Positions 1-52,643 of a DNA stretch of 52,643 nucleotides are shown here, one piece after another. A program made the translations under genes and the position numbers. How positions within the stretch are numbered: the stretch's first letter is position 1; each line of letters opens with the position of its first letter. Source of the DNA: a virus; the IMG/VR virus record IMGVR_UViG_3300028801_000004. One strand, given 5' to 3'. The notes beneath the pieces were generated by a model that worked only from the letters and a program-made list of their open reading frames with translations, searched no databases and was not told where the DNA came from.

Positions 1-127
1 GGGACTTGGCCCCGAATGCCTTACCGATCGCTGTGAAAGCTCGATCGAATCCGGCCTGCGGGTCGAACCCTTGCGGAGCGTCTGACGAACCTGTGCGCCT
101 GGTTGCCATGATGTCAGTGCTTACTTC
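1..127. repeat. Left copy of a 127-nt terminal overlap identical to 52517-52643; genome circularly closed or terminally redundant
   Basis: Base-by-base comparison shows nt 1-127 = nt 52517-52643. The copy also duplicates the first 109 nt of the minus-strand ORF that starts at 52625. Confidence 0.95.
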
Positions 128-321
128 AACGCGCCGGGGGTGCTACGGCCCTGGGTCTTGCAATCCATTGCCGACGAGGTTTCGATATCGATTTTCGATT
201 TGGTCGGGCGCGAGCCGGAGCCGACTGCCGTGTTCTGAGGTGCGGAGGTGCCGCGGTCCATATTGCCCATCATGCCTTTATTGGCACCCGAAATGATTCC
301 GCCGCCGCTCGACTTAGCCAT
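121..321 (-). CDS. Small Gly/Ser-rich hypothetical protein; first gene of the leftward late operon
   Basis: 66-aa ORF. ATG at 321 is preceded by AGGAG at about 8 nt. Co-oriented with the terminase operon across the junction. Confidence 0.5.
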   Translation of the reverse strand: MAKSSGGGIISGANKGMMGNMDRGTSAPQNTAVGSGSRPTKSKIDIETSSAMDCKTQGRSTPGALK

Positions 322-820
322 GATCTTTGCTCCTGAATTGGGAAAAAGGGGCGCTTGACTGTGCGCTGTACAGCATTCTATTCGATTTGTAAATGTTCGT
401 GCGAATTTTTCTGAGGCTAGCTGAGGCCGAGATCTTGGCTTCCTCGCGCCATTACTGAGCGCCGGGCTCTCGGGGCTCTGCTCTAAAACTATCCAGTTTT
501 GCAGACCTTTTCAAAATTTGGGTTTTTGGTAAAATTTTCCCTAGCAAATTTTTTTCGCGGTTCAAAAGCGGTTTTGTTCCTACAGCCCAGAGCCAAGTGC
601 CTACCCCTTGCCTACCAGGCCACACGCCACCATCCACCTCGCCTTGAACTACTAAGGACTCAAGAGCATCGAGCCAAGACCTGAGACCCAAGCGCTAAGA
701 GTATATACGGTATTACTGTTTACAGAGAGTCCGGGGTGTAGTACCCAGCGCTCGGTTGCGGCTAGCCGGCTTAGCGCCAGCCATCCCTCAACCAAGCCAC
801 CAAGCCAGTGCACCCCTCAG

Positions 821-834
821 TGTTAGCGCTAACA
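821..834. promoter_or_regulatory. 14-bp perfect palindrome TGTTAGCGCTAACA (AGCGCT core); candidate operator
   Basis: Read directly. Shares the AGCGCT centre with the three larger palindromes downstream. Lies in the divergent intergenic region. Confidence 0.45.
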
Positions 835-855
835 ACTCAGCACCAAGCCTCGATC

Positions 856-873
856 ACTTTCAGCGCTGAAAGT
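856..873. promoter_or_regulatory. 18-bp perfect palindrome ACTTTCAGCGCTGAAAGT, copy 1; candidate operator for a dimeric DNA-binding protein
   Basis: Perfect dyad. The identical 18-mer recurs at 911-928 and 985-1002. Confidence 0.7.
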
Positions 874-909
874 CCAAGCGCTCGGCTCCAGGCTCGATGC
901 TCCTGCATC

Positions 910-929
910 TACTTTCAGCGCTGAAAGTA
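910..929. promoter_or_regulatory. 20-bp perfect palindrome TACTTTCAGCGCTGAAAGTA, copy 2
   Basis: Perfect dyad. Centre lies 55 bp from copy 1. Confidence 0.7.
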
Positions 930-983
930 CTCAGACATCTATCGACTTAGGTCTTGGGTCTCTGCAGCGTGGCGGCGCGTTCT

Positions 984-1003
984 TACTTTCAGCGCTGAAA
1001 GTA
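984..1003. promoter_or_regulatory. 20-bp perfect palindrome TACTTTCAGCGCTGAAAGTA, copy 3
   Basis: Perfect dyad. Centre lies 74 bp from copy 2. Confidence 0.7.
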
Positions 1004-1429
1004 GGGTTTTAAGTGAGTGCTTACATACTTATAGCTTGGCACTGGGCGCTTAGAGCACAGTTCTTCGTACCCCAGCACGGAAAAGAGCACAGTTTGCGTA
1101 TAGCCACGTGGCGGGCTTGGTGCTTAGTGGTGCATATCTACATACAGGTGAGGTGGCTCGAAGGTCCTAGGGCTTGGTTTTGGTAGGTTAATGCGGGGAT
1201 TCTTGGGCCTGGGGCTTTGGTCTAGGGGTTCGCTGGGTATTACGTGTGATGTTATAACGTTGCATTATGCAAATAACGCATAACACCTAATCGTCAAGTT
1301 ACCGACAAAACGTCGACAATTTATCAACGTGCAAAATACTCGAAATAAAACTAGTTAGTTTTGGGAATATGGCCTATAGTTCTCTACATGGGCACAAACA
1401 AAGGCCCACAACCACTGAGGACTAAGACC

Positions 1430-1708
1430 ATGCAAGCAATAACCACGAAATATATTGGCCCATCGAACACCAAAGGTTCGCGCATCAAGGCCACGTGCGA
1501 CGCGGGCTCGATCACGATTCCCTACCCGCACGAACTGAGTGGCGAGGAAGCCCATGCGCAAGCAGCGATGGCACTGTGCCGCAAGCTGCAGTGGACCGCC
1601 GCTGAAGGTTACAAAGCCGATTGGGTTTGCGGGCGCAGCTCTATCAGTGGTTACACCTTCGTATACGTCATCGAAAGTGCGCGATACAACCCGACGAAAC
1701 AAGTATGA
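1430..1708 (+). CDS. Hypothetical early protein (92 aa, MQAITTKYIGPSNTKGSRIKA...)
   Basis: ATG 1430 lies 8 nt after GAGGA (1417-1421). The ORF-track start at 1361 has no SD. First gene of the rightward arm. Confidence 0.6.
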   Translation: MQAITTKYIGPSNTKGSRIKATCDAGSITIPYPHELSGEEAHAQAAMALCRKLQWTAAEGYKADWVCGRSSISGYTFVYVIESARYNPTKQV

Positions 1709-1785
1709 AGCCCCTACTCCAAGCAATCGCAATCGGCGCCCTGTTGGGCATATTTCTAGCCTGCTGCTGGATGGCAGTGGCTTAA
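1705..1785 (+). CDS. 26-aa hydrophobic micro-protein (MKPLLQAIAIGALLGIFLACCWMAVA), one predicted TM helix
   Basis: Below the ORF-track size cutoff. ATGA start/stop overlap with the upstream gene. Its stop sits inside the AAGGAG SD of the next gene. Confidence 0.3.
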   Translation: MKPLLQAIAIGALLGIFLACCWMAVA

Positions 1786-1797
1786 GGAGAATCTGAG

Positions 1798-2082
1798 ATG
1801 AAAACGATCACCATACAAGGGTACGTTCGTGAATGCACTTGCAATCACTGCGGCAGACAACTAAAGCTCGGAGTATCGACGCCAGAGCGGGGCGTGGTCG
1901 GAGCGGATTGTTTCGTCAAATTAATCGCGCGCAATACCAAGCGTTATCGCACTGGAAAACCTAGTGCCGACTGGGTAAAGCAGCTCTCGATCATTGCCTC
2001 AAAGGGACCTGAGTACGCTGATAGGGTGCACGGCTTGTATGGCGCTTGGGCCACGTTTGATTTGGCGGGTGCAAAACCGTGA
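1798..2082 (+). CDS. Hypothetical protein with CxCxxC motif (94 aa)
   Basis: ATG is preceded by AAGGAG at 8 nt. Same strand, tightly packed. Confidence 0.6.
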   Translation: MKTITIQGYVRECTCNHCGRQLKLGVSTPERGVVGADCFVKLIARNTKRYRTGKPSADWVKQLSIIASKGPEYADRVHGLYGAWATFDLAGAKP

Positions 2083-2192
2083 GCCCCCTTGCCCACCACC
2101 TGCTAGAGCTGATCAGATTGCGCGCCGAGACACACGGTGCACTGATCGAGCACTTGGCGCAGGAAATCGTTTCCCACATCTTTTTGAGCTGA
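2079..2192 (+). CDS. Possible 37-aa helical micro-protein (GTG start)
   Basis: GTGA overlap with the upstream stop. Ends 8 nt before the ATG of the clamp-like gene. No other support. Confidence 0.25.
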   Translation: MSPLAHHLLELIRLRAETHGALIEHLAQEIVSHIFLS

Positions 2193-2200
2193 GGCATAAA

Positions 2201-2776
2201 ATGATCACCTTTAAGAAATCACAACTCCGCGCAGCACTCTCACACGCGCCCGTCAAAGATGTACGCCACTACTTGAACGGCGTACTGCTTGAATTCACCG
2301 CGACAGGCGACGTGCATATCGTAGCCACTGACGGGCATCGCATGTTTTGCGGGCTGATTCATGCAGCAAATGTGCAGTGGACCGACGTCCCGCAAAAAGG
2401 GCCGTTCTCTTTTATCGTACCCTCTGAGACCGTGAAAACAGCGTGCAAAGGTAAGGGAGATGTCATTTTAGCGCCGTCAGACGGTCGCTACATCTTGGGT
2501 GATTTCCTCTTTACCCCAATCGACGGCCAGTTCCCCAACTGGCGCCAAGTAATCCCAGACACAACCCAAGCGAAGACCCAGGAGCAATATAAATGGGACC
2601 AGGTATCGGACGCGAACGATGCATTGCGAGAATGGTACGGCGTAAAACACTCATTCCCATTCCACACGTACGGCAACGGCCTCATGCATGGCGACGACTG
2701 CACCGCGTTTTGTATAGTAATGCCTTGTCGTATGCAAGACCCCGTGGCCCCCTTCAAGCCTTGCACCTACGAATGA
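2201..2776 (+). CDS. DnaN (beta sliding clamp)-like protein lacking domain I (191 aa)
   Basis: VRHYLNGVLLEF..VATDGHRM matches the DnaN domain-II signature (RYYLNG..ATDGHRL). FPNWRQVIP matches the domain II/III junction (FPDYRRVLP). C-terminal CIVMPCRM matches YVVMPMRL. GAGG lies upstream of ATG 2201. Confidence 0.75.
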   Translation: MITFKKSQLRAALSHAPVKDVRHYLNGVLLEFTATGDVHIVATDGHRMFCGLIHAANVQWTDVPQKGPFSFIVPSETVKTACKGKGDVILAPSDGRYILGDFLFTPIDGQFPNWRQVIPDTTQAKTQEQYKWDQVSDANDALREWYGVKHSFPFHTYGNGLMHGDDCTAFCIVMPCRMQDPVAPFKPCTYE

Positions 2777-3012
2777 CCCGAGCCGAATGGTTCCTCGCGC
2801 GTGGACGGGGCAAATGGGTGAAAGCACGCAAGGGTTTCCTCTGTGAATTCCGCGGGCGCTTCGGGCCGTGTCTCCACCAAGTCCTACCGGGGGAGGCATT
2901 TCTCAAGACCGACCTGGCCAAGTACCCGAGCGCCCCGCCTCTCACACATGAATGGCACATGGTGTTGCGCTACTGCCAACACTGCGCGAATCAAGAGCTG
3001 TCGAAAGAGTAA
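2773..3012 (+). CDS. Cys/His-rich small protein (79 aa), possible zinc-binding
   Basis: ATGA overlap with the clamp-like gene stop. Contains C..C.H and H..H..C..C patterns. Confidence 0.45.
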   Translation: MTRAEWFLARGRGKWVKARKGFLCEFRGRFGPCLHQVLPGEAFLKTDLAKYPSAPPLTHEWHMVLRYCQHCANQELSKE

Positions 3013-3060
3013 AAATTCAACCACCATTCCTTCGGGCCGCCCACTGATGAAAACGGAGTC

Positions 3061-3178
3061 TGTCTTTTGTCTCGTGTCTTTCAACCTTTTTTTGTATTAC
3101 CCAATAATACCCTTACTTTATATAGTGTTATTTCTTCTCCTTTAATTTTAAGATAAAAGACAAAAGACAAAAAGACAG
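3061..3178. other. Putative replication origin: inverted clusters of TGTCTTT/AAAGACA heptamers flanking an AT-rich core
   Basis: 3061-3082 reads tgtcttttgtctcgtgtctttc. 3155-3178 reads aaaagacaaaagacaaaaagacag (its reverse-complement motif). They flank a very AT-rich spacer of about 70 bp. The site lies in a 760-bp non-coding gap upstream of the primase/helicase. Confidence 0.45.
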
Positions 3179-3471
3179 ATATTTAAGGATTGCCGTAAAT
3201 AAAGGATCCCAGACCTGTCCCCACTTTTGAGTGTCTTGCAATGGGGCTGCCGAGCGCTCCGAAATCATGAAAAACAGCCAAAAACAGGTCAAAACGGCCC
3301 CATCAGCGTCCCAAAACCACCCCAAAAAGTGATAGTTTTTCCACCAATATTTGATGCGTGCGCACCAAAGAATAGAAGTTTTGCTGGCCCTTATTGTTTT
3401 TGCGTCTTATATCTGCGCAAACTCGCGCCAAAACCTGGTCGCTAAACACTGTTCAGCCTCCCCACCAGCGC

Positions 3472-3499
3472 TTGCATTTCAAGCTCCCTGTGGTATCTT
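3472..3499 (+). promoter_or_regulatory. Candidate sigma70-type promoter (TTGCAT, 16-nt spacer, TGgTATCTT extended -10)
   Basis: Hexamers read directly. Located inside the non-coding gap, about 180 nt upstream of the long hairpin. Confidence 0.25.
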
Positions 3500-3682
3500 C
3501 TCAGACGTCGGCGCGTCGTTCTTGGGTAGCTTGGGTACGTCTCACTTTAGCGGGGTCATTTAGTTGGCTTCCGTTCAAAGCCCCAATCTACACACACGTC
3601 AAAATCGTCCTCAGCAGCCGCCACGCGCCGACACTATCATTCAACTCGCACCGCTTGGCGGCGGCCAGGGTCGATTGAAACA

Positions 3683-3761
3683 AGCTAGGCAACCTCAGTG
3701 CACGGGGCTTATTCCGTGTCCGCCAACACTCCCCGAGTGACTGAGGTTGCCTAGCTTTTTT
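3683..3761 (+). terminator. Long perfect hairpin (16-bp stem, 42-nt structured loop) followed by a T-run; terminator/attenuator or structured leader
   Basis: agctaggcaacctcag (3683-3698) pairs perfectly with ctgaggttgcctagct (3741-3756), followed by TTTTT. There is an inner cacgg/ccgtg stem. The element ends 11 nt before the primase ATG. Confidence 0.45.
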
Positions 3762-3772
3762 CTCGGCTCAAG

Positions 3773-5923
3773 ATGCCCGCGAATCCCCTACACGAAATAT
3801 TCCGCGCTAAACTTGCATCGAGCGGGCTCACCGTCGCAGAGTCCAAAGAGCTAGGCTTCCAAGCGCTCGATGCCAAAGCCACCAAGGCACTCAGTAAAAA
3901 CTTCGAGGCGCGCGCCGCTTTCGTCATCCCTTATTACGACCCCGTCACGGGCCAAGCGCTCGGCGCCCCGCCGTTCTACCGCATCCGCTATCTAGTAGAG
4001 CCCCCCGCAGGCGCATTCGGTGAGCGCCCCACTAAGGTGATTCGCTACACCAACGAGCGCGGCCAGCGCCCCTACGCGTACTTCCCGATGTTGGGGTCCG
4101 TAACGTGGCCCCAAGTGCTCAGTGACATCGAAGCCCCGCTCTTGATTACCGAGGGTGAGCTGAAAGCGGCGTGTGCCTGCAAGAATGGATTCCCCACAAT
4201 CGGCTTAGGCGGCGTCGACAGTTTCAGCTCCAAGCGCTTCAACCTGGAGCTGCTCCCCGAACTGGAACAAATAGCTTGGGCCGGGCGCCGGGTCTACCTG
4301 GTGTATGACAGCGATGCGGCCCACAAACCGGAAGTCAGAGCCGCGCTGATGCGCTTAGGGGGTACGCTGGGCAAGCGCGGTGCCTTGACCTTTGAGGTGC
4401 AGTTACCTGACGTGCTGGCGGACGGCAAGACGGGCCTGGATGACTATCTTGTGGCACGCGGCGCCGGGGCTTTGGAAGAGTTGCTTGAAGCCAGCCACGA
4501 TGAGGGCCGAGAGCCGCTCGTGAATCTTGAGCCGCTATGGGCCTTGAACGATCAGTATCTGCATGTGCATGAGCTGGACCGATTTATGGACACCGACACG
4601 CACGCGCTGCACCGTTATGACGGCCTCGCCCGTATCACACAACAAGTCTTCTGTTTGGCCCCCACGGGCAAGGTATTGAAGTCAGGCGCCTCGGAGTTGA
4701 AGCGCGGCCCTGTGTTGAAAGCGTGGCTCGATTGGCCACTACATAATCAGGCGACGCGGTTGATCTACGCCCCGGGTGTCGACGCCGAAGCGGGGTGCCG
4801 GGAGCTCAGTGCCACGGTCTCGGCTGATGGGCCATTGAACCCCGTGGTGAGCGCGCGGCGCGTTTTCAACGTATGGCCGGGTTGGGGCACTGAGCCCGCA
4901 GCCGGCGACGTTGACCCGTTCTTGAAACTGGTCGACCATTTGTTCACGGGCGCGCCGCAGGCCGCCAAGACTTGGTTCCTGCAGTGGCTCGCGTATCCGC
5001 TGCAGAACCCGGGGGTCAAGATGTTCACGGCCGCCGTCATTCATGGCCGGGCGCAAGGTACCGGGAAATCGCTGATCGGGTACACGATGGGGAAGATCTA
5101 CGGGCGCAACTATACCGAGGTCGGCAACAAGGAGTTGCACAGCGCGTTCAACGGGTGGGCCGCGCGTAAGCAGTTCGTCATGGGCGATGAGATCACGGGG
5201 TCCGACAAACGGGAGCTGGTGGAGGAGATCAAGCGGATGATCACACAACCCACGGTGCGCGTGAACGAGAAGTTGGAAAAGCCCTACGATCTGCGCGATT
5301 GTATCAACTACCTGTTCACTTCGAACCGACCTAACGCGTTCTCGCTCGAAGATCACGATCGGCGTATGTTTATCCAGGAGGTGTTAGTAGCCCCGCTGCC
5401 GGAATCGTTCTACCGTGTCGAGTATGGGGGCTGGCTGAATAATGGCGGCCCCGCGGCGCTGTTTGACTACCTGCTTCAGCTCGATGTGTCGGCATTCAAC
5501 CCGATGGCCCCCGCGATCGTGACCGAGGCCAAGCTCAAGATGATCGAATCTTCGCGTTCAGATGTCGATAGCTGGGTGCGCCAGTTGGCGGATGACCCCG
5601 AAGCCGCGCTTAGATCATCGTCGGCCGCGGTGGCCACGCTGTTTGATAAGCGCGACTTGGCCACACCCGCTGAGATGCTGATGCTGTATGACCCCGAGGG
5701 TAGGACCCGGCTCAAGGCCCGGGGGCTGGGTATCGCGCTCGATGGGGTATTACCTAAGATCAACGGCGGCAACCAGATCCGCGGGCCGGCCGGCAAGCAG
5801 TATTACTACGCGATTCGCAACACCGAACACTGGGGGGCCGCGGGCCTGGACGAGATCAAGGCGCATTTGAACGGCGAGGCGCTGCCCGCGCGCAAGGTGA
5901 CACCGATCAAAGCGAAGTATTGA
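3773..5923 (+). CDS. Bifunctional Toprim primase / P4-D5-type (SF3) replicative helicase
   Basis: Toprim-like LLITEGELKA...VYLVYDSD in the N-terminal third. Walker A GRAQGTGKS and Walker B FVMGDE in the C-terminal half. 716 aa. Confidence 0.9.
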   Translation: MPANPLHEIFRAKLASSGLTVAESKELGFQALDAKATKALSKNFEARAAFVIPYYDPVTGQALGAPPFYRIRYLVEPPAGAFGERPTKVIRYTNERGQRPYAYFPMLGSVTWPQVLSDIEAPLLITEGELKAACACKNGFPTIGLGGVDSFSSKRFNLELLPELEQIAWAGRRVYLVYDSDAAHKPEVRAALMRLGGTLGKRGALTFEVQLPDVLADGKTGLDDYLVARGAGALEELLEASHDEGREPLVNLEPLWALNDQYLHVHELDRFMDTDTHALHRYDGLARITQQVFCLAPTGKVLKSGASELKRGPVLKAWLDWPLHNQATRLIYAPGVDAEAGCRELSATVSADGPLNPVVSARRVFNVWPGWGTEPAAGDVDPFLKLVDHLFTGAPQAAKTWFLQWLAYPLQNPGVKMFTAAVIHGRAQGTGKSLIGYTMGKIYGRNYTEVGNKELHSAFNGWAARKQFVMGDEITGSDKRELVEEIKRMITQPTVRVNEKLEKPYDLRDCINYLFTSNRPNAFSLEDHDRRMFIQEVLVAPLPESFYRVEYGGWLNNGGPAALFDYLLQLDVSAFNPMAPAIVTEAKLKMIESSRSDVDSWVRQLADDPEAALRSSSAAVATLFDKRDLATPAEMLMLYDPEGRTRLKARGLGIALDGVLPKINGGNQIRGPAGKQYYYAIRNTEHWGAAGLDEIKAHLNGEALPARKVTPIKAKY

Positions 5924-5933
5924 AAACTAATTA

Positions 5934-5962
5934 TTTACAAAACGGATTTTCTATCCTATATT
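5934..5962 (+). promoter_or_regulatory. Candidate sigma70 promoter TTTACA-17 nt-TATATT
   Basis: -35 at 5934-5939, exact 17-nt spacer, -10 at 5957-5962. Lies in the AT-rich gap after the primase gene and about 50 nt upstream of ATG 6015. Confidence 0.5.
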
Positions 5963-6014
5963 GGAGTCAGGCGCAAAGCCGACTCGTTCTAACATACCGC
6001 TGAGGACCGACAAC

Positions 6015-6875
6015 ATGGAAACAACACTGATTTCGTACCACAATGACCCGATCGTAAAGGCTAAGTACGTGGCGCGTTTTGCTGCGCACCGGGCGGCCGA
6101 CGAAGTGATTCAGGGCACAGGATTTGACGACGAGACGCAGCACGGTTGTTTTGTGGGCTGCACGCTCAACGATTACAACCACAAAGCGTTTGAGACCGAG
6201 CTGGGCTGGCCTGAGTGGTTGGCACGGTTGGCGGACGCCATATTCGAAGGGCTCGATGCCAAGGGCGCCGCGCAGTTCGGCTCTGACTTGCTCGAAGCCG
6301 TGCCCGTGGGCGTGGATCTTGACCCCGTGCGCTGGCAATTGGCCATTGGTCGGCACAGCCGGCAGATTGAAGAGCTGAAGAATAACCCATGGCCCTACGC
6401 ACGCCAGTGTGAAACTGCGATCAGGCAAGTAGTCGATTTCTGCCGTAGTAGCCTGAGAGGTGAGTTTTCAGACTCGGCGGCGCGCTCGGCGGCGTACTCG
6501 GCGGCGGACTCGGCGGCGTACTCGGCGGCGGACTCGGCGGCGGACTCGGCGCGCTCGGCGGCGGACTCGGCGGCGGACTCGGCGCGCTCGGCGGCGGACT
6601 CGGCGGCGGACTCGGCGTACTCGGCGCGCTCGGCGGCGCGCTCGGCGGCGGACTCGGCGCGCTCGGCGGCGGACTCGGCGGCGGACTCGGCGCGCTCGGC
6701 GGCGGACTCGGCGGCGCGTAAAACCTACTGGCAACTTGAGCGCGACGAGCTTCTGCGCTTGGTGGCTCTGCGTGGGAACCCCAGTTACAGCCAAACCGTA
6801 TTCAAGGATAACGGCGACCCGATCCTGTTGAACGCAGACGGCACTCGTAGTGTGTTCTGTGATGTGGACGAATGA
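6015..6875 (+). CDS. Hypothetical protein with a C-terminal-half array of S-A-A-(D/R/Y) tetrapeptide repeats
   Basis: ATG 6015 lies 8 nt after GAGGA (6002-6006). The globular N-terminal ~150 aa are followed by SDSAARSAAYSAADSAAYSAADSAADSAR... (about 80 aa). Confidence 0.75.
   Translation: METTLISYHNDPIVKAKYVARFAAHRAADEVIQGTGFDDETQHGCFVGCTLNDYNHKAFETELGWPEWLARLADAIFEGLDAKGAAQFGSDLLEAVPVGVDLDPVRWQLAIGRHSRQIEELKNNPWPYARQCETAIRQVVDFCRSSLRGEFSDSAARSAAYSAADSAAYSAADSAADSARSAADSAADSARSAADSAADSAYSARSAARSAADSARSAADSAADSARSAADSAARKTYWQLERDELLRLVALRGNPSYSQTVFKDNGDPILLNADGTRSVFCDVDE
6471..6716 (+). repeat. Coding tandem repeat with 12-nt unit GACTCGGCGGCG (DSAA), 9-nt SAR variants and a 33-nt higher-order unit
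   Basis: Read directly. About 20 units, very GC-rich, in frame within the 6015-6875 CDS. Confidence 0.9.
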
Positions 6876-6879
6876 CGCC

Positions 6880-7140
6880 ATGAGCCAAGACACTAAAACC
6901 GATATTCGCCCGCTGCTGTGGCAAGACCTCGCGGAGGTTACGAAAAATCGCGTCATGGATGCGCTGCGCGAGCGGCTTGCAAAGCAAGGGACGATCCCGA
7001 GCGTTGGGCTACTCGACTTGCTCGGCGCGCTGGGGTTTGAGCACTTGGCGGACATTGAGCATTACGGGCTAAAGGGTGAGTACGGTGATGAAAAGCAGGT
7101 GTGGGGCCGCCGATTCGACGCAGAGATATACCATGTTTAA
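6880..7140 (+). CDS. Hypothetical protein (86 aa)
   Basis: First ATG after the upstream stop. An alternative ATG at 6862 overlaps the upstream gene. Confidence 0.5.
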   Translation: MSQDTKTDIRPLLWQDLAEVTKNRVMDALRERLAKQGTIPSVGLLDLLGALGFEHLADIEHYGLKGEYGDEKQVWGRRFDAEIYHV

Positions 7141-7321
7141 TCTCTACCGGCGCTGGCAACTGCATCAAAGGTCCAAGTCCCTGAGAGCCGAGATGGCACA
7201 CCTCGATGGTCTCATGCGCGTGGTGCCGAAGCGGATTCAGCAGATTGAAACGGAGCTGCTCAGCATTGAGTTGAAGCTGCTGCGCGGCCGGGTCAATGAA
7301 AGGTGGTATCAAGGGCTCTAG
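7133..7321 (+). CDS. Small coiled-coil hypothetical protein (62 aa)
   Basis: ATG 7133 overlaps the upstream stop region (ATGTTTAA). Heptad-like, Leu/Arg/Glu-rich. Confidence 0.5.
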   Translation: MFNLYRRWQLHQRSKSLRAEMAHLDGLMRVVPKRIQQIETELLSIELKLLRGRVNERWYQGL

Positions 7322-7339
7322 GCCCACAAGGAGAAAATC

Positions 7340-7678
7340 ATGTTTGCAATGATGGGTAATATCTTGGTGTTCTTGATGGCTCTGAGCTTGGTGATTGGGC
7401 TCCTATGGCTGGTTTTCGCCGTGTTTTGGTACGGGGCGTTTATGCTGGCGGCATCGGTGGTGCTCGGCGCCGTGCTCTTGGTGGTCGCGCAATTCGATGG
7501 CTGGCTGGCACTTGACGGGTGCGTGGCCGGTATATTCGTGATCGGTTGCATCCTGCTCCTGCAGTATGACGAGCGATCCTGGGATCGAGCCACTGCACAC
7601 AAGCTGGAATTGATGCGCGCCGGTATCGACCCCGCCGGCCAGCATAAGTCATGGTGGAAGCGAGCGAAAAATGGTTGA
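7340..7678 (+). CDS. Integral membrane protein (about 4 TM helices)
   Basis: AAGGAG lies 7 nt upstream. Long hydrophobic runs (LVFLMALSLVIGLLWLVFAVFWYGAFMLAASVVLGAVLLVVA...). Confidence 0.65.
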   Translation: MFAMMGNILVFLMALSLVIGLLWLVFAVFWYGAFMLAASVVLGAVLLVVAQFDGWLALDGCVAGIFVIGCILLLQYDERSWDRATAHKLELMRAGIDPAGQHKSWWKRAKNG

Positions 7679-7952
7679 TGCATTCGAAGTGCTTGGGGTC
7701 GATAAGTCGGCAACGTGCGAAAAGCTAAGAGCCCGGTGGCGCGCGCTGGCGTCTGAGCATCATCCCGACCGCGGCGGCGACGCTGGCAAGTTCGCAGAGA
7801 TGCGCAGGGCCTACGATGCAGCGCACCAAGTGGCGACGACTCGTGAATCGTGGTGCCAATCGTGTCATGGGCGCGGGTTCAAGCAAATACGCAAGGGGTT
7901 TTATTCGGCCCGCACGCCATGCGAAGAGTGCGACGGCATGGGCACGGTCTAG
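7671..7952 (+). CDS. J-domain co-chaperone (mini-DnaJ) with one CxxCxGxG zinc-finger pair
   Basis: FEVLGV...HHPDRGGD (HPD motif), then CQSCHGRG...CEECDGMG. 93 aa. Confidence 0.85.
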   Translation: MVDAFEVLGVDKSATCEKLRARWRALASEHHPDRGGDAGKFAEMRRAYDAAHQVATTRESWCQSCHGRGFKQIRKGFYSARTPCEECDGMGTV

Positions 7953-7961
7953 GAGATCGAA

Positions 7962-8303
7962 ATGAACGAGTTGCAGCCGATTAGCGAGATCGATTTCAGG
8001 GAAGTGGCGCTCACGCTCGACGGGTCATCGTACGACCGTTGTACGTTCGATCGGTGCGTATTGACGTACTACGGCTTGGGCCTGGTGAATATCTCGGGCT
8101 GCACGTTCAATGCCTGCCAGTTCAAGCTCGACGGACCGGCCGCCAATACGATGGCGCTGCTCACCTCGGTGTACCAGATCGGTTTCGGCGGCGCGGGTCT
8201 CGTGGAGTCGTTTTTCGCCGCGATCCGCAGCGGGGCAATGAATACAGAGTCGGCACCTGTGCCAGAGCCGACAAACGAAGTTGAGCAGCATTGGCTGCAC
8301 TAA
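7962..8303 (+). CDS. Hypothetical protein (113 aa)
   Basis: AGGAG lies 7 nt upstream of the ATG. Weak pentapeptide-repeat flavour (CTFDRCVL...CTFNACQF). Confidence 0.6.
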   Translation: MNELQPISEIDFREVALTLDGSSYDRCTFDRCVLTYYGLGLVNISGCTFNACQFKLDGPAANTMALLTSVYQIGFGGAGLVESFFAAIRSGAMNTESAPVPEPTNEVEQHWLH

Positions 8304-8313
8304 GGAGAAGAGC

Positions 8314-9513
8314 ATGTTTTACGGTACCTGCGGCGCGGCGCTCGGCAATCTGGAGCTGCCAGCTTCGAGATTTGTAGTAGGGGATATGGTGCAATTTCCA
8401 TCTGAGTACATCACGCATGTGAGGCACTTGGAAAACTGCTTGCTAGGTGGCTATCTGAGTGGACGCATCTCAGAGAAGAAGAGACAGATTACCGACTATG
8501 CGGTGGCATACGCCATCACGTTGGACGGCAACGCTGGGGAAGTCACGATCCGGGAAGGTGAGAACTTGTCATTCGTAGCACCAGCCAAGCGCGACTTGGT
8601 GTGGGTTGACGAAGCCGCCCCCATCGACCGGCCAGCAGGGGAAAGAATTTCGCAGCAAGATTCCAGGACCTGGGCAGATGGGGCATGGGCCGTGGACAAC
8701 GGCACTGAATTCGAATTCAAGACAGGCACCGGGCGCGCGGCACTGAGCCCCGAGGTGCAGAAGAGGTATGAAGAGAATCTGGCGCGGGCGAAAGAGTTCG
8801 TATCGAGACCATTCGGCAAGGTCGAGCGTCTCGGCGCATCGGGCCGCCAAGCAGGTAAGATCCAAGCGCTAGTGTCAGCCGCGGAAGTACAGAAGCAGTT
8901 CGCCAAGCACCTGTACCCGATGCCGGGGCAGAATGATATTACCCAGGGCAACAAGATCATCGAGCCGAGCCAGTACTATAAGGAGTTTCGCGCGCTGCTA
9001 GCGGTGAATATGGGCGTCGAAGACTACGAGCTTAGTGCTTACATGCGCGGCAAGGCTGGGCTTTTTAGCGATGCTAAGTCCTTGGCTGATATCGTGGAAG
9101 ACCAAGAGTTCGCCAAGGTGGTAGCTACGCGCCACGCAGCCCTGTGCGAAGCCGGGCGCGAGATCAACGAGAAAGTGATGAAAACCCTAGCCGAGAAAAT
9201 GTTCCCTGCAAAAGACCTGAAACCCCACGTTATGGGCCTCGACGCCGAGCAGTTGGGGGAAGCTGGTGACGAAGCGGTACAGAAAGATATGACTGCTTGG
9301 CGAACTGCTGTTGAGGATAAGGCGCACGAGCGATTCGGGCATGGCGTTAAAGTTGAGCACGTGCCGATGTCAGAGATCCTCAAGATGGTGCCCCCCGGTA
9401 AGACTCTCAACGACTTTGTAGCCAAACCCGAAAGTACGGAACCTCACATCATGGGCCTCGACGCCGAGAGCATCGACCCGGAAGCATTCAAAGCATTTGG
9501 TAAGACCCTGTAG
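8314..9513 (+). CDS. Hypothetical protein (399 aa) with a duplicated PH(V/I)MGLDAE motif
   Basis: ATG 8314 follows AAGGAG. An identical 18-mer occurs at 9232 and 9451, in frame both times. Confidence 0.7.
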   Translation: MFYGTCGAALGNLELPASRFVVGDMVQFPSEYITHVRHLENCLLGGYLSGRISEKKRQITDYAVAYAITLDGNAGEVTIREGENLSFVAPAKRDLVWVDEAAPIDRPAGERISQQDSRTWADGAWAVDNGTEFEFKTGTGRAALSPEVQKRYEENLARAKEFVSRPFGKVERLGASGRQAGKIQALVSAAEVQKQFAKHLYPMPGQNDITQGNKIIEPSQYYKEFRALLAVNMGVEDYELSAYMRGKAGLFSDAKSLADIVEDQEFAKVVATRHAALCEAGREINEKVMKTLAEKMFPAKDLKPHVMGLDAEQLGEAGDEAVQKDMTAWRTAVEDKAHERFGHGVKVEHVPMSEILKMVPPGKTLNDFVAKPESTEPHIMGLDAESIDPEAFKAFGKTL

Positions 9514-9563
9514 TTAAACCGCTGCACAACACTCGTACGAGTAACTAGCAAAGGAGTTTCAAA

Positions 9564-9968
9564 ATGGCTGCTGAGAAAAAACCTGCCGCGTTCAAACCCC
9601 CCAAGACCCTGGGGGCGTGCGCCGATCTGCTGTTCACCACGCGCAATGATCGCCTGACACTGCAAAAGCAAGTCGACGCACTTTCCGCGCAAGAAACGTC
9701 CCTGAAAGACCATATCATTGCCACGCTCCCCAAGAGCGACTCCACGGGCGTAGCAGGGAAGCTCGCGCGCGTCACGGTCGTGACCGATGAAGTGCCACAG
9801 GTCAAGGACTGGGATTTGTTCTACGCCTACGTGCACAAGAACAAGGCGTATGAGCTGCTGAATCGCGCTTTGTCCAAGGCCGGAGTCACTGAGCGCCTGG
9901 AGGCCGGCAAGAAGGTCGCAGGCGTCGAGATGTTCCCGGTGGTGAAGGTCAGCATAAATAAAGTCTGA
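9564..9968 (+). CDS. Hypothetical protein (134 aa)
   Basis: AAGGAG lies 8 nt upstream. Lys-rich N-terminus. Confidence 0.7.
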   Translation: MAAEKKPAAFKPPKTLGACADLLFTTRNDRLTLQKQVDALSAQETSLKDHIIATLPKSDSTGVAGKLARVTVVTDEVPQVKDWDLFYAYVHKNKAYELLNRALSKAGVTERLEAGKKVAGVEMFPVVKVSINKV

Positions 9969-9971
9969 TCC

Positions 9972-10328
9972 ATGAAACTCTCCCGCCACGCCGCAGAGAA
10001 CCTCGTGAAAGCCTGGCGAGCAGACGCCACGATCGGACAGCTAGGTGACGACGTAATTGCTGAACTGCACGCTGCGATCGGCTTCGTGCCCTTTGAGGTG
10101 CGGGTGCAGGTGATGATGGGCTGCACGAAGCTGACGACAGAGCTTCTGTGGGGCGGGGAATTCGATGCAGCCACAGCAGCAATCCAGAAGTTTGGGGTGT
10201 CGGTCGGCGTGAGGCTCTCGCCGCATGGGGTCAAGGCAGGTAGCGCGACGGCACAGAGGCGGGCAGATAATAGAAAAGCCAGGAAACTCGGGGCCATTCC
10301 GCCCGGCTCTTGGGGCACCAAGAAGTAA
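9972..10328 (+). CDS. Hypothetical protein (118 aa)
   Basis: Starts 3 nt after the upstream stop. Coding-like composition. Confidence 0.55.
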   Translation: MKLSRHAAENLVKAWRADATIGQLGDDVIAELHAAIGFVPFEVRVQVMMGCTKLTTELLWGGEFDAATAAIQKFGVSVGVRLSPHGVKAGSATAQRRADNRKARKLGAIPPGSWGTKK

Positions 10329-10409
10329 GCACCCCAGAACCCGGCGCTGGGGTCGCGAAGTACCAAGCCGGTTTGTTTATCTCGTTCTTACCTCTAAGGA
10401 TCTTGAATC

Positions 10410-11243
10410 ATGGCAACGAAGAAAGCAGCAACCACAGCAGTGACGAATTACGACGAAGAGTTGGCAGCACAGGCCCAAGTGGCCGCGGGCATGGAAGCCT
10501 CGACCGCAAGCGGCCAATTCTTTGGCCTGCAGTCGGGCGTCTTGACCTACAACGACGCGCCGCTGCCAAACAACGAGATGGCCGTTATTATCCTCGACGG
10601 TATCTTGGAAAACGTGTTCTACGAGGGCGCGTACGACCCCCAGACGCCGCAGTCGCCGATGTGCTTCGCATTTGGCCGCGACGAGGCAACGATGGCGCCC
10701 CACGAGCTTGTGGTGGCCGCAGGGAATCAGCAGTGCGGCGCCAGTGGTCAGTGTCGCGGCTGCGACAAGAACGAGTTCGGTTCGGCCGACATCGGTAAGG
10801 GCAAGGCGTGCCGCAACACGCGCCGCCTCGCGATGATCTCCGCAGGTACGCTGGAGCAGCAGGTGCGCAATGGTCCGACGATGTTCCAGGCGTACGACGA
10901 CCTGGCGTACTTCGAGACAGCGCCGATCGGCTACATGAAGTTGCCGGTGATGAGCGTCAAGGGCTATGCCGGGTTCGTGAAGCAAGTAGCCGGCGCCATG
11001 TCGCGCCCCCCGCACGGCATATTCACGAAAGTGCGCGTGGTGCCAGACCCCAAGAGCCAGTTCCGTGTCCTGTTCGAGCCCTTGGGGGCGATTCCCGGCG
11101 AATTGATGGGCGCGATCATGGCCCGCCATCGTGAAGCGGTCGATGCGATCGAGTTTCCATACACGCCAGCTGAAGAGCGCGCGGCACCGGTGAAGAAGGC
11201 AGGCGCTCGGGCCGTGGCGCCGGGCAAGGGTAAGAAGTACTGA
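10410..11243 (+). CDS. Conserved-looking phage protein with a Cys cluster (C..CGASGQCRGC..GKGKACRNTRR); function unknown, possibly DNA-binding
   Basis: AAGGA SD. 277 aa. Position in the replication/recombination arm. No family recognised with confidence. Confidence 0.65.
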   Translation: MATKKAATTAVTNYDEELAAQAQVAAGMEASTASGQFFGLQSGVLTYNDAPLPNNEMAVIILDGILENVFYEGAYDPQTPQSPMCFAFGRDEATMAPHELVVAAGNQQCGASGQCRGCDKNEFGSADIGKGKACRNTRRLAMISAGTLEQQVRNGPTMFQAYDDLAYFETAPIGYMKLPVMSVKGYAGFVKQVAGAMSRPPHGIFTKVRVVPDPKSQFRVLFEPLGAIPGELMGAIMARHREAVDAIEFPYTPAEERAAPVKKAGARAVAPGKGKKY

Positions 11244-11380
11244 GCAGGAAAGCCTGGGCAATAAGGCAGCTAAGCGGCTCTTCGGGGCGGCATTGTCCTA
11301 GCACCTAATCCGAGTGGGTGTTTGCCGAATAGATTCGGAACCGCCCAGGTTCTACGATTCAAAACGCTGAGGACGAGATC

Positions 11381-12097
11381 ATGACCGAAGAAAAGATCAA
11401 CGCACTGGCCGAGGCCGTGCGCGAGGTGATTAGCCATAATCCTAAATGGTTCGCCTGCAAGAACGAACTTTGGGTCGCGCTGACCGAGTTCGACGCTCAG
11501 CGCCTGCACAAGACTTCCCACCTGCATCCGGTGGCGGGGGAAGAGACCACTACCGTGGTTCGGGCGGAGCCCTTCGTGGTCAAACACTACGTTGGCGAGG
11601 ATCGGCCGAGCGTAAAGGGCAATGGGTTCGATGGCTTGGAGATTGGTACCACCCGAGAAGACTCAGCCGATTTTATCAACTTCATCAATGACCGGATTGC
11701 TGTCGGTGGCAAGTACACCCCACCGCAGAAGTCGACACGTCTGCCCCCGGTGGCGGGGGAGGAGACTCCGTACGCTGCAAGTCCCGTGAATTCTTGGGAG
11801 TGGCTGCGTGGCGTCATGGACGGCCTCCCAACACGAGAAGAGCAGCTCGGTGGCCAGCGCACGTTGTACGTCCAGAAGGATGAGGTCATGGGGTGGATTG
11901 CAGAGGGGTTAGAGCGGCACGCAATCTTCGCGGATCGCCGCCCGCAACTGCCCAAGGATATGCAAAAAGTCCTCGAAGGTCTGGAACTTGTGAAACTGAA
12001 CATCCCGGCCCTGGGCTCGAACGAGCCGATCGGGGACCTTGAACGATTGCACTATGTGCTCGACGCGGTGATCAAGACTGTGAAGGGAGGTGCGTGA
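11381..12097 (+). CDS. Hypothetical protein (238 aa) with a duplicated PVAGEET motif
   Basis: GAGGA lies 8 nt upstream. A near-identical 20-mer occurs at 11528 and 11747. Confidence 0.7.
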   Translation: MTEEKINALAEAVREVISHNPKWFACKNELWVALTEFDAQRLHKTSHLHPVAGEETTTVVRAEPFVVKHYVGEDRPSVKGNGFDGLEIGTTREDSADFINFINDRIAVGGKYTPPQKSTRLPPVAGEETPYAASPVNSWEWLRGVMDGLPTREEQLGGQRTLYVQKDEVMGWIAEGLERHAIFADRRPQLPKDMQKVLEGLELVKLNIPALGSNEPIGDLERLHYVLDAVIKTVKGGA

Positions 12098-12369
12098 TGA
12101 AACTGACTCGATCTATCGAGCGCTGGGCCAAATGCTCACCCGATGTCATGAGCGAAATGTCCATCGCTGCGATCTGCTTTGCTTTCAAGGACGCGAAGCA
12201 TTATATTGCCGCCCTCACCGCCTCGCATACAGCACTACTAGCAGCGCTTGAATGGGTGATGGAGAACGGCCGGCTGAGCTACGCTCGCCGTCTGAAAAAT
12301 GATCCCGGCGATGCCGCCAAGCTGGTTTCGATACGCGCCGCTATTAAGGCCACGAAGGAGTTGGGGTAA
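12094..12369 (+). CDS. Hypothetical protein (91 aa); paralogue of the 12572-12769 product
   Basis: ATGA overlap. Shares ..ASH(T/A)ALLAALE.. and ..AAIK(A/T)(T/A)KELG with the 65-aa ORF. Confidence 0.6.
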   Translation: MMKLTRSIERWAKCSPDVMSEMSIAAICFAFKDAKHYIAALTASHTALLAALEWVMENGRLSYARRLKNDPGDAAKLVSIRAAIKATKELG

Positions 12370-12575
12370 TGGGCTTCGTACGCTATCTATTAGGAGTTAC
12401 CGCGATCTGTGCGGTCTGCGTCTTGATCTTTGCAGTTCTGATCATTGCTGCCGGTATGACCTTTAGCGGCGACACCGTAGAGTGGTGGCCCAGGCCTTTA
12501 GGGGTTTTTATCTTGGGTGCCTTTTTTATAGCTGTCTGTTACGTCTTCTATAGGTCGGGAAAGGAACAATCATGA
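12369..12575 (+). CDS. Small membrane protein (2 TM)
   Basis: TAATG overlap. Hydrophobic segments AICAVCVLIFAVLIIAAGM and LGVFILGAFFIAVCYVF. Confidence 0.6.
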   Translation: MGFVRYLLGVTAICAVCVLIFAVLIIAAGMTFSGDTVEWWPRPLGVFILGAFFIAVCYVFYRSGKEQS

Positions 12576-12769
12576 GCAAACCTATTAGCGATCCCGACAA
12601 GAGCACTGGAATTTATCGTGATGCCCTCGCCGCCTCGCATGCAGCACTACTGGCGGCACTTGAGATGATCCATCTGAGCTTTGGCGGTGGAAATGTGATC
12701 ACGTTCAGTGACAGCGATATCGAGCAAATAGCAGCCGCTATCAAGACTGCAAAGGAGTTGGGATGCTGA
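12572..12769 (+). CDS. Hypothetical protein (65 aa); chimeric paralogue
   Basis: Its SD plus first 7 codons match the start of the 12988 gene. Its body matches the 12094 gene. Confidence 0.55.
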   Translation: MSKPISDPDKSTGIYRDALAASHAALLAALEMIHLSFGGGNVITFSDSDIEQIAAAIKTAKELGC

Positions 12770-12975
12770 ACTTCGATGCATGGCTGCGCCAGCCAATAGC
12801 AGAAGCGCCAAAAGAGCGAGAACTTCCCGAGGGAATAACCGAGGACGGCAAAGGCGGATATGAGGCGCTATGCCGATGCTGCGAGAGATACAAGCCGTTG
12901 CACTGGGACATATCAGAAGTCCCGATGGAAGGCTATGAACACTGGTGCGGCGAATCTCCGCGTTGCTGTCCATAA
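12763..12975 (+). CDS. Cys-rich small protein (70 aa)
   Basis: CRCC...C...CC pattern. Overlaps the upstream gene by 7 nt. Confidence 0.5.
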   Translation: MLNFDAWLRQPIAEAPKERELPEGITEDGKGGYEALCRCCERYKPLHWDISEVPMEGYEHWCGESPRCCP

Positions 12976-12987
12976 AAAGGAACAATC

Positions 12988-14190
12988 ATGAGCAGACCTA
13001 TTAGCGATGAGCGGGCGGCGTTTGAAAAATACTGGACCGACAACTATACCGGGCCGCTGACCGTCGATGACTATCCGGCGACTGACGCACAGCTTTGCTG
13101 GCTAGGTTGGCAAGCAGCGCTCACCCACAAGAGCGATGGGGCTGTGCCTGCATCGGACTTGAGGCCTGGAATACCTTGCTCCGAATACCGTGCGGGCTTT
13201 CGCCAAGGGTACTCAGAGGGTTCAGTAGAGGGTGCATTTGATCGCGCTATCGAATCTGCTGCGCCCGTCGCTGTGCCGGTAGATGCGAACCAAACGCAGC
13301 ACGACGATGACGATGCCGTTGATCTCTTCGCGGGTGCGATGAAAGCGAAGTTGGCAGTGGCGCGCGCTAACGGTCGCAGTGGGTGGGAACAGTGCTCTGG
13401 GGCGGATCTTTCCACGATGCTGCGCGAGCACGTAGAAAAAGGCGATCCTCGGGATGTAGCGAACTTCTGTATGTTCCTGTGGAACCTGGAACAGAGAATT
13501 GCCGCAATTCCTGTTTTGCCGGTAGATGCCGGAGTGCGTGCGCGAGCCGTAAGAATCATTGAGCAATTAGAGGTCGCTACGACGCCAGACATTCTGCTTA
13601 AACATACGCAGATCGCTGGCTTAGCTTTCTCGCTTCTGCGGGAGATTGTCGCCACCCCCGCGCCCCATAGCGGTGAGGCTGCACCCGCGCAGGGTGAGCC
13701 GACCGACGAAACGCTAGAGCAACTTGCCTCCTCGTGCGGTTTATACGGCGCTCGGAAAGCCGCTGTTGCGTATGCGCATGAGGTATTGAAGCTCGCCGCT
13801 CCCCTTCCTCGCGCCAGCGATGCGCCTATCGGTGAAGCTGGGGGAGTGGTGGCGGAGCCGGCGTTTTGGGCTGACGATGAGCAAATGGCCGAATGGTATG
13901 CGGGAAAGCGTGGAGCGATAGATATTCGCGTCGTCTCAATTCGGCTTGGCTCTTGTAACACGCCGCTATTCGCCGCCCAGCCGCAAGCAGCGCCGAGCGG
14001 GCTGAGTGATGCGCAGGTCAGGTACACCAAAGAATCCCTAGGTAAGGCGTATAGGCTCGGGCAGGTGTACTGGCAACAAGCTGACAGCGACTCTTGGAGG
14101 CAGCAAGATAAGTCGAGTGAGACGCAGGATAAGTTCGAAACTTTAGTTAGCGAGACGATAGATTATCTACGTCTTGTGCAAGGATCTTGA
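12988..14190 (+). CDS. Hypothetical multi-domain protein (400 aa)
   Basis: AAAGGA SD. The segment AVDLFAGAMKAKL..NGRSGWE..HVEKGDPRDVANFCMFLW resembles a widespread uncharacterised phage/prophage domain (from memory). Confidence 0.7.
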   Translation: MSRPISDERAAFEKYWTDNYTGPLTVDDYPATDAQLCWLGWQAALTHKSDGAVPASDLRPGIPCSEYRAGFRQGYSEGSVEGAFDRAIESAAPVAVPVDANQTQHDDDDAVDLFAGAMKAKLAVARANGRSGWEQCSGADLSTMLREHVEKGDPRDVANFCMFLWNLEQRIAAIPVLPVDAGVRARAVRIIEQLEVATTPDILLKHTQIAGLAFSLLREIVATPAPHSGEAAPAQGEPTDETLEQLASSCGLYGARKAAVAYAHEVLKLAAPLPRASDAPIGEAGGVVAEPAFWADDEQMAEWYAGKRGAIDIRVVSIRLGSCNTPLFAAQPQAAPSGLSDAQVRYTKESLGKAYRLGQVYWQQADSDSWRQQDKSSETQDKFETLVSETIDYLRLVQGS

Positions 14191-14191
14191 A

Positions 14192-14569
14192 ATGGAAAAC
14201 AAACTCGCGAATTTTACGGTCTCCGAGCTAGAGATGGAGTTGGCTCGGCGGCGGAATTTTCAGGGCATTGACCTTAGTGCAACGGAGCGCAAAAATTTCG
14301 TGGCCCCGCCGCCCACAGAGGCACAAGAGAGGCAACTTAGATTCTATGCCCAAGATGAGTGTCGGGCCGAGACCCCTAAGGAAGATTTGATGCGCATGCA
14401 GAACCAAGGGCGGCAAGCTGTTGAAACTCCGTACTGGCTGTGTTGTGGCTCGACGGACCCGCTCGCGCACACAGGGTCTCCTGGCTCGTGCTACAGGGCT
14501 AATCCAGGGCACCCCGAACGAATCCAATTCGGGACTTTGGCTGAGCACCGGGCAAAAGGTGTGGCATGA
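14192..14569 (+). CDS. Hypothetical protein (125 aa)
   Basis: ATG lies 1 nt after the upstream stop, with AGGA upstream. Confidence 0.55.
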   Translation: MENKLANFTVSELEMELARRRNFQGIDLSATERKNFVAPPPTEAQERQLRFYAQDECRAETPKEDLMRMQNQGRQAVETPYWLCCGSTDPLAHTGSPGSCYRANPGHPERIQFGTLAEHRAKGVA

Positions 14570-14754
14570 CCCCGCTAGAGCTTAGAGCCCGGCGCAGAGC
14601 ACGCTCAACCCCGAGAAAGATCAAGGCTGGTGAATGGGTTGAGGCACCCCCTGATCTTTTCGGGCCGTCTGACCGCATGGTTGGGCTCATGGTACTCGGG
14701 CCGCTGGGCGTGGCGGTTGGTTTTATCGTTTGGATTTTGCGGGGGTGGGTATGA
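14566..14754 (+). CDS. Small protein with a C-terminal TM helix (62 aa)
   Basis: ATGA overlap. Arg-rich N-terminus, then MVGLMVLGPLGVAVGFIVWIL. Confidence 0.45.
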   Translation: MTPLELRARRRARSTPRKIKAGEWVEAPPDLFGPSDRMVGLMVLGPLGVAVGFIVWILRGWV

Positions 14755-15011
14755 AATTCTGCAAAGACTGTAGGCACTACGTGCCCGTGGAAAAGTTCAC
14801 CGGGTTGAAACCGGGAGACGGGTACGCTATGGCGATGACCCCAGGGGCTCCAGAACGTTGCGCAGCCAATCCGGTCTCCGAAGAACTGAATAGAGTGACG
14901 GGCGGACCAAAAAAACTTTTCGTCGGCAGCCCGTATCAAAACAGATACGACGAGAGTCTGTGCGGGCAGATAGCCCGTTGGTTCGAACCGATTGAAGAAG
15001 AAAAGCCATGA
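14751..15011 (+). CDS. Small Cys-containing protein (MKFCKDCRHY..., 86 aa)
   Basis: ATGA overlap with the upstream stop. Confidence 0.55.
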   Translation: MKFCKDCRHYVPVEKFTGLKPGDGYAMAMTPGAPERCAANPVSEELNRVTGGPKKLFVGSPYQNRYDESLCGQIARWFEPIEEEKP

Positions 15012-15523
15012 CCAAAAAACCCACACCGGTCGTTATGAACGTACCGGTCTCGCAGAAGCCCCCGGGCAAGCCTATCGTGCGTCAAGCGTCAGAGGCCGAT
15101 GTTGCACGCACGGTGAAAACGATCGCGGCGGGCGGCGGGATGCGCCTCGTGTTCGATAAGCCTTTGAACATCGAGCCCGAAGAAGAGGCGACGTTTCAGA
15201 ACATCGCGGACCAGATCGCCCGCACGTCGGCGCGAGTGAAAAAGATCCCGAAACGGCGCCCCAAGATCACGAAGCGAAAAGTCAAGGCGAAAGCGCTTGA
15301 GGCCGTGGGGATCGAGAAGGCCGGCATCGATAGCTGGACGGACATGAACACGTACCTGGTGACGTGCACGGAAGCGCAGGCGATCGAACTGCTGATCCTG
15401 GAACTGTCAGGCAAGGCGCGAGCCGTGTACGTGCACCGCATCCACGGGCGTATCAATAAGCTCCGGGCCCATCGTGAGCGCGGTGAGTTGCTGGCCAAAT
15501 GCCGAGTGCAGGGGCGGATATGA
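15008..15523 (+). CDS. Hypothetical basic protein (171 aa)
   Basis: ATGA overlap. Contains a Lys/Arg-rich central stretch. Confidence 0.6.
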   Translation: MTKKPTPVVMNVPVSQKPPGKPIVRQASEADVARTVKTIAAGGGMRLVFDKPLNIEPEEEATFQNIADQIARTSARVKKIPKRRPKITKRKVKAKALEAVGIEKAGIDSWTDMNTYLVTCTEAQAIELLILELSGKARAVYVHRIHGRINKLRAHRERGELLAKCRVQGRI

Positions 15524-15714
15524 AACGCTATAACAGAGCTAAGACGCACGAAGAGAAAATGGCAGCTTTAAATTTCGCGATCGTGTGCGCGAATGCGGGT
15601 ACGATCTTGGGCCTGCTCACGATGGTGCTGGCGCTGACCGGCTTGGTGTGGTGGCCAACTACGATCTTAGCGGCAGGCTTGGTTGCGTTCGCTTGGTGGT
15701 GGGGGCGTGATTGA
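15520..15714 (+). CDS. Small membrane protein (64 aa, 2 TM)
   Basis: ATGA overlap. Hydrophobic segments FAIVCANAGTILGLLTMVLALTGLVWW and ILAAGLVAFAWWW. Confidence 0.5.
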   Translation: MKRYNRAKTHEEKMAALNFAIVCANAGTILGLLTMVLALTGLVWWPTTILAAGLVAFAWWWGRD

Positions 15715-17642
15715 TGAAAAAAATCCCGCACCCCGTAACAATTGACTTTGAAACGCATGCGATACAAGGCCGTCCGTACTACCCGCCTGTGCCTGTTGGC
15801 GTCTCTATAAAAAGCTGGGGCCGAAGGGCCAAGTACTACGCGTGGGGGCACACGACGGGGAACAATTGCACCAAGGAAACCGCGCTCGAAGCGTTGAAGG
15901 TCGCATACGCGAACCCGGACGGGGTTCTTTGTCAGAATGGGAAATTCGACCATGATGTGTGTGAAGTGCACTTCGGGGTACCGAGACCTCAGTGGCAAGA
16001 TATGCACGAATCCATGTTCCTCCTGTTCCTCGACGATCCCCATCAACCGCAGCTCGACTTAAAGAGTAGTGCCGAGCGACTACTCGGCCTGCCCCCCGAA
16101 GAGAAGGACGAAGTGGTCGATTGGCTCGTTGAGAACCAGCCCGTTGAAGGCGTGAAGATAAGCCGCTCTAAACAGTCTGATACGTACGCGATGAAGTACG
16201 TGCCGTACTGCCCCGGCGATATCGTAGGTCGGTATGCGAATGGTGACACAACGCGCACGGAAGCTCTGTTCAAGCTGCTGTACCCCAAGACCGTCGAGCG
16301 CGGGATGCTGGAGGCGTACGACCGCGAGCGTAAGCTCATGCCGATACTTTTGGAAATGGAGAGGCGGGGCTTACCTGTGGATCTCCCGCGGTTGCGTACT
16401 GACGTGGTGCTATACCGAGGCTGGTACGCGAAGGTCGACGCGTGGTTACTCAAGCAGCTCGGCGGCGGGGATCTCAACCTCGATAGCGGCGAGCAGTTGA
16501 TGGCGGCTATGATCGCGGCAGGCAAGGTCGACGAATCGAAGATTATTCGTACCCCGAAGTCGGGCAAGCCTGCGACGAACAAAGAAGCGTTGCTGTTTGC
16601 GGTGACGGACAAGTCGCTGCTGGCTGTACTCAAATATCGAGCACAACTGAAAACGTGTTTGGGTACGTTCCTGGAAAATTGGCTCCGGGTGGCTGAGCAA
16701 GGTGGCGGGCTCATATTCACGACTTGGAATCAGGTGCGCAGCCCCGCAGGTGATAGCAACGTGGGGGCGCGTACGGGCCGACTCTCATCCACGCCACCGT
16801 TCATGAACTTGCCCAAGGAGTTCACGCCGATCTTTGCCCACGAAGAGCCCGACCGAGCGAAGGCCAAGTTGCTTCCGAAGTGCCCCATCAAGGGCTTGCC
16901 TACCTTGCCTCAGGTGCGCAGCTATGTGATCCCGTTCGAGGGCGAGGTGCTGATCGACCGAGATTACTCGCAGCAAGAGCCTCGGATCTTGGCGCACTTC
17001 GACGGCGGCGAGCTGATGCAAACGTACATCGCTAATCCATGGATTGACTTCCATGATAGTGCTCGCGACGCGTTGGCTGCGGCCGGCAAGAACTACCCGC
17101 GCAAGGTCGTGAAGAACACGAACCTTGGGCTGATCTACGGGATGGGGGTGGGCAAGCTGGCCGCGAAGAACGACATGTCTGTGAACGAGGCCAAAGCTCT
17201 GAAGGACGCGATCCTGTCGCTGTACCCAGGGCTGAAGGACATGTATAAAGACATGAAAGCCCGATCTCGTTCAGGGGTGCCGTTCCGTACCTGGGGCGAG
17301 CGGGAGGTCCACTGCGAAGCCGATAAGATTATCAACGGGAAGCTCGTCACCTTCGATTACAAAATGGCTAATGGATTAATTCAGGGGAGCGCCGCAGATT
17401 GCACCAAGGAGGCCATCATCCGGTTCCATGCGGCCAAGAGCCCCCTGACCCGGATCTTGCTCAACGTGCATGACCAGATCACGGCCAGCACCCCGAAGCG
17501 CAGCGTGCCGACTGAGATGCAAGTGCTTCGTGTGGCAATGGAGTCAGTCGAGTTCGATGTGCCTATGCTGTCCGAGGGCAGCACGTCGAGTACCAATTGG
17601 AATGACCTGAAGGACTACGATAAAAAGGGCAAGAAGCTATGA
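15714..17642 (+). CDS. Family A DNA polymerase with 3'-5' exonuclease domain
   Basis: Exo motifs IDFETHA, NGKFDHDV and YANGD. Pol motif A DYSQQEPRILAH, motif B RKVVKNTNLGLIYGMG, motif C NVHDQI. ATG 15714 overlaps the upstream TGA; the ORF-track start at 15711 is a TTG. Confidence 0.95.
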   Translation: MKKIPHPVTIDFETHAIQGRPYYPPVPVGVSIKSWGRRAKYYAWGHTTGNNCTKETALEALKVAYANPDGVLCQNGKFDHDVCEVHFGVPRPQWQDMHESMFLLFLDDPHQPQLDLKSSAERLLGLPPEEKDEVVDWLVENQPVEGVKISRSKQSDTYAMKYVPYCPGDIVGRYANGDTTRTEALFKLLYPKTVERGMLEAYDRERKLMPILLEMERRGLPVDLPRLRTDVVLYRGWYAKVDAWLLKQLGGGDLNLDSGEQLMAAMIAAGKVDESKIIRTPKSGKPATNKEALLFAVTDKSLLAVLKYRAQLKTCLGTFLENWLRVAEQGGGLIFTTWNQVRSPAGDSNVGARTGRLSSTPPFMNLPKEFTPIFAHEEPDRAKAKLLPKCPIKGLPTLPQVRSYVIPFEGEVLIDRDYSQQEPRILAHFDGGELMQTYIANPWIDFHDSARDALAAAGKNYPRKVVKNTNLGLIYGMGVGKLAAKNDMSVNEAKALKDAILSLYPGLKDMYKDMKARSRSGVPFRTWGEREVHCEADKIINGKLVTFDYKMANGLIQGSAADCTKEAIIRFHAAKSPLTRILLNVHDQITASTPKRSVPTEMQVLRVAMESVEFDVPMLSEGSTSSTNWNDLKDYDKKGKKL

Positions 17643-18367
17643 CCGCACAAAAAGTAATCCCCATCAAGCCCCTGACCGCCTGGAGCTTCAGTCGCTACCA
17701 GACGTATCAGCAGTGTCCAGCGAAGCTGAAGTACAGCGCGATCATGAAGCTGAAGGAACCTCAGAACGAAGCGATGGCTCGCGGCGAAATGGTGCACAAG
17801 CTGGCCGAGCGCTACGTCAAAGGCGAGATACCGGCGAAGACGCCTCCTGAGTTGGCCAAGTTCAAAGACGAACTTGTACGTCTAAGAGCGATGTACAAGA
17901 AGATCAGCCAGTCTATGACTGCAGAGGATCAATGGTCATTTCGCAGTGACTGGTCGGAAACCACATGGAATGATTGGAATGGCTGCTGGTTGCGCATCAA
18001 GCTCGACTTGGCCCACCACGAGGACGATGAAACGCTGATCGTCACGGACTGGAAGACAGGGAAATTTCGGGAAGACAAAAACGCCGAGTATCTGGAGCAG
18101 CTTGAGCTTTACGCGCTCACCGCATTGCTGCTGCACGAGCATATTCAGAAGGTGAAGCCGCGCTTGATTTACCTGGATCTCGGAGTCGTGTACCCACTCG
18201 TGGATAAGCCTATCACCTACACCCGCGCCGACATCCCGCGCCTGAAGAAGGTCTGGGAAAAACGCGTGGCCCCGATGCTGAGCGATACGGTCTTCGCTCC
18301 GCGCCCCAACAATCTCTGTTCATGGTGCCATTTCCGCAAGGACAACGGCGGCCCATGTGCCTTCTGA
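17639..18367 (+). CDS. PD-(D/E)XK nuclease, Cas4/RecB-like with a 4-Cys cluster
   Basis: D...VTDWKTGK core. N-terminal C (YQQCP) plus C-terminal CSWCHFRKDNGGPC. ATGA overlap with the polymerase gene. Confidence 0.85.
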   Translation: MTAQKVIPIKPLTAWSFSRYQTYQQCPAKLKYSAIMKLKEPQNEAMARGEMVHKLAERYVKGEIPAKTPPELAKFKDELVRLRAMYKKISQSMTAEDQWSFRSDWSETTWNDWNGCWLRIKLDLAHHEDDETLIVTDWKTGKFREDKNAEYLEQLELYALTALLLHEHIQKVKPRLIYLDLGVVYPLVDKPITYTRADIPRLKKVWEKRVAPMLSDTVFAPRPNNLCSWCHFRKDNGGPCAF

Positions 18368-18377
18368 GGATTACGAA

Positions 18378-18626
18378 ATGCGTACCGAAATCAAACGCGG
18401 CAACGTGGAATTTGTAAAGGGGTTCAAAACCACGGATGGAAAGATCCACACCGATGAGCAGAACGCTAACTATTGGCAGCAACAATTAGATTTTAAAACT
18501 TGGTGCGACGATAACATTTGTCGGGGTGGCGAATGGAGTTCATGCATGGTGGCCGAGGCCATTTTGGATGGTTGGAACGTAACTCCACGCGTGTACGGGG
18601 TGGCGACACAGGAGCAACAAGCATGA
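18378..18626 (+). CDS. Hypothetical protein (82 aa)
   Basis: ATG 18378 lies 8 nt after GAGGA. Confidence 0.5.
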   Translation: MRTEIKRGNVEFVKGFKTTDGKIHTDEQNANYWQQQLDFKTWCDDNICRGGEWSSCMVAEAILDGWNVTPRVYGVATQEQQA

Positions 18627-19426
18627 ACCACGTATCAATCGACATAGAAAGCATGGACACCGCGCCCGGAGGCGCGATCTTATCCATCGGCGCCATCGAG
18701 TTCGACCCCATACGAGGCACGGTCGGCCGCCGCTTCCACGAGATCATCAATTTCGACTCGTGTTTGAAGCATGGCTTCACCTGGTCCTCGGACACGAAGG
18801 CGTGGTGGGATAAGCAGAGCCCCGAGGCCCGAGTGACACTCGACCGAGCCATGAATGACCAGGGGCTGCCGGTTAAAGAGGTCCTGCATGCATTCGGTGT
18901 ATGGCTAGAGGGACTGCAGCACGACGGCACAGCGCACACCTGCGTATGGGGTAACGGGGCCGCGTTTGACAACGCGTTCTTGGCCGTCGCCTATGCCCGA
19001 GTGGGGTTGAAGCTACCTTGGTCGTTCTGGAATGATCGCTGCCTACGCACCCTCAAGGGGCTCTTCGCGCCGGACTCCGTAGAGCTGCCGATACGTTCGG
19101 GCGTGTACCACAATGCGCTCGATGACGCTGCGCACCAGGCGCGTTGCGCGATCGTGTACCTGCAAGCGCTGCAAGACGTGAGCCGGCGTGCGGCCCCGCC
19201 CTCGGCGCTCGACGGTCGGCGCGTGGAAAGAGAGGCGTCGGGGCGTATGGTGCGCCCGTCTGCCACCTCCTGGACTGCTGCTGAGCTGATGGGGGCCGGT
19301 CAGTTGGTGGCGAGCCAATCGCCCGTAGGTAATGATAAGCGCTGGCCTATCTGCACGCGCTGCTCGCTCCCCCTCATCCCGACGTCGACGGGCCTGGTGT
19401 GCGAAAACGGGCATTCTGGAGATTGA
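18623..19426 (+). CDS. DEDDh 3'-5' exonuclease (DnaQ-like) with a C-terminal zinc-ribbon-like tail
   Basis: Motifs SIDIES (Exo I), WGNGAAFD (Exo II) and YHNALDD (Exo III). C-terminal CTRC...CENGH. ATGA overlap. Confidence 0.85.
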   Translation: MNHVSIDIESMDTAPGGAILSIGAIEFDPIRGTVGRRFHEIINFDSCLKHGFTWSSDTKAWWDKQSPEARVTLDRAMNDQGLPVKEVLHAFGVWLEGLQHDGTAHTCVWGNGAAFDNAFLAVAYARVGLKLPWSFWNDRCLRTLKGLFAPDSVELPIRSGVYHNALDDAAHQARCAIVYLQALQDVSRRAAPPSALDGRRVEREASGRMVRPSATSWTAAELMGAGQLVASQSPVGNDKRWPICTRCSLPLIPTSTGLVCENGHSGD

Positions 19427-19427
19427 T

Positions 19428-19721
19428 ATGAAATATTTTATTACACCCTATGTGATTGCTAAAGAGACCGAAATGGTGATCGATACTCTGGCCCCCAAGT
19501 TGTTCGCGAGACTCCATGTATTGGTTTATCCAGTAGCTGAAATAGTAGGGCTCGAAGTATCTGTGGAAGCTCGTACGCATAACGAAAATCTCTTCGGCAT
19601 GAGGTTCCTGGTCCGCTATGAAGAGCTGGCAATGAATCTCGATGAATTCTCCAAGCGCATTATCCACCCACGCGTCTATGGACTGATGCGCGCCGCGGAG
19701 GGTGATCATGGCCGGTCCTGA
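19428..19721 (+). CDS. Hypothetical protein (97 aa) in a visibly AT-richer segment
   Basis: ATG lies 1 nt after the upstream stop. Composition differs from the flanking genes by eye. Confidence 0.5.
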   Translation: MKYFITPYVIAKETEMVIDTLAPKLFARLHVLVYPVAEIVGLEVSVEARTHNENLFGMRFLVRYEELAMNLDEFSKRIIHPRVYGLMRAAEGDHGRS

Positions 19722-20052
19722 AGCAACAATTGAGCGCTGGGTGGTGAAACATGCCCGCTCAGACTATGGTGTCGAGAGCGTGAAGCTTTCGATTGGGGGT
19801 GGGTACCCGGATCGGATGTTCCTGATCCCTGGCGGCCGGCCGCTCATGCACGAGTACAAGAGGCTTGGCGGCCGCCCCGACCCGCGGCAGATAGAAGTGC
19901 ACGCGAAGCTCAAGAAGCTGGGCTACGACGTGCAAGTGCATGATGATCGGGATGTCGCGCTGGCTGCTGTGGTTGAGGCGGTGCGGAGGGCCAAGCGCTT
20001 GGCGGCGGAGTTGCATGAGGCAGGTATGGGGGTACGCGATGCCACCACGTAA
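19708..20052 (+). CDS. VRR-NUC domain nuclease
   Basis: GYPDRMFL...HEYK (PD..ExK). GGAGG lies 6 nt upstream of ATG 19708. Sits directly upstream of the SNF2 helicase, as is typical in phage replication modules. Confidence 0.8.
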   Translation: MAGPEATIERWVVKHARSDYGVESVKLSIGGGYPDRMFLIPGGRPLMHEYKRLGGRPDPRQIEVHAKLKKLGYDVQVHDDRDVALAAVVEAVRRAKRLAAELHEAGMGVRDATT

Positions 20053-21577
20053 AGCCGTGCAGGAAGAGCATTTCGAATTGCCCAAGACACCAGTGCCCTA
20101 CAAGCCCTGGAATTATCAAAAGAAAGCGATCAAGTTCGCGCTTGAGCACGCTTGTGCGATGTTGCTCTTAGCACCCGGCCTGGGGAAAACAAGCATTACG
20201 TTCGCGGCCATCAAGTTCCTGCTCAAGCGCCAACTGATCCGCAAGGTGCTGATCATTGCACCTCTGCGGGTATGCTGGCTCGTTTGGCCGGCCGAGCGGG
20301 AGAAGTGGTCCGACTTCGCCGACTTGCGGGTGGTGGTGCTGCATGGCCCCAAGAAGGATAAACTGCTTGAGACTGAGGCGGACATCTACGTCATTAACCC
20401 GGAGGGATTGGACTGGCTGTTCGGTGTGACGAAGACCAAGTACCAAACGCGCACGGGCGCAACAAAGACTAAGGTGGAGGTTGATACCAAGCGTGTTAAG
20501 GCTTTGGGTTTTGATACGCTGGTGGTTGACGAACTAAGTTCTTTCAAGCATACCGGGACGAACCGGTTCAAAGCCTTGAAGCTGGTCCTACATACCTTCG
20601 CACGTCGCTGGGGCCTTACGGGTTCGCCGGCCAGCAACGGTCTGCTCGATCTCTTCGGCCAAGCGTTCGTTATTGACCAAGGCCGTTCGTTGGGCCAATT
20701 CATCACACACTACCGTAATAAATACTTCGAGAACCCACCAGGGGAAAACGGTAAACCATCCCAGTTCGTATGGCGCCCCAGACCCGGCGCCGAGAAGGAG
20801 ATCTACGAGCGGATCGCCCCGTTAGCGCTGCGCATGGCGGCCGAGGACTACTTAGAGTTACCCCAACTGGTCGTGAATATCATCAAGCTCGACTTGCCCG
20901 CCGATGTACGACCGCTCTATGACCAGTTGCATGATGACCTGATCATGAAGATCGAGCAGGGTGTTGTCGTGGCCCAGAACGCGGCGTCGGCGTCGGTAAA
21001 ATGTCGGCAGGTTTCCAACGGCGGGATCTATCTCACTCCCGACCTGGAGATCACGGGGTTCAAGCTCGCCAAGACCCAGCGCGAGTGGGCGAATCTACAC
21101 ACCGTGAAGGTCGACGCGCTGGCCGACCTGATCGACGAACTGCAAGGCCAACCTTTGCTTGTGGCCTACGATTTTGAGCACGACCTGGATCGCTTGCGCA
21201 TCAAGTTCGGGCAGGACATCCCGTACATCGGGGGTGGGGTGAGCACCAAGCGCTCAAAAGAGCTAGAGGGGCAGTGGAACCGCGGCGAACTACCGGTGCT
21301 GTTCGCGCACCCCCAGGCGGCCGGGCACGGGTTGAACCTGCAAGAGTCGGGCTGCCACGTATGCTGGCATTCGATGACATTCGACCTGGAACTGTACGAG
21401 CAGTTTATCCGCCGCGTGCTCAGACAAGGCAACACCTCCAAGCGTGTGTTCGTGCACCACCTGATAATGCGCGACACGGTGGATGAGCTGATGCTTATCG
21501 CGGTGAAGCGCAAGGCCAAGGGGCAGCAGGGTTTGTTCGACGCGTTGCAGGAGATTGCTAAGCGTCGCAAGAAATAA
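20039..21577 (+). CDS. SNF2/RAD54-family helicase
   Basis: Walker A LAPGLGKTS, DExx box VVDELSSFKH, helicase-C GHGLNLQ. ATG 20039 overlaps the end of the VRR-NUC gene. Confidence 0.92.
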   Translation: MPPRKAVQEEHFELPKTPVPYKPWNYQKKAIKFALEHACAMLLLAPGLGKTSITFAAIKFLLKRQLIRKVLIIAPLRVCWLVWPAEREKWSDFADLRVVVLHGPKKDKLLETEADIYVINPEGLDWLFGVTKTKYQTRTGATKTKVEVDTKRVKALGFDTLVVDELSSFKHTGTNRFKALKLVLHTFARRWGLTGSPASNGLLDLFGQAFVIDQGRSLGQFITHYRNKYFENPPGENGKPSQFVWRPRPGAEKEIYERIAPLALRMAAEDYLELPQLVVNIIKLDLPADVRPLYDQLHDDLIMKIEQGVVVAQNAASASVKCRQVSNGGIYLTPDLEITGFKLAKTQREWANLHTVKVDALADLIDELQGQPLLVAYDFEHDLDRLRIKFGQDIPYIGGGVSTKRSKELEGQWNRGELPVLFAHPQAAGHGLNLQESGCHVCWHSMTFDLELYEQFIRRVLRQGNTSKRVFVHHLIMRDTVDELMLIAVKRKAKGQQGLFDALQEIAKRRKK

Positions 21578-21578
21578 C

Positions 21579-21608
21579 TTGCCCACCACAAAATAAATCT
21601 TCTATACT
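21579..21608 (+). promoter_or_regulatory. Candidate sigma70 promoter TTGCCC-18 nt-TATACT
   Basis: Read directly in the 132-nt gap after the SNF2 gene. Two small hairpins follow in the leader. Confidence 0.35.
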
Positions 21609-21709
21609 GCAACCGTTGTACCAACATCGCTGAGGACGAGAGCCAAGCCCCAAACGCTTGGCATCTCCGAGCTTCGTCGAATTCAACCGAAGACCACAAG
21701 GAGAAGCAC

Positions 21710-22192
21710 ATGGCAAACATTGCCAAACCCCCGAGCAGTTTGAACAAACCCGCAGTGAAGACCTCGCCGCCTGCGTCAGCCTTTGCCCCTAAGACCATGC
21801 ACGTGCCGGGCACGATCGCTAGGACGCCCGCCAACACCCCGGTCCCGATCGTGAAGCCTGCGCCCCTGGTGCCGCCGAAAGCGATCGAGCAAGAGCCTGC
21901 GAAGGAGTTGCCCATCGTGAAGACCGAGAGCCCGAAGCCGGGCGATACTTTTACGACCCAAGGGTTCTCTGGAGTCGGAAAGCCGCCAAAGGCTAAGCAA
22001 GTGGGGGCAGTACCCCGCACTTCTCTGTCGAACACTGGGGCCACGGCGATCCTGCGCAAGTTCATTATCGACGGGCGCATGACCGACGACGAAGTGCTCG
22101 ACCAGATCAAGGCCGGGTTCGGGCTTGACGTCGAAGGGCGTAAGGCCCTGGTGGCGTGGTATCGCAAGCATCTGGTGAAATCGGGCCAGTAA
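21710..22192 (+). CDS. Hypothetical protein with a Pro/Lys-rich N-terminal half (160 aa)
   Basis: AAGGAG lies 7 nt upstream. Confidence 0.6.
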   Translation: MANIAKPPSSLNKPAVKTSPPASAFAPKTMHVPGTIARTPANTPVPIVKPAPLVPPKAIEQEPAKELPIVKTESPKPGDTFTTQGFSGVGKPPKAKQVGAVPRTSLSNTGATAILRKFIIDGRMTDDEVLDQIKAGFGLDVEGRKALVAWYRKHLVKSGQ

Positions 22193-22199
22193 TCGTTTT

Positions 22200-22229
22200 A
22201 CGCGCAGTGCCGCCAAGCACCGCGTTTTA
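22200..22229 (+). terminator. Candidate rho-independent terminator
   Basis: acgcg(ca)gtgc-cgccaa-gcac-cgcgt stem-loop followed by TTTTAT, 8 nt after the stop of the 21710 gene. Confidence 0.35.
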
Positions 22230-22373
22230 TATAAAGCCCTCCACACTTGCCAGGCCTTCGAAAGGAGAGTTGGCGTTGATTAGTGCACCAGGGAGGCTGT
22301 CAGAGGTCGACGGGCCGTAGTGCTGATGGGGTGCTCGCAGACCGCCGCAAGTCTGCCATAACAGAGAACCAAG

Positions 22374-22634
22374 ATGCCAAAACCAAAGTATGAGCTATTC
22401 GAGGGAGTAGGCCCGAGCGGCTTCGGGGGTCGGCTCGTGAACCTGCGCACCAAGCGCCGGCTCTCGCGCAAGCAGCTCGCCTCTGAGATCCGAGTGACGG
22501 TACCCACGATCCGGTTGTGGGAGATGGGTGCGTATTCACCGGGGTATTGGAACTTGGTCGAGATCGCCAAGTTCTTCGAGATCAGCCCGAACTGGCTGAT
22601 GGGGATGAGCACCTTGAAGGAGCATTTGGAATGA
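22374..22634 (+). CDS. XRE-family helix-turn-helix transcriptional regulator
   Basis: LRTKRRLSRKQLASEIRVTVPTIRLWEMG....LVEIAKFFEISPNWLMG is a typical HTH_3/Cro-C1 pattern. 86 aa. Confidence 0.8.
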   Translation: MPKPKYELFEGVGPSGFGGRLVNLRTKRRLSRKQLASEIRVTVPTIRLWEMGAYSPGYWNLVEIAKFFEISPNWLMGMSTLKEHLE

Positions 22635-22948
22635 CTCGCTGGAACGTACGCTGCAGCAAGGAAAAATGCAAGCTGCGCTATGTGTTCCCGAAACACCCTG
22701 ACAGCTACAAGGTGCCCCGTAAGTGCGACGGGTGTGGCGGCACCAAGTTCCGGGTAATCAAGAACATGGCGGCCGACCGCGGGTGGTACTCGCTCTGCAC
22801 GTGCGCTGGGTACCCCACCTGGGGCGATGACAACACAGCGAGCCGACCGCCGCACCGCATGGGCAGCCCGGCGTGCTGGTACACACAGACGGGCGAGATG
22901 CGCCCTCAAGAGTATTTCGAACCTGCGGAGGCCGAGAATGATTTATGA
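22631..22948 (+). CDS. Zinc-ribbon-like Cys-rich protein (105 aa)
   Basis: ATGA overlap. CSKEKC...CDGC...CTC...C pattern. Confidence 0.55.
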   Translation: MTRWNVRCSKEKCKLRYVFPKHPDSYKVPRKCDGCGGTKFRVIKNMAADRGWYSLCTCAGYPTWGDDNTASRPPHRMGSPACWYTQTGEMRPQEYFEPAEAENDL

Positions 22949-23345
22949 ACTATCGCAGTCTTTTATCTTCGAAGCCGCGCACGCGCTTCACCGCACGGTG
23001 CCGCTTTTCGAATTCGAACAGAGCGCCCGCATCCACGGACACACGTACCAGGCTGAAATAACGGTTCGCGGCACGAAAGGAGAAAGCGGGATGATCGAGC
23101 TCGCTCGATCTGGGAAAGTGGGCCCGCTCGTCGTGGATCTGTTTGTCCTGCGGGGCATCGTCGCCAAGATTCGAGAACATCTTGACCATCAGTTTCTCGA
23201 TCAAATCCAAGGGCTCGGGCCTGCGACCCTGGAAAATCTCTGCGAGTTCATCGCGGCGAAGGTAAATGAGTCGATTCCCGTGTACTCAGTTACGGTTTCA
23301 CGTGTTGCTGGCGACAAATGCCGTTTGGAACTGGGGCCAAAATGA
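22938..23345 (+). CDS. queD: 6-carboxy-5,6,7,8-tetrahydropterin synthase (QueD / PTPS family)
   Basis: FEAAHAL near the N-terminus and the IHGHTY motif. 135 aa, typical size. Confidence 0.8.
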   Translation: MIYELSQSFIFEAAHALHRTVPLFEFEQSARIHGHTYQAEITVRGTKGESGMIELARSGKVGPLVVDLFVLRGIVAKIREHLDHQFLDQIQGLGPATLENLCEFIAAKVNESIPVYSVTVSRVAGDKCRLELGPK

Positions 23346-24058
23346 TCCACTACCATGGCACGCCGATCGGCGGCTCGCGCCAGGATGTCGCACGGTTCCT
23401 GATCGGCCGGCACGCATTGGTACCATTTCCGCGTAAGGACGACGTAGCGATCGTGGCCGATGTGTGCCAATCGTTCGTATTCGACAACGGTGCTTTCAGC
23501 GTGTGGAAACGGGGCGAAATACTCGACGTCCCCGGATACACAAAGTGGTGCGACGAGTGGCATCGCCACCCAGGGTTCGATTGGGCGCTGATACCAGACG
23601 TGATCGTAGGGGGCGAAGCTGAGAATGATGCGATGCTAGCTGACTGGCCTCGCCATATCGAAGGCGTGCCGGTCTGGCACATGCACGAGAGCCTGAGCCG
23701 GCTAGATAGGCTGGTATGTGAGTACCGTACGGTTTCGTTCGGCAGCTCGGGCCAATGGAAAAGCCCAGGAACTTCCGATTGGTGGATCCGCATGTCGGAG
23801 GCGATGAGGGTGGCCTGTACTGAGGATGGCCATCCGCGTGCCCGGCTGCACGGGCTAAGAATGCTAAACCCTAGAATATTTACCAAATTGCCTTTTGCTT
23901 CAGCCGATAGCACCAATGCCGGAATGAACTGCGGTGCCATCAAGCGGTTCGGGATGTACCCACCCCCTACATCCTCGCAACGAGCGGCTGTGATCGCAGA
24001 ACGCATTGAAACCAATAACTCAGCTGCTGTGTGGGTGCCACAGGAGTCTGGGGAATGA
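23342..24058 (+). CDS. TGT-fold (tRNA-guanine transglycosylase-like) protein; candidate DpdA-type DNA 7-deazaguanine transglycosylase
   Basis: ATGA-coupled to queD. VFDNGAFSVW resembles the TGT DSGGFQ catalytic strand. LHGLRMLNP....ASADSTN resembles VHLFGAGHP....DLFDSAS of archaeal TGT. No C-terminal zinc motif seen. Assignment by eye only. Confidence 0.5.
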   Translation: MIHYHGTPIGGSRQDVARFLIGRHALVPFPRKDDVAIVADVCQSFVFDNGAFSVWKRGEILDVPGYTKWCDEWHRHPGFDWALIPDVIVGGEAENDAMLADWPRHIEGVPVWHMHESLSRLDRLVCEYRTVSFGSSGQWKSPGTSDWWIRMSEAMRVACTEDGHPRARLHGLRMLNPRIFTKLPFASADSTNAGMNCGAIKRFGMYPPPTSSQRAAVIAERIETNNSAAVWVPQESGE

Positions 24059-24528
24059 TCCAACTGACCTTCACGAACTGGCACCCCAAGCGCCGAGTGG
24101 GCACGTTCGGAGCACGCCCGTGCCGAGCCCTGAGGGCCAAGCTCTTGGCGGGGGACTTACATCTCCTGCCGAAGTCGTGGCGGCGGAAATGGATCACGCA
24201 GAGGATCATCGCGACGCCCCCGTGGGCTGACTTCACGCTGATCCGTGCGGTGTACGAAGAGGCTGCGCGCTTGACCTGGGAGACGGGCGTGTTTCACGAC
24301 GTCGACCATGTGGTGCCTCTCAATAATCCTCGCGTATGTGGGCTGCACGTGCACTATAATCTCAGGCCGATGCCTAGTGGCCCGAACAATGCCAAGTCGA
24401 ATACTTGGTGCCCCGAACAGATGGAGTTAGAACTATGGATCACACCGGCATGCAAGTCGTCCGCCCGAAAGCGCGCCCCATCCGAGCATTCGTGCGCCCG
24501 GGCCAAGAGCCTGGAGATCGCACTATAA
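24055..24528 (+). CDS. HNH endonuclease
   Basis: HDVDHVVPLNNPRVCGLHVHYNLRPMPSGPNNAKSN (H-N-N/H core). ATGA overlap with the upstream gene. Confidence 0.8.
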   Translation: MIQLTFTNWHPKRRVGTFGARPCRALRAKLLAGDLHLLPKSWRRKWITQRIIATPPWADFTLIRAVYEEAARLTWETGVFHDVDHVVPLNNPRVCGLHVHYNLRPMPSGPNNAKSNTWCPEQMELELWITPACKSSARKRAPSEHSCARAKSLEIAL

Positions 24529-24710
24529 TCTCGTGGCGAGTGCATGGCTCAGGCGCTGTAGGGTACGGCCCGACGTGGCCGGAAGCGTACAAGATGTGGG
24601 CTGAGCATTACATGAGCGCAGCGCTATACGGCACAGGGCCGTCGCCAAAGAAATCGGTGCTTGGGTTGGACACCAAGCACCGGCGTTTGACATCGCCAAT
24701 TCCCGATTAA
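24435..24710 (+). CDS. Hypothetical protein; last ORF of the rightward arm (start uncertain)
   Basis: ORF in a different frame overlaps the HNH 3' end by about 94 nt if ATG 24435 is used. Its stop lies inside the convergent hairpin. Confidence 0.3.
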   Translation: MDHTGMQVVRPKARPIRAFVRPGQEPGDRTIISWRVHGSGAVGYGPTWPEAYKMWAEHYMSAALYGTGPSPKKSVLGLDTKHRRLTSPIPD

Positions 24711-24718
24711 ATCGGGAA
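24700..24718. terminator. Palindromic hairpin TTCCCGATT-A-AATCGGGAA at the convergence point of both arms; candidate bidirectional terminator
   Basis: Perfect 9-nt arms. The + strand TAA (24708-24710) and the - strand TAA (24707-24709) both lie inside it. No flanking U-tracts. Confidence 0.4.
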
Positions 24719-25174
24719 CAGCGCGGAGATAAGCAGCAGCAGAGTATCGGGTGCCACTTTCGTGGCGTCTTCACTCAGGGTGTTGAATACCTTGATCAGT
24801 TGCAGCCCATAAGCCACGAGCATCGAACAGAACCAGCTATTCGGCGACGACCAAGTGGTCCCAGCCGCGAACGCAGCGATGGCCAGTTCGTTATAGGGCT
24901 TGCCGATCTGAGCCTGCAGGAACGCGTAGTACGCGGTCTCTTGGGCATCGGTGACGGGCAGAATCACCCGCCTGACCGTCTCGCCGGCCACGTACGAAGC
25001 GGGGCGGATCTGCACCCCTGCGGCGATACTACCGATCGAGTCGTCCCGCGCGCCGAGCAGAGTGCCATCCGGCAGCACCGTATCGACGTGGGAGTATTGG
25101 CCGCGGTCATACCACTTGATCAGAGCGGCTCCGAAACCCGAGCCTTCGACGAATTGAAGAACGATTTGGCCCAT
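24707..25174 (-). CDS. Permuted papain-like (YiiX/C92, NlpC/P60-related) cell-wall amidase/peptidase
   Basis: The order GQYSHVDTV (His) then NSWFCSMLV (Cys) matches the permuted family. Last gene of the lysis cassette. ATG 25174 shares 1 nt with the upstream stop. Confidence 0.55.
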   Translation of the reverse strand: MGQIVLQFVEGSGFGAALIKWYDRGQYSHVDTVLPDGTLLGARDDSIGSIAAGVQIRPASYVAGETVRRVILPVTDAQETAYYAFLQAQIGKPYNELAIAAFAAGTTWSSPNSWFCSMLVAYGLQLIKVFNTLSEDATKVAPDTLLLLISALFPI

Positions 25175-25542
25175 TATTGCACCGGGGGCGTATAGCCAGG
25201 AGTCGGGGTAGGCGCGGGCTGCGTCGGCGGGGCCATGAGTGTGATCGTGCCGTCCGTGGTGGTGAGCACCGCGACACTCGGTACAGGGCACGCGGTGAGT
25301 ACTGCTTTGACAGCGTTCGGGTTGCCCGTAGCGTTGCGCTGCAGAGCTCCGACCTTGATCGCGCAGGCGGCGTCACTCCAGCCGACGAAAGCCGCGTCGT
25401 CGATGGCCCGCACGTTCTGCCGAGCCCCTGCGTACCCGGATTCCCCGGCGTTGATGATGCCGCCCGTATAGGCGTTGATAGCCGAGCAGCCCGCCAAGGC
25501 TGCCAAGCTAGTCACAGTGCCGACAAACAATAGCCTGCGCAT
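25174..25542 (-). CDS. Lipoprotein (lipobox LAALAGC) with a Pro-rich C-terminus; o-spanin candidate
   Basis: MRRLLFVGTVTSLAALAG|C signal/lipobox. PPTQPAPTPTPGYTPP tail. Located in the lysis cassette. Confidence 0.55.
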   Translation of the reverse strand: MRRLLFVGTVTSLAALAGCSAINAYTGGIINAGESGYAGARQNVRAIDDAAFVGWSDAACAIKVGALQRNATGNPNAVKAVLTACPVPSVAVLTTTDGTITLMAPPTQPAPTPTPGYTPPVQ

Positions 25543-25554
25543 GACTAGCCCCAG

Positions 25555-25941
25555 TTACAGCGGGGCTTGGCCGACGAGCGGAGCGGCGGGTGCCGGTTCT
25601 GCTGTGGGTGCCGGGGCTTGGTCGACCATTTCGAGTGCGATTTGCGTCGGTGTGGGTAACGGTGCCGGGGTGAGCTTGGCAACGCCGGCCGCGATCACAG
25701 CCTGGACCACATTGGCCAGGGTCGTGGTGCTGGTATTTTCAATTTGGGGCAGGGTGGCCTGGAGCTCAGCCAGAACAGCCGTGCCTTTCAGAAAGCCCGA
25801 TGCCGGATTGGTCCATACGGCCGGGTTCGCGGCGATATCGGCCAAGGCCGAAGAGATGACGGGCATGGCGGCCACGACAACGTTATTCAGAAGCAGCTCG
25901 CCCAATTGGGCGAGTGCGGTGTCAGTCGAGCTGGTGGTCAT
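25555..25941 (-). CDS. Hypothetical protein with an N-proximal hydrophobic segment and a Pro-rich C-terminus; i-spanin candidate
   Basis: NNVVVAAMPVISSALADIAA segment. PAPLPTP...APAPTAEPAPAAP tail. Immediately upstream of the lipoprotein. Confidence 0.35.
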   Translation of the reverse strand: MTTSSTDTALAQLGELLLNNVVVAAMPVISSALADIAANPAVWTNPASGFLKGTAVLAELQATLPQIENTSTTTLANVVQAVIAAGVAKLTPAPLPTPTQIALEMVDQAPAPTAEPAPAAPLVGQAPL

Positions 25942-26018
25942 GATCAGTTCCTTGAGGGGTTGAGGATTAGGGGTTGCCGCGGCGTGGTCGTCCTCGCTTC
26001 GCCCCGCGCCGCGGGTAA

Positions 26019-26204
26019 TTACGACTTTGGGCTGACGAACGGGGCCGCTCCGTGCCAGCCGGTGATCAGCCCTGCGATACCGAGCGCGGCAGACTTCAGC
26101 GCCAGGTCGTCAATTTTCAGATAGTCCATGACAAGCACCAGACCCAAGAGCCCGGCGACTTTGAGCGTTTTGCTGGCTAGCGCGGCAGATGCGGCAGCAC
26201 CCAT
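26019..26204 (-). CDS. Small 2-TM membrane protein; holin candidate
   Basis: 61 aa with two hydrophobic helices. Immediately downstream of the muramidase. Confidence 0.5.
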   Translation of the reverse strand: MGAAASAALASKTLKVAGLLGLVLVMDYLKIDDLALKSAALGIAGLITGWHGAAPFVSPKS

Positions 26205-26215
26205 GATGCTTCTCC

Positions 26216-26728
26216 TTAGTTCTCAGCCACAGTTTGAAGGTTTTCAGCGCCGCGGTCGACCCACCCTGCGCCTTCGGCGGCCCATGCCGCACATTGTACC
26301 CAGTATTTAAACCGGGAGGCCATGAACTGCATCGCAACCTTCAGCGGGTCGGCGCTGCGCACGGCTGCCACGGTCTGAGCCCCGATCACCCCGTCCTGCG
26401 GCACTCCCACGGCGGCTTGGAGCCACTGAGCCGGGTGCCCGCCGTTGTACGCGGCGTCAAAGATCAGGTACCCGATTCGAATATCGAACTGGCTACACTG
26501 GTACGGGTCCCAATACTTAGTCTGCGCGAGTGCTTGGGCCTGGGTGTAAGTGAGCGTGGCGAAGTTCACATTGGGGAACCACTCCGCGCTGATACCGTAG
26601 CGGGAGCCCTTGAACTGGCCCTGCCCCACGATCCCGCTCGACCAGTTGCCCGGATCGTTGACGTCGGTACTCGGGGCCGTGCCCTCGGTGCCGACCACCT
26701 CGGCAAATACATCGTTGAAATTCATCAT
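26216..26728 (-). CDS. Endolysin: GH108 N-acetylmuramidase with a PG_binding_3 domain
   Basis: N-terminal FNDVFAEVVGTEG...DPGNWSSG (GH108-like EGG/DxGG pattern). C-terminal YW..FD.AYNGG...LQ..VG...DGVIG..T pattern. ATGA overlap with the upstream gene. Confidence 0.8.
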   Translation of the reverse strand: MMNFNDVFAEVVGTEGTAPSTDVNDPGNWSSGIVGQGQFKGSRYGISAEWFPNVNFATLTYTQAQALAQTKYWDPYQCSQFDIRIGYLIFDAAYNGGHPAQWLQAAVGVPQDGVIGAQTVAAVRSADPLKVAMQFMASRFKYWVQCAAWAAEGAGWVDRGAENLQTVAEN

Positions 26729-27039
26729 GATGTGAGCTTCGCCTTCAGATAGAACCCGGCCGCAGCAACCAGAAAGATCATCGCGGCCCAGATGCCCTTT
26801 TCCACCAACTTCAAACTGATCTCTCGCCAAAATTTCTCTCGGGCCTTGGCTTGCTCGATCACGGCCTCGTGGAATCGACGGTGGCTTTCAGGGTCCCCCT
26901 CGGGGAACCCCAGTAACACCTTGTCGACCTTGACGCTGACCTCTTCCAGCGTGACGGAATTCTGCGCATGGCGCCGGTCGAGATCAGTTTTGAGCGCCTT
27001 GATAGCGACGGTCAGGTCTTGCAAGGCTTCGGTATCCAC
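26725..27039 (-). CDS. Coiled-coil protein with a C-terminal TM anchor; lysis-associated (holin/antiholin-like) candidate
   Basis: GTG start 5 nt after GGAG. IWAAMIFLVAAAGFYL TM at the C-terminus. First gene of the lysis cassette. Confidence 0.45.
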   Translation of the reverse strand: MDTEALQDLTVAIKALKTDLDRRHAQNSVTLEEVSVKVDKVLLGFPEGDPESHRRFHEAVIEQAKAREKFWREISLKLVEKGIWAAMIFLVAAAGFYLKAKLTS

Positions 27040-27056
27040 AACGTCTCCTGATTTTA

Positions 27057-29069
27057 TTAGGTGCCACTGTTCAAGCCGGTTGAACCGTCGCTGCCGCCTA
27101 CGGGGCCACTAGAACTATTCGAGACACGGGGCGATGAGAGCGTGGCTGCATTGAACGTGTTACCTACGACACCCACGCCCGTAGAAGTACTGTCTGCGAC
27201 TACGGTATTGGTGGCGAAACCGTCGAAACTGTTATTCGTGACCATAGAGCGCACGGAACCCGTCAGAGAGATTTGGGCGGTTGCCGGATGCACAGACTGG
27301 TTTATCACCGAATTCCCGGTGTACACGCCGCGTGCGGAACCAGTCTCCTCAATGGCGAAATTGTTATCGTTGAATGTCGTGTTTGATACATGGGTATTGG
27401 AGCTATTGGCAACCCGGACACCCACGGCGAACCCAAAATTCGCCTCCCCCCCAATCTGCATACCCGTGATCTGTACGGCGCCCGCGCTGTTGTCAACGAA
27501 GACCGCATCTGTTTCAGCCAGTACGCTGACAGGGTTGAGCCAGCCGTCCGAGATCGTGACCATCTGTTGCGCGGGTAGTGCGTTGATGAAGATGCCTTGT
27601 GCCGTGAACCCGTCGACGATCGGGTTCTGGATGATCACGTCCGCAAAGCCGCCAGCGGTGGCCGGTGTGGAGTAGTCGAAGAAATATCCAAAATTAACTT
27701 CGCCTGCTGCGGCGTTGCTAAAATAGAGGTCGGAGACATATAGCCCAGAAGCCCGATACCCTACCTGACCGGTGGGACCCCCAAAAGCACCTGTACCCTG
27801 TACGAACGTATCGCGCCAGGTCGAAGATTCATTGCCCCCAACACATCCCCCACCGCCCAGAATATTCCAACCGATGAAGCCGTTAGTAGCTGCTGAGTAG
27901 GTCGTCCCCATGCGCTGAAACGACGAGTCCGTGGCGCACTCCATTTGCACGCCAGTTAGAAACCCCGCAACCTGGATATCCGAGAGCTTCGCCAGCGCGG
28001 TGAAGGCAAGGGCAATACCGACGTTAGAGGTCCCTGGCGTGGCAGACACAATGTTAAAGCCGTTAAAGACATCATCGGCGAGCGGCGTGCCGAGCACCCC
28101 CGTGACTTCCAGTGCCGAGATATTCGTAGCTGTCGCTGTGAGCACCGTCGCATTGAGTCCGGCACCGAGCAACGAGACATGAGATTTGACATTATTGATC
28201 GGGTTGGCAAGGCCGTAATTACCGGCCGACATTTGGATCACTCCGCCGACATTCTCCAGCATCGTGTAGGCGAGGTTGAACGCTGACGAGTCATCCGACG
28301 TACCGTTCTTCGCGGCTCCGAACCACTCGGGGATAACAGTCATCCCGGTGTCGGCCTGGGGGACGAGGTTGCTGAAGATCTGCTGCCCACCTGCCATGAT
28401 CTGACGCTGAAACTGTACGACCTCGGTGCCCGCGGTGCCGATGATCTCACCGTTGTTCGTGAACTGCACTACGGTGGCAGCCCCAAAGGTCAAGTTCTCG
28501 CTGATCTTCGAAGCACAGGGCACGACCACGGTCGTTGGCGTCGCACCGATCGACGAGATCAAAGCCGTCCAAGCTGCGTTGTCGTTCGTTGTGCCGTTGC
28601 AGGTTGCGCCGTAGTCCGTGATATTGACGACTTGGTTCAACTTAGCGCCAACCGTGGTGGCCACAGCCCCCGTGCGGTTCAAGGTATAGGAGATATTCCC
28701 GCCCGAGAACGCGGTGAAGTCATTCACCCCCGTGAGTTGGTCCTCAGTCCAGAACGGGTGTGTGGGCGGGTTGGTGTCGGTAGCGGGGGACAAGATCAGC
28801 TTGTACTTGTCGCCCGCGATCAGCCAGACGTTCGCCTGCCCGTTGGCGTCGAGAATGATCGGGTTGGTGTTCGGCGTCGAGCCCGTCGAGCTGGTGTAAG
28901 TAGCCAGCGGGTTGGTGGTGCCTGCAGCGTAGCTGAAGAGCTGGCACCCCGAGCACGGCGTGCCGTTCTGGTTGAATTGCTGGATCGGCGTCGGCGTGAT
29001 ATTCACCGTGGCCGCTTGTGCGGACCCGGCAATGAGCACGGCCAGGAATAATGCAAAAAGTCTCTTCAC
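27057..29069 (-). CDS. Tailspike/depolymerase with a right-handed beta-helix (pectate-lyase-type) and an N-terminal Sec-like signal peptide
   Basis: NITDYGATCNGTTNDNAAWTALI motif. Gly/Asn/Thr/Val-rich beta-helix-like body. GTG 29069 lies 7 nt after GGAG. N-terminus is (M)KRLFALFLAVLIAGSAQA. Confidence 0.75.
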   Translation of the reverse strand: MKRLFALFLAVLIAGSAQAATVNITPTPIQQFNQNGTPCSGCQLFSYAAGTTNPLATYTSSTGSTPNTNPIILDANGQANVWLIAGDKYKLILSPATDTNPPTHPFWTEDQLTGVNDFTAFSGGNISYTLNRTGAVATTVGAKLNQVVNITDYGATCNGTTNDNAAWTALISSIGATPTTVVVPCASKISENLTFGAATVVQFTNNGEIIGTAGTEVVQFQRQIMAGGQQIFSNLVPQADTGMTVIPEWFGAAKNGTSDDSSAFNLAYTMLENVGGVIQMSAGNYGLANPINNVKSHVSLLGAGLNATVLTATATNISALEVTGVLGTPLADDVFNGFNIVSATPGTSNVGIALAFTALAKLSDIQVAGFLTGVQMECATDSSFQRMGTTYSAATNGFIGWNILGGGGCVGGNESSTWRDTFVQGTGAFGGPTGQVGYRASGLYVSDLYFSNAAAGEVNFGYFFDYSTPATAGGFADVIIQNPIVDGFTAQGIFINALPAQQMVTISDGWLNPVSVLAETDAVFVDNSAGAVQITGMQIGGEANFGFAVGVRVANSSNTHVSNTTFNDNNFAIEETGSARGVYTGNSVINQSVHPATAQISLTGSVRSMVTNNSFDGFATNTVVADSTSTGVGVVGNTFNAATLSSPRVSNSSSGPVGGSDGSTGLNSGT

Positions 29070-29086
29070 GTTACATCTCCAAGGGG

Positions 29087-30337
29087 TTAGCGGCGCTGGC
29101 ACTGCAGGTAGCCGTTCACAGAGGCGACGGCTACCGTGACGCTAGATGCTTCAGCAGTAAGGAAAATCGTTGTGGGGGTGGAGATCAAAATACGCGTAAC
29201 CATCGGGTTCAGGGTAGTCGTACCGGTGGCTCCGGTAGCCAGCGTGACACCCAAGTACGACGCATTCGGGTTCGCTGGAAGGGTAGCAGACACCGTACCA
29301 ATGCCCGCTACTATATCGGCCACGATAGCCCCGGTGGTGGGTAGGAAAAGCGCCTGCCCCCAGCAGTTCCAATCCCCGGCCGGCAGGTTGGTAATGCTGG
29401 TCGCATTGACCGTAGTGCCTGACGTAATGGCAGTGCCTGTGGTAGTGTTGCTTTGAAATTCACCGATACTTCCGGCCGTGACGGGGTTTCCTGTGGCGTT
29501 GCCCACGATGCCGGCCGGGTAGCTCGGGGTCAGTGCTCCGGTCATTGTCAACGTGCGCAGCGCGGCTGTGGCGGGCCACACGTCCGTCACACCGTCCGTC
29601 TGTAGCCACATTGAGGTGGAATTGTTGGTGCCTTGCGGGAGCACTACGCCAGTGCCGGTCGTGCCGCCTGCGCCGTTGCTCAGGAACACCGTGATGGTGG
29701 AAGCGCCCGTGGTGTTGTTCTGGAACAGGACTTCTCGGCTCGCGGTCAGGAGGGAGCCATTCTGGATGATGAACGTGACGTTGCCCGTGAGTACACCCGT
29801 CAGATTAATCGTGCGCTTGCCTGGGGGTACGGGCATCGTGGTGATCTGCGCGCCCGTCGTGTAACCAGTTCCACCATAGATCACAGATAGCGTGGACAGG
29901 CCGCTTCCCGACACGGAGGCGACTCGTATCACCGCATCTGAGTTTCCACCAGGGAGCGCGAGCAAATCCCCCACAGCGTACCCGGTGCCGGGGTTTATCA
30001 CAGTGACCACGCTGCTGATCACCCCGCCCGAGGCGAGAATGACGACCTGCCCGCCGCCGCCCAGCGTCGCTTGGTTGTATGTGCCGCCTGTTACCGCGAA
30101 GGGCACCGTGGCCGAGGAACTGGCGAGTTGCTGGTTAGCGAACGCATCGGTCGCCACGAGCGTGGAATTATCCAGCCGCCCCTGCGTCGTCGCGTTGATC
30201 GTAGCCCCAGTAATAGAGCCTCCTGTGATCGCGACGCTATTCGCTTGGTACCCGGTCTTGTCGAGAATGTTGTAGGCGTTGGTCTGCCCGAGCGCGAGCA
30301 GCGGAGCCAGCAATAAAACAGCAAGGAACTTTTTCAT
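29087..30337 (-). CDS. Tail fibre-like protein with an N-terminal Sec-like signal peptide
   Basis: MKKFLAVLLLAPLLALG. Thr/Gly/Asn-rich fibre-like body. C-terminal ..LPAGDWNCWG.. region is typical of fibre tips. GGAG SD. Confidence 0.7.
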   Translation of the reverse strand: MKKFLAVLLLAPLLALGQTNAYNILDKTGYQANSVAITGGSITGATINATTQGRLDNSTLVATDAFANQQLASSSATVPFAVTGGTYNQATLGGGGQVVILASGGVISSVVTVINPGTGYAVGDLLALPGGNSDAVIRVASVSGSGLSTLSVIYGGTGYTTGAQITTMPVPPGKRTINLTGVLTGNVTFIIQNGSLLTASREVLFQNNTTGASTITVFLSNGAGGTTGTGVVLPQGTNNSTSMWLQTDGVTDVWPATAALRTLTMTGALTPSYPAGIVGNATGNPVTAGSIGEFQSNTTTGTAITSGTTVNATSITNLPAGDWNCWGQALFLPTTGAIVADIVAGIGTVSATLPANPNASYLGVTLATGATGTTTLNPMVTRILISTPTTIFLTAEASSVTVAVASVNGYLQCQRR

Positions 30338-30338
30338 C

Positions 30339-30770
30339 TTAGCGCTCCAAGTTCGCGGACACACTCACCGTCATGCTCGGCGTTGAGGCCCCGATGAGCT
30401 GCACGCGCCACGTCACCGGCAACAAGTCGGAGGTGGCCCCGTTGGCGAGCGTACCGATGCCGGGGTACACCTTGAGCACCGTGGTACCCGTGCCCGTGAT
30501 TGCAGCGCCCACCAGGATGTCGTAGTAGACGCCCGGGTTCGCGGGGTCTTCACCTTGGATGTGGGGTGTGTACGAACCGCTCGTGAACGACGTCACGTTG
30601 ACGATCAGATGCAGCCCCTTGGAGTTGGGGTTGAACTGATCGTTCGAATTCACCGTAGCCGCCGTCAGTGCAGTAGGCTGGAATATCTTGGCTCCGGTAT
30701 TGACGATCTCCTGGGCCTGCACCAAGGGCGCGAGACACAGCAGGGCGAGAAGAATAAGCAAGCGTTTCAT
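30339..30770 (-). CDS. Small beta-rich protein with an N-terminal Sec-like signal peptide (143 aa)
   Basis: MKRLLILLALLCLAPLVQA|QE. AGGAG SD. Confidence 0.65.
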   Translation of the reverse strand: MKRLLILLALLCLAPLVQAQEIVNTGAKIFQPTALTAATVNSNDQFNPNSKGLHLIVNVTSFTSGSYTPHIQGEDPANPGVYYDILVGAAITGTGTTVLKVYPGIGTLANGATSDLLPVTWRVQLIGASTPSMTVSVSANLER

Positions 30771-30785
30771 GGTCGGGCTCCTAGA

Positions 30786-32126
30786 CTACCAATCCATTAA
30801 TTCATGGAAGCCCAGAGCTTTCGCCTTGGGCAACTTGTGCTCTAAATCCTTGCCGATGTCCGTGCGGGCCATGCGGTCCTGGTACTTGATGCTCGACACG
30901 GCCGCATAGACTTGCGGGATCGCATCGTGTAGATCTGGGCCCTTGGCCGTCATGCAGCAAATATAGTCGCCCGTCGTCTTGTACACGGGCTCCATCACGA
31001 CTTTGCCATTGTGCATCGTTGGTCCTTTTTCAATCATCAACTCAACGGGGGACACGTGCTCCCACACATCCTCAATGCCGGTGACGACACAGCCGACAGA
31101 TTTCCCAGGCTCTTCGTTCATTGCGGGGTAGGGTGGTTTGGCCATGACAACACCGACCGCACAGCGCTCGTCGACCTCCAGCGTGTCGCGCCCGTCGATT
31201 GCGTCGCGGCACCACTGCACTGGGTCGCCTTCGTGGCACTGGAACAGGATGTAGGTAGACGGCCACCCCATGCGGGCGGATACCTCGAACGGTACGAATT
31301 TACCTTTCTTGGTAATCGCGCCGCCGATGTCGAAGTCGCCCGTGTGGCCCATCTGCACGAGTGGTTCTTCGAACTTCATCAGCGCATCAACAAGTTGGCT
31401 GTCATCGGTATCTGTGAAGTACTTGCACACGGTACCCTGCTCTCCAGTCGAGGGGCCGTAGTCATCATTCATCAGCTTTTTATGCTCAATATTTAAATTT
31501 TTCGGGGCCAGGAACCCGGCACTACCGACCCAGCCCGAAATGCCGACCTCCATGAGTAGGTCGACTTTCTCTTGCAACATCAACTGGCCCTTGACCTTGA
31601 AGCCCTGCTCTTTCTTCAACTCCAGGAACGAGACTAGATCAGCGGGGTCGTGAGCGACGTAGGTGAGCGACTTGTCGGCCTCATCCCCCATCGGCTTCAG
31701 AACAAACGGATCTTGTGCTTTCCATGCGAACGCAAGCGCCGCGTCGAGTGTAGGGAACGTATGATATGCGGGCACCTCGAAGCCGAACTTCTCGAAATAC
31801 TGCATGCCAAGCCCGCGCTGAATTTCAAGCGCGGCACTCTTGGGCGTGGGGCCGAATACGGGGTAGCCGAATAGCCGCCACTTGTCGAGCTCGGCTGTGA
31901 TCTTGCGATCGTTGAAGAGATTTAAAATTAGGCCGTCTTTACCGGCCCATTTCATCGAATCCTGCCACGCTTTGACCTTCACGATACCGGGGAATCCGTC
32001 CCCGGATCGCAACGGGGAGCCATCCACGTGCTGAGGCATCCACCACCGGACCTCGTGGCCGGCTTCCGCCGATCTATAGGCGATATCCAAGCCTGTGCGA
32101 TCGAAGTCAATTATAAGGACGCGCAT
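30786..32126 (-). CDS. Divergent PurD-like ATP-grasp ligase (phosphoribosylamine-glycine ligase family)
   Basis: Collinear with PurD: MRVLIID.., FGPT..AA.E, P.V.KP.G, EHKKLMNDDYGPSTGEQG (cf. DHKR..DGD.GPNTGGMG), FEVSARMGWP (cf. EFNCRFGDP), VGVVMAKPPYP, R.DIG near the C-terminus. Confidence 0.75.
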   Translation of the reverse strand: MRVLIIDFDRTGLDIAYRSAEAGHEVRWWMPQHVDGSPLRSGDGFPGIVKVKAWQDSMKWAGKDGLILNLFNDRKITAELDKWRLFGYPVFGPTPKSAALEIQRGLGMQYFEKFGFEVPAYHTFPTLDAALAFAWKAQDPFVLKPMGDEADKSLTYVAHDPADLVSFLELKKEQGFKVKGQLMLQEKVDLLMEVGISGWVGSAGFLAPKNLNIEHKKLMNDDYGPSTGEQGTVCKYFTDTDDSQLVDALMKFEEPLVQMGHTGDFDIGGAITKKGKFVPFEVSARMGWPSTYILFQCHEGDPVQWCRDAIDGRDTLEVDERCAVGVVMAKPPYPAMNEEPGKSVGCVVTGIEDVWEHVSPVELMIEKGPTMHNGKVVMEPVYKTTGDYICCMTAKGPDLHDAIPQVYAAVSSIKYQDRMARTDIGKDLEHKLPKAKALGFHELMDW

Positions 32127-32209
32127 GAGAGATCAATCCATATAGCAGTCGCAAACCTCGCGACCGCAGACACCACAAGCCCAGAGCCGAGCGCGAACAA
32201 GTCGGTATT

Positions 32210-32398
32210 TCATTTCTTCGCCTTGTTCGGTATCTTGGCGCCACTCTTGCGCGCCTGCGAAAGTGCGGCGGCCACCGCTTGCTTATTCGCGGTGGCTTTA
32301 CCGAACTTCTTCTCGGTCGCCTTGAACGTCTTTCCGGTGTGAAATTCGGTAATGTTCTTGGAGACCGTGGCTTTACTTTTCCCGCGCGCGAGTGGCAT
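32210..32398 (-). CDS. Lys-rich small basic protein (62 aa), DUF6496-like
   Basis: ITEFHTGK....NKQAVAAALSQARKSGAKIP resembles small bacterial proteins with MHEFK.GKL...RKQAIAIALSEARKSGAK (from memory). 14 of 62 residues are Lys. Confidence 0.6.
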   Translation of the reverse strand: MPLARGKSKATVSKNITEFHTGKTFKATEKKFGKATANKQAVAAALSQARKSGAKIPNKAKK

Positions 32399-32400
32399 GA

Positions 32401-32562
32401 TTATTTCATCATCTTCGGAGCTTTCTTCGACTTCCGAGTGGTTGCCTCAGACTTTTTCACGTTCATGTTCAGTTTTTCCATGAACGCGGCAGGCTTTTTC
32501 CCACCTTTCTTGGGCATATCCGACGTCACGGCTTTCGCCATTTTCACAGGCATCTTTTTCAC
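32401..32562 (-). CDS. Lys-rich mini-protein (53 aa; MKKMPVKMAKAVTSDMPKKGGKKPAAFMEKLNMNVKKSEATTRKSKKAPKMMK), absent from the ORF track
   Basis: GTG start 6 nt after AGGAG. The SD overlaps the TAG of the upstream 975-aa gene. 16 of 53 residues are Lys. Stop lies 2 nt before the next ATG. Confidence 0.5.
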   Translation of the reverse strand: MKKMPVKMAKAVTSDMPKKGGKKPAAFMEKLNMNVKKSEATTRKSKKAPKMMK

Positions 32563-32571
32563 AGTAATCTC

Positions 32572-35499
32572 CTAGGGGTTGTCGTCTTGCTCGTCGGTAC
32601 TCGGTTGCGTCTGTGCTGCAGCGCGAGCCACTGCTGCCGTCGCTTGCACCGGCCGCCGTCCGGTGAGGATACTCGCAACCGTTTTCAACACACTCGGGTC
32701 ATCAGGTGCCAAACTCGCCAAGTGCCGCATATCATCGACCGCTGTCGGGCTCGTCATCACGGTGGCCAGCTTTCGATACGTGCCTCGACGCGACATATCG
32801 CGTAGCGCGGATACGATCGCGGCCGTCACGCCAGCAGGTCCGTGAATCAATGCTGCAGGTGCCGCGTCCAGCCCGATTGTAGCAGCCTGCTCAGCCGTCG
32901 AGGTGGGTTGTGTGGTCTTGGGCATCGCGAGCTTGCCTGTGGCATCCAACACGTCGAGAAACCGCCCAAAACCCTGGTACACAGCAGTCGGATCCTGGCC
33001 CTGGGCCTCAGCCGTTTTCTGTATCATCGCGCGCACGTTCGCGGCCTCCCGGGGCGTGCCTTCGAGCGAATCACGCAGTGTGGTGCCGGTCGTTGTGAGC
33101 GTCTGGCCGCGCTGTGACTTGAGCGACGAATTCAGCTTGTCTTCCAGGTACGAGCGCACCAAATTCGGGAACGCAGTCTTATCGGACTTGCCGAGCTGGT
33201 CTGCGATAAAGCCGATGCGCTGCGGCGTCGCATTCTTGCCACTCAACTCACCCATCGCGCGGCTCGTCACAGCCTCGGTCTGATCGTTAGCGCCGCGGCC
33301 CGCGATCTTGCCGATCGGCCCCTTGAGCAGCGGGTCGACCAATTCAGTCGACAACTGCGAGTAGATTTGCCGAGCATTCTTGATGGCGGGCGACACGTCT
33401 TGGATCAGGTCGTCGAGGTTGTTCAGGTGATTTTTAATCACGCCAGCCGTCGTGCGCTGCTCGGGCGTCGGGTTGAGACCAAGCTGGGTTTTATCTCGAT
33501 TCGCCTTGTACACGCTCTCAAGCTGCGAGGGCAGCGTGATCGGCTCGCCGTTCGGGGCCAGGTCGTTGCGGTACTGACTGAGGATCTTGCCCTCGGTGGT
33601 GTCGCGCCCCGCGGCCCGGATATCGCCGTCGAGTTTCGCGAGAAACGAGTTCACTTTCGACGTCACGGCAGGTAGGTTGCGCTGCGCGAGTTGGTCCTGG
33701 GCTTGGTAGAAAGCCCGCTCGGATGCGTCGATCTGAGCGGCGTACTCCATACCCTTGTTGATGGCCTCGTATGTGCCCGCCTTGCCCTGGTCGGCCGCTG
33801 CCAAGTTCCGATTCGCTTTCACGTCGCCGGCGAGACCGAGCTTACGGGCGATCGTCTTGTTCGCTTGGTTGATCTGGTCGTTCGTGAATGCGTGCAGCTT
33901 GCCCGCCGTCTGCACCGCGCTCGCGCGCGAGTCACTGAGGTCTTGGATCTTCTGTGGTAGCTGAGCGAGCTGATCAGACAAATCCATCGTCTCGACGTCC
34001 GCGGCACGCTGTGCTTTGTACCCTGGTCCAGCGGCGGCAGTGCGGTAGGCCTGAGCCTTGCGCAACACCTCGTCGGCGGCAGTCTGCGCTGCGTTGGCAG
34101 CCTCATTCGGCCCTACGTTCTGCCCAATACCCGCGACTTGCTTGCGCGCAGCGTCCTGCACTTGCTGCGCGCGGCCCGCCACGGCATCTTGAATGACGTT
34201 CTTGGTGACGGGCGCTGCTGCCACGTCGGCCGTGAGTTGGCGCAACTGGCCGTTCGCCGGCAGGGCCTCGGGACCGAGCAGCGGGATGCCCTGCTTTTGG
34301 GCATCGGCCAGGAGCGAGCGTGCCTGATTCCAATCTTCAGGTGAATTGTTCTTGACGGCCTGTTGCAGTAACTTCGCAGCGTTCTGCGTCGCGCGGTCCG
34401 ACGAGCGCAGCAGGTTCGACACCGTAAGCGGGGCAGCACCCGCCGTGAGCCCCAGCACGAGTTGCCCGACAGGGCCGACACCGTTCTCCCGGCCCGTACT
34501 TGCTGCGGCGGTACCAGCGCCGGCCGCGAAGGCTTGCGTAAGAGGCCCTGTCGCTAGCTCAGTAGCCGCGTTGCGCACCACCGGGTTCGTGGCCACCTTG
34601 CCCAGTGCGCCAGCCACACCCGAACCGGTCAATGCCCCGACGCCCGCGGTGGCCACGTCGCCCACAACGCGCTGGAATGGGGTCTGAGCTTCGGGCACGC
34701 CCGCCGCGGTCATCGCGTTCTGCACGGTCTGCCCAGGCATCGCCAGTTGTGGGATGTTCGTGCCGGCGAGTTTGTTAATGCCGCTCGTGGCCGCATTGAC
34801 GCCTGTGTTGAGCAGGTCGGCTACCCCTGTCACGGGGGACGTCAGGGCCGTAACTACATTCCTGGCGCCGAGCCCTAGGCCCTGGGCAGCGGTCAAATCT
34901 TTCGGCTCTTGGTCGGGCGGCGGTACGCTAGGTACCGGAGCAGGCCCGAGATTCACGCCTGAGTACCAATCATCTGAGGCAGCAGCGGGGCTGCCCTGCC
35001 CCACAGCAGCTGAGGCTGCTTGCACCTTGTTGGCATACTTCGGATCCTGTGCGTAGCCTTGCAGGCCAGCCGTGAACTTCTTCGGGTCATTGCCCGCGCC
35101 CACGGCACCTGGGTACGTGGTCTTGATCAGATCGACGTACCGATCCGCGAAAGCATCTGGGCTATCGAACTTGGCGTAAGAGTCGGCAGTGCCGGTCTGA
35201 TTGTCGCGAGCTTTCACGCCCGTAGGCGCTTTGATGTTGCCGAGGTTGTTCGTGCCAGGAATAACCTTCTTGCCCCACGCAGTCTCTTCGCCCCATTGCC
35301 CAAGCACTAGGCTCGGGTCGACCCCGAGTGCTGCGCCGGCCTTGGCCGCAGCAGCGCCGTACTTGGTCTTGAATGCGTCGATCGTGCTCGCGGGGGCGTT
35401 GCTAGGGACTGTGCTCGACGCCGGAGTGGGGGCATCTGGGGCCCCCGGCGTCGAGGCAGCCGGCGCAGGGGCCAGAGCAATGTCGTCATCCCAGCTCAC
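32572..35499 (-). CDS. Large ejection/internal virion protein with an N-terminal glucosaminidase (FlgJ-type) peptidoglycan hydrolase domain (P22 gp16 position)
   Basis: LGVDPSLVLGQWGEETAWGK...NNLGNIK...YAKFDSPDAF resembles the mannosyl-glycoprotein endo-beta-N-acetylglucosaminidase domain. 975 aa, Ala/Gly/Gln-rich. GTGA overlap. Confidence 0.8.
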   Translation of the reverse strand: MSWDDDIALAPAPAASTPGAPDAPTPASSTVPSNAPASTIDAFKTKYGAAAAKAGAALGVDPSLVLGQWGEETAWGKKVIPGTNNLGNIKAPTGVKARDNQTGTADSYAKFDSPDAFADRYVDLIKTTYPGAVGAGNDPKKFTAGLQGYAQDPKYANKVQAASAAVGQGSPAAASDDWYSGVNLGPAPVPSVPPPDQEPKDLTAAQGLGLGARNVVTALTSPVTGVADLLNTGVNAATSGINKLAGTNIPQLAMPGQTVQNAMTAAGVPEAQTPFQRVVGDVATAGVGALTGSGVAGALGKVATNPVVRNAATELATGPLTQAFAAGAGTAAASTGRENGVGPVGQLVLGLTAGAAPLTVSNLLRSSDRATQNAAKLLQQAVKNNSPEDWNQARSLLADAQKQGIPLLGPEALPANGQLRQLTADVAAAPVTKNVIQDAVAGRAQQVQDAARKQVAGIGQNVGPNEAANAAQTAADEVLRKAQAYRTAAAGPGYKAQRAADVETMDLSDQLAQLPQKIQDLSDSRASAVQTAGKLHAFTNDQINQANKTIARKLGLAGDVKANRNLAAADQGKAGTYEAINKGMEYAAQIDASERAFYQAQDQLAQRNLPAVTSKVNSFLAKLDGDIRAAGRDTTEGKILSQYRNDLAPNGEPITLPSQLESVYKANRDKTQLGLNPTPEQRTTAGVIKNHLNNLDDLIQDVSPAIKNARQIYSQLSTELVDPLLKGPIGKIAGRGANDQTEAVTSRAMGELSGKNATPQRIGFIADQLGKSDKTAFPNLVRSYLEDKLNSSLKSQRGQTLTTTGTTLRDSLEGTPREAANVRAMIQKTAEAQGQDPTAVYQGFGRFLDVLDATGKLAMPKTTQPTSTAEQAATIGLDAAPAALIHGPAGVTAAIVSALRDMSRRGTYRKLATVMTSPTAVDDMRHLASLAPDDPSVLKTVASILTGRRPVQATAAVARAAAQTQPSTDEQDDNP

Positions 35500-36965
35500 G
35501 GCTTCACCCCTTCCTTGCCATTGGGCAGGATCACGTGAGTGCCGGAGGGCAGCGCATCGTACTCAGCTTTGCTCGCGGGCTTCGCTGGCCCATCTCCTGC
35601 AGCAGGGGCACCTTGCTTTTTCTTAATGAAACTACTCAGCGTGGCTTTCGAATCCTTGCTGTTGTACAGGTTGTCGACATCCTCAACTGTGAACGGGACG
35701 GCTTGTTTTATCGAAGCCGAGACCTGATCCGCGAGTTTCTTAGCCCCAGGATCAGTCCGGCTATTCGCCTTGAGCGTATCCATGCCGCCATCTACGATCT
35801 GGCGCATTTCCGCGAGCTTGTATGCCTTTGTCCAGTTCGTGTCCGTTGCGCTGAAGCGAATCGCGTCCATTTGGTGCGTGAGTGAGCCACTCGGCGCCAA
35901 GCCCTGGGCTTCAATGGCTGCCAAGTTACGCTGCACGCCTGCGATTTTCACGTTATAGGTCTGGGCTTCTTGAGGAGTCAGCATGTTGGCCAGCGACTCC
36001 TTACCTGCGTCGAGCAAGCTCGGCCCTGGCGTCCGGCCCCCGAAGAACCCAGAACTTTGCGAGATCGGGCCGCGCGCGATATTCGCGATGTCCTTCGTGG
36101 CCAAGTTGGCTGAAGAAAGGATGCGATTCGTATAGACCGCTTCGCGCCCACCGGCTGCTCCGGTGCTGCCCGATTCTTTGGCCAGATGGTCCTTAATCGC
36201 CTGCTTGTACTCAGGCGTGCCAGTGCCATACGTCGCCGCTGCTTCTTTCATGAATGGGTCTTGTCCTGCGCTATCAGCCGCGCGCTGCGAGTTCGCGTCG
36301 AGACGAGACTCGCGCTCCTGGTCGATCTTTGCACGGGTGTCCGCCGCGCGCTCGGCCAGCACAGTCTTGTATTGGGGGGAGCCCGCGATGAACGCTTTGT
36401 TGATAGTAGGGTTAAAGGGGCCTTGTATAGTCGTTGCCACGTCATTCGGGATGGCGCCAGTCTTATTTGCGTCTGTAATCTGTTGATTGCGCTGCCGCCC
36501 TGCCTGCTCGGCCGCCTCTTGCGGCGAAGTGCCGCTGGCGAGCAAGTTGTCGTATAGGTCTTGCGCACTCGTGGCGATATCCACCATCTTGTCGTGCTGG
36601 CGGTCGTTGATATTCATGCCCAACAGACGCTGGTTGATATTGTTCGTAATTGTCTGCTGCTGTTTCTGCTGCGTTGCCACAACACTATTTTTCAGCTGCA
36701 CTCCCATATCGGGGTTAACCTGTGACACCTTGCCGATCGTGGCGTCCGTGGGTAGCCCCGTTTGTGGGTCTACGGCGCCGGGCTGCTGAAATAGCTGCAG
36801 CACAGCATTCTTCTGCTGAGCTTGCTGCTGAGCATCCTGCACCTGAAGCTGCGCGAGCTGATTGCGGTACTGCATCTGCTGTGCAGCGGCCACGCTCTGG
36901 GCAGTCGGAAGCTGCGGGAATTTATACCCCAACGGGATACTTGCGTCGACGGTGTCGCCTGCCAT
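35496..36965 (-). CDS. Ejection/internal virion protein (P22 gp20 position, 489 aa)
   Basis: Gln/Ala-rich coiled N-terminus. Size and order match P22 gp20 (about 471 aa, from memory). Confidence 0.6.
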   Translation of the reverse strand: MAGDTVDASIPLGYKFPQLPTAQSVAAAQQMQYRNQLAQLQVQDAQQQAQQKNAVLQLFQQPGAVDPQTGLPTDATIGKVSQVNPDMGVQLKNSVVATQQKQQQTITNNINQRLLGMNINDRQHDKMVDIATSAQDLYDNLLASGTSPQEAAEQAGRQRNQQITDANKTGAIPNDVATTIQGPFNPTINKAFIAGSPQYKTVLAERAADTRAKIDQERESRLDANSQRAADSAGQDPFMKEAAATYGTGTPEYKQAIKDHLAKESGSTGAAGGREAVYTNRILSSANLATKDIANIARGPISQSSGFFGGRTPGPSLLDAGKESLANMLTPQEAQTYNVKIAGVQRNLAAIEAQGLAPSGSLTHQMDAIRFSATDTNWTKAYKLAEMRQIVDGGMDTLKANSRTDPGAKKLADQVSASIKQAVPFTVEDVDNLYNSKDSKATLSSFIKKKQGAPAAGDGPAKPASKAEYDALPSGTHVILPNGKEGVKP

Positions 36966-36977
36966 GATCTTAGCTCC

Positions 36978-37730
36978 TTAGCCTATTAAGGAATCGCCCG
37001 CACCAGACACCTGGCCCGCCGCACCGCTCGTCCCGCCTACCCCACCCAGATTATTAATCGCGCTGCTGAATGCCGGGTTGTTGAACAGAGACTGCAAACC
37101 GCTGCTCACCGAGTTCGCCGACCCAATCGTACCCGCCGCTTGCGCGTTACCCGCGCCGATAATATTGCTACCTTGCTGCGCCGCTGAAGCCGCACCTAGA
37201 CCGCCGAGGTTGGCCGCGGCATTCTGCCCCGAGTTCGCGGTGCCCGAGAGCCGGGAGAAAATATTGTTCAACTGGGTCTGGTAGTTATTGAATTCTTGCT
37301 GGTACGAACTTTGGGCCGTGTTCTGCCCATAGTTCTGTAGCGCCAACAGGGTCGCCCCCGAGTTCACGCCACCGAGCGCAGACGCTTGGTTCGTGATGGC
37401 CTGCCCACCCTGCTGCAATGTGAAGTTGTAGAGGGGGTCGCTTGCGGGATTGTATTGGAACTGCTGGATCCCGAGTCCCGCGTCGGCGGGGTTGATGTTG
37501 CCTCCGGGCAACCCGAGAAATCCCGCCAAAGCCGCATTCGCGTTGTTGCCAGTCTGCAAGTACGGCGCCAGGTTGCCCGTAGTCTGATTGAACTGGGCTT
37601 GTTCGAGCGCGGTCGCGTTGTTAGCCGACGACGCCTGTTGATTCGCAGCGCTGGAAGATGCACTTGAGCCGATGGCTGCGCTACCGACCGCGCCCGCTGC
37701 CGCGACGCCCGCACCAATAACGATTGCCAT
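36978..37730 (-). CDS. Gly/Ala/Asn/Gln/Ser-rich low-complexity ejection protein (P22 gp7 position, 250 aa)
   Basis: AGGAG SD. Hydrophobic Gly/Ala N-terminus. Extreme N/Q/G/A/S composition. Confidence 0.6.
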   Translation of the reverse strand: MAIVIGAGVAAAGAVGSAAIGSSASSSAANQQASSANNATALEQAQFNQTTGNLAPYLQTGNNANAALAGFLGLPGGNINPADAGLGIQQFQYNPASDPLYNFTLQQGGQAITNQASALGGVNSGATLLALQNYGQNTAQSSYQQEFNNYQTQLNNIFSRLSGTANSGQNAAANLGGLGAASAAQQGSNIIGAGNAQAAGTIGSANSVSSGLQSLFNNPAFSSAINNLGGVGGTSGAAGQVSGAGDSLIG

Positions 37731-37738
37731 GATGACTC

Positions 37739-38191
37739 CTAGAGGATCTTTTTAACAACAATTTCAGTAGGCTGGTAGCCTAGAAACTTGAGAAATTTGC
37801 TCTTGTCCGAGTGTAATTTAGTCGTCTGTATCACTAACTTCACACCCCGGGCTTTCAGAGCCTTCTCGGCCTCCTTAAATAGCCGTAAAGCGACTCGGGG
37901 CTTATCTCTATGCTCGGGCACGATATAGTACACATCTACGAACCCCACTAACGTGGAATTATAGTGCAAATGTGGCTTCACAACGGTCGAATGGTACCCG
38001 ATCATCACACTATCCAACCTGACCGTAAGTAACTGTAGCTGACCTGCTGCATCCAACCCCTGGTAGCCTGCTACGTCCACATCGAGAGGTACCTCATCGC
38101 GATTAAGCGCAATTTCTTCCCAGTGCCGGGCGAGCAGAATGCGCGCCTCTGGGTAGAATTCCCCAAATCGCTCTAATTGATAGGTGATCAC
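37739..38191 (-). CDS. GNAT-family N-acetyltransferase
   Basis: Acetyl-CoA-binding-like stretch (VPEHRDKPRVALRLFKEAEKALKARG) and a C-terminal beta-strand pattern. 150 aa. GTGA overlap. Segment is visibly AT-richer than its flanks. Confidence 0.65.
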   Translation of the reverse strand: MITYQLERFGEFYPEARILLARHWEEIALNRDEVPLDVDVAGYQGLDAAGQLQLLTVRLDSVMIGYHSTVVKPHLHYNSTLVGFVDVYYIVPEHRDKPRVALRLFKEAEKALKARGVKLVIQTTKLHSDKSKFLKFLGYQPTEIVVKKIL

Positions 38192-38757
38192 GGTGCGCCA
38201 CGCCCAGTGTGGATATCTATGATGAGGTGCAAGCGATCGTCTACGCTGTTATTTATAACTTCGTGCTCGGCCTGATTCTGGAACCACCAAAATTCTCCCG
38301 TGCGCATCTGAACTTGCTCGTCTCCAGCGCGGAAAATACATCCTGGGGCGGCCTGTAGCACGATGTGGAAGCGCTCGTAGTACGCCGCATGGTCCCCTGA
38401 ATCGGTATGCGGAGTAATCCGCCCGCCCGGGGCCAACTTCGTGATCATGCAACGCCCCAAGCGCTCTCCTTGCACGCGGGCCATGATCTGGAATATCAGG
38501 AACCGAGCCTCGGGTAGTCTTGCGAGGGCGGGGTAGTTTATTGACTCGTGCTGATCAAGAATCGAGGGGTCTTCACCACCGTTTTCAAACAGCGAGATAT
38601 CATTGAAACGTAGCCAGATATCGGATACCTGCGCATGCGGGGTATTTTCATGCGTCGTGCGCAACGTATGCTGATTCCAGAGTTCTGGCATCTGTTTAAG
38701 CGCTACCAGAAGTGGAAGTACGTCGACATTCTCACCCATTTTGAAGAAATTTATCAC
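38188..38757 (-). CDS. Cupin-fold Fe(II)/2OG oxygenase, aspartyl/asparaginyl beta-hydroxylase-like
   Basis: LAPGGRITPHTDSG (HxD), ..GEFWWFQNQAEHEVIN (distal His), ..RLHLIID pattern. GTG start overlaps the upstream stop; an alternative ATG is at 38739. Confidence 0.65.
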   Translation of the reverse strand: MINFFKMGENVDVLPLLVALKQMPELWNQHTLRTTHENTPHAQVSDIWLRFNDISLFENGGEDPSILDQHESINYPALARLPEARFLIFQIMARVQGERLGRCMITKLAPGGRITPHTDSGDHAAYYERFHIVLQAAPGCIFRAGDEQVQMRTGEFWWFQNQAEHEVINNSVDDRLHLIIDIHTGRGAP

Positions 38758-39104
38758 GGCGTCACCGTCAGGCCGCTGATCGTCATGTTCACTTTCGACG
38801 CTGTATCGCAGAATGCGAAGATCAAATCACCCGCGATCAGCTCCATGCCCGCCAACTCTGGCGACACGTAGGTCTCACCAGGCTGTAGTACACGCCCGAT
38901 CGGGTTAATCACCTCGTTAGCAGACGACGCAGAGCCCGCGGCGGGTACGATATTGACCGTAATCGCGTGCGTGGCCGCGTCCGTGTTGCAGAATACCGCG
39001 CGCTGGATGATTTGCACCACGCCCGCGCCGGGCGCCGAGCCGTAAGATGCCGATGCGCCGGTCAAAAGCGTGGTGGGAACCAGTTTAGTGGCTTGGGTCG
39101 TCAT
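38754..39104 (-). CDS. Hypothetical virion-module protein (116 aa)
   Basis: AGGAG SD. Beta-rich. Position between the needle-position gene and the enzymes. Confidence 0.55.
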   Translation of the reverse strand: MTTQATKLVPTTLLTGASASYGSAPGAGVVQIIQRAVFCNTDAATHAITVNIVPAAGSASSANEVINPIGRVLQPGETYVSPELAGMELIAGDLIFAFCDTASKVNMTISGLTVTP

Positions 39105-39119
39105 GCGAAGCTCCTGAAA

Positions 39120-39866
39120 TTAAGCGGACTCATATGTGCCGCCTATCGTCATTTTATTGCCCGATGCGCCGGGGAAAGTATCATCGTAGAATACGATCTC
39201 TACGTGGTTACCATCAGGCACCCCGGTCGTACCCGACAGAGCCTTGCCCGTAGCGCTTATCTCTCGACCGGCGCAAGTCTGGAACCCAGAGGGTAGTGAC
39301 ACGTTCGCCTTTACCGGTAATGTTGCCAGCACGGCCGAGGCTGCAGTGCCCACTGTGGTTACATCGACCTCTAGCATAAAACTTACTGTCTTGCCGATAC
39401 GCTGAAATCTGCCTGCCGCTGACACCGTGGTGAATGTACCTGTGTTGGCTGTCACGACGGGGGTGTATGCCTGCCAAGAGCCTGGGGGTATCTGGTCGAG
39501 CTGAACCAAGTCATGTAGCAGGCGTCGATCCGGCTTGACGACGGGCTCGAAGTCCGATGCTCTCAGGTCCGTGCGCCGAGCGCTGGGCGCCAGGTCATTG
39601 AATAGCTGTAGCTGTTGTCTCGCGGCAGCAGGCACCTCAAGCGGGTGGTTAAGAATCGCGTCGTACAAATCCTGCTTGAGCTTGGCCAAGTCATCGATCG
39701 TGGATGTCTGGTCGAGCTGCGCCAAGAGTGACACGTCGGCCAGCGTGCCTGTGCCACCTGGAGGGGTATTCGGCTGCACCAGCACGTTCAAGGTCGCGAG
39801 AAAAATGAACCACTCGCGGGCCACCGTGCCATCTTTATTCAGAAAGGGGAGTTGGGCGCTTATCAT
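39120..39866 (-). CDS. Hypothetical tail protein (P22 gp26 needle/plug position, 248 aa)
   Basis: ATGA overlap with the gp10-like gene. Assignment rests on synteny and size only. Confidence 0.45.
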   Translation of the reverse strand: MISAQLPFLNKDGTVAREWFIFLATLNVLVQPNTPPGGTGTLADVSLLAQLDQTSTIDDLAKLKQDLYDAILNHPLEVPAAARQQLQLFNDLAPSARRTDLRASDFEPVVKPDRRLLHDLVQLDQIPPGSWQAYTPVVTANTGTFTTVSAAGRFQRIGKTVSFMLEVDVTTVGTAASAVLATLPVKANVSLPSGFQTCAGREISATGKALSGTTGVPDGNHVEIVFYDDTFPGASGNKMTIGGTYESA

Positions 39867-41302
39867 ACGGGCACCGCATCGACTTCAGCGGCCACAATCG
39901 CCACCGGTACCGGGTCAGTGCCCGACAATTCAAAGATGCGATCCAGCCCGCCACCGCGCTTCGTCATACCCAAGCGCTGATAGATGATACGCGTGCCGGT
40001 ATTGCCCACTCGGTTGCCGTCCGTCCACACCTCGTTAGACCAGTTATTGCCGTCATCATCCGACCAGCGCAGCACGAATTGCGGCGTCGTGCCATCGGGG
40101 ATGCTTAGCCCCGTCTGGCAATCGATCAGCAGTGAGTCGAAGCGCATCGGCTCGTACACGCGCTTGCCGGGGGGCAGCGCGCGCCAGGAGCGCAGCCACT
40201 TACGCACGGCGCCATTGTCGGTGTAGGTATTGTTGTCAAAGGCGTACAAGTTGCCATTCTGGAAATCCCCCACGACCTGCTTGCCGTAGGCATAGGCGAA
40301 CGTGGCGCCGATATGGCGGCTAAAAGTGCCGTTCTCGAATGCCGCGCGCTCGTGCCACAACTGGGTCGAGCCGTCGTAGCAGAACGTTTTGTTGCCCGTG
40401 GGGAATGTGATCACATAAAAGAAGTGCCCAGTGTCCTGGTACACGTACGCGGTGGCGTCGCTGATCAGCGACATCTTGCCGATCTCAAACTCGATCGAGT
40501 GCGTCGAGATGCGTACCGCTTGGTAACCGTTCGACATGTACACGACACCCTGGCCCTGCTCGTCGGCGCCGAGCCACACGATACTGTCGCCAATGCGGGA
40601 AACTGAGTACGCCGCGGCGCACCCCTGCGGGATCTGTACGCCTTGGAGACGCTGAAACGCGAAATTAGGCAGCCCCGCGTTGATCCACACTTCGGTGCGG
40701 TTCGTTTTGAAAATCCAGACCTCGCGGTGCAAATCGTACAGTGCCACGATGCCACCCGGCGCGGAGTCGGCCGACGTGAAGTTCAAGGCGCTCCAGGTCG
40801 TGAAGTCGTTCAAGTTCGATTGGAACCACTCTTCGGTACCCACGAGGTTGACCAGCGCAAATCCATCCTGGTACGCGAGCAGCGAGGGTTGCGTGACGAA
40901 CGGAGCGCCGGGGAGCACCTGTGTAAAAGTGAGCGTGCCGAAGATCAGCACCCAGCCGGCAGCACCGTCGACCACCAGCAGTTGCAGCCCGTTGTCGACC
41001 ATTTGCACGACGCCAGTGTTGGTCGTGAGCGTGCCGACCAGAACCGAGCCGAAGATACTGCTGACACTGTACAGCCCGTTGCCACTGACCACATAAAGAG
41101 TCCCGGTGGAGGCCGTATAGGAGCCTCGCTGCGGGCCTGGCCCGACCGTGCCGAGCAAGTCTAGCCCTGGGCACCCGAAGAGCCCAGCGACGGCTTTCCC
41201 ATCCTTGCCACTGACGACTTCAGCGTATAGGTTCACGAGCCGGTTATCGGCCAGCGTCTTAGACCGGCTAACCGAATACCCGCCGAGGATCGGGGACTCC
41301 AC
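39863..41302 (-). CDS. Tail hub / packaged-DNA stabilisation protein, P22 gp10-like (479 aa)
   Basis: N-terminal ..NRLVNLYAE....GK......PGL.. pattern. Beta-propeller-like composition. Size matches gp10 (about 472 aa, from memory). GTG start. Confidence 0.6.
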   Translation of the reverse strand: MESPILGGYSVSRSKTLADNRLVNLYAEVVSGKDGKAVAGLFGCPGLDLLGTVGPGPQRGSYTASTGTLYVVSGNGLYSVSSIFGSVLVGTLTTNTGVVQMVDNGLQLLVVDGAAGWVLIFGTLTFTQVLPGAPFVTQPSLLAYQDGFALVNLVGTEEWFQSNLNDFTTWSALNFTSADSAPGGIVALYDLHREVWIFKTNRTEVWINAGLPNFAFQRLQGVQIPQGCAAAYSVSRIGDSIVWLGADEQGQGVVYMSNGYQAVRISTHSIEFEIGKMSLISDATAYVYQDTGHFFYVITFPTGNKTFCYDGSTQLWHERAAFENGTFSRHIGATFAYAYGKQVVGDFQNGNLYAFDNNTYTDNGAVRKWLRSWRALPPGKRVYEPMRFDSLLIDCQTGLSIPDGTTPQFVLRWSDDDGNNWSNEVWTDGNRVGNTGTRIIYQRLGMTKRGGGLDRIFELSGTDPVPVAIVAAEVDAVPV

Positions 41303-41305
41303 GGA

Positions 41306-41617
41306 TCAGGACTCCGCCACCTTCGACAGCGCCGCCATGCGCTTCTTGGCCGCCATCTTGGCATCGCGATGGCGGGGCTTGTTCATGTGGATCTCGGCCG
41401 CGCGCGAAAGTGTATGCACGTCGCTCTCGGGGCCGTAGTGCTCATGGATGTCGGCGCGCGTGATCGGCACGACCTTGGCCGCTTTCATCTGGGCATTACG
41501 CTGTTGGGCGTAGTTCTCCATCGCCGACATCGGCTGGCCATTCTTCTTGTCAGCCTTCTTGGGGGCGTCGGACTTGGCCTCGCGCATTTTCATCGGGGAC
41601 TTCTTTTTCGTTGCCAT
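41306..41617 (-). CDS. Basic hypothetical protein (103 aa)
   Basis: ATG 41617 lies 8 nt after AAGGAG. The ORF-track TTG start at 41692 is less likely. Confidence 0.5.
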   Translation of the reverse strand: MATKKKSPMKMREAKSDAPKKADKKNGQPMSAMENYAQQRNAQMKAAKVVPITRADIHEHYGPESDVHTLSRAAEIHMNKPRHRDAKMAAKKRMAALSKVAES

Positions 41618-41692
41618 GATATTTGCTCCTTGGGGCTGGATATTTGCCTGACGCGCTTCGCCCATGCTATAGAAATCTTCCAAATACAACAA

Positions 41693-42430
41693 TCATTGGT
41701 AGCGTCCGCTATAAATATTAAAATTGGGCATCCCAGACTTTGTGATCTCACGATCGAACTGCGCGACATTGTTGCGTCTATTCGAGCGCTTAACATTCGC
41801 CAGCGACTTCGCCGCGATCTTCACCACGTCGGTCGAGACCGTAGCGTTCTTGCAGAACGGCGCGAGCAACAGCGCCAAGTTCGCCTGGATAGCCAATTCA
41901 TACCCAGGCGGCAAGTTGAACGGCGTCGTGAGCGTCGACAAGTCCGCGAACTGCTGGAACGAGTCGAAGAACAAGGTGTACGCGATCGTGGGCGTGGGCC
42001 AGATGTTGATCACGCCCAGCGGCATCTGCGGATCGTAGAACAGCGTATCCGGGATGTTAGAGGTCGTCGTCACACCCCGGTTAGCAATCTGGTTCCATTG
42101 CTCGCGGGTCACGATGTCGACGCGGTAGTTATTCGCGTTCGTGTCCTGCAAGTACGCGGCGCCCGGGCCTTCGATCAAACGGATCGGGCGCGCGGACTGC
42201 ACATTCGCGCCGCCCGAGAGCCCGATCGTGTATGAGTTCTGCCCCACCACGAGCGGAAAGCTCTGTTCCAAAATCGCAAAGCACGCAAGATCCTCGTTCG
42301 ACCAGGAATCGAGCATCTTATTGAGCTGATCGAGACCAAGCGCCGAGTCAGCACCCGTCATGGTCTCATTCGCCCCGTAATAGCCGATCATTTGATACGA
42401 GGTGAGGATCATTGCGCCCGCGGTGGACAT
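41693..42430 (-). CDS. Head-tail adaptor candidate (P22 gp4 position, 245 aa)
   Basis: Synteny only. Pattern ..FYDPQMPLGVINIWPTP.. resembles podovirus adaptor/tubular-A-like proteins (weak recollection). Confidence 0.45.
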   Translation of the reverse strand: MSTAGAMILTSYQMIGYYGANETMTGADSALGLDQLNKMLDSWSNEDLACFAILEQSFPLVVGQNSYTIGLSGGANVQSARPIRLIEGPGAAYLQDTNANNYRVDIVTREQWNQIANRGVTTTSNIPDTLFYDPQMPLGVINIWPTPTIAYTLFFDSFQQFADLSTLTTPFNLPPGYELAIQANLALLLAPFCKNATVSTDVVKIAAKSLANVKRSNRRNNVAQFDREITKSGMPNFNIYSGRYQ

Positions 42431-42433
42431 GGC

Positions 42434-42937
42434 TTACTCCGTGGGCTGCGTTTCTTCAACCGGTTTCGTAGAGCGCCGCGGTGCTTTGCCTGCCGCTGCG
42501 TTGCGCACTTCGACCGCTGGCTGCTCGTCCTCGTCTTCTTCGATCGAGGCTTGGGCGTCACCCGGCGTCGCGAACCACGCACCGCGCAGTAAGTCCTGGG
42601 CGGCCTGGTCCTTCACCAGCTTGCTTTCAAGCTCGTCTTCAACCATGCGATACAACCACTTCGGGAACTCGATGTGCTTGTGCTCATTGGGAATGTCCGC
42701 GCCGGCCGCCGAGCGCCGGTAAGCTTCCGGGTCCGACGTACCGTTAGGGACGTAGCCGCGCGAGGCATACTCCAGCTCTTGGTCGTGATTGTTCACGTAG
42801 ACGGGTGGGAAGCGCACGCCGGAGCCCGGTGCAGCTTTCTTAATCAGGCGGCCATGACTATCAACTTCGTCCTTGGACAGAACGGCAGGCCGATAACCGG
42901 GGTGGGTCATGGCCTTGGGGAATTCGGAAAACGACAT
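42434..42937 (-). CDS. Hypothetical protein with FPK(W/A)(L/M) motifs and an acidic C-terminus (167 aa)
   Basis: ATG 42937 lies 7 nt after AAGGAG. Confidence 0.55.
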   Translation of the reverse strand: MSFSEFPKAMTHPGYRPAVLSKDEVDSHGRLIKKAAPGSGVRFPPVYVNNHDQELEYASRGYVPNGTSDPEAYRRSAAGADIPNEHKHIEFPKWLYRMVEDELESKLVKDQAAQDLLRGAWFATPGDAQASIEEDEDEQPAVEVRNAAAGKAPRRSTKPVEETQPTE

Positions 42938-42938
42938 G

Positions 42939-43139
42939 TCAATCTCCTTGGGGTTGAACGGGCACGACATGCGCGTCACGCCAGCCCTTGATGTTGCCTT
43001 TGATGGAGGCGAGATTCACTTTCTCGGCCAGCCCGAAGAGTGCCTCGGGGTTGTCCATCGCGGGGCCAATCGGCACTTCCATCTTTTGTTCGGTGTCGTG
43101 CACGAAAACCTGATAAAGCTGCTTCTTGAGCGGGGTCAT
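42939..43139 (-). CDS. Hypothetical protein (66 aa)
   Basis: ATGA overlap with the GroES-like gene stop. Confidence 0.5.
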   Translation of the reverse strand: MTPLKKQLYQVFVHDTEQKMEVPIGPAMDNPEALFGLAEKVNLASIKGNIKGWRDAHVVPVQPQGD

Positions 43140-43450
43140 GCTGCCACCTCTTGATACGTGCCCACAATCGCGTCGCGGCGGATCAATGTGAAGATTTCGC
43201 CCTCGACCTTGTGCTCCATGCTGCCCACGGGGCTCAGGCGAACCTTGTCGCCCGGCGCCAAGTCCCACATCGTATCCAGTCGGCCATTCGGCAGCCGCAA
43301 CCCAGGCCCAACCGCCACGACCGTGGCGTCCACGATCTCTTTCACCAGACCATCATCGATCTGAATGCCAATATAAATCCCGCTCGGCGTCACGTCGGCA
43401 GGCTTGTGCATCTTGACCACGATCTGGTCACGTAGGGGGCGAATCTGCAT
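43136..43450 (-). CDS. GroES/Cpn10-like co-chaperonin (104 aa)
   Basis: MQIRPLRDQIVVK....G.....V.AVGPG....G......APGDKV......E....GE.F.L....DIVG is collinear with E. coli GroES (MNIRPLHDRVIVK...VLAVGNG...VKVGDIV...). GAGGA SD upstream of ATG 43450. Confidence 0.75.
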   Translation of the reverse strand: MQIRPLRDQIVVKMHKPADVTPSGIYIGIQIDDGLVKEIVDATVVAVGPGLRLPNGRLDTMWDLAPGDKVRLSPVGSMEHKVEGEIFTLIRRDAIVGTYQEVAA

Positions 43451-43520
43451 CTTTATCCTCAGCATAAGTAGTAAAAACGGTCGTGGAGGCTTTCGCCCAC
43501 CACGACCCAAGAGTGAAGCA

Positions 43521-44960
43521 TTAAGCGCCTGCGATCAAGCCCAAAGTGGCCAAGGCGTTGCGGATCGCGTTACCCTGGTCATCTGCTGCATTGTCCGCGT
43601 TGTTCACGGTCTGATACACGCAGTTCCCGGCGCCCGGCAGCGGCGTTTGGAAGTTGCCGATGGTGTACACCTCGGTCGGCGGCACGATCGGCGCGGTCGT
43701 CAGGTTGGCATAGTTGACCGCCAAAGTGTTGGCCGCCGAGACGCGCACGCCGAGGATCGCCAAGCCACGAGTCGCGCTCGGCTTGTTGATCCATACCGGG
43801 GTACCGACCACAAGCGCGTTCGGCGACGCGATCGTGAAGGTCTGCTCAGCGGTCGTGAGAGCTGCCACCGAGGCCGGAGCCAACGACTGCTGGAACACCA
43901 CGAGCGGGGCCACAGGTGCCAAGCGCGCGGTACGGATGCCGTACACCTCGGAAGCGGTCGGGGTTGCGCCCGTGCCGATGCCCAGGTAGTACAGCGTGGC
44001 CGTGTTGGCCGTTAGCACCGCGCCACCGACTGCTGCAGCGTTGGTGGCGTTCGCACCGTTGGTCGGCTTCGAGATACCGGTCACGATGTCGGTCGCTTGC
44101 ACGCCCGTCAGGGTGGTGCTGCCGCCCGAGGCCACGATGCCTGCGCCAATCGCGCCGACGGTGCCGACGTTGAAGCCATACAGCACGTCGTTATTCACGG
44201 CGTCTAGGCCCAAGGTGGACACGACCGAGTAGGTCTCGGCAGCGGTCGGGGTGATTGCCGCAGCGGTCGGGTTGATGAAGGTGATACCGAGCACGTTGTT
44301 GTTCACCACTCGGCAACCACCGATATCCAGGCCCGCCTGGGCGGTCGGCTTGTTGACTTGCACGAGCGAACCTACTTTCAGGCCCACTACAGCAAATTGC
44401 TGCTCGACGGCTGAATTCGCGGCCACCGCAACCGGCGACAAAACTGCAGTGAGCTTCGCAATACCCAGGCCGCGCAACGCTACAACCCCGTACACCTCGG
44501 ATGCGGTCGGCGTGATGTTACCGCCAGCCGGCACGTTGTCGAACGTGATGCCCAGCGTGTTGCCGCTCGACACCCGCACGTTGCCCACACCGAGACCCGC
44601 TTGCGAGGTCGGCTTGTTCACATACACGAGGTCGCCAGCGGCGAGCAGCATGGTGCCGCCCGTGCCGGACTGGATCGTGAGAGTCTGCTCAGCGGTTGTC
44701 GATTGCGCGACGGCACTGGGCGATTGGGTCGAGCTATAAGTGGCGATGACCCCGGCTCCGAGCCCTCGGGCCAGGGCGGCTTGGGCTGTACCAAACGGTT
44801 GGGTCTGAGGCGTGCCACCGAAGAAACCAATGGCGTCCGGCAGGCCAGCCGAGTTCAAAAGTCGTCCGAGCAACGTCCCCGGCGTACCGCCGTCGGACAG
44901 TTGTTTCGGGAGGTCGTTACCGAAGAGGGTACCTTCGGGTGTCGGGGGATTGCTAGGCAT
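43521..44960 (-). CDS. Capsid decoration/accessory head protein candidate with four tandem ~80-95-aa repeats
   Basis: Repeat consensus AEQ(T/Q)(L/F).I......V.(V/I)NKP(T/S).Q/RGL..G..RV...N.L.I.F.N......TPTA.E(V/T)Y.V occurs four times. The gene follows the coat gene. Confidence 0.55.
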   Translation of the reverse strand: MPSNPPTPEGTLFGNDLPKQLSDGGTPGTLLGRLLNSAGLPDAIGFFGGTPQTQPFGTAQAALARGLGAGVIATYSSTQSPSAVAQSTTAEQTLTIQSGTGGTMLLAAGDLVYVNKPTSQAGLGVGNVRVSSGNTLGITFDNVPAGGNITPTASEVYGVVALRGLGIAKLTAVLSPVAVAANSAVEQQFAVVGLKVGSLVQVNKPTAQAGLDIGGCRVVNNNVLGITFINPTAAAITPTAAETYSVVSTLGLDAVNNDVLYGFNVGTVGAIGAGIVASGGSTTLTGVQATDIVTGISKPTNGANATNAAAVGGAVLTANTATLYYLGIGTGATPTASEVYGIRTARLAPVAPLVVFQQSLAPASVAALTTAEQTFTIASPNALVVGTPVWINKPSATRGLAILGVRVSAANTLAVNYANLTTAPIVPPTEVYTIGNFQTPLPGAGNCVYQTVNNADNAADDQGNAIRNALATLGLIAGA

Positions 44961-44972
44961 TTTGATTCTCCT

Positions 44973-45485
44973 TCAAGTTAGGTAGGCTACGACTGCTGGT
45001 ATTCCAACATCTGCCAAAAGCTTTTCGTAAGCACCAATTCTCACATTGCAAGTGTGGCAGAGCAACCCACGCACTTTCCCGGTTTTGTGGCAATGGTCTA
45101 CATTCCAACGGCCTGCGGCCCATTTGCCAGTCTTCCCTGTTCGACCTACCTCGCTGCTCTTGCACAAGGCGCACTTATTATCTTGCGCTAGCACCATCGC
45201 ATCGTACTGCTCGACAGTCAAACCATACGTGTACTTCAGTTGCCGCTGCCAGCCAAGTCTTGCGTAAGCATACATCTCAGGGTTGTCTACCCTATGCTCC
45301 TTGGCCTTAATCTTGCACGCCTCTCGGTACTTCTCGTTCTTTGCGTAATAAGCGCGCATTTTTTCTTTGTCGCACTCTTTACACTGGTTGCGCAAGTAGC
45401 CGCGCTTTTTATCAGAACACCAGTACTCCGAGAGAGGTAGGCCCTTCTGGCACTTCTTACAAACTTTCGTTGTTTCTGGCTGCAT
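44973..45485 (-). CDS. Endonuclease VII-family (HNH-like) nuclease with N-terminal zinc fingers; free-standing homing-endonuclease candidate
   Basis: CALC....VDHCHKTGKVRGLLCHTCNVRIGAYE is the Endonuclease_7 signature. N-terminal CKKC...CKEC. AT-richer segment. GAGGA SD. Confidence 0.8.
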   Translation of the reverse strand: MQPETTKVCKKCQKGLPLSEYWCSDKKRGYLRNQCKECDKEKMRAYYAKNEKYREACKIKAKEHRVDNPEMYAYARLGWQRQLKYTYGLTVEQYDAMVLAQDNKCALCKSSEVGRTGKTGKWAAGRWNVDHCHKTGKVRGLLCHTCNVRIGAYEKLLADVGIPAVVAYLT

Positions 45486-45504
45486 GATAGTCCTCAGATT
45501 TTGT

Positions 45505-45524
45505 GGTAGAACTTACATTCTACC
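45505..45524 (-). terminator. Hairpin GGTAGAA-6 nt-TTCTACC just after the coat gene; attenuator/terminator candidate
   Basis: 7-bp perfect stem, 30 nt downstream of the coat stop on the minus strand. No clear U-tract. Confidence 0.3.
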
Positions 45525-45553
45525 CCATTCCCGAAAACCTGCAAACCCTTTGT

Positions 45554-46741
45554 TTAGTTGGTTAGCCTGACCCCCAACTCTGGGTAGTATGTTGTTGTAC
45601 CATAGAGAATATCAATTCTAGTCGGAAACACGTAATTCTGTATATCGAAGGCCCGGATGATCGCCATCGAGATGCCCTTGTATTCCTGACGCGCCTTGAA
45701 GTCGACACCTTCGGGCAGTTCCAGCGGCACCGTCACCAAGCCGAAACAGTCCTTCGTGAAGGCCACGTTCTGAGCGTAAGCAGTATTCGCCGAGCCCAGG
45801 ACCGTGATCGCGGCGCCGTTTGCCGGAGACGCGTTCACGGTCTGATAAGCCCCGCTCGTGGTCAGTGCCGGGTACACGGAGATGGTGGCGTTGCCGCTAC
45901 CATCCGTGTTCACAGTGCTGAGCACCACGAAATCTTGCAGCACGCCGGTCGATTGGCGGTTGCGTGGGTTGATGGCGAACACGCCGGCGACCGTGAAAAC
46001 GTCCCCGATGTTCAACAGCCCGGTGACGCTCGTGCCCCAGCCGTTCGTCACGAGCGCGGAGCCGGTCTGCGCGGCGCCGTTAATCACGCCCGAGCCCGAG
46101 TAGTTGCCTACGGTCTGGACCTGGATGTTCGCATCTTCGTAGATCGACAAGTTGGCGATCTTGGCCAGGAAGCCCTTCAAAGCGGGTTCCGCGACCGAGT
46201 TCACGAACAAACCGGTCAGGCCCGAAGCGATCGACCAGTAAGCGGCCGGGTTCAAGATCAAGGTGCGATCATCCTGGGGCATGGCGCCTTCATCCATGCG
46301 CCGACCGATCAGAGCCACCGAGTTCGCGAACGTGCTCGGTACCGTGCCCGGGGTGCCCACTTCGTTGAACAGCGTCACGAAGTTGCCGAGAATGTCGAAG
46401 TCCAACTGGTTGGCGAGCTGCGAGGCTGCGGGCTTCAGATAGCGCTCCGAGAATTCCTCGATCACCAGCGTCAGCTCCTGGTTCGAAAACTGGAAGTCGA
46501 CGTGCTTTTGGTTACTGATCGTGATACTGGTCGACGGCTCCACAACGTCCTGAATCGAGAGACCCGGGCCCGAGGTGACCGTGAACTGGTTTGGCTTACG
46601 CACGGTGAGCGTCGAGCCAATTTTCACGAATTGGTTTTCAAATTGGCGATTAACCTTGCCGGCCGCGACCAGGTTGTTCTCCAGGATCACCAGCGTCTCC
46701 TTCGAAATGATGGAGGGGGTGAGGACGTTGTTATTGCTCAT
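45554..46741 (-). CDS. Major capsid protein, P22 coat (gp5)-like
   Basis: N-terminal LTPSIISKETLVILENNLVAAGKVNRQFENQF...G.T..VRKP is typical of the P22-coat family. 395 aa. Follows the scaffold gene. Confidence 0.85.
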   Translation of the reverse strand: MSNNNVLTPSIISKETLVILENNLVAAGKVNRQFENQFVKIGSTLTVRKPNQFTVTSGPGLSIQDVVEPSTSITISNQKHVDFQFSNQELTLVIEEFSERYLKPAASQLANQLDFDILGNFVTLFNEVGTPGTVPSTFANSVALIGRRMDEGAMPQDDRTLILNPAAYWSIASGLTGLFVNSVAEPALKGFLAKIANLSIYEDANIQVQTVGNYSGSGVINGAAQTGSALVTNGWGTSVTGLLNIGDVFTVAGVFAINPRNRQSTGVLQDFVVLSTVNTDGSGNATISVYPALTTSGAYQTVNASPANGAAITVLGSANTAYAQNVAFTKDCFGLVTVPLELPEGVDFKARQEYKGISMAIIRAFDIQNYVFPTRIDILYGTTTYYPELGVRLTN

Positions 46742-46790
46742 GGTGCTAAGCTCCTTGAATTGCGGCCGGGCTTATACCGTCCGACCGCGG

Positions 46791-47648
46791 TTAAGTTTTT
46801 CTACTGCCGTTGCGTTTTGCTGCGTACTCTTCCATCGAAAGCTCTTCGTCGCTGCGCGTGGCCGGCGATCCATTCCCAGTCAAGGGCTTGATCGGCGGCG
46901 GCGCTTGGCTCACGCGCGGCGCTTTGGGCGCCAAGGCCGTGGCCTTCAACACCCCCAACTCCACCAACTGCTGGTGCGGCGACATCTGGGCGATCTTGTC
47001 GGCCAACTCAGGGTTTTTCCCAAGGTGGTAGAGCAATTGCGGCCCTTTGTCATCCAGCGCAATTGCGCTCGCCATCGTCGTCGTCACATGCAGCGCTGGG
47101 TTCTCGGCCACCTCGGTGAAATCAGGCGACTCCAACATCAACTGCTGTCGGCGCGTCTGGTAATCCGTGATGATCTTCGCCTGCTGCTGCGTTGCCGCAC
47201 GCTGCGCCGCTTCCTGCGCGCCCGCTTCCTGCGCCTGCTTCAGCCCCAACTTCACTGCACGCTCGGTAACCTGTTGCGTGTACACAGCCATATCGCGCTG
47301 GTACTGCTCCGGGTCTTCGAACGCTGGCGGCGTCGGTGCCACATCTTCCACCACTGGCTTCTCGACTACCGGCACCGGCTTCGGTGCTGCGCGCTCCAGC
47401 GCCTCCAGCGCGATCCGTAAGTTACGGTCCGACTCCTGGCGCGCTTGGCGCTCGGCGTCCCGCTCCTTCGTGATCTCACTAAACCGGACCTTCACCTTAT
47501 CAACGGGCTCAGCGCTCGGCTCTACAGGGGTTACGACTTCACCCTCGACCGGCTCGACAACGCCCGGTTGTTCTACTGTCTCTACCGGAAGCTCAGCCTC
47601 TACTGCACTGCCAGCCGGGTCGACGACTTCACCTGTTACATCACTCAT
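46791..47648 (-). CDS. Scaffolding protein
   Basis: Acidic, Ala/Glu/Gln/Lys-rich helical 285-aa protein between the portal and coat genes. Confidence 0.7.
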   Translation of the reverse strand: MSDVTGEVVDPAGSAVEAELPVETVEQPGVVEPVEGEVVTPVEPSAEPVDKVKVRFSEITKERDAERQARQESDRNLRIALEALERAAPKPVPVVEKPVVEDVAPTPPAFEDPEQYQRDMAVYTQQVTERAVKLGLKQAQEAGAQEAAQRAATQQQAKIITDYQTRRQQLMLESPDFTEVAENPALHVTTTMASAIALDDKGPQLLYHLGKNPELADKIAQMSPHQQLVELGVLKATALAPKAPRVSQAPPPIKPLTGNGSPATRSDEELSMEEYAAKRNGSRKT

Positions 47649-47739
47649 GGCTCTTCTCCAAGACCTGCGCGCTCACGGTGTGCGGCCAAGCACATCACGC
47701 CATGCAGGCTGGGTTGCCGGGAATCCGTCCCGGATGCGG

Positions 47740-50031
47740 TTACTGAAATCCTGGTTGGGTTACGGGGGACACCGGCAACGCTGCTGGATTCCCCGGCATG
47801 GCTGGCGCTCCTGGCGCCACGCCACCCTGTGATGCACTGTCTGGTAAAGCTGGGCGCGTCTGGTCAGTCAGGGCGACGGCGTTGCGCACGTCCTCGGCCC
47901 CGATCTGCACCATCTTCGTCTTGGCATCGACCATGACTTTCATGATCTTAGCCTCGAAATCCCTATCGATTTTTTGCTGCTTGATCGCGCGATCGCCGCG
48001 CTGATCTGTGAGGTCCTTCAACATCTGGATCCGCTCAGCGGCCAACTGCGCGACCTGAGAGGTGAGCGCCTTGACGAAGCCAGCAATCTGCGGCGGGAGG
48101 TCGCGGGGGTCCGGTGCCAGCAATTGCGGCGGCAGCGCCTTGACCAGGATTTTGTACGCCTCGTCGGCCCCCGGCCAGTCGCTGTACTTAGCGATCAGGT
48201 GCGCGATCAAGGCGCCTTGTTGCGGCAACGCCTTGGCGAAATTCATGAGTTGTTCGGATGCTTCGATGCGCTTGGTCGCGTAGGACGGCCCAATCGTAAC
48301 GGTGACGCCATACTCTCCGATGCTCGGGTCGAATATCAGGCGCTCGGCTACGTTCTTGTTTTGGGGCTGATGTTGCATCGGCTTGCCGCCTTCCGGGTCC
48401 AACGTCACGCGATCTTCGCTACCATCCTCACGCAGGATCGTAACCACTCGTTTGCGATCATAGACTTTCGGAATCATATCCACAAGTATCCGACCGATGT
48501 GGCGCAGCGACCGACACGCGTTGTCCATAAAATGATACGAGCCGATGTCGACGTTGCGGCGAATTTCCTTCAGCGCCTTGCCCGATTCATCATAGAGCCG
48601 GTCTTGGGCGGTCGCGTCGAATCGCACGCCTGTCGTGGCCATCATGTCCTGCTGGCTCGACTGCTCGGCCTGCACAATACCTTGGGGGATCCCCACCATC
48701 GGCTGACGCTGCGGCGGGCCAATCGGGATGCCTTCGAGGGACACCGGGTTGTACTCCAGCGTGGTGAAGGTCTTGATATGGGCGTTCTCCCACTCGTACT
48801 CATGGCCTTCTTTCTGCCCTTCGGCCATGACCCACGGCGCCTTGGGGGCGAGCGCCACCATCTCGGTCTTGGCCGTGGCCCAGTAGTTTTTCATACGCTG
48901 GGCATCTTTCACGTTGCGAATCATGCCGCTGCGCAGCACTTTGCCCTGCACATCGATCTCTTCGCCGAGAAACTCGATGATCGGGATCCAGCGGCTTTGC
49001 CACTTCTGCTCTTCCAGCACCTCCAAGGCCGTGATCTTGCGCCACATGATGGTCTGAACCTCGCTCATACGCTCGTCCAGGATCTCGATCTTACCGTCGG
49101 TGATGTCAGCCTTGATCTCAGGGTCGAGGTCGTCGTAGAAGCCCTCGTGGCCTGTGGAGAGCTGCACCAAGCGCTTCATCTCATGCTCGACCGTGAAGTA
49201 CTCAGCAATGCGCACGAAATCCTTCTGAATCCATTGCTGGAGGTCGTCGCCCGAGCCGCGCTCGGTCCAGCCCAAGATGCTGGCATTCGGGTACTTCTCT
49301 TCGTACTCGTCGCGTGCTAGAAGGTCGCTGATGAATGCGTACTTGGCATCCGAGCCGTCCGGCTCCTGGCGCTCGGGGTCCAAGTACACGCGGAAAGCGT
49401 TGCGGATGCGCTGGATCACGATCACCTGATCGAAGCTATTCTCTTTTTCATACTCAGTCAGGATACGGCAATAGCCGAAGCCGATGTCCACCGCAGAGGT
49501 GATCGCAGTGTCGTAGGCAATATCGGCTTGGCAGTCGCGCTCGATCGCGTTGATCATGCCGGCGAACGCCAGAGCACCCTCTTTGTCCGATACGCCGCCC
49601 ATTGGTGAGATGTTGATCGCGGGGCGGTTCTGGCGCAGGTCGTTCGAAACCTGGTGCACGAGCGTGGGGATCGTGTTGATCGTCAGGCATGGGCGCTTGT
49701 CATTGCTGCGCTGCTGCGCGACGTCGGCGGGCCACTGATCGCCGGCCTTGAACTTCAAGTCTTCCAGCGCCTTTTTCCGGTTCTCGTCCTCGGCTTCCAG
49801 ACAGCGCTTGAACCGCTTGCGCGCGGTGGCGAGCAGCTTGTCGTCGGCGCGCTTCTTGCGCTCGTCTTCATTGCGCTTTTTCTTCTGCTCGCCGTGTGTG
49901 TCTTGGAGGTTCTCATCCATGGACTTGGCATCACCCGGGGGCTTGTTGGCCGTCGAGTAGTTCTTGATCGTGCCCGGGGTACTCGCGGGGATGCCGATGC
50001 CTGGTGTGGCCTGTTTTTTCTTCGTAGCCAT
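47740..50031 (-). CDS. Portal protein (P22-like)
   Basis: ALEDLKFKAGDQWPADVAQQRSNDKRPCLTINTIPTLVHQVSNDLRQNRPAINISP is the conserved portal N-terminal signature. 763 aa. Downstream of TerL. Confidence 0.9.
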   Translation of the reverse strand: MATKKKQATPGIGIPASTPGTIKNYSTANKPPGDAKSMDENLQDTHGEQKKKRNEDERKKRADDKLLATARKRFKRCLEAEDENRKKALEDLKFKAGDQWPADVAQQRSNDKRPCLTINTIPTLVHQVSNDLRQNRPAINISPMGGVSDKEGALAFAGMINAIERDCQADIAYDTAITSAVDIGFGYCRILTEYEKENSFDQVIVIQRIRNAFRVYLDPERQEPDGSDAKYAFISDLLARDEYEEKYPNASILGWTERGSGDDLQQWIQKDFVRIAEYFTVEHEMKRLVQLSTGHEGFYDDLDPEIKADITDGKIEILDERMSEVQTIMWRKITALEVLEEQKWQSRWIPIIEFLGEEIDVQGKVLRSGMIRNVKDAQRMKNYWATAKTEMVALAPKAPWVMAEGQKEGHEYEWENAHIKTFTTLEYNPVSLEGIPIGPPQRQPMVGIPQGIVQAEQSSQQDMMATTGVRFDATAQDRLYDESGKALKEIRRNVDIGSYHFMDNACRSLRHIGRILVDMIPKVYDRKRVVTILREDGSEDRVTLDPEGGKPMQHQPQNKNVAERLIFDPSIGEYGVTVTIGPSYATKRIEASEQLMNFAKALPQQGALIAHLIAKYSDWPGADEAYKILVKALPPQLLAPDPRDLPPQIAGFVKALTSQVAQLAAERIQMLKDLTDQRGDRAIKQQKIDRDFEAKIMKVMVDAKTKMVQIGAEDVRNAVALTDQTRPALPDSASQGGVAPGAPAMPGNPAALPVSPVTQPGFQ

Positions 50032-50255
50032 TATGCCGCCTCAAGATAGACGGGGCCGGGCTCCTGGCGCGTGGCAATTGCCGCTTCCAGTGCCTCCAAA
50101 CCTTTCGTTCGCCACGCGCGCTTCTGCATTCCTGTGCCTTCTTGTGGGACGATCACAAACAACTCATCGTGTTGCTCATTGCGCATGGAGATTCGCGCGA
50201 CGTTCATGCCGTGCGTGATCGACCAGTAGCGGTAAAGGTTGTAGGCCATGGCCAT
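50031..50255 (-). CDS. Small hypothetical protein between terminase and portal (74 aa)
   Basis: ATG 50255 lies 1 nt after the TerL stop. Its stop shares 1 nt with the portal ATG. The upstream part of the 196-aa ORF-track entry is a shadow of terL. Confidence 0.5.
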   Translation of the reverse strand: MAMAYNLYRYWSITHGMNVARISMRNEQHDELFVIVPQEGTGMQKRAWRTKGLEALEAAIATRQEPGPVYLEAA

Positions 50256-50256
50256 C

Positions 50257-51642
50257 TCAGACCCCCAGCCAAGCCGAGCCGCCCGACACCGGGCGCGCTT
50301 GCATCGGCCTTGCCTTTGAAGTCTTACGCGCAGCCTGTACGATACCAGGGAACAGCTCGCTGAATGCCCAGACCATCGCGTCGGCGCGGTTCGGGCTCGA
50401 CGGGCCGACATAGCCCCCCGTGGTGAACGCGCATAACTCGTCTTCGAGATCGTTGAACTTGCCGGCGAACCGGATCTTACCCTGTTCGGTGAGAGAGGCG
50501 ATCGGCTCAGCCCTAACCGCCTTGCCTCGTGACGCCGTGACCTTCTTGAACGGTACGTCGGGCTTGGAGGCCCGGACCACGAACTTGACCATCTCACCAC
50601 CGTAGTTCGTCTCCCCCACAATCAGGTCGGCCGCGTGTCGGTCGTACGCGGTCGTGGCGACATTGCCCCAGGTCTTGGGGCCTGTGTTGATCGTCAGATC
50701 CTCCAACACGTAACCCTTGCCGTCGGTACCGACACCACACACCATGATACCAATCGGGTCGTGACCAGAGTTATCCTCATCACCTGAACCCGAGGGATCG
50801 ACGGCGACCACGATGCGCTGCATGTCGGGGACTTCGCTCGCGCGCGCGGCATCGATCATTTCGATTGTCCACAACGCATTTTCCGTCACGTCGCCGTACT
50901 TGCCATCGCGGAATCGCGTGCGCATACGGGCAGGCAGGCGGTCGAGGGAGTCCAGGTAATCCTGGTCCAGGTTTTGTATATTATCGATCGGATTCATCAT
51001 CATCGACGCGTGGCGCTTACGGTCGACGGGCTGCTTGTCCACCGGGTCCATACCCTTCTCGAAGAGCTGGTAAGTCCAGTGAGCTTGCGAGGGGGGATTG
51101 CAGTCGTACAGCATCTTGCGACGCAGCGCATGTTCCACGCCGTCCTGCACGTACACGGCCTTTTGCGCCAAGCGCGTGACGACCAGGTTGCGGGAGGCAT
51201 AGGGAATCTGGCTGCACTCACTCAGGAAGATCGTGGCGTATTCCTGCCCCAGGATCTTCTCGGCGCGCTCTTTATCATCCAGGCCGCCGAACCATATCTG
51301 GCTACCATTGGGCATCTGGGCGTACCAGTCAGTCTTGTCCATGTGGGCGATGACGCCAGGGAAGCACAGCTTCATCACCTTGGGGAACGTGTCGAGCACG
51401 ATTGCGCTTTTGACGTGGTTGAAGCGTAGCCTGAGCACGGCGTGCCGGCTCCCGGGCGCGGCTAGCGCGCGCAGGACGATGGTGCGGATGATAAGAAAAG
51501 TTTTTCCGCTGCGGGAGCCTCCCTCAAGCATGATGTGTATAGCTTCGCTGCCGATCAATGCCATCGCCTCAAGCTGCTTTTCAGTCAGCTTGAATTCCTC
51601 CTGTACAGGAGGCTCGTCGAGGGTGACGAGATCTTCGCTCAT
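50257..51642 (-). CDS. terL: Terminase large subunit
   Basis: Walker A GGSRSGKTF. Nuclease-domain pattern in the C-terminal half (VAVDPSGSGDE..). 461 aa. Confidence 0.9.
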   Translation of the reverse strand: MSEDLVTLDEPPVQEEFKLTEKQLEAMALIGSEAIHIMLEGGSRSGKTFLIIRTIVLRALAAPGSRHAVLRLRFNHVKSAIVLDTFPKVMKLCFPGVIAHMDKTDWYAQMPNGSQIWFGGLDDKERAEKILGQEYATIFLSECSQIPYASRNLVVTRLAQKAVYVQDGVEHALRRKMLYDCNPPSQAHWTYQLFEKGMDPVDKQPVDRKRHASMMMNPIDNIQNLDQDYLDSLDRLPARMRTRFRDGKYGDVTENALWTIEMIDAARASEVPDMQRIVVAVDPSGSGDEDNSGHDPIGIMVCGVGTDGKGYVLEDLTINTGPKTWGNVATTAYDRHAADLIVGETNYGGEMVKFVVRASKPDVPFKKVTASRGKAVRAEPIASLTEQGKIRFAGKFNDLEDELCAFTTGGYVGPSSPNRADAMVWAFSELFPGIVQAARKTSKARPMQARPVSGGSAWLGV

Positions 51643-52214
51643 AGCACCTGGGCGTCTTCGGCAGTGATATTGACCGTGAGGGGCTTTTGCTTGTTGTCCC
51701 GTTCGAATGCCCCGAGATGGCGCATAGCCTTGTCAATGGCTGAATTTTTATCGTACATCTTGATCTTGCTCGTGCGGCCAATCGCCGTAGAGCCGTCTCG
51801 ATTGTAATTCTCTGTGACTTCGAAAGAGCTGACCATCGAAGCTGTCGCGTCATCTAACTCCCGAATAGGTTTTAACGACCCGTCGGCATTAAAGAGCTGT
51901 CTCGGGTCCGCCATCACGAGCCGGCGCAGAGCCTCCAGTACGTTCTTGATCGTCAGCCCATGCTTCTCCTCCAACTCGGCGGCCACGCGCTGCTTGTGGT
52001 CCTCGAAGAGCTGCTTCACATACGGGTGCTTCATCTGGTTGCAGGCCCAGACAGCGGCGCTCTTCTCCGGGATCCCTACGGCGATGGCGGCCGCGCGGCG
52101 GCTCCCACCGTTGGCCAGCACCTCTTGAACGAAGCGCTCGCGCTTGGCTTGGTCGTCCCGGCGTTTATTCGACGAGACGTGCCCCTCGGCAACCTTGGGC
52201 TTAGCTTTGGCCAC
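51639..52214 (-). CDS. terS: Terminase small subunit (Terminase_2-like)
   Basis: RERFVQEVLANGGSRRAAAIAVGIPEKSAAVWACNQMKHPYVKQ is an HTH typical of TerS. GTG 52214 lies 6 nt after GGAG and is preferred over the TTG at 52253. Confidence 0.8.
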   Translation of the reverse strand: MAKAKPKVAEGHVSSNKRRDDQAKRERFVQEVLANGGSRRAAAIAVGIPEKSAAVWACNQMKHPYVKQLFEDHKQRVAAELEEKHGLTIKNVLEALRRLVMADPRQLFNADGSLKPIRELDDATASMVSSFEVTENYNRDGSTAIGRTSKIKMYDKNSAIDKAMRHLGAFERDNKQKPLTVNITAEDAQVL

Positions 52215-52407
52215 GGAAAACTCCACCGGCGAGGTGGTGGGCAACCCAGGCAACCTGCTCAGGCTTGAGAATGTGAGTGCTGACCTTCTGCACCCACTCG
52301 TCGAAAGTGAGCCCCTCGCGCAAGTCTCGCGGCGATGAGTTCCAGGCCGAGATGAATGGCTGGAGGGCGGCGCGGTGCGCGGGGCTCAGGTTTTGGATCT
52401 TGGGCAT
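52201..52407 (-). CDS. Hypothetical protein (68 aa)
   Basis: ATG lies 5 nt after the upstream stop. Late-operon orientation. Confidence 0.45.
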   Translation of the reverse strand: MPKIQNLSPAHRAALQPFISAWNSSPRDLREGLTFDEWVQKVSTHILKPEQVAWVAHHLAGGVFRGQS

Positions 52408-52412
52408 GGTGC

Positions 52413-52625
52413 CTACTTCTGCCAGCTTGAATCGTTGGGGTTGCTACCGCCGCCGTAGTCCAATCCCTTGAGGTCGTCAGGAGCTTGCTCGGAGCTACTG
52501 CGGTGCTTAGGACCGCGGGACTTGGCCCCGAATGCCTTACCGATCGCTGTGAAAGCTCGATCGAATCCGGCCTGCGGGTCGAACCCTTGCGGAGCGTCTG
52601 ACGAACCTGTGCGCCTGGTTGCCAT
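52413..52625 (-). CDS. Hypothetical Gly/Ser/Asp-rich protein (70 aa)
   Basis: The ORF starts inside the terminal overlap, and its 5' 109 nt are duplicated at 1-109. No clear SD. Confidence 0.4.
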   Translation of the reverse strand: MATRRTGSSDAPQGFDPQAGFDRAFTAIGKAFGAKSRGPKHRSSSEQAPDDLKGLDYGGGSNPNDSSWQK

Positions 52626-52643
52626 GATGTCAGTGCTTACTTC
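52517..52643. repeat. Right copy of the 127-nt terminal overlap
   Basis: Identical to nt 1-127. Confidence 0.95.

What the first reader, a model, noticed from the sequence alone, without database searches (positions are those of the whole stretch)
27057..30770. All three consecutive tail-fibre/tailspike-region proteins start with canonical Sec-type signal peptides
Seen: three consecutive late ORFs carry the feature. The 143-aa ORF begins MKRLLILLALLCLAPLVQA|QE. The 416-aa fibre-like ORF begins MKKFLAVLLLAPLLALG|QT. The 670-aa beta-helix tailspike (GTG start behind GGAG) begins (M)KRLFALFLAVLIAGSAQA|AT. Each has a Lys/Arg n-region, a 12-15-residue hydrophobic core and a small-x-small c-region. 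I see no SD-supported in-frame start just downstream of any hydrophobic segment. Established: tailed-phage virions assemble in the cytoplasm, and receptor-binding proteins normally begin with a particle-docking domain, not an export signal. Inference: there are three possibilities. (i) Uncleaved hydrophobic N-helices act as a shared docking, trimerisation or membrane-insertion device. (ii) The receptor-binding set is exported, for example for receptor masking, as a free depolymerase, or for OMV/envelope display. (iii) These proteins join the particle at or beyond the inner membrane. Any of these would be unusual for a P22-type podovirus.
Basis: partly seen in the sequence, partly recalled or inferred. 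Interest (0 to 1): 0.75.

Follow-up and report, generated by a model that had tools for sequence, protein, structure and literature searches.

The report
Phage tailspike and fibres carry export signals
In this P22-like phage the tailspike, a tail-fibre-like protein and a small jelly-roll protein all begin with genuine secretion signals, which suggests that the phage's host-recognition proteins mature in the periplasm, apart from the particles that assemble in the cytoplasm.

Summary
Three consecutive late genes on the minus strand start with Lys/Arg, a hydrophobic core and a small-x-small site: A 30339..30770, B 29087..30337, C 27057..29069. No other late gene does, apart from the spanin lipoprotein.

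The leaders look like real Sec/signal-peptidase-I signals, not docking helices.
- In homologues the leader sequence drifts (32% identity, against 56% for the mature part). Its pattern stays fixed: Ala at -1 in 42 of 46 and Gln at +1 in 43 of 46.
- After cleavage, C would start exactly where a solved tailspike head-binding domain starts (PDB 7eeq).
- A Cys-x-x-Cys pair in that domain occurs only in leader-bearing copies: 43 of 62, against 0 of 167 leaderless copies.
- In B the leader replaces an 83-residue N-terminal domain found in leaderless homologues.
- No start codon downstream of the leader is conserved.

C is the only spike in this genome. The same holds in the sequenced structural modules of several independent phage contigs.

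Best reading: the recognition proteins are exported and oxidised in the periplasm, and C docks onto spike-less particles when lysis merges the compartments. That last step is inferred.

Main rival: these are free exported enzymes and lectins that never join the virion. No published precedent turned up in the literature searches run.

The parts
30339..30770 (-). Gene A: 143-aa exported jelly-roll protein (leader residues 1-19, mature part 124 aa, no Cys)
   Evidence: ORF and translation. 101 homologues: 48 leader-bearing of about 140 aa, the rest leaderless of about 120 aa. AlphaFold model pLDDT 91, with a helix at 2-12 followed by a jelly-roll. Foldseek hits: PirA, BPP-1 cement protein 3j4u_H, PBSX exported protein XepA 6i56.
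30714..30770 (-). Signal peptide of A (MKRLLILLALLCLAPLVQA | QE)
   Evidence: Sequence. Family logo: K at position 2, about 12 hydrophobic columns, Ala -3 in 31/46, Ala -1 in 42/46, Gln +1 in 43/46. Leader identity 0.32 against 0.56 for the mature part.
30778..30782 (-). Shine-Dalgarno AGGAG of A
   Evidence: Read from the sequence.
29087..30337 (-). Gene B: 416-aa exported fibre-like protein with a jelly-roll/TNF-like tip
   Evidence: PHROG 11393 'tail fiber protein'. Tip similar to the BcepC6B tail fibre. Model pLDDT 77; Foldseek matches of part of the model include the IBDV VP2 jelly-roll, ExsFA/BxpB, the Bc2L-C lectin N-domain and cyanophage tail-fibre domains. B residues 35-415 align to residues 84-481 of leaderless P0112, so the leader plus 17 aa replaces an 83-aa N-terminal domain, which I take to be the virion-docking domain.
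30287..30337 (-). Signal peptide of B (MKKFLAVLLLAPLLALG | QTNAYNILD)
   Evidence: Sequence. The mature N-terminal motif Q-x-N-x-Y-N-I-L-D recurs in the B-like proteins of L008, L009, L010, L012, L022 and L067.
30345..30348 (-). Shine-Dalgarno GGAG of B (inside the end of A)
   Evidence: Read from the sequence.
29366..29368 (-). B Cys324, first half of a co-varying Cys pair in the tip domain
   Evidence: Both columns are Cys together in P0111, P0208 and P0164, all of the leader type. They are V/L and A in 34 leaderless homologues.
29099..29101 (-). B Cys413, second half of that pair
27057..29069 (-). Gene C: 670-aa tailspike (leader 1-19, head-binding domain about 20-100, beta-helix body)
   Evidence: Pfam PF12708 pectate-lyase-like, E 1.8e-7. 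N-domain matches the tail spikes of Xanthomonas phage PBR31 and of metagenomic podoviruses and PDB 7eeq_A 'Tailspike head-binding domain'. Database copy P0001 is 100% identical and was seen on 24 contigs.
29013..29069 (-). Signal peptide of C ((M)KRLFALFLAVLIAGSAQA | AT)
   Evidence: Sequence. Orthologues P0002 and P0003 keep a leader with a different sequence.
29077..29080 (-). Shine-Dalgarno GGAG of C
   Evidence: Read from the sequence.
28770..29012 (-). Head-binding (virion-docking) domain of C, starting at the predicted mature N-terminus
   Evidence: Query residues 19-96 align to residues 2-78 of 7eeq_A, E 4e-6. Leaderless homologues start 1-2 residues before this point.
28944..28955 (-). 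Cys39-Ser-Gly-Cys42 in the head-binding domain (leaderless homologues have L/V-x-x-G)
   Evidence: Leader with CxxC 43, leader without 19, no leader with CxxC 0, no leader without 167. Fisher 6e-32. Never a single Cys.
30786..32126 (-). Context: ATP-grasp/GARS-like enzyme gene. It is immediately upstream of the leader-bearing A gene in most members of this phage group; in L067 it precedes the leaderless spike instead.
   Evidence: Pfam GARS_C/GARS_A. Same neighbourhood in L006, L008-L011, L064 and L066; L067 arrangement.
25174..27039 (-). Context: lysis cassette directly downstream of C. It comprises a 104-aa C-terminal-TM protein, a GH108 endolysin, a small two-TM protein, a 128-aa protein and an o-spanin lipoprotein.
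   Evidence: Pfam GH108 + PG_binding_3; translations.
39120..41302 (-). Context: gp10-like tail hub (39863..41302) and the 248-aa protein in the gp26-needle position (39120..39866). The 248-aa protein is the only leaderless candidate for a host-contact protein.
   Evidence: PHROG 578 head closure Hc3, E 2e-105. The 248-aa protein has a weak C-terminal PHROG hit and no PDB match.

Best explanation
The three N-termini are genuine, cleavable Sec-type (signal peptidase I) signal peptides. Late in infection the phage exports its host-recognition proteins across the inner membrane, while heads and tail hubs assemble in the cytoplasm.

Cleavage of C would leave a protein that begins exactly at a canonical tailspike head-binding domain. 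In exported copies this domain has gained a Cys-x-x-Cys pair, most simply a disulfide made in the oxidising periplasm.

C is the only spike this genome encodes, and its docking domain is as conserved as in leaderless spikes. I therefore infer that mature, oxidised C trimers accumulate in the periplasm. They would dock onto DNA-filled, spike-less particles only when the holin, endolysin and spanins merge the two compartments, at or just after lysis.

The rest of the set is A (a jelly-roll) and B (a fibre with a lectin-like tip, whose ancestral N-terminal domain has been replaced by the leader). They form an exported two-gene cassette that also occurs in unrelated phages. They may act as free envelope- or glycan-binding proteins, or attach secondarily.

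Shown: the anatomy of the signals, their conservation pattern, the link between leader and Cys pair, the loss of B's N-terminal domain, and the absence of another spike. Inferred: actual export and cleavage, the disulfide, and above all docking at lysis.
For: (1) Signal anatomy and evolution. Each leader has K/R at positions 2-3, a 12-15-residue uncharged hydrophobic core and small residues at -3 and -1. None has a twin-Arg or a lipobox. Across 46 leader-bearing A homologues the leader sequence diverges (0.32 pairwise identity against 0.56 for the mature part), but the pattern is fixed: Ala -1 in 42/46 and Gln +1 in 43/46. B and C homologues show the same -3/-1/+1 preferences.

(2) The leader is an add-on. 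All three families contain many leaderless members whose sequence begins where the mature part begins.

(3) Export-coupled cysteines. In the head-binding domain, CxxC is found in 43 of 62 leader-bearing proteins and 0 of 167 leaderless ones, and never as a single Cys. B-family mature parts average 3.3 Cys against 1.2, and none of 53 is Cys-free against 20 of 67. B's own two Cys co-vary as a pair.

(4) The mature C N-terminus coincides with residue 2 of a solved 'Tailspike head-binding domain', 7eeq_A.

(5) C's docking domain is 63-67% identical both to leader-bearing copies (P0002, P0332) and to leaderless ones (P0333, P0024). There is no sign of relaxed constraint.

(6) There is no other spike. 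The early half of the window encodes replication proteins. The late half encodes head, hub, ejection and lysis proteins.

(7) The pattern recurs. A sole spike with leader and CxxC is seen in L006 and L068 (same phage group). It is also seen in the independent phages L069, L070, L071 and L011, usually followed by further leader-bearing fibre-like genes.

(8) The genes are tightly packed in the late operon next to the lysis cassette, with no promoter or terminator of their own.

(9) Conceptual precedents. Sec-exported endolysins accumulate outside the membrane until the holin fires (PMC6116005). PBSX XepA is a late, exported, non-particle protein encoded between tail-fibre and lysis genes (PMC6834076). 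From established knowledge: the P22 tailspike is added last, and spike-less P22 particles can be made infectious in vitro by adding spikes.
Against: - No signal-peptide predictor, no experiment and no virion proteomics. Every relative is an uncultured metagenomic contig, and no cultured phage carries A.
- In six members of the same phage group (L008, L009, L010, L064, L066, L067) the spike is leaderless while A and B-like proteins carry leaders. In those phages, at least, exported fibre-like proteins are accessories and not the virion spike.
- The A+B cassette also sits downstream of the lysis genes in myoviruses that have their own leaderless tail fibre (L012, L065). This points to a non-virion role for A and B.
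- Docking in the brief interval around lysis would have to be efficient. Nothing here measures that.
- The Cys statistics are not corrected for phylogeny. 19 leader-bearing copies lack CxxC.
- A has no Cys, so oxidative folding cannot explain why A is exported.
- The 248-aa needle-position protein could in principle serve as the virion's receptor-binding protein.
Confidence: 0.45

Rival explanations
1. Exported but never virion-bound. A, B and C are free periplasmic or released proteins: a depolymerase, a lectin-tipped fibre and a jelly-roll. They would act on the host envelope or its polysaccharides from within, for example by trimming nascent O-antigen or EPS so that progeny are not trapped on debris, by helping exit, or by being released as stable soluble enzymes. 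The virion would adsorb through another protein, such as the 248-aa needle-position protein at 39120..39866.
For: - In six related phages the spike is leaderless and only the accessory fibre-like proteins carry leaders.
- The A+B cassette occurs after the lysis genes in myoviruses with their own fibres.
- B has lost the N-terminal domain of its leaderless relatives.
- In a Caballeronia prophage only the beta-helix protein P0005 carries a leader, it follows a 234-nt gap, and a leaderless fibre lies upstream.
- Precedents: XepA is exported and absent from particles. WceF is an exported cellular enzyme with a tailspike fold that trims EPS. PBR31 gp40 is a leader-bearing esterase resembling tail-associated hydrolases, encoded next to the lysis genes.
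Against: - The window, L006, L068 and L069 would then have no tailspike, although they have a P22-type hub and relatives that use this same head-binding domain on the virion.
- In L006 the needle-position protein is only 88 aa.
- C's head-binding domain is retained and as conserved as in leaderless spikes across deeply diverged leader-bearing copies. From established knowledge, the P22 spike enzyme folds and works without that domain.
- Lysis releases cytoplasmic proteins anyway, so export is not needed just to free an enzyme.
Confidence: 0.33
2. Two products from one gene. The full-length form is exported. A leaderless form made from an internal start, or a fraction that escapes export, stays in the cytoplasm and equips the virion.
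For: C has an in-frame GTG at codon 22, two residues after the predicted cleavage site. Starting there would give an N-terminus like that of leaderless homologues. From general knowledge, soluble and virion-bound forms of phage depolymerases made from alternative starts are known.
Against: - No Shine-Dalgarno sequence precedes that GTG.
- Orthologous spikes in L006 and L011 have no in-frame ATG/GTG/TTG between the leader and residue 40. B has none after codon 9.
- The CxxC pair sits in the docking domain itself, so it is the exported form that has adapted.
Confidence: 0.07
3. The hydrophobic N-termini are uncleaved helices used for docking, trimerisation or membrane insertion.
For: All three proteins have one, and AlphaFold draws residues 2-12 of A as a helix.
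Against: - The leaders are the least conserved segment.
- They share no sequence with each other beyond composition.
- They carry a near-invariant A-x-A|Q site.
- They are missing from most homologues, including the solved virion-bound spike whose chain starts at the mature position.
- The positive charge on the N-terminal side would put the body of the protein outside the cytoplasm, not inside.
- The Cys pair tracks the leader.
Confidence: 0.04
4. Chance or annotation artefact: wrongly extended starts that happen to be hydrophobic.
For: C uses GTG. The open frames of B and C extend further upstream.
Against: - Each start has GGAG or AGGAG at -8 to -12.
- Orthologues start with ATG at the same position.
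- The leaders are conserved as a feature in dozens of homologues.
- Adjacency of three by chance is about 0.001.
Confidence: 0.01

Closest known systems
P22-type tailspikes with an N-terminal head-binding domain (P22 gp9, Sf6, PBR31 tail spike; PDB 7eeq 'Tailspike head-binding domain')
   Same: C has the same genome position (after the ejection proteins, before lysis, in a genome with P22-like coat, portal and gp10-like hub). It has a homologous head-binding domain and a pectate-lyase-like beta-helix body.
   Different: Known spikes are leaderless cytoplasmic proteins that start at the docking domain. C has a 19-residue Sec-type leader in front of it and a Cys-x-x-Cys in it. That Cys pair is not found in any of 167 leaderless relatives.
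Sec-exported and SAR endolysins (e.g. Oenococcus phage fOg44 Lys44)
   Same: These are late phage proteins made with a signal peptide. They are exported ahead of time and wait in the envelope compartment until the holin fires (PMC6116005). This is the closest mechanistic analogy for 'export first, act at lysis'.
   Different: They are lysis enzymes, not virion or receptor-binding proteins, and are not homologous. The endolysin of this window (GH108) has no leader.
PBSX exported protein XepA (Bacillus subtilis defective prophage)
   Same: It is expressed late, exported beyond the membrane, absent from particles and encoded between the tail-fibre and lysis genes. Its beta-sandwich fold superposes on the A model (TMq 0.58, rmsd 2.5 A).
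   Different: XepA is a two-domain pentameric dumbbell from a Gram-positive host. A is a single 124-residue jelly-roll. Sequence identity is about 11% and the Foldseek E-value only about 3e-3. Fold similarity is not shown to reflect homology.
Bordetella phage BPP-1 jelly-roll cement protein (PDB 3j4u chain H)
   Same: It has a similar size and a jelly-roll fold (Foldseek E 8e-4). Leaderless members of the A family sit next to capsid and scaffold genes in many phages.
   Different: There is no detectable sequence similarity. A carries a leader and sits in the fibre/lysis region. This window's capsid has a P22-type coat.
Cellular exported proteins with phage receptor-binding folds: Pantoea WceF and Bdellovibrio MAT fibres
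   Same: Both combine an N-terminal export signal with a trimeric tailspike-like or fibre-like body and variable tips. WceF trims exopolysaccharide. The MAT fibres carry lectin or TNF-like tips (PMC7949094, PMC10769870).
   Different: Both are chromosomal bacterial genes. WceF uses a Tat signal and sits in an EPS gene cluster. MAT proteins share their own 130-aa domain after the signal. Here the genes sit in the late operon of a lytic-type phage, and C keeps a virion-docking domain.
Signal-bearing phage genes next to tail genes (T5 Llp, phi80 Cor, lambda Lom)
   Same: These are exported proteins encoded beside receptor-binding genes (own knowledge).
   Different: They are small lipoproteins or outer-membrane proteins unrelated to receptor-binding proteins, and act as exclusion or conversion factors. 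A, B and C have no lipobox, and two of them are themselves homologues of receptor-binding proteins.

Membership tests
Sec-type (signal peptidase I) signal peptide | Positively charged n-region | tested here: met
   K2R3 (A), K2K3 (B), K2R3 (C). No acidic residue before the cleavage site.
Sec-type (signal peptidase I) signal peptide | Uninterrupted hydrophobic h-region of about 10-15 residues | tested here: met
   Mean Kyte-Doolittle score of 2.9-3.5 over the best 10-residue window starting at residue 4-6.
Sec-type (signal peptidase I) signal peptide | Small neutral residues at -3 and -1 (A-x-A rule) | tested here: met
   V-Q-A|Q (A), A-L-G|Q (B), A-Q-A|A (C). Family counts: Ala -1 in 42/46 and Ala -3 in 31/46.
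Sec-type (signal peptidase I) signal peptide | Not a lipoprotein signal (no lipobox Cys at +1) and not a Tat signal (no twin arginine) | tested here: met
   Read from the sequences. By contrast, the spanin at 25174..25542 has L-A-G-C.
Sec-type (signal peptidase I) signal peptide | Score from a trained predictor (SignalP 6, DeepTMHMM) | not testable with these tools
Only a hand-written heuristic was used.
Sec-type (signal peptidase I) signal peptide | Actual translocation and cleavage | not testable with these tools
   Needs PhoA/BlaM fusions or N-terminal proteomics. Indirect support comes from the Cys pair restricted to leader-bearing copies.
P22-type tailspike | N-terminal head-binding domain homologous to a solved one | tested here: met
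   Residues 19-96 against 7eeq_A residues 2-78, E 4e-6. Weaker matches to 9vyg 'Tail spike protein'.
P22-type tailspike | Right-handed parallel beta-helix body | tested here: met
   Pfam PF12708 above its cut-off (31.6 against 27 bits), residues 250-452. No structure model of C was made.
P22-type tailspike | Encoded in a P22-like morphogenesis module | tested here: met
   P22 coat, P22-like portal, gp10-like hub, ejection proteins, then A/B/C, then lysis genes.
P22-type tailspike | Leaderless cytoplasmic protein that joins the tail in the cytoplasm | tested here: not met
   A 19-residue Sec-type leader precedes the docking domain.
P22-type tailspike | Present on the virion | not testable with these tools
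   Needs virion proteomics or cryo-EM.
XepA-like exported lysis-cassette protein | Two beta-sandwich domains forming a pentameric dumbbell | tested here: not met
   A is a single jelly-roll of 124 residues. Its oligomeric state is unknown.
XepA-like exported lysis-cassette protein | Late, exported, encoded between tail-fibre and lysis genes | tested here: inconclusive
   Position and leader fit. Fold match is only TMq 0.58 with E about 3e-3. Export is not shown.
BPP-1-type jelly-roll capsid cement protein | Jelly-roll of about 140 aa encoded with the capsid genes and bound to the capsid | tested here: inconclusive
   Fold hit 3j4u_H, E 8e-4. Leaderless A-family members lie in head modules. A itself does not, and capsid binding is untestable here.
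Tat-exported tailspike-fold enzymes (WceF type) | Twin-arginine signal and location in a polysaccharide synthesis cluster | tested here: not met
   No RR motif. The gene is in a phage late operon.
Lipoprotein exclusion factors (Llp/Cor type) | Lipobox with Cys at +1 | tested here: not met
   The +1 residues are Q, Q and A.

The most novel reading that the evidence does not exclude
Tailed-phage assembly split across two compartments. A widespread set of uncultured podoviruses exports its entire adsorption apparatus through Sec. The proteins fold and gain disulfide bonds in the periplasm, and the apparatus is mounted on cytoplasmic, spike-less particles only when the holin, endolysin and spanins merge the compartments. 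The final maturation step of the virion would then take place outside the cytoplasm and be timed by lysis.
Probability: 0.4. Interest if true: 0.9.

Novelty: new variant of a known kind. Interest (0 to 1): 0.78.

Why it matters
Textbook tailed-phage morphogenesis happens entirely in the cytoplasm. Here a tailspike keeps an intact, conserved virion-docking domain, yet is made with a cleavable export signal and has acquired a Cys pair seen only in exported copies. That is hard to fit with the textbook picture.

The pattern is not rare. About a third of the 150 closest cluster representatives of this head-binding domain, from a 1.8-billion-protein library, carry a leader.

If the spikes do join the particle at lysis, this would be a new assembly route. 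It would make infectivity depend on the host's Sec, signal peptidase and Dsb machinery. It would also give lysis timing a second role.

If the proteins are instead free exported enzymes and lectins, they form a large, unrecognised class of phage-encoded envelope effectors derived from receptor-binding proteins.

There are practical consequences either way:
- Such spikes may need periplasmic expression to fold for biotechnology.
- Annotation pipelines that call them 'tail fibre' miss the leader.
- Host-range prediction from receptor-binding proteins should take the leader into account.

The question can be tested directly with fusions, virion proteomics and in vitro complementation.

Tried and rejected
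- Megablast of the region against 50,697 phage records found nothing. tblastn of A against the same collection found nothing. The phage group is uncultured, so no annotation or experiments could be borrowed.
- Pfam and PHROGs gave nothing for A. PHROGs gave nothing for C.
- The genome-collection scan with the A family found only two leaderless relatives, in a Bacteroidales MAG and in Cohnella. It gave no host for the leader-bearing forms. The metagenome scan mostly re-found the IMG/VR loci.
- Dual-start hypothesis: I looked for in-frame starts after the leader in the window, L006, L008 and L011. Only the window's C has one (GTG at codon 22, no SD). Rejected as a general mechanism.
- C-terminal sorting signals (PEP-CTERM, beta-barrel, T9SS-like): none is evident in the C-termini. 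This was checked by eye only.
- Recent foreign origin of A/B/C: GC content is flat across the region.
- Sequence searches of the 248-aa needle-position protein and the 479-aa repeat protein against the PDB gave nothing. Whether either can act as the virion's receptor-binding protein stays open.
- Literature searches for tailspikes or tail fibres with signal peptides returned exported endolysins, WceF, Bdellovibrio MAT fibres, eCIS cargo signals, XepA and a PBR31 esterase. None reported a leader-bearing tailspike in a tailed phage. Searching for the PDB codes 7EEQ and 9VYG found no source paper.
- B's tip Cys pair as independent evidence is weak. Only 3 of 21 leader-type tips have it, against 0 of 34 leaderless tips.

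Full report
**1. What is there**

The window is a complete-looking genome of about 52.6 kb from a podovirus with P22-type morphogenesis.
- An early plus-strand half encodes replication functions: primase/helicase-like DUF3854/DUF5906, family A DNA polymerase, PD-(D/E)XK nuclease, an exonuclease and an SNF2 helicase.
- A late minus-strand half encodes terminase, a P22-like portal (about 39% identical to those of Xanthomonas phage PBR31, Rhodoferax phage P26218 and freshwater metagenomic podoviruses), scaffold, P22-type coat and a gp10-like hub. Three ejection proteins follow.
- Next, in order, come an ATP-grasp enzyme, genes A, B and C, and a lysis cassette with a GH108 endolysin and an o-spanin lipoprotein.
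- A (30339..30770), B (29087..30337) and C (27057..29069) are separated from their neighbours and from each other by 15, 1, 17 and 17 nt. They have no promoter-like or terminator-like sites of their own. The late operon ends at a strong terminator at 24655..24682.

**2.

Each gene starts behind GGAG or AGGAG. Each encodes M-K-[KR], then 12-15 uncharged hydrophobic residues, then a small-x-small site.
- Orthologues begin with ATG at the same position, so the starts are not artefacts.
- A simple n/h/c-region scan of every ORF flags only these three among the late genes.
- Three adjacent hits among about 70 genes has a chance probability near 0.001.
- No twin-arginine motif or lipobox is present.
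- No trained predictor was available. This is the main technical gap.

**3. They behave like signal peptides, not structural helices**

All three protein families are large in metagenomes. Each splits into leader-bearing and leaderless members whose mature parts align end to end.
- In 46 leader-bearing A homologues the leader is the fastest-evolving part (0.32 against 0.56 pairwise identity). Its physico-chemical pattern is nearly invariant: Lys at position 2, a dozen hydrophobic columns, Ala at -3 (31/46), Ala at -1 (42/46) and Gln at +1 (43/46).
- B and C homologues show the same preferences.
- This is what a cleaved export signal looks like. It is the opposite of what a conserved docking or trimerisation helix would show.

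**4. Cysteines track the leader**

C residues 19-96 are homologous to a solved 'Tailspike head-binding domain' (PDB 7eeq_A residues 2-78, E 4e-6). They also match the N-termini of annotated tail spikes, which start one or two residues before the aligned position. So cleavage at Ala19|Ala20 would produce a protein that begins exactly like a normal spike.

Inside this domain, leaderless proteins read P-L-x-G-G-K-L-F/Y and C reads P-C-S-G-C-Q-L-F. I searched a library of 1.84 billion cluster representatives with C residues 1-124. There were 17,133 relatives at E <= 1e-3. I scored 229 proteins: hits from this search plus homologues from the first search of C. The counts were:

| | CxxC | no CxxC |
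|---|---|---|
| leader | 43 | 19 |
| no leader | 0 | 167 |

Fisher's test gives 6e-32. There was never a single Cys. The test is not corrected for shared ancestry. However, the proteins are representatives of 50%-identity clusters, and the 19 copies with a leader and no Cys pair look like intermediates.

A Cys pair that appears only once the protein is exported is most simply a disulfide formed in the oxidising periplasm.

The B family points the same way. Mature parts carry 3.3 Cys against 1.2, and none of 53 is Cys-free against 20 of 67. B's own Cys324 and Cys413 occur only together, and only in leader-type proteins. The numbers for that pair are small.

**5. The three proteins are not equivalent**

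- **C** keeps its docking domain. The domain is 63-67% identical both to leader-bearing and to leaderless relatives, so it is still under constraint.
- **B** aligns from residue 35 to residue 84 of its closest leaderless homologue. The leader plus a short conserved motif (Q-x-N-x-Y-N-I-L-D) replaces an 83-residue N-terminal domain, which I take to be the virion-docking domain. Parts of the B model match jelly-roll and TNF-like folds, including cyanophage tail-fibre domains and a Burkholderia lectin.
- **A** models confidently (pLDDT 91) as a single jelly-roll behind a leader helix. The closest folds include the BPP-1 capsid cement protein and the PBSX exported protein XepA. Leaderless A-family members lie beside capsid and scaffold genes in unrelated phages. 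According to its structure paper, XepA is made late, exported, absent from particles and encoded between tail-fibre and lysis genes.

**6. Comparative genomics**

Relatives of the same phage group share the order hub / hydroxylase-like cupin / acetyltransferase-like gene / ejection proteins / ATP-grasp / A.
- In L008, L009, L010, L064, L066 and L067 the spike is leaderless and has no Cys pair, while A and short B-like or other fibre-like proteins carry leaders.
- In the window, L006 and L068 the spike itself has leader plus CxxC and is the only spike present.
- The same 'sole spike with leader and CxxC' appears in independent phage contigs. These are L069 (another P22-like phage; 963-aa spike with 21 Cys, followed by a leader-bearing 356-aa fibre), L070, L071 (three consecutive leader-bearing genes) and L011.
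- The A plus B-like cassette also occurs in L012 (after the tail-fibre and chaperone genes of a phage with a baseplate-J-type module). In myovirus L065, a leader-bearing A follows the lysis genes, next to a leaderless 376-aa protein.
- In a Caballeronia prophage only the beta-helix protein carries a leader.

**7. How it most likely works**

Export of all three proteins is well supported; I put it near 0.9. What happens next is inference.

For C, I favour docking at lysis, for these reasons:
- It is the only spike.
- Its docking domain is retained, conserved and specifically adapted (CxxC) in exported copies.
- From established knowledge, the P22 spike is the last component added, spike-less particles are stable, and they can be completed in vitro.
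- Exported endolysins show that phages already park late proteins in the envelope until the holin fires.

When holin lesions open the inner membrane, periplasmic spikes and cytoplasmic particles share one compartment, still enclosed by the outer membrane until the spanins act. That interval, or the concentrated lysate just afterwards, is when docking would occur.

A and B may form a complex and attach secondarily. Alternatively they may act as free lectin-like proteins. Their presence in phages that have their own fibres favours an accessory role.

**8. Rivals**

- The main rival is that none of the three ever joins the virion, and all are free exported effectors (depolymerase, lectin, jelly-roll). 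It fits A and B well, and it fits the phages with leaderless spikes. It leaves the window, L006, L068 and L069 without a spike, and it does not explain why C's docking domain is conserved.
- A two-product model has no conserved internal start.
- Uncleaved docking helices and annotation artefacts are contradicted by sections 2-4.

**9. Comparison with what is known**

C is a P22-type tailspike in every feature tested except the defining cytoplasmic, leaderless state.
- The mechanism resembles Sec-exported endolysins and XepA (export first, act at lysis).
- The architecture resembles cellular exported proteins with phage receptor-binding folds: WceF (Tat signal) and Bdellovibrio MAT fibres.
- Five full-text searches found no report of a tailed-phage tailspike or fibre with a cleavable signal peptide. 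The closest mention is a leader-bearing esterase next to the lysis genes of PBR31. The library does not cover subscription journals, so a precedent could have been missed.

**10. Verdict**

The finding is real, non-random and recurrent. What is firmly shown is a new variant of known kinds: exported late phage proteins, and tailspikes. What is not excluded, and is moderately likely, is a two-compartment assembly route that would be new for tailed phages.

Noticed in passing
window 30786..32126 (-); also 38188..38757 and 37739..38191 (-): An ATP-grasp/GARS-like enzyme gene lies directly upstream of the leader-bearing jelly-roll gene in most members of this phage group (L006, L008-L011, L064, L066); in L067 it precedes the leaderless spike. 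An Asp/Asn beta-hydroxylase-like cupin and a GNAT-like acetyltransferase sit inside the virion module. Three putative modifying enzymes lie among the structural and exported genes, with no known role.
   Followed up: partly
window 6473..6718 (+), inside ORF 5961..6875: A 33-nt tandem repeat of about 7 copies encodes (SAADSAADSAR)n in the C-terminal half of an early 304-aa protein with no Pfam match.
   Followed up: partly
window 43521..44960 (-): A 479-aa protein with about four internal repeats of roughly 95 aa lies just downstream of the coat and endonuclease VII genes. It has no Pfam, PHROG or PDB sequence match. It could be a head decoration or fibre protein.
   Followed up: partly
window 44973..45485 (-): An endonuclease VII gene is inserted between the coat gene and the head-completion genes of the late operon.
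   Followed up: no
window 26725..27039 (-): The gene in the holin position right after C encodes a 104-aa protein with a long charged, coiled-coil-like N-terminal part and a single C-terminal transmembrane segment. Relatives have a 56-70-aa hydrophobic, holin-like protein there instead (L006, L064, L066).
   Followed up: no
window 32210..32398 and 32401..32562 (-): Two very small, very basic proteins (62 and 53 aa) lie between the large ejection protein and the ATP-grasp gene. The L006 homologue of the first has a weak DUF6496 hit. They are conserved in relatives.
   Followed up: no
homologue sets P0001-P0331; window A, B: Gln is the residue after the predicted cleavage site in 43/46 A, 39/53 B and 16/19 C homologues. 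This suggests pyroglutamate-blocked mature N-termini.
   Followed up: partly
window 39120..39866 (-); L066 273..782; L069 4093..4929; L011 10432..11103; L006 929..1195: The protein after the gp10-like hub shares a short N-terminal motif (…W-[FY]-x-x-[LF]…) across otherwise different phages. Its length varies from 88 to 278 aa. It is probably the needle or plug, with a variable C-terminal knob.
   Followed up: no
L004 10001..12604 (Caballeronia calidae genome, prophage): An 867-aa leader-bearing beta-helix protein (P0005), 56% identical to the body of C, follows a 234-nt gap after a leaderless tail-fibre gene. It precedes the lysis genes of a different type of prophage. This is the only link to a named host genus.
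   Followed up: partly
window 24655..24682 (-): A strong hairpin terminator (10-bp stem, 7 G-C pairs) sits at the point where the early plus-strand and late minus-strand gene blocks converge.
   Followed up: no

Follow-up and report, generated by a model that had tools for sequence, protein, structure and literature searches.

An Fe(II)/2-oxoglutarate oxygenase and a GNAT-fold protein, encoded side by side just ahead of the ejection-protein genes of a podovirus, constitute a single unit: their genes are coupled, their order persists in phages and prophages that have diverged widely, and they have been fused repeatedly. By its position and its acetyltransferase-family fold, the 150-aa GNAT-fold protein is the IVP-A of this phage. 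The role of a GNAT as the IVP-A gene that opens the podovirus ejection module was known already, and what is new is the oxygenase partner; literature searches found no paper tying an oxygenase of the Pfam family PF05118 to the internal virion protein (IVP) module. The 250-aa ejection protein encoded next to the pair, IVP-B, is a candidate client of the two enzymes.

Genome and gene order

The window, the whole stretch of 52,643 nucleotides that was analysed (IMG/VR record IMGVR_UViG_3300028801_000004), is a complete circular genome, ~52.5 kb, of a podovirus with a P22-type portal, coat and hub. Among isolated phages, the sole match at the nucleotide level is 350 nt to Pseudomonas phage PfAn1, on which the literature searches returned no paper, and tblastn at the protein level returned three phage records only. 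In PfAn1 (PV364321), XRX11816 is the oxygenase, XRX11817 GNAT and XRX11818 IVP-B. The searched literature contained no virion proteomics for any isolate with the pair.

Both open reading frames of the pair were confirmed on the minus strand, in a block that runs from the hub through the needle-position gene, g116, the oxygenase, GNAT, the gp7-type protein and the 489-aa protein to the 975-aa muralytic protein (Table 1). GTGA start/stop overlaps join g116 to the oxygenase and the oxygenase to GNAT, bearing out the translational coupling of the two enzymes proposed in the preliminary description of this locus. The gene after GNAT has an AGGAG 8 nt ahead of its ATG.

Table 1. Genes of the tail hub and ejection block in the window
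Feature	Coordinates	Strand	Basis of assignment
Tail hub, P22 gp10 type, 479 aa, marks block start	39863..41302	-	PHROG 578, 2e-105; Pfam Phage_stabilise PF11134 on identical public contig
Needle-position protein, 248 aa	39120..39866	-	C-terminus matches end of PHROG 32881
g116, conserved 116-aa protein	38754..39104	-	Stop overlaps oxygenase start (GTGA)
Fe(II)/2-oxoglutarate oxygenase, cupin/DSBH fold, 189 aa, GTG start	38188..38757	-	Pfam PF05118
GNAT-fold protein, IVP-A slot, 150 aa, GTG start	37739..38191	-	PHROG 1249; predicted fold
Ejection (pilot) protein, IVP-B / P22 gp7 type, 250 aa	36978..37730	-	PHROG 598, 2e-26
Second ejection protein, IVP-C / gp20 position, 489 aa	35496..36965	-	Position; same-order homologues in L007 and L044
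Third ejection protein, IVP-D / gp16 position, 975 aa	32572..35499	-	Glucosaminidase 3.2e-15 (Pfam); PHROG 3513

The N-terminus of the needle-position protein (MISAQLPFLNKDG) is similar to that of its counterpart at locus L044 (MISNQVPWLGPDG), and the gene in this slot falls in different clusters in different relatives. Among the first 38 loci, 21 other than the window have a g116 gene ahead of the oxygenase (a cluster of 22 with the window), and the g116 product has no match in Pfam, PHROG or the PDB. The second ejection protein has no family match in Pfam or PHROG, and in the third the muralytic (glucosaminidase) domain is N-terminal.

The low GC content noted on first inspection for the GNAT segment is shared by the pair as a whole in a windowed calculation: the pair has a GC of 0.513 against a window mean of 0.585 (sd 0.030), placing it at the 2nd percentile among 1-kb windows. 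GC at third codon positions (GC3) is 0.605 and 0.570 in the two genes, compared with 0.70-0.80 in the adjoining structural genes. In the vicinity of the pair, the coding strand shows no promoter- or terminator-like consensus sites.

Conservation, partner exchange and fusion

In 59 distinct oxygenase loci the sequence extends far enough downstream to show the next gene; a GNAT gene directly follows the oxygenase in 50 (47 by automated assignment and three by eye, namely L047, L065 and the fusion at L083) and a small Cupin_2 gene in four, giving a partner of one kind or the other in 54. The modal junction between oxygenase and GNAT is a 4-nt overlap (27 of 47 loci). This position is kept across several bacterial orders in the Pseudomonadota and Acidobacteriota. 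It had been proposed that comparison with related genomes might reveal the pair as an insertion; what emerges is a widely conserved and sometimes fused pair.

Oxygenase and GNAT are fused in the proteins P0244, P0251, P0270, P0276, P0316, P0351 and P0356; both Pfam domains score above their cut-offs in the four that were scanned (P0244, P0270, P0351 and P0356), and the other three were recognized by eye. Oxygenase-Cupin_2 fusions occur in P0247, P0253, P0357 and P0368, and the reverse arrangement, Cupin_2-oxygenase, in P0295 (P0247, P0357 and P0295 were scanned). The nearest unfused relatives differ between fusions, which indicates that fusion arose several times. Exchange of the partner gene is polyphyletic, and in some lineages the small Cupin_2 protein stands in for GNAT.

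The unit can also move. The genes for terminase and portal flank a trio of oxygenase, GNAT and a small zipper protein, with GNAT either fused or free-standing, in the BPP-1-like phages (L086) and in Limnohabitans phage DC33 (L002). An integrase/primase island of Variovorax carries a 63%-identical oxygenase beside a SET-domain protein; this island has no virion genes, so the target of the oxygenase need not be encoded alongside it. The hub at L044 is 71% identical to that of the window and the oxygenase 46%, and at L004 the corresponding values are 39% and 71%. Correlations of oxygenase or GNAT identity with hub identity were uninformative, a single-protein hub query returned three loci only, and a query of viral contigs with the fusion protein P0244 returned no match.

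Genomic neighbourhoods of dioxygenases of the beta-hydroxylase family have been reported to include acetyltransferases, sulfotransferases, phage tail-collar proteins and glycine-rich peptides (Iyer et al. 2010, PMC2938197). Those operons resemble the phage unit in combining a PF05118-type oxygenase, an acetyltransferase and a Gly-rich predicted substrate. However, they are bacterial and secondary-metabolite-like, whereas the phage unit travels with the ejection module and fuses with IVP-A.

The oxygenase

The Pfam model Asp_Arg_Hydrox (PF05118) matches the oxygenase with an E value of 4.9e-19 and 69.2 bits, against a cut-off of 22.6. The HxD...H metal triad is formed by H117, D119 and H165, with Arg175 ten residues past the second His. 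H117, D119, H165 and N169 are invariant in all 64 distinct homologues, at identities down to 25%, and the 2-oxoglutarate-binding R175 is kept in 63 of them. In alignments, these residues fall in the triad region of both AspH and L-proline cis-4-hydroxylase (4p7w). As judged from sequence, the catalytic residues are all intact. The GTG start is supported by M1 and F4, which are near-invariant across homologues; in public contigs a gene caller placed the start at Met7, giving 183 aa. The family comprises 840 clusters at 90% identity, and the representatives give 4524 matches to its HMM, 348 at E<=1e-30. About 1,600 members come with genomic context. One homologue, P0332, carries an N-terminal extension of ~220 aa in which Pfam detects no domain; judged by eye alone it is sulfotransferase-like, which recalls the sulfotransferases of the bacterial neighbourhoods above.

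An AlphaFold2 (AF2) model of the oxygenase (pLDDT 88.9) has the DSBH fold. Its best Foldseek match is 4p7w (E 2e-10), followed by AspH (5apa), and the probability is 1.00 for 4p7w, 5apa and 1e5s, with TM scores of 0.6-0.7. A profile search of the PDB gave the same order (4p7w, 1.7e-8; AspH, 2.5e-6), with the AspH matches confined to the AspH oxygenase domain. The DSBH fold, the HxD...H motif and the Arg ten residues further on are common to the phage protein and to PF05118 members such as human AspH, LpxO and the bacterial proline hydroxylases. Human AspH has in addition a TPR substrate-binding domain, which the phage oxygenase, at 189 aa, is too short to contain. Identity with LpxO was considered and rejected: the NCBIfam model NF033391 gives an E value of 6.6e-4 and 18.8 bits where 500 are required, the match is limited to oxygenase residues 102-183 (positions 139-219 of 297), and the 297-position model is far longer than the phage protein.

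The description of this protein as an Asp/Asn hydroxylase is thus correct as to its family, PF05118, and overstated as to its activity, since the closest solved relative, at ~20% identity, hydroxylates free L-proline and is closer than AspH. The name of the family is no guide to the class of substrate.

It is very improbable that the pair is a moron or a metabolic acquisition that hydroxylates lipid A in the manner of LpxO or that both hydroxylates and acetylates a free amino acid or polyamine. The relationship to the free-proline hydroxylase and the weak LpxO match would suit such a role, as would the GC and GC3 values below those of the neighbouring genes, and phage papers list genes of this kind as auxiliary metabolic genes. 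However, compositional deviation is the one moron-like trait of the pair: it has no promoter or terminator of its own, its position is kept in 54 of 59 loci from several bacterial orders, and the oxygenase fuses with the IVP-A GNAT. The LpxO model, moreover, covers the catalytic core only and falls far below its cut-off. An envelope-modifying moron, one of the roles entertained in the preliminary description, is therefore disfavoured.

The GNAT-fold protein and the IVP-A slot

The window GNAT is matched by Pfam Acetyltransf_1 at E 0.0077 and 16.9 bits, under the cut-off of 20.7, and by PHROG 1249 ('acetyltransferase') at 1.6e-8. Its AF2 model (pLDDT 93.0) is matched by Foldseek to AAC(3)-Ia (6bvc) and RimI (7n1l), with an E value of 1e-9 and TM scores of 0.72-0.77, and a top structural match is ORFS of Vibrio phage VpV262, with a TM score of 0.89. 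By sequence, the match to Naa30 (7l1k) has an E value of 0.049. Profile and Foldseek results thus agree with the original assignment of the two proteins, at family level, to the PF05118 cupin oxygenases and the GNAT fold. The Acetyltransf_1 cut-off is passed by the proteins of VpV262 (30.2 bits) and DC33 (24.0) and by the four scanned fusions (25.7-35.6).

Motif A of GNAT proteins, Q/R-x-x-G-x-G/A, is the pyrophosphate-binding loop. In most of the 63 GNAT homologues it reads R-x-G-x-x-G/A; in the window protein and its four closest listed homologues it reads R-D-K-P-R-V-A, has one residue inserted and contains no Gly. The lack of the usual glycines and the score under the Pfam cut-off mean that the window GNAT could be catalytically dead.

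The order of the corresponding genes is 10, 26, 14, 7, 20, 16 in P22 and 12, 13, 14, 15, 16 in T7. The pair had been thought to interrupt a P22-like order, but P22 gene 14, which encodes 151 aa, already occupies exactly the slot of GNAT, so that the order is uninterrupted and GNAT is the positional counterpart of P22 gp14 and T7 gp13. Like GNAT, T7 gp13 (Pfam Phage_T7_Gp13) and P22 gp14 (DUF2824) have ~140-160 aa and are encoded directly before the first ejection protein, IVP-B (T7 gp14, P22 gp7). VpV262 ORFS occupies the same position, directly preceding the VpV262 IVPs. IVP-A has been described as an acetyltransferase-family gene in the T7, P22, epsilon15 and phiRIO-1 groups, with the gp39 family filling the slot in phiRIO-1 (PMC4819975), and the GNAT of SIO1 and the cobaviruses has been equated with T7 gp13 (PMC6775973). 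T7, P22 and VpV262 have no oxygenase ahead of IVP-A, whereas one is present in the window phage and many of its relatives.

Comparison of the GNAT family with the P22 gp14 family by hhalign gave a marginal P=0.014; a low mact was needed for a collinear alignment of 140 columns, in which the two motif A segments coincide. Other hhalign runs of GNAT against P22 gp14 (DUF2824), including single-sequence runs, gave no signal, and neither did T7 gp13 against the GNAT profile. Sixteen relatives of P22 gp14, scanned against Pfam, matched DUF2824 only, and the gp14 profile searched against the PDB yielded designed beta-propeller artefacts and PseH (4xpk) at E 0.23. Because these profile comparisons are marginal or negative, the link between gp14 and acetyltransferases rests on the published analysis (PMC4819975).

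It may be that IVP-A is a non-catalytic, GNAT-shaped chaperone or scaffold, and that the oxygenase is an auxiliary passenger at a tolerant site in the late operon. T7 gp13 appears in Pfam as a 'probable scaffold protein', and the annotation of P22 gene 14 is 'virion stability factor'. Motif A of the window GNAT is degenerate, the GC3 of the pair is low, and oxygenase identity does not follow hub identity, as L044 and L004 show. Different phages also fill the slot with unrelated folds (including those in PMC4819975); since these small proteins include Cupin_2 and the gp39 family, a structural or chaperone role fits the slot equally with catalysis. However, the oxygenase has been fused, repeatedly and independently, to whichever protein holds the slot, and the 4-nt overlap is the modal junction. 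Most GNAT homologues keep R-x-G-x-x-G/A, the fused ones pass the Pfam cut-off, and the oxygenase active site is strictly conserved. A chaperone accompanied by a passenger is, on balance, unlikely.

A GNAT can also be an anti-CRISPR, as is AcrVA5, which inactivates a host immune protein. That the present acetyltransferase acts in this way is a remote prospect, for which there is this general precedent and against which stand the late-operon position and the lack of a promoter of its own. PADLOC gave no match, although its library covers defence systems and not anti-defence proteins. That the slot is shared by phages as different as T7 and P22 (PMC4819975) argues instead for a morphogenetic role.

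The adjoining ejection protein and possible modification

The protein encoded directly after the pair belongs to the same PHROG (598, 'DNA ejection') as P22 gp7. It has an N-terminal Gly/Ala zipper (MAIVIGAGVAAAGAVGSAAIG), and its reported richness in Asn, Gln, Gly, Ala and Ser is confirmed: these residues make up 68% of the protein, with 12% Asn and no Lys. A search of the PDB returned nothing meaningful. The gene after the pair encodes a Gly/Ala-zipper N-terminus in 49 of 62 loci, compared with 6.6% of background open reading frames, and the N-terminus of T7 gp14 is similar to this zipper-type start.

The start of IVP-B varies with its neighbour. Where GNAT is present, IVP-B begins M-V/A/G, with Pro in none of ~38 cases; where GNAT is absent, it begins M-P-W/F in eight of eight, few independent events being represented in these counts. 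The tally was curated by hand, since a stricter automated caller performed badly. An N-terminal proline is not normally acetylated.

It is conceivable, if somewhat short of probable, that the pair carries out the enzymatic maturation of ejection proteins, above all of IVP-B, the candidate substrate. The unit would be expressed late, from the structural operon, and would act on the ejection proteins as they are loaded into the procapsid or earlier. The chemistry would comprise hydroxylation of a side chain by the oxygenase and acetylation by GNAT, for which the alpha-amino group exposed by Met removal is the most plausible target. Of the three roles offered in the preliminary description, the one that suits the evidence best is modification of the adjoining ejection protein, a candidate substrate, given the conserved order, the translational coupling, the fusions and the adjacency of a zipper protein that persists even when the trio is relocated. 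It is weakened by the closest solved relative of the oxygenase, which acts on free L-proline and not on a protein. An N-terminal acetyltransferase and a protein hydroxylase also serve protein maturation in the bacterial GNAT N-alpha-acetyltransferases RimI and RimJ and the cupin 2-oxoglutarate hydroxylase RoxA/YcfD. The window GNAT resembles RimI by fold, but RoxA/YcfD is a JmjC enzyme of a different family from PF05118, and both systems act on ribosomal proteins; the likeness is one of analogy alone.

A more specific version, in which oxygenase and IVP-A together are a two-enzyme system dedicated to the side-chain hydroxylation and N-alpha-acetylation of IVP-B, and Pro blocks the N-terminus in phages without GNAT, is possible but on the doubtful side.

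Injected enzymes that modify host proteins are known, T4 Alt being a precedent, and the oxygenase and GNAT could similarly enter the capsid with the ejection proteins and, once injected, alter host proteins as infection begins. The genes of the pair lie within the internal-virion-protein module, T7 gene 13 is labelled 'internal virion protein' in the T7 record, and the pairing with a SET-domain methyltransferase in Variovorax suggests a target in trans, possibly in the host. There are also fusions of IVP-D to domains acting in the cell, such as the H66 gp60 methylase (PMC4819975). However, the slot gene is called 'nonstructural' in the phiRIO-1 group (PMC4819975), the two proteins have no targeting signal, and a host target would leave unexplained both the tight, portable linkage to IVP-B and its covarying N-terminus. 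Packaged effectors therefore seem improbable.

Implications for ejection-protein biology

The ejection proteins of short-tailed phages build a DNA channel across the Gram-negative envelope. To our knowledge, their solubility, capsid loading and priming are poorly understood, and we know of no mechanistic explanation of IVP-A (T7 gene 13, P22 gene 14) despite decades of study. An intact oxygenase that is coupled or fused to IVP-A, with a zipper pilot protein almost always next to it, provides a concrete handle on this protein. Aspartyl hydroxylase and GNAT genes listed as phage 'auxiliary metabolic genes' are more likely components of virion morphogenesis, which changes how such genes are annotated in phage genomes. 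If the two-enzyme system outlined above were borne out, the 'assembly/stability' class of T7 gp13 and P22 gp14 would be a family of maturation enzymes, and phages that lack GNAT would block the same IVP-B N-terminus with proline.

Organization of the gene pair

The oxygenase and the GNAT are encoded by two minus-strand ORFs at the positions first proposed for them. GTGA start/stop overlaps connect an upstream 116-aa gene to the oxygenase and the oxygenase to the GNAT, and the ATG of the gene after the GNAT has an AGGAG 8 nt before it. Simple scans from 36800 to 41500 found no promoter-like site on the coding strand, where the single terminator-like site falls within the hub gene. The pair is thus part of the late structural operon, which argues against an earlier suggestion that it is a moron.

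Coordinates of features in the window and in homologous loci
Feature	Location	Coordinates	Strand	Details
Terminal direct repeat	window	1-127 and 52517-52643		127 bp, exact
ATP-grasp-like protein	window	30786-32126	-	446 aa
IVP-B	window	36978-37730	-	250 aa
GNAT	window	37739-38191	-	150 aa, GTG start
Oxygenase	window	38188-38757	-	189 aa, GTG start
GroES/Cpn10-like protein	window	43136-43510	-	PHROG 3188, E 5e-11
Ala/Gly/Thr-rich protein	window	43521-44960	-	479 aa
Endonuclease VII	window	44973-45485	-	GC3 0.58 (low)
Cupin_2 in GNAT place	L044	9863-10237
Cupin_2 in GNAT place	L031	6552-6842
ATP-grasp-like protein	L031	11088-12410
ATP-grasp-like protein	L082	12652-14004
Short ORF upstream of oxygenase	L033	5744-5986		49% match
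Short ORF upstream of oxygenase	L047	4747-4986		56% match
IVP-B homologue with leader	L039	9369-10058
Oxygenase and SET-domain protein	L081	9392-10645		SET E 2.8e-9
Oxygenase-Cupin_2 fusion phage	L088	6642 onward

The terminal repeat indicates a complete, circularly closed phage genome of approximately 52.5 kb, and the same or near-identical contigs of this size recur across many ENA metagenome assemblies. The phage carries genes for a DNA polymerase, a primase and a helicase of its own, and it has a P22-type portal, scaffold, coat and hub. The GroES/Cpn10-like co-chaperonin gene (Pfam Cpn10 on the public contig) is placed within the structural module, with head genes on one side and tail-hub genes on the other. 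Between the coat gene and the gene for the Ala/Gly/Thr-rich protein is the endonuclease VII gene, which has the look of a mobile gene inserted among the head genes. No family match was found for the Ala/Gly/Thr-rich protein itself; its residues 166-246 match short ORFs that closely precede the oxygenase in loci L033 and L047, and this similarity suggests that roughly 80 aa form a mobile domain. Homologues of the ATP-grasp-like protein, to which Pfam assigns GARS_C on the public contig, lie downstream of the ejection proteins in divergent phages (L031, L082, and also L032, L034 and L072), with identities of 32-35%; its gene may contribute a third enzyme to this late module.

The GNAT and the IVP-A slot

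The identification of the 150-aa protein as a GNAT is borne out by its fold (model pLDDT 93; TM ~0.75 to AAC(3)-Ia and RimI), and among predicted viral structures, ORFS of Vibrio phage VpV262 is one of the best matches (TM 0.89). By sequence the assignment is weak, with a Pfam score of 16.9 bits, under the 20.7 cut-off, and a PHROG "acetyltransferase" match of 1.6e-8. Of 63 GNAT homologues, most retain R-x-G-x-x-G/A, which resembles motif A. The window GNAT and its four closest homologues among those listed have R-D-K-P-R-V-A at motif A, which places the catalytic competence of the window GNAT in doubt.

The preliminary description held that the pair interrupts a P22-like gene order. In P22, however, the same slot is held by the 151-aa gene 14 ("virion stability factor", Pfam DUF2824), directly before gene 7. 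Similarly, gene 13 directly precedes gene 14 in T7, and ORFS directly precedes ORFT and the 1536-aa ORFU in VpV262. Hardies et al. describe "IVP-A" as a small gene with acetyltransferase matches that opens the ejection-protein module in T7 and most phiRIO-1-like phages (PMC4819975), and Bischoff et al. make this connection for the GNAT of cobaviruses and SIO1 (PMC6775973). Since the protein downstream of the GNAT also belongs to the same PHROG as P22 gp7, the window GNAT is this phage's IVP-A, and so an already known kind of gene. Profile comparison of the GNAT with gp14 and gp13 was marginal at best (hhalign P=0.014, collinear at low stringency only), and other such comparisons were negative.

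An unrelated small protein takes the IVP-A slot in some phages (PMC4819975). That unrelated folds can do so leaves room for three alternatives to modification of the adjacent ejection protein: a non-catalytic chaperone, a packaged effector directed at the host, or a small-molecule role. The composition of the pair, which is low in GC (0.513 vs 0.585 for the window, 2nd percentile; the GNAT segment had been noted by eye as AT-richer) and also low in GC3, leaves room for all three as well. A PADLOC search against its library of defence systems returned nothing.

The oxygenase

The oxygenase matches Pfam Asp_Arg_Hydrox (PF05118, E 4.9e-19), and its AlphaFold model (pLDDT 88.9) has a double-stranded beta-helix fold. 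Residues H117, D119, H165 and N169 are invariant across 64 distinct homologues with identities down to 25%, and R175, ten residues past the second His, is kept in 63 of them. On the basis of this family match, confident model and conserved catalytic residues, the protein is almost certainly, by prediction, an active Fe(II)/2OG enzyme. The best solved match is L-proline cis-4-hydroxylase (4p7w; Foldseek E 2e-10, profile-HMM E 1.7e-8), followed by human AspH (5apa) and proline 3-hydroxylase. "Asp/Asn hydroxylase" is a family name only; the nearest characterised enzyme acts on a free amino acid. The family initially proposed stands; the suggested LpxO-like activity is not supported, as the LpxO equivalog model gives 18.8 bits, far under its cut-off of 500.

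Distribution and partners

The oxygenase family comprises 840 clusters at 90% identity, and a search of 1.84 billion representatives with its HMM gives 4524 matches, of which 348 reach E<=1e-30. Loci were collected from IMG/VR (35 loci), from isolated phages (Pseudomonas PfAn1, Limnohabitans DC33 and one spring-water podovirus), and from bacterial genomes with prophages (Paraburkholderia, Cupriavidus, Comamonas, Janthinobacterium, Massilia, Acinetobacter and Dyella). Edaphobacter assemblies (Acidobacteriota) carry the oxygenase too. The GenBank taxonomy of DC33 (L002, PQ492659; 39 kb) is Inoviridae despite terminase-like and portal-like proteins, and the record is probably misannotated on this point.

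Among 59 distinct loci with enough downstream sequence, a GNAT directly follows the oxygenase in 50 (47 automated, plus L047, L065 and the L083 fusion by eye), most commonly with a 4-nt overlap (27/47), and a small Cupin_2 protein does so in four. In some lineages this His-rich protein (96-124 aa, motif H-x-H-x-Y-x-H) takes the place of the GNAT. Compared with the window, the oxygenase averages 55% identity, and the hub, GNAT and IVP-B average 35-38%. The closest relative by hub, L044, is a Cupin_2 version, with 71% identity in the hub and 46% in the oxygenase; in L004, the hub is 39% identical and the oxygenase 71%. The two identities are unlinked, which indicates horizontal exchange of the oxygenase between phages and also leaves room for the chaperone, effector and small-molecule alternatives. 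These alternatives gain room, too, from three Variovorax genomes in which a 63%-identical oxygenase lacks a nearby GNAT, hub or ejection-protein gene. In V. robiniae (L081, JBBKZS010000005) the oxygenase adjoins a SET-domain protein in an island of ~12 kb that has an integrase, AlpA and a primase (DUF3987), lacks virion genes, and looks like a phage satellite; L050 and L051, the other two, likewise have no virion genes nearby.

Among the best 150 representatives, the oxygenase also occurs in single-polypeptide fusions, with real linkers of ~25-45 residues. Seven are oxygenase + GNAT, four with both Pfam domains above cut-offs (P0244, P0270, P0351 and P0356) and three called by eye from sequence (P0251, P0276 and P0316). 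Five join the oxygenase and Cupin_2 in either order (P0247, P0357 and P0295, which were scanned, and P0253 and P0368). Their nearest unfused relatives differ, so several separate fusion events must have occurred. P0244 directly precedes an IVP-B-like protein. P0351, in a BPP-1-like temperate phage, lies between the large terminase and portal and is followed by an 86-aa zipper protein; DC33 has this arrangement with the genes unfused. Oxygenase, partner and zipper protein thus remain together as a trio even at a different place in the genome. In the L088 phage (JGI 3300060313), a 4614-aa protein with SLT, InPase, LPD1 and helicase domains is nearby, so the unit is also found in phages with a giant multidomain protein beside the ejection block.

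The downstream ejection protein

An automated rule finds that the gene following the unit starts with a Gly/Ala zipper at 49 of 62 loci, a feature of 6.6% of all ORFs from these loci; start-codon errors account for several of the misses. Typical IVP-B N-termini are MVAAAVVGG and MAIVIGG, and that of T7 gp14 is MCWAAAIPIAISG. In hand-curated sequences, IVP-B starts with M-V/A/G where a GNAT is present, with no Pro in ~38 cases, and with M-P-W/F in all eight loci where the GNAT is absent and the partner is Cupin_2 or none (L031, L032, L034, L044, L038, L003, L084 and L090). The Cupin_2-type L088 and L089 have N-termini of other kinds. An N-terminal proline is not normally acetylated, and the pattern therefore fits a GNAT acting on the alpha-amino group of IVP-B. 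The tally is a lead, as it reflects few independent events, though the partner swaps are polyphyletic. The window IVP-B has no lysine, which rules out its epsilon-N-acetylation; Asp makes up 1.2% and Asn 12%.

Some IVP-B homologues have an N-terminal leader ahead of the zipper (L039, L063, L065, L067 and L089), which in L063, L065 and L067 includes K-L-R-G-E, like the "GRKLRGEE" of P22 gp7. According to the P22 record, host OpdA cleaves off residues 1-20 of gp7, and processing at the N-terminus may be common among IVP-B proteins.

The phage literature searched lists such genes as auxiliary metabolic genes, and no description was found there of a coupled, sometimes fused 2OG oxygenase or of an alternative Cupin_2 partner. 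Of the three roles originally offered for the pair, modification of the adjacent ejection protein is the best-supported inference. The new part is the 2OG oxygenase and its tie to IVP-A.
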